Assembly (NCBI RefSeq): GCF_018350175.1 | Contig: NC_058368.1 | Location: forward strand, 108,874,001 to 108,938,000 | DNA from: Felis catus | Taxonomy: Eukaryota | Reading direction: 5' to 3' | Length of the DNA stretch: 64,000 bases | Part shown: positions 1-64,000 of the stretch, piece by piece | How positions within the stretch are numbered: the first letter of the stretch is position 1 | Layout of the letters: each line of letters begins with the position of its first letter | Made by a program: the position numbers and the translations under genes | Notes under the pieces: model-generated | Seen by the model: the letters and a program-made list of their open reading frames with translations, nothing else | What the model was told of the DNA's origin: nothing | Databases searched by the model: none

Positions 1-435
1 TCCTAGGGCTGCCATAACAAATTACCACAAACTGGTTAGCTTAAACAAAAGAAGTTTATTCTCTCACAGTGCTGCAACCAGAAGTCTAAAATTAAGACAT
101 CAGCAGGCTACACTCTCTCCAAAGTCACAATGGGAGAATCCTTCCTTGCCTCTTCCAGCCTGGTGGCTCCAGGCTTGCCGTGGCTTCCTGGGCAATATTG
201 TTCCCATTTCTGTGTCTGTTTTTACAGAGCCTTTTCCTTTTCTCTGTCTTATCTTCTTCTGTCTCTTATAAGGACACCTGTCATTGGATTTAAAACCCAA
301 TGGATAATACAAGATGCGCCATCTTGAGACCCTTAGCTTAATTATATCTGTAATGACTCTTTTTTCAAATAACGTCACACTCACAAGGTCTGGGGGTTAA
401 GATGTGATGTATCTTTTGGGGGATACTGTTCAACC
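1..435 (-). mobile_element. MaLR LTR (MLT1-like)
   Basis: tcctagggctgccataacaaattaccacaaact...tttattctctcacagt...ataaggacacctgtcattggattta, typical antisense MLT1. Confidence 0.8.
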
Positions 436-1881
436 TATTTAATCATGCAATGAATTATTATTCAGCCATAAAAAGAAATGAAGTAGTGATACATCCTACA
501 ATATGGATAATCTGGAAACATTCTCCTAAGTGAAAGAAGGCAGACACAAAAGACTACACACTATATGATGCCAATTATATGAAATTTCCAGAATAGGCAA
601 ATCCACAGAGACAGAAGGGAAATTAGTGGCTTCCAGGAGCTAGAGGAAGGGGAAATGAGGAGTGACTCTTTAATGAGTACAGGGTTTCCTTTGGGGTTGA
701 TGAAAATAAAGTGGATGATAAAGTGGAAAGTGGTGATGGCTGCACAACATTATAAATGTACTGAATGTCACTGAATGCATTATAGGACTCCAAAGACTTA
801 CTGTAAAGCTACAGTAATTATGACATTGTGGTATTAGTGAAAGTATAACCACATAGATTAATAGAAAGGAACAGAGACCAGAAATAGACCTATGTATCTA
901 TGGTCACTTTATTTCAACAATGTTTCAAAGGCAATTTAACAGAGAAAGAAAACTGTTTTCAACAAATGGTGCTGGAACAATTGGTTATCGACAAGAAAGT
1001 AAATAAATATATAAATAAGCCTCAATCCTTACCTCACATGATACATGAAACTGACTCAAAATGGATCAAAGACATAAATGTAAAATCTAAAACCATAAAA
1101 TTTCTGGAGGGAAACAGAAGAGAAAATCTTTGTGACCTTTGATTTGGCAAAGATTTCTTAATTAGGCAAAGATATAACACAAAAATCATGATCCATAAAA
1201 ATAATAAATTAAACAAGGTAAATACTGGGAGAAGTTACTTGTAAAATATATATGATTTAAAAATCCTGTACCCAGCAGATATAAAGAATTCTAAAAACTC
1301 ACTAAAAAAATACACAACTTAATATGTTAAATAGACTGAAGAGCTAAATTGATATTTCAACAAAGAAAACCTACAGAAGGCAAATAAGCACATGAAAAAA
1401 TAATGACTATCATTAATTATTAAGGAAATGGAGATGATAAGATACCACTACACAGCTATAATGACTTAAATAAAAAGTAAAATGACAATACTCTTCTATA
1501 AACCTAAAATTACCTAAAAATAAAAGTAAAAAATGTAAGATAACAATGGAATATACATTGAGAGAGAAATATATAAACTGAAACATAAGATGAGCCTGCA
1601 GGCATCTTTTGGTCCGAGAAAGTAATAAAGTGCTTTAAAAAAAAAATGGAGGCACAATGAAAGAACACAGGAGACCACCTAAAAAAGCTCAAAATGGACA
1701 AAGTTGGAAAAACCTGGGCAACAAAGTGTATAACAAAAATACTAGAGAATAGCATAGAGAATAAAATAAATAACTATGACTGCATGGTGATATACAGAAA
1801 TGATTAAATAAGCAAAGAAATGAGGAAAAAGTGACAAAAGGTCCTAATGGAAAAATTGCAATTAATATAGGTAGAAGAATA

Positions 1882-2140
1882 GGGGTGCCTGGGTGTCTTA
1901 GTCAGTTAGGCATCTGACTCTTGATTTTGGCTCAGGTCATGGTCTCACAGTTTGTGAGATCCAGGCCTGTGTCAGGCTCTGCACTGATAGCATGGAGCCT
2001 GCTTGGGATTCTCTCTCTCCCTCTCTCTCTTCCCCTTCCCCACTCTCTCTCTCTTTCCTGAAATGAAATGAAATGAAATGAAATGAAATGAAATGAAATG
2101 AAATAAAATAAAATAAAATAAAATAAAATAAAATAAATAT
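1882..2140 (+). mobile_element. Can-SINE with (GAAAT)n(AAAAT)n tail
   Basis: ggggtgcctgggtg..tcagtt head, CT tract, pentamer tail. Confidence 0.92.
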
Positions 2141-3347
2141 AGAAGAAATGAGGGAAATAGAAAATCACCACCAGAACACTACAGTTATAATTCCTGTAGT
2201 GAAGAATTACCAATGGATGGTAAAATTAGCAGGTTAATGTTTAAACAAGAACAGGGTATTTGCAAAGTCTGAAAGTATCCCCCCCACCACCAAATATTTA
2301 GTGATTACAAGGAGAAAAATAGTAACTCTGCAGTGGAGAATCCTAACAAACACCATCTTAAGCAAGCCCCCAGTCACCCATAGTGATGTCAGGTACGACG
2401 TCAGGTACTCCTTGATAGGTAACACCAAGAAGAGAACAACACCTCTGTGACATTGTTCCCAATAATGTATAAGCCCAATCTCATCATGAGAAAACATCAA
2501 ACAAATGCAAAATGAAAAATAAAAGACACTTTACAAAATAAGTAACCAGGATTATGGAAAATTGTTATGGTCATGAAAGACAAGGATGACTGAGGAACTA
2601 TCACTGACTGAAAGAAGCTAAAGGAACACAACAAAAAAATGAAATGTGGTACCCTAGACTGGATCTTGGAACAGAAACAGGACAATAGTGAAAAACATCT
2701 GAATAAATTCATTACTTTGGTCAATAGTATGGCACCCAAGGCAATGTCTTTGCTTTAATAAACATCTAATAGTCATGTAAGATGTTAACATAAGAGGAAG
2801 CTATACATGAAAATGCTTTGTACCATTTTTGTAACCTTCTATAAATCTAAAATTACCTAAAGATAAAAGCAAAAAATATAAAATAACAATGGCATATACA
2901 TTGAGAGAGAAATATATAAACTGAAAGTATTCTATGGTCCTTGCACAATCTAGGAAGAAGTAGAACTACCAAATAACATAATAAAATGGTAAACAAAAAA
3001 TGTACGTCATACTTTCTAGGGTAGCTACTTAAAGACCAGCTAAGAGTTTAGTAACATCCAAGATAGCAGAATGAGAAAATGGAATAATAAAATGAAAGTT
3101 AAAATAAAGCAAAGATAAAAAAAAAAAAAAAAGAGAGAGAGACAGAGACATGAACAAGTGGAAAAAAATGAAAGCCACTTAGGAAAATAGTAGATTAAAA
3201 GCCAAATATGTGAATAATTAAATTAATTGAAAGTATACTAAATGCTAAACAATGTAGGACTGCATTGAAACATCCAACTATATAATGTAAATAAGAGACA
3301 TACAGAAGAGGTAAGGAGAGTTTAAAGTAAAAGAATGTAAAATGACC

Positions 3348-3565
3348 AGGGCGCCTGGGTGGCTCAGTCGGTTAAGCGTCCAACTTGGGCTCAGGTCATT
3401 ATCTCATGGTTTGGGAGTTCAAGCTTCGCATTGGGCTCCATGCTGTCAGTTTAGAGCCTGGAGCCTGCTTCAGATTCTGCATCTCTCGCTCTCTGCCCCT
3501 CCCCCACTCACGCTCTGTCTCTGTCTCTCAAAAAAGAATAAACGTTAAAAAAATTACAAAAAAAA
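3348..3565 (+). mobile_element. Can-SINE
   Basis: Canonical head; TSD aagaatgtaaaatgacc. Confidence 0.95.
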
Positions 3566-4195
3566 AAGAATGTAAAATGACCTACTATGCAAACATTAGC
3601 CCAAGAAATCTGATGAAACCATGCAAGTATCCAACAAGGTAAACTTGGAGACAAAAATTACTGCTAAAGATAAAAATGGTAAGTGTGTCATAATGATAAA
3701 AGTTAAATTCATGTGGTAGATTTAACAATTCTAAATTTATATGTACCTAACCTCAAATATATACAAAGCAAAAATTAACCAAAATATAAGGATAATTAGA
3801 GAAAGCTGCAAACATACTGGGAACTTAACAAATCTTTCTCAGTAACTTACCGAGAAAGCAGGTAAAAAATTCAGTAAGGATACAGAATATTTGAACATTA
3901 TGATTTATAAATATAACCTAATTAATGTCCACAGAACATTACTCCCAGATCTATACCATATACATTCTTCCTAAGTTCACTTTGAATATTTTCAAAACTT
4001 AACCACTGTTGGATCACTAAGCAAATTTTAAGAAATTTTAAAGGATTGAAAACAGACATTATATTTTCTGGTCAAAATATAATTAAATTAGGAATTAATA
4101 ACAAAAGATTAAAAATTTCAAAAATCTGGAAACTAAGAAATAAGCTTCTAAATAATCTATAGGTTATAGAACAGAACACATAGAAAATAAAAAAT

Positions 4196-4420
4196 AGGGC
4201 ATCTGGGTGGCTCAGTCAGTTGAGCATCTGAATCTTGATTTCAGCTCAAGTATCATGATCATGGTCATGGCAGTCATGGTCATGGTCATGGGATCAAGCC
4301 CTGCATCGGGCTCAACACTGAGCATGGGCCTGCATGAGATTCTCTCTCTCCCTCTCTAGGACCCTCACCCTGACTGCCTGCTCCTCTCTCTCTCTCTCTC
4401 TAAAAAAGAAAGAAAGGAAA
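4196..4420 (+). mobile_element. Can-SINE
   Basis: gggcatctgggtggctcagtcagtt head, internal (catggt)n repeat, CT tract, A tail. Confidence 0.9.
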
Positions 4421-5284
4421 AAAATATGTTGGACTGAGTAATAACAACAATGTAATATATTAACACTTGCAAGATTCAGCTAAAGCCATGCAGCCTAAAG
4501 CTAGAGGTAAATGTATTAATTAGTTTGCGGGTGACTGCTGAAAAGTGTTCTATTTTGCTAGGCTGCCTCTTTTCAGTCCTCTGGCTAGAGGACACAGGGT
4601 TTTCTTTGTTTTTTTTTTTCTGTTTGTATCTGTTGGCCTTCCCAGGTTGCTGGCTTCTCCAGTACCAAGTCTGAGCTGTATGAAGCAAAAGAAAAAAAAA
4701 ACCCAGAGAACTCACTGCAATATCATTCCTTGTGTTCCTAGCTGGTCTGCCTTCTTCTCTCTACCTTTCAGAATGTTCTTATGTTTGTTTTAAATATAAT
4801 GTCCAGGGTTTTTAGCTATACTTAGTGAGAGAAATAAGGAAAACTACTTCTGCTCCACCTTTCCAGACAAAGAAGTCTCTCAGAAGGGGCTTTTAAGGTA
4901 CTGACTTTATTGCCCTCTTTCTTAACTTGGGTGGTGGTTACACCTTACTATTCTTTAAGCTTCTATGATTTATGCATGCCCCCATGTATACATTTCACAA
5001 TTTGAAAATAAGCAGCTTTGTAAATTGTTACAACATTGCAGTTCTCATAATCCTCTCTGAGGCAAGGAGAAAACATCTCTTTCACTTTGCAGCAGGGATA
5101 CTCAAGCTTGGAAAACAAAGAGAAAGAATACTGGACCTAGGTCAAGAACCCAAGGCCAGGGCTCTTAACCACTAAGACATTCACTACTCAAACTCCTCAG
5201 TTTGGCCTTCATAAAGAATAAAAGATGTTGAGCTTGATAAAATTTCTTTACTCTTAGAATCACACCCAAAATAAGGCTCTTCAG

Positions 5285-5650
5285 GCTTCTCGCAAGGACA
5301 TGTTATTTTTTGGTTAAACCTTCAAACAATGGAAATGCCAAATAAATAAATGTGTAAATGAAGTATTGGAAGTTGGATTTACTAAAATATGTTACAAAAC
5401 CACTACAAGGCACTAGAAAGCTTGACTCTACAGCCACTCTGACCCTGTCCTCTGGGTACAGAGTTATCATAGACTAACCAGAAAGATTGCCCGATAAGTA
5501 TGGATTCAGCTCACCTGGGACTTGCTCTAGTCTGCCTTCCCTCTGCTCCAGACCTACACTCTTTTAAATTCTCACCTGAATGGGGCTGGAACACAGAAGG
5601 GTAAAAAAATAATGGGCTTAGGGCCAAGAGGGAAAGGACAAAAAAGGATG
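5285..5650 (-). other. P4HA2-like 3' UTR remnant with degenerate polyA signal (AATAAC)
   Basis: The sequence after the stop (catccttttttgtcctttccc...) and near 5285-5320 (accaaaaaataacatgtcc...gaagcc) resembles the start and end of the P4HA2 3' UTR as I recall it. Confidence 0.6.
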
Positions 5651-5722
5651 TCAGCCAATTTCTGTTGATCCACATGGCCTCAAGAACTCTTGCCCTCGCT
5701 CATGGAAACCACTTCATAGAAA
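5651..5722 (-). pseudogene. P4HA2: P4HA2-like terminal coding exon (V)SMKWF[+1]HERGQEFLRPCGSTEIG*
   Basis: Reverse complement reads TT TCT ATG AAG TGG TTT C CAT GAG CGA GGG CAA GAG TTC TTG AGG CCA TGT GGA TCA ACA GAA ATT GGC TGA, against recalled P4HA2 VSNKWFHERGQEFLRPCGSTEVD*. 1-nt insertion; acceptor lacks AG (ctttctccctgttcacca|TT). Confidence 0.93.
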
Positions 5723-6478
5723 TGGTGAACAGGGAGAAAGTGTATTACAGTCTTGTCATTCAGTAGCCAAAATTGATAATCCCTTCAACCCAGGTTCTGT
5801 TCCGGGCCCTGGAATTAGACTTGAGAAAGTCAAGTCTCACATCCCAAGCTGCTCATGAGCCAGTGAGGAAGACGAATAAAAAGATAATTGTACCTAATTC
5901 TGCCAGTGACACAAGACAGGTGTGTAGAGGTTGCCATGGGAGCAGAGTCAGGAGCATCTCACCAGGTAAGAGAAGAAAAGAAGACCCCAGGGCTGGGACA
6001 TGAAGCTGAACAGCAGTTCTTGAGGAAAAAAGATGGATATATCAGATGGTTCCTATATCAAAGGGTTCCAGAAGGTAGGAACAGGATAAGACAGACATCA
6101 AGGAATGAACCATCCTGGTGTGTATCCAAGCATCTTGATACTAGTGGGATGTGACAAGTGGGAAACAAGACATAGAAGATAAGGATGAGGAGGCCTGTCA
6201 TCCTTATGACAGGAGGCCTGACTATGGGGGCTTGGACATCAACCTCAGGACCTGGGGGCCAGCAGTTCTGATCTGTGTGCTGTGGGTAGCAGAGTAACAG
6301 GGCTGGTGCTAGCACTGCCTGTCACCTAGAGCTGTGCTCCAGTTGCATGTAAACTACAATATCACTCCTCAACATAGACTCTTTCATAATGAATGAAAAA
6401 TAAACTGATTTTACTACACTAATGAAGTCATAGTACTTTCAGACTATAATTTAGTATTTTATTTTTTAAAGTAATACA

Positions 6479-6645
6479 TGGCTCAGTCAGTTGACTCTTG
6501 ATTTCAGCTCAAGTCATGATCTCACGGTTCGTGAAATCGAGCCCTACCTCATGCTCTGTGCTGACAGCACGGAGACTGCTTAGGATTCTTTCTCTCCCTC
6601 TCTCTCTCTGCCCCTCCCCCCATCAAAAATAAATATATGAAAAAA
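6479..6645 (+). mobile_element. Can-SINE (5' clipped)
   Basis: ggctcagtcagtt...ctctgtgctgacagc, CT tract, A tail. Confidence 0.85.
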
Positions 6646-7720
6646 TTACCTAATACTTGTAGTTAGTTGAAAAAAATCAAGCAGTAGTACAAAGGAATAT
6701 CTCACCTTCCCCTTCTACCACCAATCCCACCTACAGAGCACATTCAAACTTTTAACTTGTTTCTTTTGATATTTATCCTCATTTTTCTAAACACAGTACC
6801 AATAATGCTATTTCTTGACTTTCAATTTTAGATCTAATATATTTATGGTCTACTATGGAAGATGGAGATTTGGAATTTTTAACACCACGCCAAAAGTATA
6901 TTTCCCTTTCTCATTCCCCGATAGTTAAATTACAAGTTTTAATTAAAATGGTATTCAATGCTTACATTATTATGTCACATAAATGTGCTCACACCTGAGC
7001 CGTCTAGTAGAGTATACTGACATTTCTTATATAACTTTCCCCCCCTGAAGTCAGCAATTCCCTTTTGCTGAATTTCTGTGAACCTATCATTATTATCCCT
7101 AAAACTCTCTAGGAGGGTATCAACTTGTCTCTTTGCAATCACTTCTTGTCACATCTTGGTTCAAGCCTCTTCATGGCTCACCACAGCTGCTTCCAGAACA
7201 AAGTTCAAGCTTTACCCTCTGCAGTTTGGTCTCAGACTCAAGCCTCATCTTCTGGACCCTGTGTCTTCCCTTATCCAGTGATAAAAGCAGCTGGTTCCCA
7301 CATTTATGATGCCAATTTTAGCTTGGTCCTTGTTCCATGGAGGCCTAGCTTGCCTGGGACACCTCTTTCCCTCTCTGATTCTAGTTCTCCCCCCATCCAC
7401 TGCTCCCTTATCCCTTGCCAGACTGCAAGGATCCACTCTTCTTGACAGTCCTATTCAAAATGTCTTCCCTGGACTCCCACAGTATTCTCAGAATACTCAA
7501 GTGGCACTCAATCAGCTGTCTTGGTACTCTCAACCAACTGAGTGGGTAAAGGGCTGATGGATGAAAGAGGTTTCTAAAATGGTTAGTGTAGAAAATTCTA
7601 CACAAGTAAACTGTCTTGGCTTTATCAGAACTTGGCAACAGTTTAATCCCAGCTCAGAATCTAGGACCAACCACCCAGTCTGAGACCGCCATGCCTAACC
7701 TCACATCTTAGACTACTCAC

Positions 7721-7815
7721 CCCACTTACAGCCCAAAAGCACATGGCAGGCAGAATCTCATTAGGTGGTCACCTTTCCCACTCCTCAGAAGGTTATATCC
7801 AAACAAGGCTGTCTC
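7721..7815 (-). pseudogene. P4HA2: P4HA2-like penultimate exon ETALFGYNLLRSGKGDHLMR[-2]ACHVLLGCKW
   Basis: ttctttccag|GAGACAGCC...TGTAAGTGGG|gtgagt; 95 nt against 97 expected for GTAVFWYNLLRSGEGDYRTRHAACPVLVGCKW+1. The 2-nt deletion falls at the distal His-Ala codons. Confidence 0.93.
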
Positions 7816-8332
7816 CTGGAAAGAAATGGCCTATTAAAACACATTGTAGAGCTGGTTTTGAGGGAACAAATCACAGAGGGTCCCTGAAAGACACAATTTC
7901 TGAATTCCAAAGAAGATGCCATGTGTGATGAGCATGGGATTTGTTTTTATTCAGGGAAAGTCTTTAGCTCCATATACTCACCATCTCAGCTCCACAAAGT
8001 CTCTGGGACCTAACCATGGAGTGCTGCTGAAACTCGAACCTGAAAGAAAACATTCTCACTTGCTTCTGTACAAGGGGACAGAGCTCTGCAAGTTCAGGAA
8101 CACTTCCCAAGTAGCATCTACCCTCACTATTGTGATGAATAATCTGGAAACAAACCTGTCCTTGAAGGAGCTCCTGCTCATTCACCCCAAGTAGGGACCA
8201 CAAGATTGGAGTCTAGGCTGGACATTCCTGAGGACATCACAGTCACAGTCAAGTAAGCCAAGGAATGGGTCAGGGAAATGGACAAGGGCAGAGCCCCGAA
8301 GCAACCAGTGACCTACAAAGAATAAAACTTAC

Positions 8333-8401
8333 CTTCTTGGGCAAAATCATACCACCCATGTCCGGTAAGACAGTGGCACCACCAGCTTCTGCATCACTCA
8401 T
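8333..8401 (-). pseudogene. P4HA2: P4HA2-like exon MSDAEAGGATVLPDMGGMILPKK
   Basis: ttgttttctcag|ATGAGTGAT...CCCAAGAAG|gtaagt; 69 nt, open frame, matches recalled MSDVEAGGATVFPDLGAAIWPKK. Confidence 0.95.
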
Positions 8402-8672
8402 CTGAGAAAACAAAGCACAATGGTTGACCCTTCTCACCTGAGGCTCTCAGACTTTATATGCCACTTGATCCACACAGGAGGCGGTGTGCACCATGCTATT
8501 TTTTTCACCACCACAAATGGCCAGCCCTCAACGAAGATCAAGTTGGGTAAGTACTTTCTGATTATTGACTCTGAGGCCTTTCTCTCCCAAGAAGGGAGAA
8601 GTGTTTCCTAGAACAGTTTGGTTTCTGTTAACACTGTCCCTGTAGGTCCTTCTCCCAGCCCTAATTCCCCTC

Positions 8673-8888
8673 TTTTTTTTTTAAGTTTATTTATTTTTGA
8701 GAGAGAGAGACAGAGAGAGAGAGCATAAGCAGGGAGGGGCAGAGAAAAAGAGGGGGACACAGAATCCAAAGCAGGCTCCTGGCTCTGAGCTGTCATCACA
8801 GAGCCCGATGCAGGGCTTGAACTCACAAATTGAGATCATGAATTCAGCCAAAGTCAGATGTTTAACTGACTGAGCCACCCAGGTACCT
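8673..8888 (-). mobile_element. Can-SINE
   Basis: Antisense SINE; TSD taattcccct / taactcccct. Confidence 0.92.
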
Positions 8889-9859
8889 TTAACTCCCCTA
8901 TCTCTTAAAGCTCTCAACCTGGCAGAGGTGCTCATCCTTTGCTCCAAAAGGATTCATTATCACTTACTATGCAGTAAAACAATCTCCAATCCTGGCACAC
9001 AGTGACAAATAAAAGAGCCACATGCATTCCCTGCCTCATAGTTGAGAGCTCTCAGGTGTGCAGTATGGTTTTCAACTTTGCTTCTGACCCAACATACTCT
9101 GTCTGTCAGAAGGAATGACCACTGCATTCATATACATGGAAGGGGTCTTGAGACTGCCAGAGGAAGACACTGAGGCCAGTGATCTTTACTGGAGTCTTAA
9201 CTTTAAAGGAGTCATTGCCAGAGTCCAAGTGGACAATACTTAAGCCAGTGCTCATTTTACACTTCTCAGCCAGCTAATTCATTATTTTAAAGGTACCCTT
9301 ATCTGGACTGACCACCATTCTGTTCCCATAAACATCAGGATTCACCTAATATCCATGGGTTACAGTACTATCTGGTCCCGAGCTCGTAAAACCCTGTTGC
9401 TTTCCCTTTCTTATGTTGGTGCCTTGGCCCTTCAGCTCACCTCTGCAGGCCTCAAGCAAAGGCCCCTAGCTTTCTTCCAAATGCCTCTTTCTTGGGATCC
9501 GTGAGAAAGGTTCTAGAGACACTACTTGGCCCACTTTACCCTTCCCTGAGGTTTGGCAGCAAGAAATAGCACCAGAAGAATCACTGGGCCACATTTTGTC
9601 TGTAACTGACCCAGGAGAAGCTGATCCAATGCTTCCTTGCCAGGATTACTTTGAAAAGAAAGATTATTTTGGACATATATTAATTCATGTTCTTCTGCCC
9701 CTTGAAATCTAATACTTCTCCCTTTCTCTGCCTCCTTTTGGCCAATCAGCCCAGAGCTCACACAATGAAGCCTATGATGTAGACAGGGTGATAAGCCATC
9801 CAGATGCTTCTTTCTGGATTGAGGTACTTAGTAATTCTTGAAGCTGCTGGGAGTATGGG

Positions 9860-10415
9860 TTGCTGGGGCCCAGAGCTATGTTCCTTTCTGGACATTGCCT
9901 TTATCTGAAGAGAAATGTCTCTGCTACAGTTATCCAACAGCCCTGGGAGGATCTGTATTCAATGTTTGGCCTAGGTACCTTGCCTCAATTTAGGGCAATT
10001 GTAAAGGGCATTCCCAGTTCAAGAGCTCCTTATGGGATTGACTGCAGGTCTAAGTTCCAACTGCATCATAGTTTACCTTATTGTACCATTCAGCCCTGTT
10101 TCTCCCAGTGCCTTACAGGTGTTACTCCAAAATGCAAATCTCCAGTTCAGAGTCTTTACCTAGGTAAACTGACCTAAAATCAGTTGGTACCAAGTGGTCC
10201 TTAGACAGATTTTAAAATGGTGTTTTGGCACTGGATCATCTTTCTGGTGACTAGCAATGAAGACCCCATCAATAATGATAGCTGGAATAGTGATAACTCC
10301 TGGTATGATGTAGTGCTATATTTGTTCACACTTTTATAATGGTAAATTGGGATGGGATATGAGTGGAAAGGAATGCAATGGCTAGTGAAATATCCCAGGT
10401 AATTGCAGGATACAG
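9860..10415 (+). mobile_element. Old ERVL-type LTR 3' end plus start of internal sequence
   Basis: cttacaggtgttactcc...cagagtct...gacctaa followed by agttggtacca, resembling an LTR16/ERVL junction. Confidence 0.4.
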
Positions 10416-10418
10416 GGG

Positions 10419-10730
10419 TGTGGTAGACAAATTAATGTTCCCGCCACATATGTCCCTAGAAATGAGTATGACATACTACATGGCAAATGGGAGTTAAAGT
10501 TGCAGGTGGAATAAATGTTGCTAATAAGATGACTTTAAGATAAGATTATCCCGGATTATCCACATAGGCCCAATGTAATCACAGCAGTTCTTAAAATGTG
10601 GAAGAGGGAAGCAAAAAGTCAGAGTCAGAGGAAGAATTTAAAATATTACACTGCTGGCTTTAAAGGTGGAGAACAATGTCATGAGCTAAGGCATGCAGGA
10701 AGCCTCCAGAAACTGCAAAAAGTAAGAAAC
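10419..10730 (+). mobile_element. MaLR LTR fragment (MLT1D-like)
   Basis: gattatcccggattatcc...cccaatgtaatcaca...ctgctggctttaaaggtgga motifs. Confidence 0.7.
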
Positions 10731-11099
10731 CAATTGCACAACAATGTAAGTATATTTAACACTACTGAACTGTAAACTTTAAAATGGCTAAGATGGTAAA
10801 TTTTATGTTATGCTATGTATCTAACCACAATTTTCAAAAAAGTAGGAAATGAGTCTCCAGAGGGAACAATGAATAAAGACTACAGATTTATCTCAGGAAA
10901 GTCACTGAACAAGAAAACTTAAAATAAGTAACAATACAAACAAACCTGGGGGATTGGGAGAGTCTGATTTGCATACTAACACATTGCTCAATTTTCAACA
11001 AAATTACCAGACATGCAAAGAAACATGAAGATGGCCCATACACATGAAAGAAAACAATCCATAGAAACCATCTCTGAGGACTAGGAAAATACTTAAAAA

Positions 11100-11191
11100 A
11101 ATTGTTTAATGTTTGTTTATTTTTTTAATTTATTTGGGAGGGGGGTAGGGAGAACACAAGCAGGGGAGTGGGGAAAAGAGACACAGAGTGA

Positions 11192-11252
<61 letters not shown>

Positions 11253-11379
11253 AATCCCAAGCAGGCTCTGCACTGTCAACACAGAGTCTCACATGAGGCT
11301 CAAACTCAAACCGTGAGTTCATGACCTGAGCCAAAACCCAGAGTTAGGTGCTTCACTGACTGAACCACCCAGGCAACCC
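11100..11379 (-). mobile_element. Can-SINE with long (GA)n
   Basis: Antisense head ...tgactgaaccacccaggcaaccc. Confidence 0.9.
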
Positions 11380-11586
11380 AGACTAGGAAAAGACTTTAAA
11401 TCAGCTACCTTAAACATGCTCAAAGAACAAAAGGAAACCATCTCTAAAGAACTAAAAGAAACTATGATAATGATGTGTCACCAATAGAGAATATCAATAA
11501 AAAGACAAAACTCTTCAAAAAAATTGAAATCTTGGAGTTAAGTTCAACAACTGAAATTTTAAAAATTAATTAGAAGGTCTCAATAG

Positions 11587-11589
<3 letters not shown>

Positions 11590-11626
<37 letters not shown>
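11590..11626. repeat. (TG)n microsatellite
   Basis: Perfect dinucleotide run. Confidence 0.95.
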
Positions 11627-11630
<4 letters not shown>

Positions 11631-11649
11631 CACACACATACATATATAT

Positions 11650-11846
11650 AATGTTTATTTTTGAGAGAGACAGAGACAGAATGCAAGTGGGTTAGGGACA
11701 GAGTGAGAGGGAGACACAGAATCCGAAGCAGGCTCCAGGCTCTGAGCTTCAGCACAGAGCCCAACGTGGGGCTCGAAGTCACAAACTGTGAGATCATGAC
11801 CTGAGCTGAAGTTGGACACTCAACGACTGAGCCATCCAGGCTCCCC
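11650..11846 (-). mobile_element. Can-SINE
   Basis: Antisense SINE whose tail carries a (TG)n run; TSD-like tctcaatagcat / tctcaacagcat. Confidence 0.9.
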
Positions 11847-12725
11847 TCTCAACAGCATATATAACCTGACAGAAGAAATATCAGCAAACTTGCAATTATC
11901 CAGTCTGAGGAACAGAAAGAAAAAGAATGAAGAAAAATTAAAAGAGCTTCAGAGACCTGTGGGAAACCATCCAGAGTCTTAGAAGGAAAGAAGAAAGAGA
12001 AAGAGACATAAAGAACATGTGAAGAAGTAACAGCCAAAAACTCCCAAAGTTTCATGAAAAACCATAAATTTACAACTCCAAGACAAGAGTGCAAGAGTGT
12101 TCTGGAAGCAGAACACTTAAAGAGGCATAAAATTCCCTATGCTCATTTTGTAATTAATGACTTTTTCCCCTAATTTATCTTGGAGATGACAGGAAATTCA
12201 TTATTGTGACTATTGTCCATTGTACTAAAATAGACTATCCATGTCCGTTTTCCAAACTATTAGCACGCACTGCAACAATCTGAACAAATGGTCACGCTCA
12301 AAATATTCCTGAAAGAAAACTCCTGCCCAAATCAGCTGAGGCCTCACACTGATTAAGAAATGCCACTGTAGTTTTTTTTATTTAAGTCAAATTATAAAAT
12401 GCTTAAAAAAACAAAAAAACACCTCCTTGTCCAAGTCACGGTTTTGTCTTGTTTTTGTTTGTTTTTGTTTGTTTTTGTTTATCAATGATGCTATTGTTAA
12501 AGGAAAAGAGAAGGATCTTCATATGGTACCAACTTCAAATTGAGTAAAGGAGTATGACTGAATGTCAATATTGCTCATCATTTCTTTTCAAAAGGAATGA
12601 GTAAGGTTAATGAGTCAGAAATCTTTCCTCTTTGAAGCAGTCACCAATTATGAGCAAAATTCTCTGAAAAAGTCCCTGACAAAAGTAGAGGTATAAATAT
12701 GCTATAACTTTGGAAATAAGAAATC

Positions 12726-12916
12726 TTTTTTTAATATTTTATTTATTTTTGAGAGAGAGAGAGGGAATGAGTAGGGGAGGAGGAGGGGGGGGGAAAGAGG
12801 ATCTGAAGCAGGCTCTGTGCTGACAGCAGAGAGCCCAACATGGGGTTCAAACCCACAAACCACAAGATCATGACCTGAGCTGAAGTCAGACACTCAATCT
12901 GAGCCACGAGGCACCC
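12726..12916 (-). mobile_element. Can-SINE
   Basis: Antisense SINE; TSD ttggaa(a/t)taagaaat. Confidence 0.9.
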
Positions 12917-14024
12917 TTGGAATTAAGAAATTTTAAGAGCAGTGTGAAAATATCTGAGTATTATTTGGTACAATTTTGGGTAGAGAAAAAAAGGCGATAG
13001 AAAAAATTCATAAATATCTATGAATCCTGAGGTTTTTATCCTCCCTCATAGCTTATTTTAAAAATTAGCTCAAAAATAAAATAATTATTTTAAGAATTAA
13101 AAAATTAGGACTGGAGGAAGATGGCGGTGTAGGAGGATGCTGGGCTCACCGCATCCTGCTGATCACTTAGATTCCACCCACATCTGCCTAAATAACCCAG
13201 AAAACTGCCAGAAGACTAGCAGAATGGACTCTCCAGAGCCAAGCATAGACAAGAGGCCCACAGAAGAGGGTAGGAAGGGCAGAGAGGCAGTGTGTGCTAC
13301 ACGGACTGGCGGGAGGGAGCTGGGGTGGTGGAGGGGCCAGCAAGGCAGAGCCCCCGAGTCTGACTTGCAGAAATGGAGGGGCCAGATGGAGTGAGTGGGG
13401 ACTTAACATCTGGATTGTTATAAGTCAATAGCTCTGCTCTGAGAGTAGGAGGGTTAGAGGACACTGGGAGGGAGAGTTGTTGAGCCCCGAACAACAGAGC
13501 TCAGTTCGGGGGAGAACAAAGGTGCTTGCCAGTGCCATCTCCCTAGCCCATGCCCCAGCCAAAATCCCAAAGGGAACCAGTTCCCCACACGGAACTTGCT
13601 TGCACCGCGCAAACACCCAACGCTGTGCTTCTGCGGATCCATCTCTCTGGCAGCAGGTCTGACTCCCTCCCAGTGCTGCAGTGCCCCTCCTGCAGGGGAC
13701 CACCGAAGGCAAAGTGAGCTGAGCCTGCCCCTTCCACCCCTGTGCACCTTGTGGATCCACCCCGGCTAATACAACAAATCCCATAGAAGCAGCACCACAA
13801 GCCTGGCAGTGTTCAAGTAGCCCAGACAGGGGCCACACCACTCCACAGTGAGTCCTGCCCTGGGAGAGGGGAAGATAAGGTACACACCAGTCTGACTGTG
13901 GCCCCAGCGGCAGGCTGGGGGCAGACATCAGGTCTGACTGCGGCCCCACCCACCAACGCAAGTTACTTGGGACAGCACAGGGGAAGAGCCCTGCAGTTCC
14001 GCACCACTCCAGGGACTATCCAAA

Positions 14025-14922
14025 ATGATGAAACAGAAGAATTCTCCTCAAAAGAAACTCCAGGAAGTAGCGACAGCTAACGAATTAATCAAAAAACGAT
14101 TTAAGCAATATAACAGAACATGAATTTAAAATAATAGTCATAAGATTAATCGCTGGGCTTGAAAAAAGTATAAAGGACAGCAGAGAATCTATTGCTACAG
14201 AGATCAAGGGACTAAGAAACAGTCAGGAGGAGCTAAAAAATGCTATAAATGAGGTGCAAAATAAAATGGAGGTGACCACAGCTTGGATTGAAGAGGCAGA
14301 GGAGAGAATAGGTGAATTAGAAGATAAAATTATGGAAAAAGAGGAAGCTGAGAAAAAGAGAGATAAAAAAAATCCAGGAGTATGAGGGGAGAATTAGAGA
14401 ACTAAGTGATGTGATGAAATGCAATAATATCCGTATAATAGGGATTCCAGAGGAGGAAGAGAGAGAGAGAAAGGGGCTGAATGTGTACTTGAAGAAATCA
14501 TAGCTGAGAACTTCCCTGATCTGGGGAAAGAAAAAGGCATTGAAATCCAAGAGGCACAGAGAACTCCCTTCGGACCTAACTTGAATCGATCTTCTACACA
14601 ACATACCATAGTGACACGGGCAAAATACAAGGATAAAGAGAAAATTCTCAAAACAGCTAGGGATAAACACACTCTAACATATAAAGGGAGACCGATAAGA
14701 CTAGTGACAGATCTATCTACTATAACTTGGCAGGCCAGAAAGGAATGGCAGGAAATCTTCAATGTGATGAACAGAAAAAATATGCAGCCAACATTCCTTT
14801 ATCCAGCAAGTCTGTCACTTAGAATAGAAGGACAGATAAAGGTCTTCCCAAACAAACAAAAACTGAAGGAATTCATCACCACTAAACCACCACTACAAGA
14901 GATCCTAAGGGGGATCCTGTGA
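14025..14922 (+). pseudogene. L1 ORF1p, frameshifted
   Basis: MMKQKNSPQKKLQE... start; frameshifts in A-runs near 14091 and 14365; C-terminus ...LKEFITTKPPLQEILRGIL* in ORF 14581..14922. Confidence 0.9.
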
Positions 14923-14951
14923 GATAAAGTACCAGAGACATCACTACAAGC

Positions 14952-17900
14952 ATGAAACCTACAGACATCATGATGACTCTAAACCCGTATCTTTCTATAA
15001 TAACACTGAATGTAAATGGACTAAATGCTCCAACCAAAAGACATAGGGTATCTGAATGGATAAAAAAACAAGACCCATCTATTTGCTGTCTACAAGAGAC
15101 TCATTTTAGACCTGAGGACAGCTTCAGATTGAAAGTGAGGGGATGGAGAACTATTTATCATGCTACTGGAAGTCAAAAGAAAGCTGGAGTAGCCATACTT
15201 ATATCAGACAAACTAGACTTTAAATTAAAGGCTGTAACAAGAGATGAAGAAGGGCATTATATAATAATAACAGGGTCTATCCATCAGGAAGAGCTAACAA
15301 TTATAAATGTCTATGCACCGAATACGGGAGCCTCCAAATATATAAAACAATTACTCACAAACATAAGCAATCTTATTGATAAGAATGTGGTAATTGCAGG
15401 GGACTTTAATACCCCGCTTACAGAAATGGATAGATCATCTAGACACATGGTCAATAAAGAAACAAGGGCCCTGAATGATACATTGGATCAGATGGACTTG
15501 ACAGATACTTTTAGAACTCTGCATCCCAAAACAACAGAATATACTTTCTTCTCGAGTGCACATGGAACATTCTCCAAGATAGATCACATACTGGGTCCAA
15601 AATAGCCCTCAACCAGAATTGAGATAATACCGTGCATGCTTTCAGACCACAATGCTATGAAGCTTGAAATCAACCACAGGAAAAAGTCTGCAAAACCTCC
15701 AAAAGCATGGAGGTTAAAGAACACCCTACTAAAGAATGAATGGGTCAACCAGGCAATTAGAGAAGAAATTAAAAAACATATGGAAACAAATGAAAATGAA
15801 AATACAACAATCCAAACGCTTTGGGATGCAGCGAAGGCAGTCCTGGGAGGAAAATACATTGCAATCCAGGCCTATCTCAAGAAACAAGAAAAATCCCCAA
15901 TACAAAATCTAACAGCACACCTAAAGGAAACAGAAGCAGAACAGCAAAGACACCCCAAACCCAGCAGAAGAAGAGAAATAATAAAGATCAGACCAGAAAT
16001 AAACAATATAGAATCTAAAAAAACTGTAGAGCAGATCAATGAAACCAAGAGTTGGTTTTTTCAAAAAAATAAACAAAATTGATAAACTTCTAGCCAGGCT
16101 TCTCAAAAAGAAAAGGGAGAGGACCCAAATAGATAAAGTCATGAGTGAAAATGGAATTATTACAACCAATCCCTCAGAAATACAAGCAATTATCAGGGAA
16201 TACTAGGAATAATTATATTCCAACAAACTGGACAACCTGGAAGAAATGGACAAATGCCTAAACACTTCCAAACCCACATACTTCCAAAACTCAAGCAGGA
16301 AGAAATAGAAAACTCGAATAGACCATAACCAGTGGAGAAATTGAATCAGTTATCAAAAACCTCCCAACAAATAAGAGTCCAGGACCAGATGGCTTCCCTG
16401 GGGAAGTCTACCAGACATTTTAAGCAGAGATAATACCTATCCTTCTCAAGCTGTTCCAAAAAATAGAAAGAGAAGGAAAACTTTCAGATTCATTCTATAA
16501 AGCCAGCATTACTTTGATTACTAAACCAGACAGAGACCCAGTAAAAAAAGAGAACTACAGGCCAATATCCCTGATGAATATGGATGCAAAAATTCTCAAC
16601 AAGATACTAGCAAATCGAATTCAACAGCATATAAAAAGAATTATTCACCATGATCAAGTGGGATTCATTCCTGGGCTACAGGGCTGGTTCAACATTCACA
16701 AATCAATCAATGTGATACATCACATTAATAAAAGAAAAAATAAGAACCATATGATCCTGTCAACTGATGCAGAAAAAGCATTTGACAAAATTCAGCACCA
16801 TTTCTTAATAAAAACCCTCGAGAAAGTCGGGACAGAAGGAACATACTTAAACATCATAAAAGCCATTTATGAAAAGTCCACAGCTAATATCATCCTCAAT
16901 GGGGAAAAACTGAGAGCTTTCTCCCTGAGATCAGGAACACGACAGGGATGTCCACTCTCACTGCTGTTGTTTAACATAGTGTTGGAAGTTCTAGCATCAG
17001 CAGTCAAACAAAAGGAAATCAAAGGCATCAAAATTGGTAAAGATGAAGTCAAGCTTTCACTTTTTGCAGATGACATGAAAATGTATGTACATGACATGAC
17101 ATGTATCACTTTTTGCAGATACATGGAAAATCTGATAGACTCCACCAAGAGTCTGCTAGAACTGACACATGAATTCAGCAAAGTTGCAGGATACGAAATC
17201 AATGTACAGAAATCAGTTGCATTCTTATACACTAATAATGAAGCAACAGAAAGACAAATAAAGAAACTGATCCCAATCACAATGGAACCAAGAAGCATAA
17301 AATACCTAGGAATAAACCTAACCAAAGATGTAAAAGATCTGTATGCTGAAAACTATAGAAAGCCGATGAAGGAAATTGAAGAAGATACAAAGAAATGGAA
17401 CATTCCATGCTCATGGATTGCAAGAATAAATATTGTTAAAACGTCAATACTACCCAAAGCTATCTACACATTCAATGCAATCCCAATCAAAATTGCACCA
17501 GCATTCTTCTTGAAGCTAGAACAAGCAATCCTAAAATCTGCATGGAACCACAAAAGACCCCGAATAGCTAAAGTAATTTTGAAGAAGACCAAAGCGGGAG
17601 GCATCACAATCCCAGACTTTAGCCTCTACTACAAAGCTGTAATCATCAAGACAGCATGGTATTGGCACAAAAACAGACACATAGACCAATGGAATAGAAT
17701 AGAAACCCTAGAATTAGACCTACAAAAGTATGGTCAACTAATCTTTGACAAAGCAGGAAAGAATATCCAATGGGCAAGAGACAGTGTCTTTAACAAATGG
17801 TGCTGGGAGAACTGGACAGCAACATGCAGAAGCATGAAACTAGACTACTTTCTTACACCACTCACAAAAACTCAAAATGGATAAAGGACCTGAATGTAAG

Positions 17901-18825
17901 ACAGGATACCATCCAAACCCTAGAGGAAAAAGCAGGAAAAAACCTCTCTGACCTCAGCCGCAGCAATTTCTTACTTGACACATCCCCAAAGGCAAGGGAA
18001 TTAAAAACAAAAATGAACTACTGGGACCTCATGAAGATAAAAAGCTTCTGCACTGCAAAGGAAACAATCAACAAAACTAAAAGACAACCAACGGAATGGG
18101 AAAAGATATTTGCAAATGATGTATCGGACAAAGGGCTACTATCCAAAATCTATTAAGAGCTCACCAAACTCCACACCCGAAAAACAAATAATCCAGTGAA
18201 GAAATGGGCAGAAAACATGAATAGACACTTCTCTAAAGAAGACATCCAAATGGCTAACAGGCACATGAAAAGATGGTTAATGTCGCTCCTCATCAGGGAA
18301 ATACAAATCAAAACCACACTGAGATAACACATTCATGCCAGTCAGAGTGGCTAAAATGAACAAATCAGGAGACTAGACTAGAGATGCTGGCGAGGATGTG
18401 GTGAAACAGGAACCCTCTTGCACTATTGGTGGGAATGCAAACTAGTGGAGCCACTCTGGAAAACAGTGTGGAGGTTCCTCAAAAAATTAAAAATAGATCT
18501 ACCCTATGACCCAGGAATGGCACTGCTAGGAATTTACCCAAGGGATACGGGAGTGCTGATACCTAGGGGCACTTGTACCCCAATGTTTATAGCAGCACTC
18601 TCAACAATAGCCAAATTATGGAAAGAGCCTAAATGTCCATCAACTGATGAATGGATAAAGAAATTGTGGTTTATGTACACAATGGAATACTACTTGGCAA
18701 TGAGAAAGAATGAACTATGGCCTTTTGTAGCAACATGGATGGAACTGGAGAGTGTTATGCTAAGTGAAATAAGTCATACAGAGAAGGCCAGGTACCATAT
18801 GTTTTCACTCTTATGTGGATCCTGA
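14952..18825 (+). pseudogene. L1 ORF2p (endonuclease/reverse transcriptase), broken by stops and frameshifts
   Basis: ORF pieces 14952..15605 (LNVNGLN, CCLQETH, GDFNTPL), 15636..16082, 16514..17884 ([14 protein letters not shown]), 17797..18156 and 18418..18825 (HYWWEC). Confidence 0.95.
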
Positions 18826-19260
18826 GAAACTTAACAGAAGACCATGGGGGCAGGGAAGGAAAAAGAAAAAGGGTTAGAGAGGGAGGGAGCCAAAACATGA
18901 GACTCTTAAAAACTGAGAACTGAGGGTTGATGGGGGGTGGGAGGGAGCAGAGTGTGGGTGATGGGCATTGAGGAAGGCACTGTTGGAACGAGCACTGGGT
19001 GTCATATGGAAACCAATTTGACAATAAATTTCATATTAAAAAAAAAAGAATTAAAAAATTAGTCTTGGTCCAGAGAGAAAATCACACCTGATTGGCAAAA
19101 CAAATGGTTCTAGATCTTTACTCTTCAAGCGGCTGACAACCTAAGGAGTAATATAATAAAGAAGTGCTGTGTAATATGAAAAGTCCCCCAAATAATTCTG
19201 TGACTCTTCCCTTTCCCTCTTTCTCCTTCTACTTCTAGTAATTGATAGTAGCTCCTATAC

Positions 19261-19966
19261 TGAAAGAGCGGACCTATGCCAGCCGACTCCATCTTGTTCT
19301 GAGTCCTCCACCTTGAGTGACTATGTCCCTGACATGGCCCCTTTCCGGGAAAATCGCAGAAACCTCAGACCATGCCTCCTCCCCTTGAGTAACCTCCCGC
19401 TCACCCGTTCAAACTTCCTGATCAAAACATGCCTGGTGAGGGGCACCTGGGTGGCTCAGTCGGTTAAGCATCCGACTTCAGCTTAGGTCACCATCTCATG
19501 GTCGTGAGTTCTAGCCCTGCGTCAGGCTCTGGGCTGATGGCTCAGAGCCTGGAGCCTGCTTCTGATTCTGTGTCTTCCTCTCTCTCTGCCCCTCCCCCCG
19601 TTCATGCCCTGTCTCTCTGTGTCTCAAAAATAAATAAATGTTAAAAAAAATTTTTTTTTTAATTAAAAAAAAAAAACACCCGGCGACCTGCGTAATGGGA
19701 CTCTGACCCTTCCCCAGCCAATCAGCCGAGGCCATGACCCTTCCCCAGCCAATCGGCTGAGGCCACAGCCATTACCTCACCAACTGCCCCTAGACCCCTA
19801 TAAAACCTTTGTGCTTTTGAAACTCGCTCTCTCTCTCCGGTATCTCACCGCTGCGTTGGTGCAGATAGGGGATTGAGCTCAAGCTAGCTCGAATAAAGGC
19901 TCTTTGCTTTTGCATTGGACTCGGCTCCCTGGTGGTCTTTGGGGATCACGAATTCTGGGCATAACA
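19261..19966 (+). mobile_element. Solo ERV1-type LTR with an internal SINE
   Basis: TG...CA termini (tgaaaga...ataaca); 4-bp TSD atac (19257-19260, 19967-19970); repeated CCAAT unit 19705-19766; TATAAAA ~19799; AATAAA ~19892. Confidence 0.9.
19440..19672 (+). mobile_element. Can-SINE inserted in solo LTR
   Basis: ggggcacctgggtggctcagtcggttaagc head, CT tract, A/T tail. Confidence 0.93.
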
Positions 19967-20060
19967 ATACCAGGTTAATCATTAGAATTTTCTAGTGTGT
20001 TTTTAAAAATATAAATTCCTTGGTGTGCCTACAGGGCAATCCAGTATTGATCATACTTAT

Positions 20061-20126
20061 ATAACTCATGAATGTGGCCACTTGATTCCCTGTCTCATCA
20101 GTCTCCAAAGGCTCAGTGTCAAATCC
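20061..20126 (-). pseudogene. P4HA2: P4HA2-like 66-nt exon GFDTEPLETDETGNQVATFMSY, donor mutated to AT
   Basis: aatttcacag|GGATTTGAC...ATGAGTTAT|ataagt; matches recalled ...GTGNRVATFLNY exon in length (22 codons) and in its C-terminal half. Confidence 0.85.
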
Positions 20127-20511
20127 CTGTGAAATTTATGTCAAAGTGAATATGCAGGTCTTAGACTTAACTAGTTAAGCACAAAAAACAGTTGCTTTCC
20201 CATCCATTATAGTTAAGGATGTGATGTAAGAAAGAGAAGCTCATCACAGCCAAATGGAGGTCACCTCACCCCTTCAGGATGGAGATGATCAGAGAGGCAG
20301 TTGAGAAGAGAACCTAGGCAAGAAGGGCCAATAGAGGAACTAAGTGTTACATTCACAGAACAAACCACCAATTCATACATTTGTCCATGATGGAGACAGA
20401 AAACTCAAAGCAGGAAATGGATCAAAAAAGATGACTAAAAAGGAGTATATGCCACCCTGAGAAAACATTTTATCCTAGGGCTGGTCAAGTCAGGAAAAGT
20501 TCAGTTAGAAT

Positions 20512-20814
20512 TGTTACGGAACCTGGTCTGGATCACCCAGCGGAAGAACCAAGAGGCACTCAGATATCTTGGAAGGCAGGAGGTTTATTTCACCCTGGTG
20601 GGCTCAGAGGAGATGGCTCTCCAGAGGTCTGAGTTCTGAGCGCAAGCATGGGGGACAATTTATAGTAGTTACTTCCGCATTAGTAGTAATTTGGTGCATG
20701 TGGCAAGCGGGGTAGGAAGAAGAACGTTGAAGGGAGTCTTGGGGTGGGGACTGGAATTACCCTCTCAGTCCTGTCGGCCATCTTACAACATAATTATGTT
20801 AAGATTCCCTATCA
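20512..20814 (-). mobile_element. Short solo ERV LTR (303 bp)
   Basis: TG...CA termini; 4-bp TSD gaat (20508-20511, 20815-20818); minus-strand TATAAA ~20660 and AATAAA ~20586. Confidence 0.8.
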
Positions 20815-21529
20815 GAATCACAAAGGGAGCTTATCAATAGGACAAGGCTGGCTTTTGCTTTCAACGTCTATGTGTTTTCCTCTGTGAAAGCTGCTCCTGG
20901 CAGCACCAAGAATATGGTTTCCCGTATTCCCATAACCAGTGGGTCCATTCTGACTACAGAGAGAGTTGCCCTCAGACTATATTACAGGGACATCGTCTCA
21001 TGAAGGTACAGGTTTAAAGAAACAGTCTTAGCTTAGAGCTAGCTCTTCCAGGAAGATTTCTCTGAATGTTCAGGTTGTATGCCTATTCACTGGGACTCAG
21101 GACCACTGCACACATACGTCCTTTAATGCTTTTCCAATTATTTAGAAAGTAGCTGTTCATATGCATGTCTGTCAAAAAAAAAAAAAAAACACTATGGTCT
21201 CTCTATGAGAACTGGTACTATCTTCTCTGCTTTCCTAGCCCTAATTCCCAGGACAATAACCAGCACATGAAATCTGCTAAAGAACATTTGTTGTCTAGTT
21301 TCCTAATTTTGTCCCAAAGGACAAAATGTGTATCTTTTCTTTCTTTTTGGTTCAGCCACACCAGGGAACTGCGCTGGGCTAAAGTATTGGAGCTAACAGT
21401 AATAGACTCCAGTGCTCTTCATGTCAACAGAGAAGTGAGTGCCTCTCACCTGCAGAGAGGCAGAGGAACCTAGCACAAGAGGGGCCACAGGTGGGAGCAA
21501 AGGATTCTGTGTGGTTCTCTCTTACCCTC

Positions 21530-24246
21530 TTTTTTTTTAATGGTTTCAATTTTTCTTTTTATTATAACATGAGCTAAATTTAAGGAACTAATCTTTTGAG
21601 TTTATTTCCCAGAGTTGTCAGAATATACAAGTGACAATGTAACTCATGAAAATATACTGAAAAGTATAAGAGCTGATGTAAAATGGTAATCAAGGTTCCA
21701 GGTATCAAGGAATTAGAGTAAGTGAAGAATGAAATCAGTCAGGCTACTGCCTGAGAGAAGCAGGATGCTCTGGTTTAGCAAGGTGCCATCAAGGAATAGG
21801 AAAACATCAAATGTGTGGTGGTAAGTCATAGCATGAGAAAGATTTCCACTGGGCAACTCTCCACCATTTTTACTTTTGTAAATGAGTTATTCTTCATTTA
21901 ATAACAGGATTCTCTTAAGCTAACATTTCAAAATTAAAATCATTTGTATAGGTAAGGTAAATCACAGTATAATGATTAGGAAAATTTTCTTCTTTTTTAA
22001 ATCAAAAACCCTCCAAATGGTCAGGGATTGATGGAGTTGGGATGACAAATGTACATTTCAGACTGTCATCACCAATGAAAAAATAAAACATTTTTATGGA
22101 CTTAAAACTGTCAATGCACTTAGATTTGGCACTTTTGCCTATATTAATTTGGCACTTTTGCCTATATTAATTGGCCTATATTAATACAAGGCCAATAGAA
22201 ATTGGCCATGTAATGAAGTCATTTTAGTGAACTACCAACATGTAAATATAAGAAAAATAATTTCTTGGTCAATTTCAGTGAAACTTTAAAAAAGATTGTC
22301 TCTAGAGAACATTTGTTGAGAACAATGCTTTTTCAGTCACATTCTGATACTCAAATCCACTTTATAATCCAATTATAGATTCATCTTTTAATTGCACTAA
22401 TTTTTAAAAAGCTGTGAGATTTCCATTTCTTCAGGAGATATTTTCATCACTGTGTTCTTCAATTCCACAGGTTAAGCTTCCTTCATTATTATTAAGAACT
22501 TCATACATGTTAGAGAGATTGCCATTCACTGCTTTTTTGTCTTTCAAAAAGACAAAGGGAGACTACCTAGAATAAAGCTGATATCTTTAGAGGCATGCAA
22601 CAAGAATATTCCCACAATGATTGTAAAAGTACCATCAAAGTACCATCGACATCATCAATAGGCATATCTTGCCACTTCTTAAAAAGACCAGCTAAACATG
22701 GGGCACCGGGGTGGCTCAGTTGGTTAAACGTCTGACTTTGGCTCAGGTCATGATTTTGTGGTTTGTAGGTTTGACCCCCATGTCAGGTTCTGTGCTGACA
22801 GCTCAGAGCCTGAAGCCTGCTTCAGGTTCTGTGTTTCTCTCTATCTCTTCCCCTCCCCCACTCATGAGCGTGTGTGTGCACTCTCTCTCTCTCTTTCTCT
22901 CTCAAAAAAAAAAAAAAAAAAAAAAAAAGAATAGCTGAACCAGTTCAAACTGAGGTTGTAAAAAATATGTAATATACTGAAGTGAGAATGAAAGTATTGA
23001 ATATACCCAGGGCCCTGCCCAGGTAATTAATCTGTGTGCTCTCATAGACTATAAGGCTCAGCAGCAGAATCCTGGCCAGATGTCACAACACAGACTTTCC
23101 AGCAAACATCTCTTTGATATCAAGGCCCAAGCCCTTAACACAGGACAACAAAAACACTCTGATTACAGAGCAGATTTCTATGCACACAAGAATGTTTTTC
23201 TGTCTATGGCAAGGTCCCACCTCAAAGATTAATATCAATGACACAATGACCACAAGGGTTGCAAAGACTACAAAACCTGGATCTCCCAGCTTATGAGACA
23301 TTTCGTTTGAAGTCTTGATCTCCTCTTCTCTAGAGCATGAATGACCATAACTATAGATTCTAGAATACTTAGCAAACAACCAATTTTCCCATGAAAATTA
23401 TGTCTTTCATTTAGAGTGGGTGTATGAAGAAAGGATGCACTTACTGGGATGCTGAGAGCTCCTAATGAAGTCACAAGGGTGGCTGGTGCAAAGGCATATG
23501 CAGCAAAGTTGGCCACCTCACCTGCTCCCATTGATAGCAATCCAGCCCACCACAATGATTCTTTAAGATATGCATGGCCACCTTGACCTGCTCTCTTGGA
23601 GCCTTTCCTGGCAACTTGCAGAAGACTTTGTTTTTTTTGTTGTTGTTGGGTTTTTTTGTTTGTTTGTTTTTTCAAAATGAAACTCTTGCCAATGAAAATG
23701 CTGGAGCTCATAGCCAATCCCAGAACAGTGTAAAAGTTGTATTTTCCATGCCCCTGGATCACTGCATTCGTTACTGAAAAAGTTCTTATGAGTCACAGTG
23801 ATCACAAAACAGAGAAATGACTGGCGCTGGAGGCAGGATTATGCAGTCTTCAAATATGTAAGTTTAATATGGTCTCTCTTATGAAAAAAGGCGGAAAGAG
23901 GTTTTAGAGATGACTATTCACTCCCATTTTCTTATAAATGTTACTCTTTACTCTCATTTAAAGTTTTAAACCCAGGCAGAGTAGCTCGAGCCCCAGTTGG
24001 AGGCTGGCCATGTGGCTTCCCCTCCACTATCTGGCCCTGATCACCTCCACTCACATGCCCACACAGGCTGCACAGGCCACCCCCTCTTGAGCTCCCGCAG
24101 CCAGTGCCTTCCTTGCCATACAGGAGGAGGTGAGAGCATCTAGGGCTGCAGCCATGCGCACCTGGCCTCCTCCATGGGGGTGCACCGAGGGGAACCTGCC
24201 CCAGATGACATGCGACCCCTAACCCCTGTCTCAGGAACCAAGGGCA
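21530..24246 (-). pseudogene. NIPA2: NIPA2 (magnesium transporter) processed pseudogene; CDS-equivalent 23762-22404
   Basis: Intronless. ORFs 23268..23762 and 23083..23379 give [58 protein letters not shown] and [27 protein letters not shown]; ends NGNLTAF* at 22404-22406. Start codon is GTG, with frameshifts and a SINE in the CDS. AATAAA and an A tail near 21530-21563; GC-rich 5' UTR to ~24246; degenerate TSD gttctct(c/a)t(t/c)ac. Confidence 0.93.
22700..22928 (+). mobile_element. Can-SINE inserted in the NIPA2 retrocopy CDS
   Basis: Canonical head and long A tail; degenerate TSD aaaaagaccagctaaac / aaaaagaatagctgaac. Confidence 0.93.
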
Positions 24247-24490
24247 GTTCTCTATCACTTTCCATCCCAAGAAGTCATCTCAATTCCAGGTGCTGAAGGA
24301 AACATCATCACGTTAGGAGAAGGGGGTAAAGGCTTTTTTTCTCTTCTGGGGTGTTATTTTAAAACAGTCCCTAAAGATTTATCTTTAATAATTTAGAGGC
24401 CCCATGAGAAGAAGACAAACCTTGCATATGAGCTCTGACCTTCTCCTGCCACTCTAAACACAGCTCAGAGGAGTAACATTTTGCCCTTAC

Positions 24491-24544
24491 CAAAAAATAA
24501 TTCAAATGAGGTTCAAAGAATCCTCCAATACCATAGTCACCAAC
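24491..24544 (-). pseudogene. P4HA2: P4HA2-like exon VGDYGIGGFFEPHLNYFL (HxD motif exon, Asp replaced by Asn)
   Basis: ttttttactgccag|GTTGGTGAC...TATTTTTTG|gtaagg; 54 nt; homologous to VANYGVGGQYEPHFDFSR; visible inside ORF 24371..24562. Confidence 0.9.
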
Positions 24545-24639
24545 CTGGCAGTAAAAAAACAAACAGGGTTAACTAGGTGGACAACCCTCAAGGCAGTCTA
24601 GGAACTCTGTATTCCCAAGCCTGCACCTAAGTGAAGATA

Positions 24640-24800
24640 CAATAAGCAGTTTATCCGGCACCTGTATCTAGATGAGGAAATTAAGGATCAAAGAGGATAT
24701 GGAACTTATTCAAGGTCAGAAAGCTAGAAAGTAGCAAAGCTGTGATTCACACCCAGGCTTTCTAGTTCCTTAGCTCATGCTCTTAAACCCTCAGCCATTT
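24640..24800 (+). mobile_element. MIR fragment
   Basis: agatgaggaaattaagg...caaggtcagaaagctagaaagtagcaaagctgtgattcacacccagg core. Confidence 0.65.
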
Positions 24801-24972
24801 GTGGACCCAGAGGAAAAAGGATGAGGCAACCAACAATCAGACTGGGTAGGTTTCTGTGGGAAGGCGCATAGAAGTGGGGCTCAGGACATTTCAAGGACAG
24901 TGTCCCCAAAAGTGAGTATGGGAAGCTTCAGACTAGAGGTAACCATGAATCAAATGCAAGATGGAAAATGGT

Positions 24973-25157
24973 GGGATGCCTGGGTGGCTCAGTCAGTTGA
25001 GTATCTGACTCCTGATTTCGGCTTCATGATTTCATGGTTGTGAGACTGAGTCTAGCATCAGGCTCCACGTGCTGAACATGAAACCTTCTTGGGATTCTTT
25101 CTCTCCCTTTTATCTCTGCCCCTCCCCACATCTCTCTCAAAATAAATAAATAAAAAA
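24973..25157 (+). mobile_element. Can-SINE
   Basis: gggatgcctgggtggctcagtcagtt head; TSD-like atggaaaatgg / atgggaaatgg. Confidence 0.88.
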
Positions 25158-25226
25158 TTTTATGGGAAATGGCAAGAACAGGAGATTAGCAGAGAGATTA
25201 CCTACTCAGATGGACTCAAGTCATAC

Positions 25227-25325
25227 CTGGAAAAATTCTGCTGTTTCTTCTAACAACCCAGTGATCAGCTAACTCCTTTGATTTACTTGGACAATTACAG
25301 GCCCTTTGTCTTCTGTCAGAAATAA
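25227..25325 (-). pseudogene. P4HA2: P4HA2-like exon LFLTEDKGPVIVQVNQRS*LITGLLEETAEFFQ
   Basis: ttccctgttcag|TTATTT...TTTTTCCAG|gtatga; 99 nt; aligns to SWLEEDDDPVVARVNRRMQHITGLTVKTAELLQ with an in-frame TAG at the Gln position. Confidence 0.88.
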
Positions 25326-25696
25326 CTGAACAGGGAAAATCGGGCAGAAGAGGAGGGCCTGAGGAAGAGAGAAAAGGGGACCAATGTGAGTCAGAAGAAG
25401 CAGATGGGGTAGAAAATGAGGGGAGACATGGGGGTTCAGAGGTCATTCCTTCTGCAAACGCCACAACTGTCATTTTTGGCTGAGAAATGCCATATGAGAA
25501 TCTTTAGAATCCTTACAATGTCAGCATTCACAGGGTCCTTTCCAACCTCTCATCTGATGACAATACTGAGATGATAATGTGAAAGTAAACTGCCCAAGTT
25601 TATAAAGCCAGTAAGTGGCAGAGCTGGGACTATAATTCAAGGTTTCAAATTTTTAGTCCTGTACCTTTTATGATGGTAATTAATAAGACCTCCCAA

Positions 25697-27840
25697 ACTT
25701 TTTTTTTAAATTTAAATCCAAGTTAGTTAACATATACTGTAGTATCGGTTTCAGGAACAGAATTTAGTGATTCATCACTTACATATAACACCCAGTGCTC
25801 ATCCCTGCAAGCGCCCTCCTTAATGCCCATCACCCATTTAGCCCATCCCCCCACCCAACACTCCTCCAGCAACCCTCAGTTTTTTCTCTGTATTTAAGAG
25901 TCTCTTATGGGCTGTCTCCCTCTCTGTGTTTATCTTAATTTTCCTTCCCTTCTATGTTCATCTATTTTGTTTCTTAATTTCCACGTATGAGTGAAATCAC
26001 ATATTTGCCTTTCTCTGACTTACTCTGCTTAGCATAATACACTCTAGTTCCATCCATGTTGTTGCAAAAAGCAAAATTTCATTCTTTTTGATTGCTGAGT
26101 AATATTCCATTGTGTGTGTATACATACATATACACACACCACATCTGATGGATGAATGGATAATTCATCAGTTGATGGACATTTGGACTCTTTCCATACT
26201 TTGGCTATTGTTGACATCTGCTATCGACATCTGAGTGCATGTCCCCTTTGAATCAGCACTCCTGTATCCTTTGGAAAAATACCTGGTAGTGCAAATGCTG
26301 GGTCATAGGGAGTTCTATTTTTACTTTTTTGAAGAACCTCCATACTGTTTTCCAGAGTGGCTGTACCAGTTTGCATTCTCACCAGCAGTGCAAAAGGGTC
26401 CCCTTTCCCTACATCCTCCCCATTATCTGTTGTTGTCTGAGTTGTTAATTTTAGCCTTTTTGACAGGTGTGAAGTGGCATCTTATTGTGGTTTTGATTTG
26501 TATTTCCCTGATGATAAGTGACATTGAGCATCTTTTCATGTGTCTGTTAGCCATCTAGATGTCTTCTTCTTCTTTTTCTTAATGTTTATTTATTTTTGAG
26601 AGATAGAGAGGGGAGGAAGGGCAGAGAGAGAGAGGGAGACACAGAATCCAGAACAGGCTCCAGGCTCAGAGCTGTCAGCACAGAGCTTGATGCAGGGCTT
26701 GAACTCACGAACCCCAAGTTCATGACCTGAGCTGAAGTCAGACGCTTAACCAACTGAGCCACAAGTGCCCCAAGGATGTCTTCCTTAGAAAGGTGTCTAT
26801 TCATGTCTTTTGACCATTTCTTCACTGAATTGTTTTTTGGGTACTAGTTTGATAACTTCTTTATAGATTTTGGGTACTAACCCTTTATCTGATATATCAT
26901 TTGCAAATATTTTCTCCCATTCCATAGATTGCCTTTTAGTTTTGCTGACTGTTTCCTTTGCTGTGCAGAAGTCTTTATCTTGATGAGGTCCCAATAGTTA
27001 TGTTTGCTTTTGTTTCCCTTGCCTCTGGAGACATGTCAAGTAAGAAGCTTGCTGCGGCTGAGGTCAAAGAGGTTGTTGCCTGTATTCTCCTCTAGGATTT
27101 TGATGGCCTCCTGTTTCACATTTAAGTCTTTCATCCATTTGGAATTTGGTTTTGTGTATGGTGTAAGAAAGTGGTCCAGTTTCATTCTTCTTCATGTCGC
27201 AATCCACTTTACCCAACACCATTTGCTGAAGAGACTGTCTTTATTCCATTGCATATTCTTGCCTCCTTTGCCAAAGATTAGTTGGCCATAACTTTGTGGG
27301 TCAATTTCTGGGTTTTCTATTCTGTTCCGTTGATCTGTGTGTCTGTTCTTATGCCAGTCTCATACTGTCTGGATGATTACAGCTTTGTAATACAGCTAGA
27401 AGTCTGGAATTGTGATGCCTCCAGGTTTAGGTTTTTTTTTTTGTTTTTGTTTTTGTTTTTTGTTTTTTTTTTTTTCAGGATTGCTTTGGCTATTCAGGGT
27501 CTCTTCTGGTCCCATACATACACATTTTAGGATTATTTGTTCTAGCTTTGTGAAGAATGCTGGTGTCATTTTGATAGGAATTGCATTGAATATGTACATT
27601 GCTTTGAATAGTATTGACATTTTAACAATATTTGTTCTTCCAATCCATCACCATGGAATCTTTTTCCATTTTTTGTGTCTTCTTCAATTTCTTTCATAAG
27701 CTTTCTATAGTTTTCAGGGTATAGTTCTTTTATCTCTTTGTTAGGTTTATTTCTAGGTATCTTAGATTTTTGGTGCAATTGTAAATGCGATCAATTCCTT
27801 GATTTCTCTTTCTGCTGCTTCATTACTGGTGTATAGAAAC
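25697..27840 (-). mobile_element. 5'-truncated carnivore LINE-1 3' portion
   Basis: T tail at ~25698, L1 3' UTR, minus-strand ORF2 fragments (26797..26994, 27396..27620). Confidence 0.88.
26570..26771 (-). mobile_element. Can-SINE in L1
   Basis: Antisense SINE; TSD gatgtcttc. Confidence 0.9.
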
Positions 27841-28170
27841 ATAACTTATCCTTCATTACCCTTTTAATGCCCATAGGATCACTAGTGATGGCCCTTTTTT
27901 GATTTCTGATATTAGTAATTCGTATTTTCTTTTTTATTGATTGCCTGGCTAGAGGCTTATCAATTTTATTCATCTTTCCAAATAATCAGCTTGTGGCTTT
28001 GTTGATTTTCTCTATTGTTTTCCTGTTCAATTTCATTGATGTCTGCTCTAATTTTTATTATTATTTTTCTTAACTTCTGACTTAGTTTGCTCTTATTTCT
28101 TTCCAGTTTCCTAGGATAGAAGCTGAGATTCTTGCTTTTAGATTTTTCTTCTCTTCTAATATAAATATAC

Positions 28171-28222
<52 letters not shown>

Positions 28223-30485
28223 TCAGTGCTACAAACATCCCTCCAATCACTGCTTTTGCTGCATCAAATCTGATAAATTGTATTTTCATTAGATTAAAAT
28301 TTCTAACTTTCTCAAGACTTCTACTTTGACCCATATGTTATTCAAAAGTGCATTGCTTAATCTCCAAATAATTTGGAATTCTCCAGTTTCTTTCTGTTGT
28401 TGATTTCTAGATTAATTCTGTTGTGGTCGGAGAACATACTTTGTATGACTTATATTCTTTTAAATTTGTTAAGATGTGTTTTAAGTCTGAAGATATGATC
28501 TTGGTGAATGTTCCATGTGAGTTTGAGAAGAATATATATATGTAGCCTTTGTTGGATGAAGTATTCTATAAGTGCAAATTAGATTCAACTTACTGATGGT
28601 GTTTTTCAGTTCAACTATGTCATTACTGATTCTCTGCTGGCTCCCTCTGTGAATTACTGATAGTGAAACATATTGAAGTGTCTAACAATAATAGATATTT
28701 CTATTTCTCCTTTAAGTTCTATGAGTTTTTGCTTCATGAGTTTTGATACTATACTGTCAGGAGCACATACATTCAGATTTGTTCTGTCTTCTTGAAGAAT
28801 AAGCTTATTATATAATGCCCTTATTTATTACTGGAATTATCTTTGCTCTGAAATCTGCTTTGTCTGAATTCAATATAATAACTTCAGCTTCCTTTTGTTA
28901 TTCTTTTTAAAGTTTTTTTATTTAAGTAGTCTCTACACCTCATGTGGGGCTCGAACCCACATCAACATCAAGAGTCACATGCTCTCCTGACTGAGCTAGC
29001 CAGGTATCCCCTTCAGCTTCTTTTTGATCAGTGTTAGCTTGGTATATCTTTTTCCAACATGTTACTTCTATTATATATGTGTCTCTGTGTTTACAACAGG
29101 TTTCTTACAGACAATATGTGGTTGGGTCTGTTTTTTTTTAATCCACTCTGATAGTCTCTGTCGTTTAATTGGTGAATTTTGATCATTCTTATTTAAAGTG
29201 TTTTTTAATATAGTTGGATTAATACATACCATATTTGTTATTCTATTCATTGCCCTTATTCTTCGTTTCTTAGTCTTCTAATCTTTTTCTGCCTTCTCTG
29301 GTTTGAGCATTTTATATGATTCCATTTTTTATCTCCTGTTAACATGCCACATCTTCTAAAAAGAACTTTCAGTGGTTGCTTAAGAGTTTGCAACCAATTC
29401 AAGTCCACTTATAAGTAACGATCTACTGCTTCATGGTTGGTGCACATACCTCATAATGGAGTATTCCCAATTTTCCCCTTTCATCCCTTATAACATTTCT
29501 GTCATTCATTTCACTTATGCATAAACTATAATCACCTAACATATACTGCTGCTATTATTACTTTGAACAAACTTATCTGTTAGACCAGGTCTAAGATAGA
29601 CAAGTAGAAGATTTTATTTTGGGGGGAAAAAGATTTTATTTCACCTTCATTAATTTCTCAAAGACCCTTTCTTTATATAGACTCAAATTTCTAACTTATA
29701 TCATTTTCCTTCTTTCTAAAGAACTTCTTTTAACATATCTTGCAAGGTAGGTCTGCCAGAAACAACTCACTCAATTTTTGTCTGATAAAGTCTTTATTTC
29801 ACCTTACTATTTAAGGATAATTTCACTGGATACAGAATTCTAGTTTGGTTGTTTTTTTCTTCCAACACTTTAAACATTTTACTCCTTTCTCTTCTTGCTT
29901 ACATAATTCTGAACAGAAATCTGATGTAATTTTTACCCTTAAAGCTCTATAGTAAAGGTGGTTTTTTTCTCTATGGCACCACATAAGATTTTTTGTCTTT
30001 TATTCTGTGCAGTGTGAATGTGAAATGCCTAAGTGTAGAACTTTTGGTATTTTTCCTGCTTGGAATTCCCTGAGATCATTGGATCTGTAGTTTGGTATCT
30101 GACCTTACTTTCAGAAAATTCTAAGCCATTATTACCTGAAATATTTTTTCTCCTCATTTTGTTCTTTCTTATCTTTCTGCTGTTCTCACTGTGCATATGT
30201 TACTCCTTTTGTAATTTCCCCACAATTCTTACATATTATGTGTTTTACATAAATTTTCTCTTCAGTTTGGAAAATTTCTGTTAACACATCTTCAAATCTC
30301 ATTGCTTCTTTGCTCAGCCCTTCCAATATGCTGATAAGCCCATTGAAACCTTTTTCATTTCTGTTACAATACCTTTAGTTCTAGCATTTCTGTTTGAAAC
30401 TTTCTTAGAAGTTCCAACTCTCTGCTTATATTATCCATCTGTTCTTGCATATTGTCCACTTTTTCCATCAAAACCCTTAGCATAA
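27841..30485 (-). mobile_element. Old mammalian L1 fragment (ORF1 to ORF2 5' region)
   Basis: Minus-strand remnants [10 protein letters not shown] and KIRADINEIE; T-rich degenerate L1 body. Confidence 0.7.
28910..29011 (-). mobile_element. Short tRNA-derived Can-SINE
   Basis: ggggctcgaaccc...aagagtcacatgctc...gactgagctagccagg; TSD cttcagctt. Confidence 0.8.
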
Positions 30486-31084
30486 AGGAAAACCGGGGGA
30501 ATTCAAGATGTTCACAGACAGCATTAATGATCCAAACATAGACTCAGAACTCTAGAATGCCACACACATGTACAGTACTGTGTATAATACCAAGAAAGAC
30601 CTAAGTAGGCCCTAATTTCTCATGTCCCACGGTCCTTGAGTCTCTGAACAGGCCAGATGTGAAAGTTAAGGCAGAATTGTAAACTGCCTGCCAGAATATT
30701 GAAGGTGTGCCCTGACACCCACACAAGTCCATCAGAAAAGGCTGAGAGACTTTTGGTTCCAGATATCTAAGGAAATACTGGTCTAACAATTAGCTGACCT
30801 GCAAACTAACCAAGCAGAGATGTAAGAGGCCACACAAGAAAATAAATACATACAATATAGAATGACACTGTGAAAGTCACTCACAAACAGCACAAACAAC
30901 AACAAACGCTGGGAATTGGATGAGCGGGAATCTAATTTCCAGAGTTCCCATACTACAAGATTTTAAATTTCCAATTTCACACCCTAAAAATACAAAAAAT
31001 GCAAAGAAACATGAACATATGGTTCTTACACAGAAGAAAAGCAGTCTGCAAGCCCATAACTGGACTTAGTTAATAAGAATTTTT

Positions 31085-31132
31085 AAGAAATATTTATTTA
31101 TTTTTGAGAGAGAGAGAGACAGAGACAGAGAG

Positions 31133-31187
<55 letters not shown>

Positions 31188-31352
31188 GAGAATGAGTGGG
31201 GGAGTGGCAGAGACAGAGGGACCAAATCCAAAGCGACTCCAGGCTCTTAGCTTTCAGCACAGAGCCCAACACAGGGCTCAAATCCATGAACCACAAGATC
31301 ATGACATGGGCCAAAGTTGGATGCTCAACCGACTGAGCCACCCAGGTATCCC
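31085..31352 (-). mobile_element. Can-SINE with (GA)n
   Basis: Antisense head ...gactgagccacccaggtatccc. Confidence 0.9.
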
Positions 31353-31432
31353 AATTAATAAGACTTTAAGCCAGCTATTATAGTAAATATTTTCAAAGAA
31401 TTACAGGCAACCATGTCTGAAATGCTAAAAGG

Positions 31433-31478
<46 letters not shown>
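31433..31478. repeat. (CA)n microsatellite
   Basis: Perfect dinucleotide run. Confidence 0.95.
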
Positions 31479-31480
<2 letters not shown>

Positions 31481-31652
31481 AATGATACCTTACCAAAGAA
31501 AGAATATCAATAAAAAGAGTAAAAGTATAAAAAAAGAACCAATAGCAACTCTGGTTGAAAAATAATGAGTTGAAAATAATGAGTTGAAAAATAAAAGAAC
31601 TGCAATATAAAATTCACTAGCAGATTTGAACTGGCATAAAAAAGAATCACTA

Positions 31653-31857
31653 AGGGTGCCTGGGTGTCTCAGTCAGTTAAGCATCCAACTCTTGATTTCA
31701 GTTCAGGTCATGACCTCTCAGTTTCTGGGTTTGAGCCCTGCACTGCACTCTGCACTGACAGTGTGCAGCCTGCTTGGGATTCTTTCCCTCTCTCTCTCTG
31801 CCCCCTGATAATGTGCTCTCTCTCTCTGTCAAGAATAAATAGATAAATTTAAAAAAA
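31653..31857 (+). mobile_element. Can-SINE
   Basis: Canonical head; TSD-like aaaa(g)aatcact. Confidence 0.9.
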
Positions 31858-34721
31858 TCACTGAACTTGAAGACAGGTCAAATAAGATTACCCAGTATAC
31901 AGAAGAGAGAGGAAAACAATGAATAAAAACAAGAGAGTCTGAGGTAAAAGGGAGTAGGATACTGAAGTAAGAAAATCCAGGAATCTCTCTCTACCTCAAC
32001 AATAATTGCACTGCCAGAAGTTGTCTGAAGTGACTGCTGAAAGTGTGCAGCTTCCTGAGGAATGCTTGTTTGGTAAACTGCAGTTATTATCATTTGATAT
32101 CAGATCTCAGTAGAGTTTCAGCTACCCATCCCTGTGGCAACCCATATTTCTGCATGGCTGAAGCCAGAGTGGGTAATAAAGACTTTATCCTCCAAATATC
32201 AAGATTCTCAGTTCTGAATGAAGACTACTATTTCTGATTGCTGCCAGAGGCTCGCTGGCATTGTTCCAATCCACATGAGCTATAGCAGTGTCCTGAAGAT
32301 TTAAAGAAGCGTATCTATTTTTACAACATTAAAAAACTGCACAGAATTAAGAGTAGGGGAACCCTATGCTTGACTCGTCTCTCAAACACAGCTAGGTAAA
32401 TACCAAACCATTTTCAGCACCCAAGAAATTTACCTGAGGACTGAGAAAACAAACTGTATATGAAGAAGGAGAAAAATAGTCACATCATGGAAAGTAGGAG
32501 GTGCAAAGAGTTGATTTGGTGGAGAAAAGATCTGCAGGTGCTGTAGAATGGAGGGAGCCCTGTGCACAGAGAGAGGAGAAAGAGAAAACAGTGTTCAGGG
32601 TATGACACAAGAAAAATACTTCCCCAAAACCAATGACTGGGAAAAAGAAAGGGGCTGATTATCACAAATTTTTAAAAGCAGTGGAGCTCAACGTCTAAAG
32701 TTTTAAAAGTTCCCACCATTGCTGGGGTTGGGCCAGGTGGGCTTAGCAATGCTCCTGTGGAGAAGGAGGGCTGAGGCCTGGGAAGGCAGCATGGTTTAAA
32801 GATCCCCTGGATCACACTGAGGGAGACAGTTTCCCTTCTTGGAGTGCATTTAGAAAAGCTGGCATTGTCCCTCAGGGGACAAGAGACAGTGGGCACCATT
32901 TACTAGCCCAATAACTAGCAAAGCAGTAGAGGCACCTGCTGAAGGCATGTAACCTGAAGCCAGCTTTTGGCTGTGCTTTACCACAAACTCCAAGCCCCTA
33001 CATAGTCGTACAACTGCTTTTCTGGGGCAAACTGGCACCAGCCACAAAATGGCAAGATCCTCCCACAGAGGATCCACAGAGGATCAGTGTGAGCCCATGC
33101 CATGCTGAGTCCCTAAAATTTGGAATTTTGAAACCCAACTGTGCGCCTGAAATAAAGCATAGGATCACTGTGCTGCCAGGTAGAGATGTCTAGGACACAG
33201 ACAGGATGAAGGCAGGGTTCTGATGGAAGCCTGGAAAGCAAGAGGGAAGATTGTTTGCTCTTCTGTGAGGGAAGAGGGCTTCTGTGAGGGCTTCCTGAAC
33301 AGCAGCAGGCACAAACTCCCCTCTCTGGGGAGGAGAGACCAGGGTGATGCCATTTCCCCCCATCAATCAGCATAGACAGACTTCTCTGAGCAACACAGCT
33401 CCCTTAGTCAGAGGGAGAAGCCACTTACATCAAGCTCTGTCCACATGGGCCCTGCAGGTGCATCTTTACTAGGGCAAGTCAGCTGGAGACCCAGCACAGC
33501 AGTCCCCTCCCCCAGAAGACTAGCACAAATCCTTTGCACACACCAAGTCTACTGATCATAGTGTTCTGCAAAGCTTCAGCTCTAGAGGAAATAGGATCTA
33601 GCCTCTTTAACCAGCAGACCAAAACATAACTAGTTAGAACTTGACACACAGTGGACAAGGTCCAAACACGCATTGCAGGCAAGGAGAAACTTCAGAGCAC
33701 TGACCTGAGGGAAAGAGCAGGCAAAGCAGAACAGAGTGCACATTGTGAAATACTTTCTGAAGCGCCAGACTGTGGACAGTATTGGACTTCTTCTTAATAT
33801 AGCCATTACTTTCAGGAACAGGAAATATAACAGGCTTTCCTAAGAGCAACAACGAAAAAAGTGACCTACAGAAAATGACAAGACAAAGGAATTCACTCCC
33901 CAAAAAAGAACAGGAAGAAGTCACAGCCAGGAATCTAATCAAAACAGAGAGAAGTAATATGCCTGAATCAGAATTTTAAAACAAAAGTCATAAGGATACT
34001 AGCTGGGTTTGAGAAAAGCATAGAAGACATAGAGCATCTCTTACTGCAGAGATTAAAGAAACTCAAAACTAGTCAGGCTGAAATAAAAAAAATGATATAT
34101 AACCGAGAAACAAAACCAACTACATGCAATGACAACAAGGATGGACGAACAAGAGGAATGAATCAATGATATAGAAGATAAAATTATGTAAAATAATGAA
34201 GCTGAAAAGAAGAAGGAGAGAAAAGTATTAGATCACAAATGTAGATTTAAGGAACTCAGCAATTCCATAAAGCATAAAATTCATATCTTATATGAATATC
34301 TTATATCTGATATGATAGATTCATATCAAAGGAGTTTCAGAGGAAGAGAGGGATAAAAGAGCAGAATGTTTATTTGAGCATATTATAGCTGAAAGCTTCC
34401 CTGATCTGGAAAAGGAAACAGTCATCCAAATCCAGGAAGCACAGACAACTCCCATAAAATTCAACAAAAGCCAGCCAACACCAAGACATATCAAAGTAAA
34501 ATACAAAAAATACAGGGATAAAGGAAAGAATACTGAAAGTAGCAAGGGAAAGGAAATCCCTATCTTACAAGGGAAGACAATCAGGTTAGCAGCAGACCTA
34601 TCAACAGAATCTGTGCAGGGCAGAAGTGAGTGACATGATATATTCAACATATTGAATGGAAAAAACGTGCAGCTAAGTACACTTTATCTAGCAAGACTGT
34701 CATTCAGAATAGAAGGAGAGA

Positions 34722-34950
34722 GGGGCGCCTGGGTGGCACAGTCGGTTAAGCGTCCGACTTCAGCCAGGTCACGATCTCGCAGTCTGTGGGTTCGAGCCCC
34801 GCGTCAGGCTCTGGGCTGATGGCTCAGAGCCTGGAGCCTGTTTCCGATTCTGTGTCTCCCTCTCTCTCTGCCCCTCCCCCGTTCATGCTCTGTCTCTCTC
34901 TGTCCCAAAAATAAATAAAAGTTGAAAAAAAAATTAAAAAAAAAAAAAAA
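34722..34950 (+). mobile_element. Young cat-type SINE (CpG-rich)
   Basis: ggggcgcctgggtggcacagtcggttaagcgtccg; TSD agaatagaaggagagag. Confidence 0.95.
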
Positions 34951-37352
34951 AGAATAGAAGGAGAGAGAGTTTCCCAGACAAACAAAAACTAAAGGAGTTC
35001 ATGACCACTAAACCAGCCCTGCAAGAAATGTTAAAGTGGACCTGTTCAGTGGGAAATTAAAAAAAAAAAAAAAAAAGGACTAGAAAGGAACAGAGAAAAT
35101 CTTCAGAAAGAGTGACTTTACAATTAATATAATGCCACTCAATGCTTATCTAGCTATAATTAGTCTGAATGTAAATGGACTAAGTACTTCAATCAAAAGA
35201 CATAGGGTGTCAGAACGGATTTTAAAAAAAGGACTCATCTATACACTTCCTATAAGAGATTCATTTTAGACCTAAAGACACCTCCAGGTTGAAAGGGAGT
35301 GGAGACCCATCTATCATGCTAATGGCTGTCAAAATAGAGCTAGAGTAGCCATACTTATATCAGACAAAATTACATTTTAAAACAAAGATTATAACTAAAG
35401 ATGATGAAGGGCATTATTTCATAATTAAGGGGACTATCCAACAAGATCTAATAACTGTAAATACTTATGCCCCCAACTTGAAGGTACTCAAATATATAAA
35501 TCAATTAACAACAAACATAAAGAAACTCATTGATAATAATATAATAATAGTAGGGGACTTTAACACCCCACTTACAACAATTGAGGATCATCTAAGCAGG
35601 AAGTCAACAAGGAAACAGCGGCTTTGAATGACACACTGGGCCAGATGGACTTAATGGATATATTCAGAACATTTCTTCTTAAAGCAGCAGAATACACATT
35701 CTTTTTAAATGCATTCTGGAACATTCTCCAGAATAGATCACATACTGGATCACAAATCAGACCTGAACAATTCAAAAAAGACTGAGATCATACCATGCAT
35801 ATTTTCAGACCACAACTCTATGAAACTTGAAGTCAGGCACAAGAAAAAAATTGGAAATACCACAGACATATGGGGCTTAAAGAAAATTCTACTAAAGAAT
35901 GAATGGGTTAGCCAGGAAATTAAAGAATAAAAAAACAATATATGGAAGCAAATGAAAATGAAAACACGACAGTCCAAAACCTTCGAGATGCAGCAAAGGT
36001 GGTCATAAAAAGAAAGTATATAGCCTGGTGTGAAGCCTACCTCAAGAAGTAAGAAAGGTCTCAAATACAAAACCTAACCTTACAACTAAAGGAGCTAGAA
36101 AAGGAACAGCAAACAAAGCCTAAAACCAGAATAAGAAGGGAAATAATAAAGATTAGAGCAGAAATAAATAAATAATAAATAAATTAGAGCAAACAAACAA
36201 AAATGAAACTAAAAGCTGGTTCTTTGAAGGAATAAACAAAATTGATAAACCCCTAGCCATACTTCTCAAAAAGAAAAGAGAAAGGACCCAAATAGACAAA
36301 ATCATGAACGAAAGAGGGGAGGTCACAACCAACACCACAGAAATACAAACAATTATAAGAGAATACTATGAAAAATTATATGTCAACAAACTGGGAAATC
36401 TGGAAGAAATGGACAAACTCCTAGAAATTCACATACTACCAAAACTGAAACAGGAAGAAATAGAAAATTTGAACAGACCCATAACCAGAAAAGAAACTGA
36501 ATCAGTAATCAAATATTTCCCAACAAACAAAACTCCAGGGCCAGATGGCTTCCCAAGAGAATTCTACCAGACATATAAAGAGTTAATACCTATCCTTCTC
36601 AAAATTTTCCAAAAAAATAGAAATAGAAGGAAAACTTCCAAACTCTTTCTACAAAGCCAGTGTTACCTTGATTCCAAAACCAGACAACGACCCCACTAAA
36701 AAAGAGAATTCTAAACAAGATATTAGCAAGTTGAATTCAACAGTATATTATAAGAATTATTCAACATGATCAAGTGGGATTTATTCCTGGGCTGCAGGAC
36801 TGGTTCAAAATTCATAAATCAATCAATTTGATACCTCACAGTAATAAAATAAAGGACAAGAGCCATATGATCCTGTCAATAGACACACAAAAAGCATTTG
36901 ACAAAATGCAGCATCCATTCTTGATTAAAAAAAAAAAAAAAAAAACAACCCGCAACAAAGTAGAGACAGGGGGAACATATCTCAACATGATAAAGGCCAT
37001 ATATGAAAGACCCACAGTTGATATAATCTTCAAAGGGGAAAAACTGAGGGTTTTCCTCTATGGTCAGAAACAAGACATGTTATGTCCACTCTCATCAGTG
37101 TTATTTAACATAGTCCTGGAAGTCCTACCCTCAGCAATGAAGCAAAAAGAAATAAAAAGCATCCAGATTGGCAACAAAAATTTCACTATTTGCAGATGAC
37201 ATGATACTCTATACAGAAAACCCAAAAGACTCTACCAAAAAACTACTAGAATTGATACACGAATTCAGCAAAGTCACAGGATATAAAATCAATGCACAGA
37301 AGTCTGTTGCATTTCTATACACCAATAATGAAGCAGCAGAAAGAGAAATCAA

Positions 37353-37538
37353 AGGTGTGCCTGGGTGGCTCAGTCAGTTAAGCATCCGACTCCTCATTTC
37401 AGCTCATGTCATGATCTCACTGTTTTTGGATTCAAACCCAGGTCGGGCTCTGTGCTCTCCCTCTCTTTCTGCCTCTCCCCTTCTCACAATCTCTCTCCTT
37501 CTTTCTCTCTCAAAAATAAATACTTGGGGGGAAAAAAA
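37353..37538 (+). mobile_element. Can-SINE in L1 ORF2
   Basis: Canonical head; TSD aaagagaaat. Confidence 0.88.
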
Positions 37539-38919
37539 GAGAAATTGAGGAATCAATCCCATTTACAACTGCACCAAAAACGATGAGATACTAGGAATAA
37601 AACTAGCCAAAAAGGTAAAAGATCTATACTCTGAAAAATACAGAACACTTATGAAAGAAATTGAAGAGGACATGAAGAAATGGAAAAACATTCCATGCTC
37701 ATGGATTAGAAGAACAAATATTGTTAAAATGTCTATACTACCCAAAGCTATCTACACATTTAATGCAATCCCAATTAAAATACCACCAGATTATTTCACA
37801 GAGCTAGAACAAACAATCCTAAAATTTGTATGGAACCATAAAATACAGTAAATAGCCAAAGCAATTCCCAAAAAAGAAAACCAAAGCTGGAGGCATCAAA
37901 ATTCCACACTTCTAGATGTATCACAAAGCTGTAATCATTAAGACAGTATGGGACTGTCATAGATCAATGGAACAGAATAGAAAACCCAGAAATGTACCCA
38001 CAAAGGTATGGCCAGCTAATATTTGACAAAGGAGGCAAGAATATGCAATAGAAGAAAAGACAGTCTCTTCAGCAAATGGTGTTGGGAAAACTGGATTGCA
38101 ACATGAAGAAGAATGAAACTAGACCACTTTCTTACACCATACACACAAAAAAATTCCAAATGGATGAAAGACTTTTGCGTGAGACAGGAAGCCATCAAAA
38201 TCCTAGAGGAGAACACAGGCAACAACCTCTCTGACCTCAGCCAGAGCAACTTCTTACTAGACATATTGCCAGAGTCAAGAGAAATAAAAGCAAACATTAA
38301 CTACTGTGACTTCATCAAGATAAAAACCTGCACAGCGAAGACAACAATCCACAGAACTAAAAGACAACCTATGGAATGGGAGAAGATATCTGCAAATGAC
38401 ATATATGATAAAGAGTTAGTATCCAAAATCTATAAAGAAGTTATCAAACTCAACATCCAAAAAATAAATAATCCAATTAAGAAAGGAATAGAAGACATGA
38501 ACAGACATTTTTTCCAAAGACGCCCAGATGGCTAACAGGCACATGAAAAGATGTTCAACATCACTCATCACCAGGGAAATACAAATCAAAACTATGATAC
38601 CACCTCAGAGCTGTCAGAATGGCTAAAATTAACAACATAGGAAACAGATGTTGGTGAGGAAGCAGAGAAAGGGGAACACTCTTACGCTCTTGGTAGAAAT
38701 GCAAAATGGTGCAACCACTCTGGAAAACAGTAGGGAAGGGCCTCAAAAAGTTAAAATACAACTACCCTATGGCCCAGCAATTGCACCACTAGGTATTTAC
38801 CCAAAGACAAAACTGATTCATAGAGCACAAACACCCCAATGTTTATAGCAGCATTATCAACAATAGCCAAACTATGGAAAGAGCCCAAACGTCCACTGAC
38901 TGATGAAAGGGAATGGATA

Positions 38920-39015
38920 AAGATAAATAGGTAGATAGATAGATAGATAGATAGATAGATCTATCTATATATATGTATATATACGTATATGTATATGTAT
39001 ATCTATAGCTATATT
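38920..39015. repeat. (GATA)n / (TA)-rich simple repeat
   Basis: agatagatag run followed by tatatg units inside the L1 3' region. Confidence 0.85.
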
Positions 39016-39650
39016 ATAGAATATTACTCAGCCATCAAAAAGAATGAAATCATGCCATATGCAACAACGTGGATGGAACTAGAGTGTATTATGCTAAGCA
39101 AAATAACTCAGAGAAAGACAAATACTGTATGATTTCATTCATATGTGGAATTTAAGAAACAAAACAGATGAACATAGGGGAAGGGGGAAAAATAAAAGAG
39201 AGAGAGAAGCAAACCATAAAAGACTCTTAATGATATAGAACAAACCGAGGGTTGATGGAGGGAGGGGGATGGGAGATAGGCTAAATGGGTGATGGGTATT
39301 AAGGAGGGCACTTGTGTGACGAGCACCAGATGTTATTTGTAAGTGATGAATCACTAAATTCTACAATTGAAGCCAATTTTACCATATATGGTTACTCAGT
39401 AGAATTTAAATAAAAACTTGAAATTAAAAAAAAAAAAGCTATATATTTGATGGAATTTAGAAAGCCATTATGCATGCCAGAAAAAGACACAGACTCAGAA
39501 AAGACTATAAGAAGAACTTAAGCTTTCATCTTAGGCTGCTCCCCAGAACAGAGACACCTTACAATAACAACAACAAAATATTCAAATCCTGGGGTAAAGA
39601 GAGAATCTTGTTTCCAGAATTACATTATAAAATTCATAAATCCATTTTAT

Positions 39651-39885
39651 GGGGCACCTGGGTGGCGCAGTCGGTTAAGCATCCAACTTCAGCCAGGTCA
39701 CGATCTCACGGTCCGTGAGTTCGAGCCCCGCGTCAGGCTCTGGGCTGATGGCTCAGAGCCTGGAGCCTGTTTCCGATTCTGTGTCTCCCTCTCTCTCTGC
39801 CCCTCCCCCATTCATGCTCTGTCTCTCTCTGTCCCAAAAATAAATAAAAACGTTGAAAAAAAATTTTTTTTAAATAAAATAAAAT
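39651..39885 (+). mobile_element. Young cat-type SINE
   Basis: Near-identical to the 34722 copy; TSD taaaattcataaatccatttta. Confidence 0.95.
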
Positions 39886-40180
39886 AAAATTCATAAATCC
39901 ATTTTAAACAAAGAAAACAAAGGCATACAAAGAAATACTAAAGTGTATCCCATTCAAAAGAACAAAATAAATCAACACATACTGTATCTAAAGAAATCCA
40001 GATAAGAAAAAGACTTAAAATTCTCTTTAAGATGCTCAAAAGGCTAAATGAAGACATGAAAAAAGACAGGAAATGATGTATGAACAAAGTGAGAATGGCA
40101 ATAAATAGGAAGATGTTACAAAAATGAGCCCCAAAGAAATTATGGAGTTGAAAGTACAATAACTGAATACAAGAGGGGTT

Positions 40181-40342
40181 GGGGCCCCTGGGTGGCCCAG
40201 TCGGTTGAACGTCCAACTTTGGCTGAGGTAATGATCTTGCGGTCCATGAGTTTGAGCTCTGTGACAGGCTCGGTGCTGACAGCTCAAAGCCTGGAGCCTG
40301 CTTTGGATTCTGTGTTTCCCTCTCTGTCTGCCCTCCCCAGCA

Positions 40343-40374
<32 letters not shown>

Positions 40375-40425
40375 ATCTCTGTCTCTATCTCTATCTCTCA
40401 AAGGTAAATAAACATTAAAAAAAAA
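40181..40425 (+). mobile_element. Can-SINE
   Basis: Canonical head; CT/(CTCTAT)n tract; degenerate TSD aatac(a/t)agag(g/a)ggtt. Confidence 0.9.
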
Positions 40426-41777
40426 TACTAGAGAGGTTTAAAGGATTTGAGCAAGCAGAAAAAACTAACCTTTAAATCCAAATAAGTTAGAGTAGACTAA
40501 GAAAGACAATATACATCAGTTACAGGTTTAATACATCAAGAATATATAACAGTTATAAACATTTACACAGCTCATAAGAGATCCTCAAAATATATGAAGC
40601 AACAATTGACAAAGCAGAAGGGCAAAATGGACAGTTCTAAAAAAATAGCTGGAGACTTCAATATCCCATTTTCAATAATGGATAGATCAAACAAAGAAGA
40701 TGAGTAAGGAAATAGAGAACTTGAACAACAAAATTAACCAACTAGACCTAAGAGACATGTACAGAACAATCCTTCCAACAATAGAATACTTAAGTGGACA
40801 TTCTTCTCAAGCAAAGATCATATGTTAGGCCACAAAATAAATCACACTAGATTTTAAAGGACAGAGATCATAGAAAAAAAAATCTCCTCTGACTAGAAAA
40901 GGATAAAGTTAGAAATCAGTAACAGAAGGCAAAATGGATAATTCACAAATATGGAGAAATTAACAACACACTTTTAAACAATCAATTGGTGAAAGAAGAT
41001 ATCAGAAGAGAAAGTAGAAAACAGAGAAATGAACATGCAATATAACAAAACTTGTAAAATGCAATGAAAACAGTGGTAAAAGAAAATTTTACATCTATCA
41101 ATGCTTACATGAGAAAAGAAAGATCTCAAATTGACAACCTGATTTACAACTTAAGGAACTAGAAGAAGAACAAATTAAACCAAATGATAGCAGAAGGAAG
41201 GAAGTAAAGGTTAGATCATAAACAAACAAAATAGAGAACAGAAAAACAATGGAGAAAATCAATAAAACCAAAAGTTGGTTCCTTGAAAGCATTAACAAAA
41301 GTGACAAAGGAAAAGAGACAGGATGCAAATAACCAAAATCAGAAATGAATGTGGCAACATTACTACCAACTTTCAGAGACAAAAAGGAGCATAAGAGAAT
41401 TCTGTGACAATGGTATACCAACAAATTAGATAACTTATAAGAAAGGAGCAAATTTCTTGAAACACAAAAATTACCTAAACTGACACAAAGAAATGGAAAA
41501 TTTCAACAGACCTATAACAGGTATAAAGATTAAAGCAGTAATCAAAAACCTTTCAATGAAGAAAAGTCCTAGAGAGAATAGCTTCACTGGTGAATTTTAC
41601 CAAACATTTAAGGAAGAATAAATACCAATCCTTCTTAAACTGTTCAAAAAAACTGAAGGGAAGGGAACACTTCCTAACTCATTCTATGAAGCCAGCATTA
41701 CCCTGATACCAAAGCCAGATAAAGACATTACAAGAATAATATTCAAGACCAATATCTCTTATGAATACAGATGCAAA

Positions 41778-41905
41778 GTGGCACCTGGGTGGCTCAGTCA
41801 GTTAAGCATCTGACTCTTGACGTCAGCTCAGGTCATGATCTCACAGTTCGAGAGTACAAGCCCTGCATTGGGCTCTCTCTCAAAATAAACAAATAAACTT
41901 AAACA
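41778..41905 (+). mobile_element. Can-SINE, internally deleted
   Basis: ggcacctgggtggctcagtcagttaagc head joined directly to the tail; TSD-like atgaa(t/c)a(c/t)agatg. Confidence 0.85.
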
Positions 41906-43042
41906 AAATGAACATAGATGTAAAAATCTTCAACAAAATATTAGCAAATCAAATCCAACAACATGTTAAAAAGATTATTCACATTAAAGTGTCATTTATT
42001 CCATGAACACAATTGTGGATTATAACAAGAAACCTAATCATTACAATATATCACATTAATACAACAAAGAGGAAAAAACATATGACCACCTCAAAAGATG
42101 CAGAAAAATCATTCAACATAATCCAGCACCCTTTTATTATTTAAAAAAAAAACCCTCTCATAAAACTAGGAATACAGTAAAAATTCCTCAACACCATAAA
42201 AGATATTTAGGAAAAACTCACAGCTAACATCATATTTATTGGTGAAAGACTGAAAGCTTTCCCCTTAAGATCCAAAACAAGAGAAGTGTGCCCACTTTCA
42301 CCACTACTAGTCAATATTGTACTGGAAGTTCTAGCTACAGCCATTAAACAACTAAAAGAAATTAAATGCATCTAAATTGGAAAGGAAGAAGTAAAACAAT
42401 CTTTATTCACAGATGACATGACCCTATATAGAAAATCTTTAAAAATCCACAAAGAAAAATAGTCATGCTAATAAACTATCAGCAAAGTTGTTGGGTACAA
42501 GATAAATACACAAAAAGCTATTGTGATTCTGTATACCACCAAGGAGCTATCTTAAAACTATATTAAGAAAGCAATTCCCTTTATAACAGCATCTAAAAGA
42601 ATTAAATATTTAGGAATTAATCTAACCAAGGAGGTGAAAGACTTGTATACTAAAAACTAGAAAGCATTACTAAAAGAATATAAAAGGGACCTAAATAAAT
42701 GGAGCAGATATCCCATGTTGATGGAAACGAAGACTTAAGTCATTTTTCATATGTCAGTACTATCAAATGGTGTTCCATTTATGCAAGATAAAAAGCTTTC
42801 TGGAGACTGATTACATAAATGTGACCTAACTAATATTACTGAACTGTATGATTAAAAATGGTAAGGATGGTAAATTTTGTTTTACATATATATATATGTT
42901 ATATATATTTCACCACAACTAAAAATTTAAAAAACACATGTAACTGGAGTAAGGATACACACATAAACCAATGGAATAGTATAGAAAGCCCAGAAATAAA
43001 ACCTTACATATATGGTCAACTGATTTTCAACAAGAATAGTCT

Positions 43043-43169
43043 TTTTTTTTTTTCTAAGTAGGCTCCACGTCCAGCACAGAGCCCAACACAGAGCCCAATG
43101 CAGGGCTTGATCTCACAATCCTGAGATCAAGAGTCAGATGCTTAACTGACTGAGCCACCCAACCATCCC
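43043..43169 (-). mobile_element. Can-SINE
   Basis: T run, then ...aagagtcagatgcttaactgactgagccaccc. Confidence 0.8.
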
Positions 43170-43202
43170 AAGGAAAGGATAGTCTTAAGAATGAATGCTG
43201 TT

Positions 43203-43310
43203 GGGACACCTGGCCAGTTCAGTTGGTAAAACATAAGACTGTTGATCTTGGGGTTGTGAATTTGAGCCCCACACTGGGTATAGAGATTTCTTTAAAATAA
43301 TTTTTAAAAA
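43203..43310 (+). mobile_element. Short tRNA-derived Can-SINE
   Basis: gggacacctggccagttcagttggtaaaacat...tttgagccccacactgggtatagag; TSD aatgaatgct. Confidence 0.8.
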
Positions 43311-43584
43311 ATGAATGCTAGAAAAACTGGATATCCCATGAAACAGAATGAAATTAGGTGCTTACCCTACATCATATATAAATATTAACTCCAAATCCAA
43401 TAAGTTTAATCCCTTAAGTTTAGTCAAAGATCTAAATTTAAGAGCTAAAACTATAAAAACTCAGTAAAAAACACTGGAGAAAATATTCATGACACTGGAT
43501 TTGGCAACAATTTCATGGATATAACCAAAGGAATGACAACAACAACAACAAAAAACCCAGTTTCATTAAAATTAAGATTTTCTT

Positions 43585-43810
43585 GGGGCGCCTGGGTGGC
43601 GCAGTCGATTAAGCGTCCAACTTCAGCCAGGTCACGATCTCGCGGTCCGTGAGTTCGAGCCCCGCGTCAGGCTCTGGGCTGATGGCTCAGAGCCTGGAGC
43701 CTGTTTCCGATTCTGTGTCTCCCTCTCTCTCTGCTCCTCCCCCGTTCATGCTCTGTCTCTCTCTGTCCCAAAAATAAATAAACGTCGAAAAAAAAATTTT
43801 TTTTAAAAAA
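43585..43810 (+). mobile_element. Young cat-type SINE, no TSD
   Basis: Near-identical to the 34722 and 39651 copies. Confidence 0.95.
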
Positions 43811-45315
43811 GAAGATATACAAATGGCCAACAAGTACATGAAAAGGTACCCAATATCATTAGTCATTAGGGAAATGCAAATCAAAACCAAAACAAGATAC
43901 TACTTCACACTTACTAGGATGGCCAAAATAAAAAATGAAAGATAAAAAGTGTTGGCAAGGATGTAGAGGAATTGGAACCCTCCTGCACTACAGGTGGAAA
44001 AATAAAGTGGTGCAGCCCCGGTAGAAAACAGTTTCTCAAGAAGTTAAACGTAAGACTACCATTTGACCCATATGACCCAGGAATTATAATTCCTAGGTAC
44101 ATGTCCAAAGGAACTGGAAGCAGAGATCCAAATAGGTATCTGCAGACCAATGTTCATAGCAGCATTATTCACAGTAGCCAAAAGGGAGAAAGACCAATGT
44201 TCATAGCAGCATTATTCACAGTAGCCAAAAGGGAGAAAGAGTCATCTGTCTATTAGCAGATGAATGTATAAACAAAATGTGGCATATACACAATAGAATG
44301 CTGTTCAATTCATACAAAATAAGGAAATTTTGTCAACATGGATGACACTTGAAAACATACTCACTGAAATAAGCCAGACACAAAAGGTCAAATATTGCAT
44401 GATTCCGCTTAAGTAAGTTACATATAATAGTCAAATTCAGAGACAGAAACCAGAATAGCAGTTGCCAGGGGCTAGTAGAAGAATGGAGAGTTATTGTTTT
44501 TAATTGTTACATAGTTTATGCTAAAGATGATATTTAAAAATTTTGGAATAGGCAGTGGTAATGGGTATACCACTGTCTTGTGAGTGTATTTAATGCCACT
44601 GTGTTACACATTCACAAATGGTTAAAAAGATAAATATTATGTTATGCATATTATTTATTATGCAATATATTTATTATATATGCATATATATTATGCATAA
44701 ATATATTTTATGTTATGCATATGCAAGAGATGATTCTTTAAGAATATATTTTAAAATAGCCAAAATGGCCAAGAAAATAAAAGATAAATCAGCAATGAAT
44801 TAAGAATGAAAATAACCAATAATACTAAGGATATTTAATATCATAAAGGAATAAATATAAGAACAGATATAGGCTAATAAATTTTAGACACTAGAAAATA
44901 CAAAATTAGAAAAGCTGGTAGAAGAAGAAATAGGAAGCTTAAAGAGACCAATAAACATTAAAGAAATAAAAATACATCAAATACCAGTCTCTAAAAAATT
45001 CTCGACGTATTGATAGTTTGATTTGTGAGATATAATAAAGTTTCAAGGAAAACATTCTTAAATACCTTCACAAGCTCAGAAAAAGATTCAGAAATATGAG
45101 GGAAAGCTCACATAAACATGTGTACACGCAAGCGTGCACATGCACACACATACACCCAAGTGTGCTAATGCAAACGCACACACGCACCCAGACACATACA
45201 ACCCAGCTCACCAATGGATGGGTCCTGAAGGACAAAGCTCTCCAGTAATAACCAATCTTTATTTAGATGCTTCAGCACTAAATTTATTTAGATGCTTCAG
45301 TACACATCCACTAAC

Positions 45316-45378
45316 TTTCCCAAGTCTTCCTTATCTTCAGATGTTACAAGTTTCAATGCATCTCTTTTCTCAGCCCAG
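45316..45378 (-). pseudogene. Possible highly degenerate next-upstream P4HA2-like exon
   Basis: cccatag|CTGGGCTGA...CTTGGGAAA|gttagt; 63 nt; only weak resemblance to LARATVRD...RVSK; lies in the first unique DNA after the 20-kb L1 block. Confidence 0.25.
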
Positions 45379-45579
45379 CTATGGGATTTGTTGGGGGAAA
45401 AAAATGAGAAAGTAAAAATAATTAATTCAAAATTAAGATATTTTATTTTATAATAAATTTTAAAAGCACATCTCAAATATTCTGACTTTATTATGTACCA
45501 GGGCCTAGAATAAGGAATTAAAAACATTATGTCCATTAATCTTCCCAACTATCAATACTAATCAAGTATGAACACCCTC

Positions 45580-45730
45580 CCCGCCTCCAACTTTACAGAT
45601 AAAACCAGCTCAGAGAAGTTAAGTTATATGACTTCCCAAAGTCATACAACTGGTAAATAATAGAGTTATGATATAATCCCAGGTAGGTAAACCCCCAAAA
45701 CCATGCTTTTAATGACTAAGCTATAATTGC
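45580..45730 (+). mobile_element. MIR fragment
   Basis: tttacagat...ctcagagaagttaagt...cccaaagtcatacaactggtaaat core. Confidence 0.65.
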
Positions 45731-46269
45731 CTCACAGATCAGTAAACTCATCACTATTATCTAGTTGATCAGGTTGGAAAGAAGGTAAGTACATCCACAC
45801 ACTGTCAGCTACATATAGTCTTTCTGAAAGAACACCACAAGCCCAGATTCTAGCAATTTTATTCCTATGTCTTTCCCTCCAGGAAAAAATAAAGTGTGCA
45901 AAGATGTTTTAACAAATTGTTCACTGAAGCATTTTCTAAATATTTAAAATGTTCAAGAAAAGAAAATTTATTAAATTATGACATACATACTTAATAAAAT
46001 ATGGCAACATTAAAATAATGATGAAACCCATATTCACTAACAGAAAGGCAACAGCTACCAAGTAATATTATAAAAAAATATTACAAGCCAATTTTGGTCA
46101 AAACTTAATTTAACTAAATTTGGTTAAAAGAAGTAGATATTTTGTACACAAAATTTGTTTAAAAAGTCTGTACAAAGACATCATGATTGTCTCCATTGAG
46201 TAGATTATGAATGCTTTCTACTGTCTTTATTCCTACAACTGTCATGTTGTTGCCAACTCTGCTGTCATG

Positions 46270-46745
46270 CTTGTAATCCCCTTCCAGCTTCCTAAAAAAA
46301 TAACTCAGTTCAGGCACCCACCCTCTTCCAGAGAGCAATTTGCTTCAAGGAATTCTAGGGCCATCAACTGATCATGTACTGAGCAGTCCAAGGCTCTAAG
46401 CTAATCATAGTGGTGCTGTTCCGCTGGCCAGTCATTTGTTTCTTAATGGGCAAGTAATGCAATTTAGGTCAAGACATATGCTTACTGAGAGACATCAGAA
46501 AAGGTTTGTTCAATGTTATAAATAAAAGTAAACAATAACTCTTTAGCTGTATATTGTGCTATGTCTAAATATGACACCTAAAACTATTAAAGACATCTTG
46601 GTTGAAGATAGTTAATCTGAAGAGAAGCAGATATGTTAAAGGAAGCAGAGAGAAAAGAAAAACATCCTGAGTTCATAACATTGTTGAGCCTCAATAAACT
46701 AGCCCTAAAGTTGCCTGAACTTGGGTTTTTTCATCTATACTTAGA
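46270..46745 (+). mobile_element. Old MaLR LTR fragment (MLT1-like)
   Basis: aggctctaagctaatcatagt...ggccagtcattt...aatgggcaagtaatgcaattt motifs. Confidence 0.4.
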
Positions 46746-46750
46746 AATAT

Positions 46751-46869
46751 GGGATGCTTTGGTGGCTCAGTCAGTTAAGCATCCGACTTCGGCTCAGGTC
46801 ATTATCTCACAGTTTGTGAGTTTAAGCCCTGCATTGGTCTCTGCATTGACAGTGTGGAGCCTGCTTGGG

Positions 46870-46917
<48 letters not shown>

Positions 46918-46970
46918 CCCCAAACCATTAGCATTCTCTCTTTCAAAATAAATAAATAAACTTGAAAAAA
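46751..46970 (+). mobile_element. Can-SINE
   Basis: Canonical head, long (CT)n, A tail. Confidence 0.9.
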
Positions 46971-46995
46971 TATATAATTGTTAATACAGCCAGGA

Positions 46996-47218
46996 GAGGT
47001 GTCTGGGTGGCTTGGTTAGTTGAGTGTTCAACTCTTGATTTTGACTCAGGTTAGAATCTCAGGGTCATGGGGTCGGGACCTGCGTCAGGCTCTGCTGGAA
47101 CCTTCTTGGAATTCTCTTCCTCCCGTTCTACGTGCCCCCCTCCCTGAGCTCTCACCGTCTCTAAAAAGAAAAGAAAAAAGAAAAGAAAAGGAAAAGAAAA
47201 GAGGAAAGAAAAGAAAGC
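46996..47218 (+). mobile_element. Can-SINE, diverged, with (GAAAA)n tail
   Basis: ggtgtctgggtggcttggttagttgag head; TSD-like agccagga / aagccagga. Confidence 0.8.
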
Positions 47219-48530
47219 AAGCCAGGATACTACCAACGGGTCTCAATAGGTCAGGCAGCTGACTATACATTGTGGGAAGAGTACCAGTAACTGGGCATTC
47301 AAGTTGTAAGCAGAACCCTAGGGAAGCAACAAGCAGACACAGAGCCTGCACTGGAGTCTGGTCTTCTCCAGCCAGCTGAAGAGGTGAGCATTCTTAATAA
47401 AGTAACAGTCCCTTTCTACTCCAACCTCAAGAACCCTGGATTCATGCCCTAACTGTCCAGGTACCACCAAGACCCCAAGGAGAATACATGGAACAGCTGA
47501 CAATTAGGAAAGTCCAATACAAGACACAGTAAAATGACTAATTTCAAAGTAAGCATGTGAACTTTCAAGTCCACATTTTTTGAGCATGAACTAGGAAGTG
47601 GGACAGCTTTCTAAATCTTATCAAGGCTTGTGAGCAGCCTAGATTTTAAATGGACCCTAAAAATAGACAACTGGAAAAATAAGTGAAAACAGGTTTCTAG
47701 GTAGAAACTGTATGAAGACAATTTCAAAGCAGAGACTACTAGGGAAAAACTGATGAGATCAGACTGGCTGAAACTGAGGGTGGGTGTAGGGAAGCAAGGG
47801 GATTTAAAGCTCCAAGTGACTAGAGACCACATGAAGAGATAACAGCATTCAACCTGCCCTATCAACTCTTCGTTAGGCTGATGAGATGAAAGATGAGACG
47901 GGTAGAAGCCAATCGGGGCAGAATGTAGGAACCAAAGTAACGGTGATTACTATCTTTTTTTGGCAGAAGTAAGTTTTTGCATTACACCTTTAAGAATTAT
48001 ACGTCTACTCATGTTTTCAGATTTGGTAATTTATATTTTTCTAAGATATTTCATTTAACTTTTTAAAATTATTAGATACAGTTGTTCATAAAATCCTCTA
48101 TTAATTAAAAAATTAGAGTTGTGATAAAATACATATAAAATTTACCATCTTAACCATTTTGAAGTGTGCAGTTCATTAAAGTTACCTATGTTCACACTGA
48201 TGTGCAACCAATCTCCAGAATTTTACATCTTATAAAACTGAAACTACATCCATTGAACAAGAACTCCCCATTTTCCTCTCTCCTCCTGGCCCCTGGCAAC
48301 CACCATTCAACTTTCTGTATTTATGAATCTCACTATTCTAGATACCTCACATAAGTGGAATCATACAATATAAATCTTTTTATGATAATCTAGATGCATC
48401 CTCAAGTTTTGATATATAATATTTTTGTTATATTCATTCCACTATATTCCTAATTTCTATGATAAATATTTCCTAATTTCTATGATGATATTATTACTGT
48501 CTAATTAGCTACTTATTTGAATATTTAAAT

Positions 48531-51396
48531 TTTTATTTTTTATTTTTGTTTGCATTTTATTATTTTTTAAATATGAAATTTATTGGCAAACTGGTTTCCA
48601 TACAACACCCAGTGCTCATCCCAACAGGTGCCCTCCTCAATGCCCATCACCCATTTTCCCCTCCCTTCCATGTCCCATCAACCCTCAGTTTATTCTCAGT
48701 TTTTAAGAGTCTCTAATGGTTTGCCTCCTTCCCTCTCTATAAGTTTTTTTCCCCCTTAACCTCCCCCATGGTCTTCTGTTAAGTTTCTCAGGATCCACAT
48801 AAGAGTGAAAACATATGGTATCTGGCCTTCTCTGTATGACTTATTTCACTTAGCATAACACTCTCCAGTTCCATCCATGTTGCTACAAAAGGCCATAGTT
48901 CATTCTTTCTCATTGCCAAGTAGTATTCCATTGTGTATATAAACCACAATTTCTTTATCCATTCATCAGTTGGTGGACATTTAGGCTCTTTCCATATTTT
49001 GGCTATTGTTGAGAGTGCTGCTATAAACATTGGGGTACAAGTGCCCCTAGGCATCAGCACTCCCTTATCCCTTGGGTAAATTCCTAGCAGTGCCATTCCT
49101 GGGTCATAGGGTAGGTCTATTTTTAATTTTTTGAGGAACCTCCACACTGTTTTCCAGAGTGGCTGCACCAGTTTGCATTCCCACCAACAGTGCAAGAGGG
49201 TGCCTATTTCTCCACATCCTCTCCAGCATCTATAGTCTCCTGATTTGTTCATTTTAGCCACTCTGACTGGCATGAACGTGGTATCTCAGTGTGGTTTTGA
49301 TTTGTATTTCCCTGATGAGGAGCGACGTTGAGCATCTTTTCATGTGCCTGTTAGCCATCTGGATGTCTTCTTTAGAGAAGTGTCTATTCATGTCTTCTGC
49401 CTATTTCTTCACTGGATTATTTGTTTTTCGGGTGTGGAGTTTGGTGAGCTCTTAATAGATTTTGGATAGTAGCCCTTTGTCCGATATGTCATTTGCAAAT
49501 ATCTTTTCCCATTCCGTTGGTTGTCTTTTAGTTTTGTTGTTTCCTTTGCAGTGCAGAAGCTTTTTATCTTCGTGAGGTCCCAGTAGTTCATTTTTGCTTT
49601 TAATTCCCTTGCCTTTGGGGATGTGTCAAGTAAGAAATTGCTGCGGCTGAGGTCAGAGAGGTTTTTTCCTGCTTTCTCCTCTAGGGTTTGGATGGTATCC
49701 TGTCTCACATTCAGGTCCTTTATCCATTTTGAGTTTTTGTGAGTGGTGTAAGAAAGTGGTCTAGTTTCATCCTACTGCATGTTGCTGTCCAGTTCTCCCA
49801 GCACCATTTGTTAAAGAAACAAATGTCTTTTGTCCACTGGATATTCTTTCCTGCTTTATCAAAGATTAGTTGGCCATACTTTTGTAGGTCCAATTCTGGA
49901 GTCTCTATTCAATTCCATTGGTCTACGTGTCTGTTTTTGTGCCAATACATGCACAATGGTTACAGCTTTGTAGTAGAGGCTAAAGTCTGGGATTGTGGTA
50001 GAGGCTAAAGTCTGGGTTAATGGTTACAGCTTTGTAGTAGAGGCTAAAGTCTGGGATTGTGATGCCTCCCGCTTTGGTCTTCTTCTTCAATATTACTTTG
50101 GCTATCCAGGGTCTTTTGTGGTTCCATACAAATTTTAGGATTGCTTGTTCTAGCTTCAAGAAGAATGCTGGTGCAATTTTGATTGGGATTGCATTGAATG
50201 TGTAGATAGTTTTGGGTAGTATTGACATTTTAACAATATTTATTCTTCCAATCCATGAGCATGGAATGTTCCTTTTCTTTGTATCTTCTTCAATTTCCTT
50301 CATCAGCTTACCATAGTTTTCAGCATACAGATCTTTTACATCTTTGGTTAGGTTTATTCCTAGGTATTTTATGCTTCTTGGTTCCATTGTGATTGGGATC
50401 AGTTTCTTTATTTGTCTTTCTGTTGCTTCATTATTAGTGTATAGGAATGCAACTGATTTCTATACATTGATTTTGTATCATGCGACTTTGCTGAATTCAT
50501 GTGTCAGTTCTAGCAGACTTTTGGTGGAGTCTATCAGATTTTCCATGTATAATATCATGTCATCTGAAAAAGTGAAAGCTTGACTTCATCTTTACCAATT
50601 TTGATGCCTTTGATTTCCTTTTGTTTGACTGCTGATGCTAGAACTTCCAACACTATGTTAAACAACAGCAGTGAGAGTGGACATCCCTGTCGTGTTCCTG
50701 ATCTCAGGGGGAAAGCTCTCAGTTTTTCCCCATTGAGGATGATATTAGCTGTGGGCTTTTCATAAATGGCTTTTATGATGTTTAAGTATGTTCCTTCTGT
50801 CCCGACTTTCTCGAGGGTTTTTATTAAGAAATGGTGCTGAATTTTGTCAAATGCTTTTTCTGCATCAGTTGACAGGATCATATGGTTCTTATTTTTTCTT
50901 TTATTAATGTGATGTTTCACATTGATTGATTTGCGAATGTTGAACCAGCCCTGTAGCCCAGGAATGAATCCCACTTGATCATGGTGAATAATTCTTTTTA
51001 TATGCTGTTGAATTCGATTTGCTAGTATCTTGTTGAGAATTTTTGCATCCATATTCATCAGGGATATTGGCCTGTAGTTCTCTTTTTTTACTGGGTCTCT
51101 GTCTGGTTTAGGAATCAAAGTAATACTGGCTTTATAGAATGAGTCTGGAAATTTTCCTTCTCTTTCTATTTTTTGGAACAGCTTGAGAAGGATAGGTATT
51201 ATCTCTGCTTAAAATGTCTGGTAGACTTCCCCAGGGAAGCCATCTGGTCCTGGACTCTTATTTGTTGGGAGATTTTTTATAACTGATTCAATTTCTTCAC
51301 TAGTTATGGTCTATTCAAGTTTTCTATTTCTTCTTGCTTGAGTTTTGGAAGTGTGTGGGTGTTTAGGAATTTGTCCATTTCTCCCAGGTTGTCCAG
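48531..51396 (-). mobile_element. 5'-truncated young felid LINE-1 (3' 2.9 kb)
   Basis: Minus-strand ORF2 pieces 50555..51118, 49980..50387, 49409..49708 and 48788..49273 are nearly identical to the 13109 element; T-rich tail near 48531-48570. Confidence 0.95.
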
Positions 51397-53145
51397 AGAC
51401 TAGGTATTTTGAGAACATCATCGAAGTAAAACAGCTCTTGAGCCCCACTGAAAATTACCTTACCAAATTCTCCTGACCATTGACACTGATGCATTAGAGC
51501 ATTGAGCCCTATGACTGTGGGAGCATTGAGACTTCGATAATCATCTCACAGCTGAGGAGTCTCCACCTGACATCTAGTGTGTAGAGATGCTGGAGACCTC
51601 CAAATCACATAGACAAGGGAGAGGAGAAGCTGACATCAAGGTAGACTGCTTCTGCCATAGATGCCAGAACAACATTTCATACTTCAATTAAACAGAATCT
51701 TTTCTTGTCTTCCTTTCCTTTACTCTGTAATTGGCCTGGAAAGAGAACTTGCTCATTTGTGTCTCCCAGACTATTGCTACGGGGGTAACCTTCCAGCCTA
51801 TTGGATTTGTCATCAAAAATTTTTATCTGTCCATGGTGCTAGAGACCCCCCCGGTCCACCCTGTGATGAATTTCTTTTCCTAATGTCACCATAAACTATA
51901 GTCGAACCCCATTAGTAGTCTCTTACCAAGTTCACCTTTGATGGCCAGAACAACCTGTGCTTTATTTTACCTTTCTTCAGTTATAACTGTATGCACCCAA
52001 TTAGATACAACTCCTTATATAAATCTTAGTACACTAGCACCCCATTTTTTCAGGATTATCTATATCAGATTTGCCACAACTCTCTAAGAGCTGTCACCAG
52101 CACCACCTATCTTTGCAAGGTATTGAGAATGACTCATTCTTTCAGGCTAGATTTTCTCCACATATGCATAGAAAACCTGATCTCTTGCTTGAATAGATAA
52201 ACACAGAAATCCTACCACCCTAATGGGAATGATTTGTGCCCTGACAGGGTTTGTCTATGTCTATGGTGGTTATTATTCTTGGGTCTATGAATGCCTAGGT
52301 TGTGGGAACATAGCTGAGCAATGCTTCTTAGGTTATCTAACTTTTCACAAAGAAACTTTTCACAAGGAAACTAGACATCTCAATGACCAACTTTCCTGGA
52401 TTTACATTGTCAAATTAGAAAGGAACTACCAGGAGGAATTCATGATTAAGGATTTGTTTCCTTTGACAGGGCCGTGTTCCCTGGTTAGGAGTAAGTGAAA
52501 ATGAAAATATGATCAAAACTCTTTCCTCGGGTACCTGGGTGGCTCAGTCGGTTAAGCATGCAACTCTTGATATTGGCTCAGGTCAGGATCTTATAATCAT
52601 GAGATCAAGCCTCAAGTTGGGCTGTGCACTGAGTGTGGAGCCTGCTTGGGATATTCTCTCTCTCTCTCTTTCTCTCTCTCATTCCCCCTGCCCTGTCCCT
52701 GCCCTGCTTGTGCACTCACTCTCTCTCAACATAAATAAACATTAAAAACAAAACAAACCCTCTCCTTTATTGTTGAAGATACTGCAGCATCTCATGCTAG
52801 GACAATAGCTTCCCAATAAAGATTCTCTAGACTCTCTGGACAAAGTTGTTATTAATAATAGAACAACTCTTGATTATCTTTTAGCTGAGCAAGGATGTGT
52901 CTGTGGTGTGGCTAACACTACCTGCTGTGTCTGGATTCACTCTGCTGGGGAAGTTGAAAGTCACTTACCTAAGATCACAGAATTAGTTGCTTGAATTAAA
53001 AAGGTGACTCCTTCAATGGAGTCTTTCTTTGACTTATTTGATTTTGATTTTGGGGGGGGGGGTCTTGGGGACTATAGTTCCAAAGTACACTCCAAACATT
53101 GGGAATTACCCTGCTTTTAGTAATGATAATAATCTTCCTGGTACC
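51397..53145 (+). mobile_element. ERV1 (gamma-type) internal remnant: integrase C-terminus and disrupted env
   Basis: KTALEPH*KLPYQILLTIDT (GPY/F-like) at ~51420-51490; SU-like YWICH at ~51800; TM immunosuppressive domain and CX6CC from 52824 (SLDSLDKVVINNRTTLDYLLAEQGCVCGVANTTCCVWIHSAGEVES); stops, frameshifts and a SINE at 52529. Confidence 0.88.
52529..52757 (+). mobile_element. Can-SINE inserted in env remnant
   Basis: Canonical head; TSD-like aaactctttcct / aaaccctctcct. Confidence 0.9.
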
Positions 53146-53982
53146 TATATTTTTATTGGAGCACTTAATCCATTTACATTCAAAGTAATTATTGATAGGT
53201 ATGCACTTATTACCATGTTGTTACTTGTCTTATAGTTGTTTTCGTAGTTTCTATCTGTTCCTTTGTTGTTCTCTTCCCTTGTGGTGTAATGACTTTCTTT
53301 AGTGTTATGCTTGGATTCCTTTCTCTTTATTTTCTGCTTGTTTACTACAGGTTATTGATTTTTGGTTACCTTTACATTTATATATAACATTCTGTACAGT
53401 CTATATTAAGCAGTCTATATATATTAAGATGATGGTTGCTAAAATTTGAACCCATTCTAAATCACTAAATTTGCACTCCTCTCCCACGTTTTATGTACAT
53501 GATGTCACACTTTATTTACATCCTATTATTTTGTAAATCTTTTGAGTTATTTTATTGCTTTTGTGCTATAACTTCTGGACTGGCTTATAAGTGATTATTA
53601 TTTTTGTTATGTTTATATGTACCTCTGAAATTTTTTCCTTTCCTAATTTTCTGACTCCTGTTTATGGTCTTTTCTTTCCACTCAAAGAATTACCTTTTAT
53701 TTAAGTTTCTTGAAAGACTGGTTTAGTGAATGAATTCCTTCAACTTTTGTTTTCCTGGCAAATTGTTTATCTCTCCTTCTATTCTGAATGATAGGCTTGA
53801 CAGAATATTCTTGACTGCAAGTTTTTCCCTTTAAGTGCTGTGAATATATCATGCCACTCCCTTCTGGCCTGCAAAGTTTCTGCTGAAAATTCAGTTGATA
53901 GCCTTATGGGGTTTGCCTTCTATGTAACTGTCTTCTCTTCACTTGCTGCTTTTAAAATTCTCTCTTTATCACTATTTTTGGT

Positions 53983-54098
53983 CTTTTTTTTTTTTAGTTA
54001 GTCTATTTATTTATGTAATCTTTACATCTAATGTGAGGCTCAAACTCACAATCCTGAGATGAATAGTCACATGCTCCTCTGAGCCAGCCAGGCACCCC
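53983..54098 (-). mobile_element. Short Can-SINE
   Basis: T run...gagccagccaggcacccc; TSD-like ttttggtc. Confidence 0.8.
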
Positions 54099-55705
54099 TA
54101 CTTTTGGTCATTTTACTTATTGTGTATCTTGCTGTGGACCTCTTTGGGGGATCTCTGTGCTTCCTGGATCTGGATTTCTGTTTCATTCCCCAGATTCAGG
54201 AAGTTTTCTTCAAATAAATTATTTCTTGAAATAAATTTTCTGCTCCCTGGGGATTCCTATAACACCAGTGTTATTACATCGGATGATATCCTGAGTTCCC
54301 TTAACATATTCAAGTTTTTATTCTTTTTTTATTTTTGCTGTTCAGTTTGGTTGCTTTCTATTACTCTGTCTTCCAGTTCTCTGATCCATTATTGTGCTTC
54401 CTCTAGTCTACTATTTATTCTCTTGAGTGTATTTTAAATTTCATTTATTGACTTCTCATCTCTGCTTCTTTTTCCTATTTTCTATCTTTTTGTTGAAGGT
54501 GTCACTATGATCATCCACTTTTTTCTCAAGTCCAGCAAGTATCTTTATGACCATTACTCTGAATTCTCTACCATGCATATTGCTTGTCTCCATCTCAGTT
54601 AGTTGTTTTGCCTTATTTTGTCCTGTTTTATTTGGGACATATTCCTCTGTCTCCTCATTTTGTCTAACTCTCTGCATCTGTTTCCATGTGTTAGGAAGGT
54701 CACTTATGTCTCCTCATCTTGAAAATAGTGACCTTATAAAGAAGAGGTCCTGTAGTCCTTTCCTGCATGATGTTACCTTCTTACCAGAACCTGATGCTTC
54801 AGGGGTGTCCCCTATGTGTTTTGTGTGTGCCCTGCTGTTGTGATTGAGCTGCATTTGCCTTCAGTCAACTTGGCTGCAATTGCCCTCTTTGCCTGTTGTG
54901 GGCAGGGTTTGGTCTGTGTGTGGTTAAAGGGAAATTCTGGGGCTGTCTTGGTCTTGTAGTTGGGTCAAACCAGATGCTTCCCCTCAGCCTATTTTTTGGA
55001 ACTGTGGTCACCTGGCACTTCAGGGCAGTCTCCCTTCATTGTCCCAAGAAAGGCTTTCATTGGTGAGTGAAGCCTGTGGAGACACCAGATGTCTGCTCCA
55101 GTCTGTCTGTTGGGGTTGCAGAGACCCTGAACTACAGGGCTCTTTGTGCTGCCTCCTGTGAGATTTTTGTTGGTGACAGGCTAGCAGTCAGATCAGATGT
55201 TTGCACCCAGCCCACTGCTGGGGATCCATTTAAACTGGTGTGTGTAGTTATCTTTCTCTCTCTAAGGGAAGAGTCAGTTTGGAGTGCTGCTAGTCACTAG
55301 CAGGTCTGCTTGCAGAATGAGATGCTTTGGAGGGACTCCTGCTGATTGGAGCAGGCTAGATGGGGCTGATCGGCAGGAGAATGTGGGAGCAGGGCACAGG
55401 GTGTTAGCAAGATAGGTTCACACTGGTTCCCAAAGGTGTCTGAATATCTAGGCTTGAGGGTGACGGTTGGGGAGAGAAATGATGTTAACCAGCTATTCTG
55501 TTCCCAGAGAAGTCTCTTAAAGATCCCTGCCTCTCCAGCAAAGTTCTGAGATTAGTAAATAAATCCCCTTCCCATATAATGCAAGTACTTTTAAAATGGC
55601 TGCTGCTTTGCTATATCTCAATGGAGTTGTTTGTTATGCTATCTCTTAAAGGGTGGGAACTATTTCCTGTTGCCCTCTGGCTCTCCCAGAGCTGAGCCCA
55701 CTGAG

Positions 55706-55933
55706 TTTTTTTTGTTGTTGTTTTTTTTTAAAGTTTATTTATTTTTGAGAGAATGAGACAGACAGAACATGAACGTGGGAGGGGCATAAAGAGAGGGAGA
55801 CACAGAATCTGAAACAGGCTCCAGGCTCTGAGCTGTCCGCACAGAGCTTGACGCAGGGCTTGAACCTAAAGCTGTGAGATCATGACCTGAGCCAAAGTGA
55901 GACGCTTAATTGACTGAGCCACCTGGGAGCCCC
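55706..55933 (-). mobile_element. Can-SINE
   Basis: Antisense SINE; TSD-like ctgagcc...tgagtttt. Confidence 0.9.
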
Positions 55934-56349
55934 TGAGCCTGTTGAGTTTTAAAGTTGCTGGTGTCAAGCCCCACTGATTGTAAAAGCTCAAGAAGATAAG
56001 CCCCTCTTGTTTTCAAAGCCAAATGTTACAGGGACTGTCTTCCCAGTGCAGGTCTCCTATTTCTGGGGTGCCTGATGTGATTCTGTTCCTCTCTGTTCTC
56101 CATGGTTGTGGTATCCCTTGAGTTTGTAGTTAGTCTCATAGGTTAGTTTGGTTCCCACCTGGGACTCCACCCTTCCTACCATTTTTTTCCAGTGTGGCCT
56201 CTTCTCTACAATTAACTGTGGAGAGTCTGTTCTGCCAGTCCTAGATTCGTTTTATGGGTTAGTTACAGTGATGTGGCTGTTGTCTGGGTGTATCTGTGTG
56301 AGGAGGTGAGCCTAAGATCTTCATACTCCACCATCTTCCCAGACTTCTC

Positions 56350-58095
56350 TCTGATTTTTTATACCTTCTTGAGTTTGGTTTGGTAATTGTACCTTTCTAG
56401 GATTTTTCCATTTTATCCAAGTTGTCTGTTCTATTGGCATGAAGATGTTTATAATATTGCCTTATAATCCCTTAAATTTCTGCATGGCCAATAGTGATGT
56501 TCTTTCTTTCATTCCTGTATGTTTGTGTGTATTTGTCTTTATCTGTCCATCTATTCTATTTTTAACATTTGGGTTCCTTTATTTTCTGTTTTTTTTCTGT
56601 TTTCTATTTCATTGTTTTCTGCTTTTATGCTTGTTATTTCATTTCTTCTGCTTGCTTTCATTACTATAATTTGCCCTTCTTTTTCTAGTTTCTTAAGGTA
56701 GAAGCTTAGGTTATTGATTTGACACTTTTCTGATAAAGACTCTTAAAGCTATAAATTTACTTTTAAGTATTGCTTTAAGCTACATCTCATAAATTTTGAG
56801 ATTTTATTTTTGTTTTTATCAAATTCAAAAATTTTATTTTTGTTTTTATTAAATTAAAAATATTTTCTAGTGTCCATTGCAAATTCTTCTGTGATCTATG
56901 GATTTTAGAAGTATGTTTTTCAATTTCCAAATATCTGAGGATATCCAGGATATCCTCAAAAAAAAGATATCCTTTTTTGCTACCTTTTAGTTTCTAATTT
57001 AATTTCATGTCATTGAAAAGCATTCTTTGTTTGATATAAACATTCTTTAAATTTTTTGAGACTTATTTTATGATTCAGCTTATGAAATATTCTGGAGAAT
57101 GCTTGTTTGAGAGGAATGTGTATTCAAGCACTGTTTGGTGGAATATTTTATAGATGTCAGATTGAATTGGTTGATATTGTAGGGGAATTAAAACTTCTAC
57201 CCTCTCAGGGTCTCTGGCTGGGCCTGAGAATCGTATTGATATAGAACAGACTAATGGGGAGAAAAGCATAGAGCTTAACATTTACATGGGAGCCCCCATG
57301 TGGAAATAAAGACCCAAAAGGTGGATAGGCTCAAGTGCTTATAAACCAGATTGAACAACGTAGCAGTTGTGGGAAACTAAAGTAAGTGGAAGACTAAAAG
57401 AAGGTAAGAGTTACTTTAACAAGGTCTGTTTGTATAGATTTGTCTAGGCCTCTATTCAGTCTTTGGTGATGAGAATTTTTTTTTTCTTCCTGGTATAGGA
57501 AGGGTGTCTTTCCCATTGGGAGTTTTATCTGCTGCTTTCAAGAAAAAAAGGAAAGGTCAGAATGCCTTTCTTGCATCTCTTGTTTTTCAAGTGTCTTTAG
57601 CTCAAAATAATTCTTATGCCAAAATGGCATATTTCGGGGTGCCATGTTCTGCTACTCTCCAGTAACATTGTTCAGATCTTCTATATTCTTGCTGATTTTC
57701 TGTGTAGTGTTCTATCAGTTATTAAGAATGAGGTATTCACATATCCAGCTACTGTTGAATTATCTATGTCAGTTGTTGCTTCATATATTTGGGGGCCGTC
57801 TATAAGTCTGTATACATTTATAATTGTGATATATTTCTGATATATTGACCCTGTTTACATTATGAAATACTCCTTTTTGTTTGTAGTAGTAGTTCCTGTT
57901 TTAAAATATATCTTGTCAGGTATTAATATAACCATTTCAGCTCTCTTATGATTGCTGTTTGCCTGGTATATTTTTTACTTTTCTTTTCCTTTCAAAATTG
58001 TCTTAAGATTATTTTAATTTTAGTGTGTTTTTTGTGTGCAGTATGTATTTAGATCTTGCTTTATTTATTCAAACTGAAAAACTCTGCATTTTGCT
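56350..58095 (-). mobile_element. Old L1 ORF2 fragment interrupted by an LTR
   Basis: T-rich antisense L1 ORF2-like sequence (gaagcttaggttattgattt, gctataaattt) resembling 27841-29200. Confidence 0.65.
57178..57661 (-). mobile_element. MER34-like ERV1 solo LTR
   Basis: Reverse complement start cagaacatggcaccccgaaatatgccattttggcataagaattattttgagctaaag matches the MER34-family LTR 5' end as recalled. Confidence 0.75.
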
Positions 58096-58791
58096 AATAG
58101 AAATCAAAGAAGTAGACTGATGGAGAATCTTGGGACAGGATTTTGAGATAGGATGTTCAAGGAAGGCCTCCTTGTGACAGTGACATATAAGTTGAAACCT
58201 AAGGATTAGAATGAATCCGAGTGTGAAGAGAGGAGGGGAAATAGCATTGTAGGTAAAGGGAACAAAATGAGTTATAAGACAGCTTGACGTTTTTGAATAA
58301 CTGAAAGAGAAGTATGGTACACAGGGAGAGAGGGGAACATGGGGACAGATGAAGTTAGAATGTTAAAAGACAGCAAGGCCATGCAGAGTCTTGAAGACTA
58401 TAATCAGGAGTTTATATTTTATTCAAAATATGCTATGGGAATTCCAGCAAAGATGACTAAGTGGGAGGGTCCTAGGCTCATGTCATCCCATAGATACAGC
58501 TAGATAATACCTACATCAGTGTAAGTAGCCAGAAAATGACCCAAAACTGACAGAACAGACTCTCCATAGCTAAATGTAGAGAAGAGACTACATCAAAAAG
58601 AATAGCAAGGGTAGAGATGCAGTCCTGAGCCAAACTGATCTGTGAGACTGTCCCTGGAGAGAGAGGGACACTGCAGACGTAGAGAAGAGCAGACCACCAC
58701 GCCAGGCACCCCAGACATGGAGGACTCTCACTGGGAAGACAAATCCATTTAAGATTTGGCTTTGAAAACCAGAGGGGCTTAACTTCCGAGG

Positions 58792-58990
58792 TTTTTATTT
58801 AAGTTTATTTATTTTGAGAGAGAGAGAGAATGAGCAGGGCAGGAGTGGGACAGAGAGAGAGAATCCCAAGCAGGCTCTGCAACATCAGCAGGGAGCCCAA
58901 CATGGGGCTTGAACCCACAAACCATGAGTTTATGACCTGAGCCAAAACCAAGACTTGGGCATTTAACCAATTGAGCCACCCAGATGCCCC
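58792..58990 (-). mobile_element. Can-SINE
   Basis: Antisense SINE; TSD cttaacttc(c/t)gag. Confidence 0.9.
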
Positions 58991-60733
58991 TTAACTTCTG
59001 AGTTCTTAAAACTAGTGGGGCTTAACAACTGGAACTTTAAATATCAGTGGGCTTGGCTCTGGGAAAGCTGAAAGATGAGAGTGCCCGGCCTTAAAAAGAC
59101 AGCATAACAAACAGCCTCGCTGAAGCAGCAGTTTGAAAAGCCTGGGGTGTATGGGAGGGATATTTGTTTATTAATCTCAGAGAATGTGCTGGAGGGGCAA
59201 GGATCTTTAGGTGACTTATCTAGAAACAAAGAGCTGGTGGGTGTCATTTTCTTCCCCTGTCCCCCAGCCTGTATATCGGCAGGAACCAGCATAGCACAAA
59301 CACTCTCCACCTAGCTTGCTAACTGCAGGCCCCACCGCCATGCTCTTTTGCAGATGCACCCACTCCAACCTGGCCTCTGCAGTAGTCTGTCCAAAGCAGT
59401 GCCACACAGGCAAGGCAGTATGCAAGCAGTCCCAATAGAGTTCAGCACCACCCCAAATTATCTTGCCCAGAAGAGAATGGAAGAAAACCACACACACCAA
59501 CTCACCTGTAGCCCCAACAGTGGGCTGGGGCCAGACATCTGATATGACTGCAGGCCCCACCCACCAATGAAAACTTTTCAGGGGACAACACAGTGAGAAC
59601 ACCTTGCACTTTGGTTCTACTGCAGCTCTGGCAAATGCCTAGTCTGACCCAAATCAAGTCCAGTTTAGCTTTAGACTAGCTCGCTAACGACATAGGGACC
59701 AAATCCTGCTCCTGGCAGGCAAAAGAGCGATGGCAGATGACTGAAGGCAAATATGACTCAGCCACAACAGCAGGTCTCAGGCAACACACACAGGAGATAC
59801 CCCTAAAATGCCAGGTTCTGGTGAAGAGGGGACACTGCCCTGCAGGATGCCACAGGGTCTCTTTCTCATACTTTCAAGATCAGGAGGCACTTTCTTAACT
59901 TGTAAAACCAGATGCAGAGATTTAGACAAATTAAGGAGACAGAAAAATATATCCCAAATGAACGAGACAAAATTACAACAACAGACCTAAATGAAATGAA
60001 GATATGTAATATGCCTGATATGGAATTTAATGTAGTGGTCATAAAGATACTCATTGGATTGAGAAAAGAGTGGAGGACTCAGACCCTTAACAAAAGAAGT
60101 AGGAAACATAAAAAGAACCAATCAGAGATGAAGAACTCAATAACTAAAATGAAAAATACACTAGGTGGAATAAACAGTAGACTACAGGAAACAGAAAATG
60201 TGTCAGCAGCTGGAGAACAGAGTAATGGAGCAAATCAAGCTGAATAAAAGAGAGAAAAGTAATAATAATAAAAATAAATTAAGTGAATTCAGTGACACCA
60301 TCAAGTATAATAACATTTGCATTAAAGGGATTCCATAAGGAGAAGAGAGAGAAAGGGGGACAGAAAATTTATCTGAAGAAATAAAAACTAAAAGCTTCCC
60401 AAATCTAGGGAAGGAAACAGACATCCAGATCCAAGAGGCACAGAGGGCCCTTGACAAAATGAACCCAGAGAGTTCCATAGCAAGACACACAGTAATTAAA
60501 ATGGCAAAAAGCAATGGCAAGGAGCTTTTTTTAAATCAGCAAGAGAAAAGAAGACAGTTATACAGAAGGGAAACCCCATAAGGCTATCAGCTGAAATTTC
60601 AGCAGAAGCTTTGCAGGCCAGAAGGAAGTGAAATGATATATTTGAAGTGCTAGAAGTGAAAAACCTGCAACCAAGAATACTCCAGCAAGGCTATCATTCT
60701 GAATAGAGGGAGTGATAAAGAGTTTTCCAGACA

Positions 60734-60955
60734 GGGGCACCTGGGTGGCTCAGTCAGTTAAGTGTCCGACTTCGGCTCAGGTCATGATCTCATGGCTTGT
60801 GAGTTTGAGCCCCATGTAAGGTTCTGTGCGACAGCTCAGAGCCTGGAATCTGCTTTAGATTTTGTGTCTCTGTCTCTCTCTGCCCCTCCCCTTCTCACTC
60901 TCTGTCTCTCTCTGTCTTTCAAAAATAAATAAACATTAAAAAAAATTTTTTTTTA
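60734..60955 (+). mobile_element. Can-SINE in L1 ORF1
   Basis: Canonical head; TSD aaaga(g/a)ttttccagaca. Confidence 0.92.
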
Positions 60956-62059
60956 AAGAATTTTCCAGACAAACCAAAGTTAAAGGCATTTATCACCATT
61001 TAGCCAGTCTTACAACAAAGTTAAAGGGGACTCTGAGTGGAAAAGAATGACTATAAATGGGAGAAAGAAAAGTAGGAATCACAAAAGCAGTAAAATTAAG
61101 TCTATCTATAAAATCAGTGAAGGGTTTCAAAAAATAAAAGGATGTAAGTTATGCATCATATACCTTAAATGTGGGGGAGAGGAATAAAACTCTATTGCTT
61201 GTAGAATGGTTCCAAACTTAAGTGACCATTAACTTAATATAGAATGCTATATGCATAAGCTGTTATATATAAACCTAATGGTAACCACAAATCAAAAACC
61301 AGTAATAGACAAAAAAAAAAAATGAAGAGAAAGGAATCCAAGTATATCACTAACGAAAGCCAGCAAGTTGTGAGAAAAGAGAGCAGAGAACAGAGAAAAA
61401 AACTACAAACTTTAGTATGGAATCATTTAAATATTTGAAGAAGAGAAGAAAGATGATCCAATTTATGGGTATTAAGTTGAATCTAAAGCCTGGTAAGCAA
61501 GAAATAACATTTCTGAAAATTTTTATTCAAATTAAATCTGACTTAGACCCTCTTTCCTGCTGTGGTGAGAAATTTGCTCTCAGTCATCATGGGGACTGAG
61601 TCATCAAAGACCCCAGAAAAACAGAAGGAAGGCCTCTAACTTTGACTTTGTCATGATCATTGCTAATAGTATGTAGATGTTTGTCCACATGCACAGTGCT
61701 TTGTTAAAAAGATGACAATTTTCTGCTTTTGTGCCACCCGGGGGTTCAGGAATCCTGGTCCTTTTGGTACACCACAGAACCATCAATTCTGAGTTCTAAT
61801 TCTTTCTTAGAGTTACTGTTTGTGAGGGTAGTACTCAGTTCTCTTAACTAGACTTTTGTCTTTTTCTTCCCTTTACCAATGTTTTGTTTTGTTTTGTTTT
61901 GTTTTCAGAAGTTACTCGTATTGTCATCATAAGCCCTGAGCATAGTCTCACTTAGATTTTTACAAAAGACAGGAAGAGCAGTTATTTCTGATTAGCTTCT
62001 GTGAAGAGAAATAAACCAGCCTAAGGGTATAGAAAATACTGGAATATAGTATTTTATAG

Positions 62060-62600
62060 AGAAAGAACATGAATGCCCTTTTTTGGTAAGTGACTTTTGA
62101 GTACAGTCCTGAATGCAATAAAGAAAAGCATTTCAAGCACAAGGAATAATAAATATAAACTACCTAGGGATGAAGAATAGTTGATGTTTTTGAGGAATAG
62201 TAAAGGACAGGTCATTGGAATGGACAAGGAAGGATGGAGGGGTTTAGTAGATGAAGAAGCCATATGCCAGAGCATGGAGGGCCTTGCAGTCTGAGGCAAG
62301 GACTTCAGGATTTTGCTGTGAGGGAGACCATGGAGGATCACTTCTGGTTCCTCCGTGAAGAATAGACTATAGAGGCAGAAAGGTAGAGGAAAGCACTGCT
62401 AAGGAACTATTGCATTTATTCAGGAGAGAGGTTATAGTAGTTTGGATGAGAGTGGTTATGGTTAAAGTAATAAGAAATGATTGCATTTGGTATACACATT
62501 AAAGATAGAGGTGATAGTTAAGGGATTGCATGTGTATCACAAAAGGAGAAGAAAAGTTGAAGATGAATCAATGGCTTTTTGGTTGAACAGGTTGAATAGT
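62060..62600. mobile_element. LINE-2 fragment
   Basis: tttgaggaatagtaaagg...aaggacttcaggattt...gaagaatagactatagaggcag...ctattgca...caggagagag, an L2-type purine-rich pattern. Confidence 0.55.
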
Positions 62601-62697
62601 GTGCACTGGGAATTGAATAAAAAATAATACTTATAATATATTGTGATACCTGGTACAAAGTGCTCAGTACTTAGTAGGCTTTAAAGACATTTGTCCT

Positions 62698-63655
62698 TGA
62701 CATATCAGACAAAGGGCTAGTATCCAAAATCTATAAAGAACTCACCAAACTCCACACCCGAAAAACAAATAATCCCGTGAAGAAATGGGCAGAAAACATG
62801 AATAGACACTTCTCTAAAGAAGACATCCAAATGGCTAACAGGCACATGAAAAGACGCTCAATGTCACTGGGAAATACAAATCAAAACCACACTGATACAA
62901 AACCACAGTGATACACTGATACACTGGGAAATACAAATCAAAACCATACCACCTCACGCCAAAGTGGCTAAAATGAACAAATCAGGAGACTATAGATGCT
63001 GGCGAGGATGTGGAGAAACGGGAACCCTCTTGCACTGTTGGTGGGAATGCAAACTGGTGCAGCCGCTCTGGGAAACAGTGTGGAGGTTCCTCAAAAAATT
63101 AAAAATAGATCTACCCTATGACCCAGGAATAGCACTGCTAGGAATTTACCCAAGGGATACAGGAGTGCTGATGCATGGGAGCACTTGTACCCCAATGTTT
63201 ATAGCAGCACTTTCAACAATAGCCAAATTATGGAAAGAGCCTAAATGTCCATCAAGTGATGAATGGATAAAGAAACTGTGGTTTATATACACAATGGAAT
63301 ACTACTTGGCAATGAGAAAGAATGAACTATGGCCTTTTGTAGCAACGTGGATGGAACTGGAGAGTGTGATGCTAAGTGAAATAAGCCATACAGAGAAAGA
63401 CAGATACCATATGTTTTCACTCTTATGTGGATCCTGAGAAACTTAACAGAAGGCCATGGGAGAGGGTAAGGGGGAAAAAAAACTTACAGAGAGGGAAAAA
63501 TACTGAGAACAAACTGAGAGTTGATGGGTGGTTGGGGGGAGGGGAAAGTGGGTGATGAGCATCGAGGAAGGCACCTGTTGGAATGAGCACTGGGTGTTGT
63601 ATGGAAACCAATTTGACAATAAATTTCATTAAAAAAAACAAAGATGAAAAAAAAT
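62698..63655 (+). mobile_element. 5'-truncated young felid LINE-1 3' end
   Basis: ORF 62964..63437 is the ORF2 C-terminus (HCWWECK...MFSLLCGS*), followed by 3' UTR, AATAAA and A tail. Confidence 0.95.
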
Positions 63656-64000
63656 ACCTAGTATCCAGGCCCTAGCCTATGACCAATAGGATCTTTTGAA
63701 CTGAGGTCAGGTAAAGCTTTAACCTGTTAATGATAGGCTTTAGCATAAGACATTAAAGATCGACAGTAGCTGGCTATATTAGCAGGGGATAACAGAAGAC
63801 CAACAGAAGGTTGTATGACAACACACAATGGTCTAAGGGTGACTATCTCATATGGCGTGAATTTTATGTTTCCCAAAGAGGGTACTGTGAATATTCAGCA
63901 GAGCTAGAGATAATACTCAAGGCAGTATAGTATAGTTTTGATAGGGAAAAATCTGTTACAAGATGGCCAACAGGACTGCTAAGGGAATTCCAGTCCCTGC

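Follow-up and report, generated by a model that had tools for sequence, protein, structure and literature searches.

A 64,000-nucleotide window of the domestic cat genome (Felis catus, contig NC_058368.1; the whole stretch analysed here) contains the remains of an intron-bearing gene of the collagen prolyl 4-hydroxylase alpha-subunit family. We are confident that it is the decayed orthologue of a fourth alpha-subunit gene of this type, which arose on the placental stem when P4HA2 was duplicated in tandem, and of which whole-looking copies are predicted in moles and xenarthrans.

The initial annotation had listed six small minus-strand exons of a P4HA2-like gene. Inspection of the window sequence verified the coordinates, strand and collinear order of all six (Table 1), and a seventh could be added upstream. 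Five of the six gave human P4HA2 (PDB 7ZSC_A) as the best match (E 1.4e-6 to 0.1), running collinearly through residues 113–144, 143–160, 185–207 and 209–228 to the C-terminal tail, and the exons abut in 7ZSC numbering. The exon at 20061–20126 had no match in that search and was detected with a paralogue profile at 24.6 bits. A tblastn search of the window with P4HA2 protein, which had been proposed for finding upstream exons, recovered the seventh exon (45212–45378; E 4e-5 with lynx P4HA2, and 1e-19 and 1e-21 with the paralogue tails of the yak and horse models, respectively). With per-exon profiles, seven of the 14 coding segments scored 24.6–76.1 bits in the window, against a maximum of 5.1 in the reversed window. 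All seven surviving exons have the junctions of P4HA2; the retained parent introns and collinear exons bear out the earlier view that the gene arose by DNA-level duplication rather than by retrocopying. None of the six single exons matched Pfam, and a protein search with the last exon alone found no match.

Table 1. Features of the gene remnant in the window (positions counted from its first letter)
Feature	Position	Strand	Remarks
Third coding segment, N-terminal dimerisation domain exon	45212..45378	-	167 nt; AG and GT intact; 76.1 bits; missed by the initial annotation
Old LINE-like stretch	44312..44443	-	about 770 bp into the intron after exon 45212–45378
Interval expected to hold coding segments 4–8	25326..45211	.	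mostly repeats; 64% of bases with a second copy inside the window
Catalytic-domain exon	25227..25325	-	7ZSC 113–144, E 0.008; 40.5 bits; 58% to elephant-seal paralogue exon; in-frame TAG
HxD iron-motif exon, here HxN	24491..24544	-	7ZSC 143–160
betaII-betaIII substrate-loop exon, 66 nt	20061..20126	-	acidic, net -5; donor AT; 24.6 bits
69-nt exon, open, both splice sites intact	8333..8401	-	7ZSC 185–207, E 9e-5
95-nt exon, frame broken	7721..7815	-	two tblastn pieces in different frames
Final coding exon including stop	5651..5722	-	7ZSC tail, E 1.4e-6; acceptor AG lost; one base extra
Remnant 3' UTR	5285..5650	-	AATAAC at 5307; partial off-frame contig match down to 5575

The remainder of the coding sequence could not be recovered. 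Coding segments 1–2 were not found by the profile search of the 64-kb window, and segments 4–8, comprising the rest of the N domain, the whole peptide-binding domain and the start of the catalytic domain, are absent from 25326–45211, where the best profile scores were 0.2–5.8 bits and none was in place on the right strand. An island at 31990–32330, considered as a candidate exon, was rejected for want of a profile match; it presumably resembles the 5' end of an old LINE. The stretch at 44312–44443, which we also take to be a LINE, was the top window match of the non-P4HA tail of the horse model (53% over 47 aa, E 5e-12; next match 3.5e-4), and the horse gene model splices a similar stretch onto the same exon as 45212–45378; this is probably an ancestral insertion common to horse and the cat window. 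Downstream of the stop codon, the 3' UTR match consists of one off-frame translation of a mammal contig, of P4HA2 or the paralogue, extending to 5575 (38% over 132 positions, E 7e-10), and the AATAAC at 5307, a putative decayed AATAAA signal, is the sole AATAAN/ATTAAA hexamer within 400 nt past the stop.

The gene is dead in this genome. The lesions named by the initial annotation (in-frame TAG, AT donor, frame changes in 7721–7815 and in the last exon, lost AG) are all visible in the sequence, and six of the seven exons carry lesions while five exons are absent. The donor after exon 20061–20126 reads AT, and CA replaces the AG acceptor before 5722. Exon 45212–45378 contains an internal 18-nt duplication and two in-frame stops, and exon 25227–25325 (99 nt) is probably one base short for the expected phase. 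A 2-nt deletion in exon 7721–7815 removes the distal iron histidine H501 and leaves the 2-oxoglutarate lysine codon in place but out of frame. Together with the change of D432 to N (HxD to HxN), this breaks the His-X-Asp...His iron triad, of which two of three ligands are gone. No unbroken frame runs over the N, peptide-binding and catalytic domains, given the stops, frameshifts, lost splice sites and seven of 14 segments not found. At 73 columns invariant across 29 whole proteins, the window copy differs at 11, and each paralogue, when left out in turn, differs at 0–4. With introns at the parent positions and disabling lesions, the remnant is an unprocessed pseudogene; with whole orthologues in other lineages, known as predicted proteins, it is probably also a unitary one. 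RNA runs contain 0.14–0.58 of the words sampled from 5200–9000, which does not count as evidence of expression. Taken by itself, the cat copy is an unremarkable dead gene.

It could be argued that the lesions, seen in the assembly sequence, are assembly errors and that the window holds either an intact paralogue or the sole P4HA2 of the animal. This is scarcely credible, because P4HA2 of Felis catus is known as a separate protein (504 of 505 residues identical to lynx), the true P4HA2 lying outside the window, and 14 of the 24 listed runs contain 0.91–0.95 of the words sampled from 5200–9000, although one of these may be the assembly source. The spread of lesions over six of seven exons and the loss of five exons also speak against it.

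The initial annotation had assigned the exons specifically to P4HA2. This assignment has to be revised, since a distinct paralogue is closer: 136 of 197 residues are identical to the Talpa copy versus 111 of 195 to lynx P4HA2. Overall, the window is 61–69% identical to six paralogues and 54–57% to 13 placental P4HA2 proteins. The preference is seen in individual exons, with 24491–24544 being 84% identical to the Talpa and Condylura paralogues versus 53% to P4HA2, and 20061–20126 matching the Tamandua paralogue at 61% over 23 aa. At 48 diagnostic columns, the window agrees with the paralogue at 33, with P4HA2 at 3 and with neither at 12. In the trees, which included no P4HA1 or P4HA3 sequence and in which the window fills 37% of the columns, it falls inside the paralogue clade at 100/100 support. 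Within that clade, xenarthrans group at 94/91, and laurasiatherians group with the window at 90/85; a quick 31-row tree under a mixture model had the same shape.

These results bear directly on the possibility of a recent, partial P4HA2 duplicate in the cat lineage that was never functional and merely decayed. Such an origin could account for the finding of just seven of 14 coding segments, the many lesions and the repeat-rich surroundings. It is nevertheless very improbable: the AU test rejects grouping the window with lynx P4HA2 (p 1.2e-5), the diagnostic columns stand at 33 versus 3, and orthologous exons occur in yak, horse and seal, with whole-looking genes in six species. The shared derived residues already refute it, barring identical mis-assembly of the mole and xenarthran proteins.

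Thirteen of 866 candidates passed the filter, and nine rows from six species represent the paralogue, namely the talpids Talpa, Galemys and Condylura and the xenarthrans Dasypus, Choloepus and Tamandua. No full-length carnivoran paralogue was among the 13 rows. Two marsupial candidates, first taken as possible paralogues, were rejected, both being ordinary P4HA2. Open frames of 534–541 aa, a P4HA2-like length, are predicted in four species; two further models, those of Galemys (488 aa) and Condylura (431 aa), are incomplete. The three-domain architecture (PF08336, PF23558 and PF13640) was found in precomputed assignments for rows of five of the six species; the listed Tamandua row is an isoform without PF13640, and the full Tamandua isoform aligns end to end. 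These predicted proteins agree with the earlier guess that intact copies exist elsewhere. A representative search returned 109 matches, mostly translated SINE-like stretches, with exon-plus-intron pieces and no full-length P4HA protein. Metagenome scans recovered no mammalian DNA; they returned 528 pattern matches, none of them confirmed, and two loci, both distant P4HA genes.

The gene models of yak, horse and elephant seal are fusions in which P4HA2 is spliced onto paralogue exons. Because these models join both genes, the paralogue appears to lie directly downstream of P4HA2 and in the same orientation, and a similar tandem position is presumed in the cat genome. In Talpa, Tamandua and Choloepus, the record that carries the paralogue has the same length as the one that carries P4HA2, and in Talpa and Tamandua the accession numbers are neighbouring.

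As for the age of the gene, the initial annotation had proposed a mammalian-era origin, and the trees concur in that the paralogue is sister to placental P4HA2 (98/95), with the marsupials outside. The tandem duplication would thus have taken place after the marsupial split and before the xenarthran/laurasiatherian split, probably followed by a burst of divergence and then by purifying selection. The paralogue stem has a length of 0.6, and such a long stem could distort the placement. Gene conversion or tree error might have pulled a much older gene, pre-therian or an ohnologue of the vertebrate genome doubling, towards placental P4HA2, as adjoining copies can convert each other, and the identity of about 61% to the same-species P4HA2 is near the 65% between P4HA1 and P4HA2 (PMC13202288). 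The armadillo's ordinary P4HA2 was absent from the compared sequences. We regard this older origin as improbable, since a therian P4HA2 clade that excludes the paralogue is rejected by the AU test (p 0.011), in addition to the 98/95 support, and both marsupial matches are ordinary P4HA2. Intron flanks read in frame also lean this way, albeit as a weak, selection-biased signal: 3–7 of up to 14 residues match in 16 rows of placental-type P4HA2 versus 1–3 of 14 in 11 other rows. Under the favoured origin on the placental stem, conservation of the paralogue goes back to the xenarthran/laurasiatherian split, and the window remnant is therefore better viewed as the loss of a gene of long standing than as a duplicate that was disabled. 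The loss in the cat lineage probably dates back tens of millions of years.

The whole-looking copies were compared with the known enzymes using the residue numbering of PMC9676403 and PMC12433258. The iron triad (H430, D432, H501) and the 2-oxoglutarate residues (Y421, T467, K511) are complete in five of six copies, the Choloepus (sloth) copy carrying H430N, and Y427F occurs in the three talpid copies and the window. Four cysteines are kept in all six, i.e., the C294–C504 bridge and the PDI-bonding C311 and C529. On the other hand, the P8 pocket of the peptide-binding domain, whose residues Y158, D192, Y193, Y196 and R223 are conserved in isoenzymes I and II (PMC12433258), is not preserved. 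Y196 and R223 are replaced in seven of seven copies including yak and Y158 in six of seven; N227 is retained in all seven. The hairpin and betaII-betaIII loops are rewritten relative to P4HA2, the latter being net negative in 6/6 paralogues and net positive in 20/22 P4HA2, and the N-domain HPVNA stretch, conserved in P4HA2, is replaced. X-position specificity is governed by loops, and P4HA2 has a strongly positive tunnel (bioRxiv 10.1101/2023.06.28.546674). The residue changes suggest an enzyme with altered substrate choice, because collagen-pocket residues are lost and the active-site loop is acidic while the ligands are mostly kept. Two AlphaFold2 runs on the Talpa protein gave mean pLDDT of 42.6 and 46.4, with values below 50 over the catalytic domain, too poor for a structure search.

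Alternatively, the orthology could be correct and the whole-looking copies not be working hydroxylases, being instead in slow decay or acting as a non-catalytic partner or damper of P4HA2 and PDI. H430N in sloth, Y427F in talpids and the loss of collagen-pocket residues in all seven copies are compatible with this, as are the apparent repeated loss in other orders and the evolution faster than that of P4HA2 (mole and sloth copies are 72% identical, versus 92% for P4HA2). We consider it unlikely, as all iron and 2-oxoglutarate ligands are present in five of six copies and the four structural cysteines in six of six, and the open frames are of 534–541 aa in four species. Moreover, constraint tracks P4HA2, with 171 of 256 P4HA2-invariant columns invariant in the paralogue versus 123 of 243 others (p 2.7e-4). 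Most likely, the whole copies still form an endoplasmic reticulum (ER) alpha2-beta2 enzyme with PDI that hydroxylates proline, its collagen-binding groove weakened and its active-site tunnel acidic. Whether they prefer basic X-Pro-Gly sites, or else a substrate other than collagen, we judge to be about an even call.

Set beside the known subunits, the paralogue shares with its parent P4HA2 (alpha(II), PDB 7ZSC; PMC9676403) the length, the three Pfam domains, the catalytic residues and the PDI cysteines, but it is only about 61% identical and its survival is patchy. P4HA3 is 35–37% identical to P4HA1 and P4HA2 (PMC13202288), whereas the paralogue would be a young offshoot of P4HA2. The comparison with P4HA1 follows published descriptions: in modelling its tunnel is slightly negative, and it was the only one to hydroxylate (KPG)5 (bioRxiv 10.1101/2023.06.28.546674), which is the direction predicted for the paralogue, but its high-affinity peptide-binding groove is complete (PMC12433258), unlike that of the paralogue, in which key residues are replaced.

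Current papers count three alpha subunits (PMC13202288). We found no description of the paralogue in the literature, though bioRxiv supplements or subscription papers may list the gene, and P4HA had no match in the 11 supplementary files of PMC9810328 or the single one of PMC10195156. The databases hold automatic names only. The name 'prolyl 4-hydroxylase subunit alpha-2-like' is given to the mole, sloth and anteater copies (unreviewed predictions XP_037365281.1, Talpa; XP_037656841.1, Choloepus; XP_076994487.1, Tamandua), the same gene being labelled plainly alpha-2 in Dasypus (XP_023444948.2), Condylura and Galemys. It thus appears to be an overlooked sister gene of P4HA2 and fourth alpha subunit, as distant from P4HA2 as P4HA1 despite its birth within mammals.

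Recognition of this gene marks the P4HA2 annotations of at least six species as wrong or fused. It also predicts a putative human remnant between CSF2 and P4HA2, an interval that carries an immune-disease association signal in human (PMC4327416). The paralogue offers a natural experiment on substrate choice, with the catalytic core held and the loops and groove thought to set specificity changed, and the subunit is expressible and assayable with existing peptide panels. Tentatively, and at somewhat below even chance, a fourth ER prolyl 4-hydroxylase alpha subunit may have arisen in early placentals to act on a substrate of its own, catalytically whole, with a dismantled collagen groove and an acidic tunnel. 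Its targets would be basic X-Pro-Gly sites or a non-collagen protein that is secreted, and it would have been lost on many occasions, including in humans, leaving moles and xenarthrans as the only bearers. If this is true, the loss pattern of the fourth subunit would indicate a substrate and a trait abandoned by most placentals.

The exon remnants in the window are real, and the initial annotation, which had read them as a dead, intron-containing P4HA2-like duplicate, was borne out and sharpened. All six claimed exons were recovered at their coordinates and bear the exon lesions listed by that annotation, and the search for upstream exons that it had proposed yielded an additional one. The human P4HA2 catalytic domain (PDB 7ZSC) is the top match for five of the six, in collinear order and with abutting matches; the remaining 66-nt exon has no match to PDB 7ZSC, yet fits the 22-residue gap between its neighbours. 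Profiles of 14 coding segments (a segmentation of our own, its boundaries based in part on the human gene) scored 24.6-76.1 bits on the seven exons versus at most 8.7 bits on the other seven segments in the window, and at most 5.1 bits on the reversed window used as a control. Segments 4-8 were absent from their expected interval (25326-45211) in the profile search, and segments 1-2 were not found by profiles in the window, being either absent or located beyond it. The interval 25326-45211 is 64% repeated elsewhere inside the window. By eye, two old LINE-like pieces running in opposite directions meet at about 30480, inside the interval missing five exons, and this junction is a candidate deletion breakpoint. 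Among 24 runs listed, 14 contain 0.91-0.95 of the words sampled from 5200-9000, indicating that the stretch exists in other samples, which does not in itself confirm the individual lesions. The run list and the SINE-like repeats of the window both point to a cat-like carnivoran as its source.

Exon remnants and surrounding repeats in the window
Feature	Position	Remark
Seventh exon	45212-45378	Found by tblastn with full-length proteins
Minus-strand exon	25227-25325	
Minus-strand exon	24491-24544	
LTR-like stretch	20550-20820	About 430 bp from the 66-nt exon
Minus-strand exon	20061-20126	66 nt
LTR-like stretch	19260-19960	About 100 bp from the 66-nt exon, on its other side; contains a 31-bp tandem repeat and a SINE-like insert
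Presumed near full-length LINE-1-like element	13110-19040	Antisense to the gene; occupies half of the intron separating the 66-nt and 69-nt exons
Minus-strand exon	8333-8401	69 nt
Minus-strand exon	7721-7815	
Minus-strand exon	5651-5722	
Presumed decayed retroviral internal sequence	51400-52500	No second copy within the window
Presumed decayed retroviral internal sequence	63650-64000	No second copy within the window

Fused gene models point to the genomic position of this second gene. The P4HA2 models of three species, yak (MXQ83786.1), horse (A0A3Q2GYW8 and A0A3Q2HN96) and elephant seal (KAF3821523.1), depart before the last P4HA2 exon and run on into diverged exons of a second copy, so the copy must sit downstream of P4HA2 on the same strand. 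The window exons share 40 of 49 residues with the yak tail and 71% with that of horse, far more than with P4HA2. The horse model then enters a repeat whose best match in the window lies 770 bp behind the same exon, the seventh. In Talpa, Tamandua and Choloepus, the record holding the paralogue equals that of P4HA2 in length, and the accession numbers are neighbouring in Talpa and Tamandua. The downstream side of P4HA2 in human is presumably the CSF2-P4HA2 interval. This interval is treated as intergenic in PMC4327416. The yak tail is open across 214 residues, including most of the peptide-binding domain, and the ruminant copy may therefore have died late or not be dead.

A database search with the yak tail, in which hits must share five-residue words and have a length of 399-1271, returned 13 of 866 candidates: the query itself, the model from horse, two marsupial proteins that are ordinary P4HA2, and nine paralogue rows representing six species (Talpa, Galemys, Condylura, Dasypus, Choloepus and Tamandua). 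Full-length isoforms (534-541 aa) occur in four of these species, and the Galemys and Condylura models are partial. No full-length carnivoran, bat, primate, rodent or afrotherian copy was returned, which is weak evidence of absence because of these word and length demands. An ENA contig (P0005) from another mammal carries part of the paralogue, an exon with adjoining intron sequence, whose flanks match the in-frame intron flanks of the window at 18 of 26 residues. Two metagenome contigs (L001 and L002) hold distant P4HA genes, probably from invertebrates, that of L002 being a compact multi-exon gene.

The cat has a separate P4HA2, and the window is thus not its sole P4HA2 locus, a possibility raised by the initial annotation. 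The 197 scored residues of the window show 61-69% identity to the six copies versus 54-57% to 13 placental P4HA2; in 48 columns where the two groups have no residue in common, the window carries the copy's residue in 33, that of P4HA2 in 3 and neither in 12. In a 21-row tree (LG+G4; eight P4HA2 rows, Condylura and the elephant-seal fragment omitted), the window falls inside the paralogue clade (support 100/100), grouping with laurasiatherians (90/85) separately from xenarthrans (94/91). The sister of this clade is placental P4HA2 (98/95), marsupials branching outside both, and a quick tree of 31 rows with a mixture model agrees in shape. A grouping of the window with lynx P4HA2 is rejected by the AU test (p 1.2e-5), as is an origin before therians (p 0.011). 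The paralogue thus likely arose in placentals after the marsupial split, an age that is not certain because the stem is long (0.6) and the trees were built without P4HA1 and P4HA3.

The paralogue is invariant at 171 of the 256 columns where P4HA2 is invariant versus 123 of 243 other columns (p 2.7e-4), indicating constraint at the same places as in P4HA2. It also evolves faster, with a mole-sloth identity of 72% versus 92% for P4HA2. Of the 73 columns that do not vary among 29 whole proteins, the window departs at 11 and the whole copies, each left out in turn, at 0-4. In a neutral simulation, 11/73 fits about 0.08 substitutions per site, with 0.04-0.14 not rejected at 2.5%. The carnivoran substitution rate is near 2e-9 per site per year, so the window copy may, as a rough estimate, have decayed neutrally for about 40 million years (20-70). 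As a pseudogene, it lacks the features that define the family. The family's architecture and catalytic residues are retained in the whole copies, which do not keep its peptide pocket intact.

Among the papers listed by literature searches outside the subscription journals (duplication/pseudogene, P4HA family evolution, gene loss, fourth isoform and moles/xenarthrans), we found no description of the paralogue, and databases name it as a separate gene only by the automatic 'alpha-2-like'. It bears the plain name 'subunit alpha-2' in Dasypus (XP_023444948.2), Condylura (XP_012583199.1) and Galemys (KAG8507806.1), so the wrong gene may sit in the P4HA2 orthologue sets of these species.

H430, D432, H501, Y421, T467 and K511 (numbered as in PMC9676403) are all present in five of the six copies, the sloth copy having H430N, and C294, C311, C504 and C529 are kept in all six. 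Y427F occurs in talpids and the window. The sloth protein (Choloepus XP_037656841.1) has an open 541-aa frame in which asparagine replaces the first iron histidine and cysteine replaces Y230; it is possibly a pseudo-enzyme, a case of early decay or a base error. The hairpin loop, net +2 in 23/23 P4HA2, is rewritten in the copies (net -1 to +2), and the betaII-betaIII loop, positive in 20/22 P4HA2, is net negative in 6/6 copies and -5 in the window. Of the residues of the peptide-binding domain, neither Y196 nor R223 survives in any of 7 copies, and Y158 is substituted in 6/7. According to PMC12433258, these residues belong to a pocket that is conserved between isoenzymes I and II and in which tyrosine-to-alanine changes raise the Km for (PPG)10. 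On the basis of docking, a preprint (10.1101/2023.06.28.546674) ascribes specificity at the X position to the two loops, and it describes the tunnel of isoenzyme II as strongly positive. The protein of the whole copies is possibly non-catalytic or decaying; nevertheless, because the catalytic residues are kept while the loops and pocket with these roles are changed, an enzyme with an altered substrate is the reading we infer. The paralogue descends from P4HA2 and would work like it, as an active subunit of an ER prolyl hydroxylase that binds long collagen chains weakly and prefers basic sites or another substrate.
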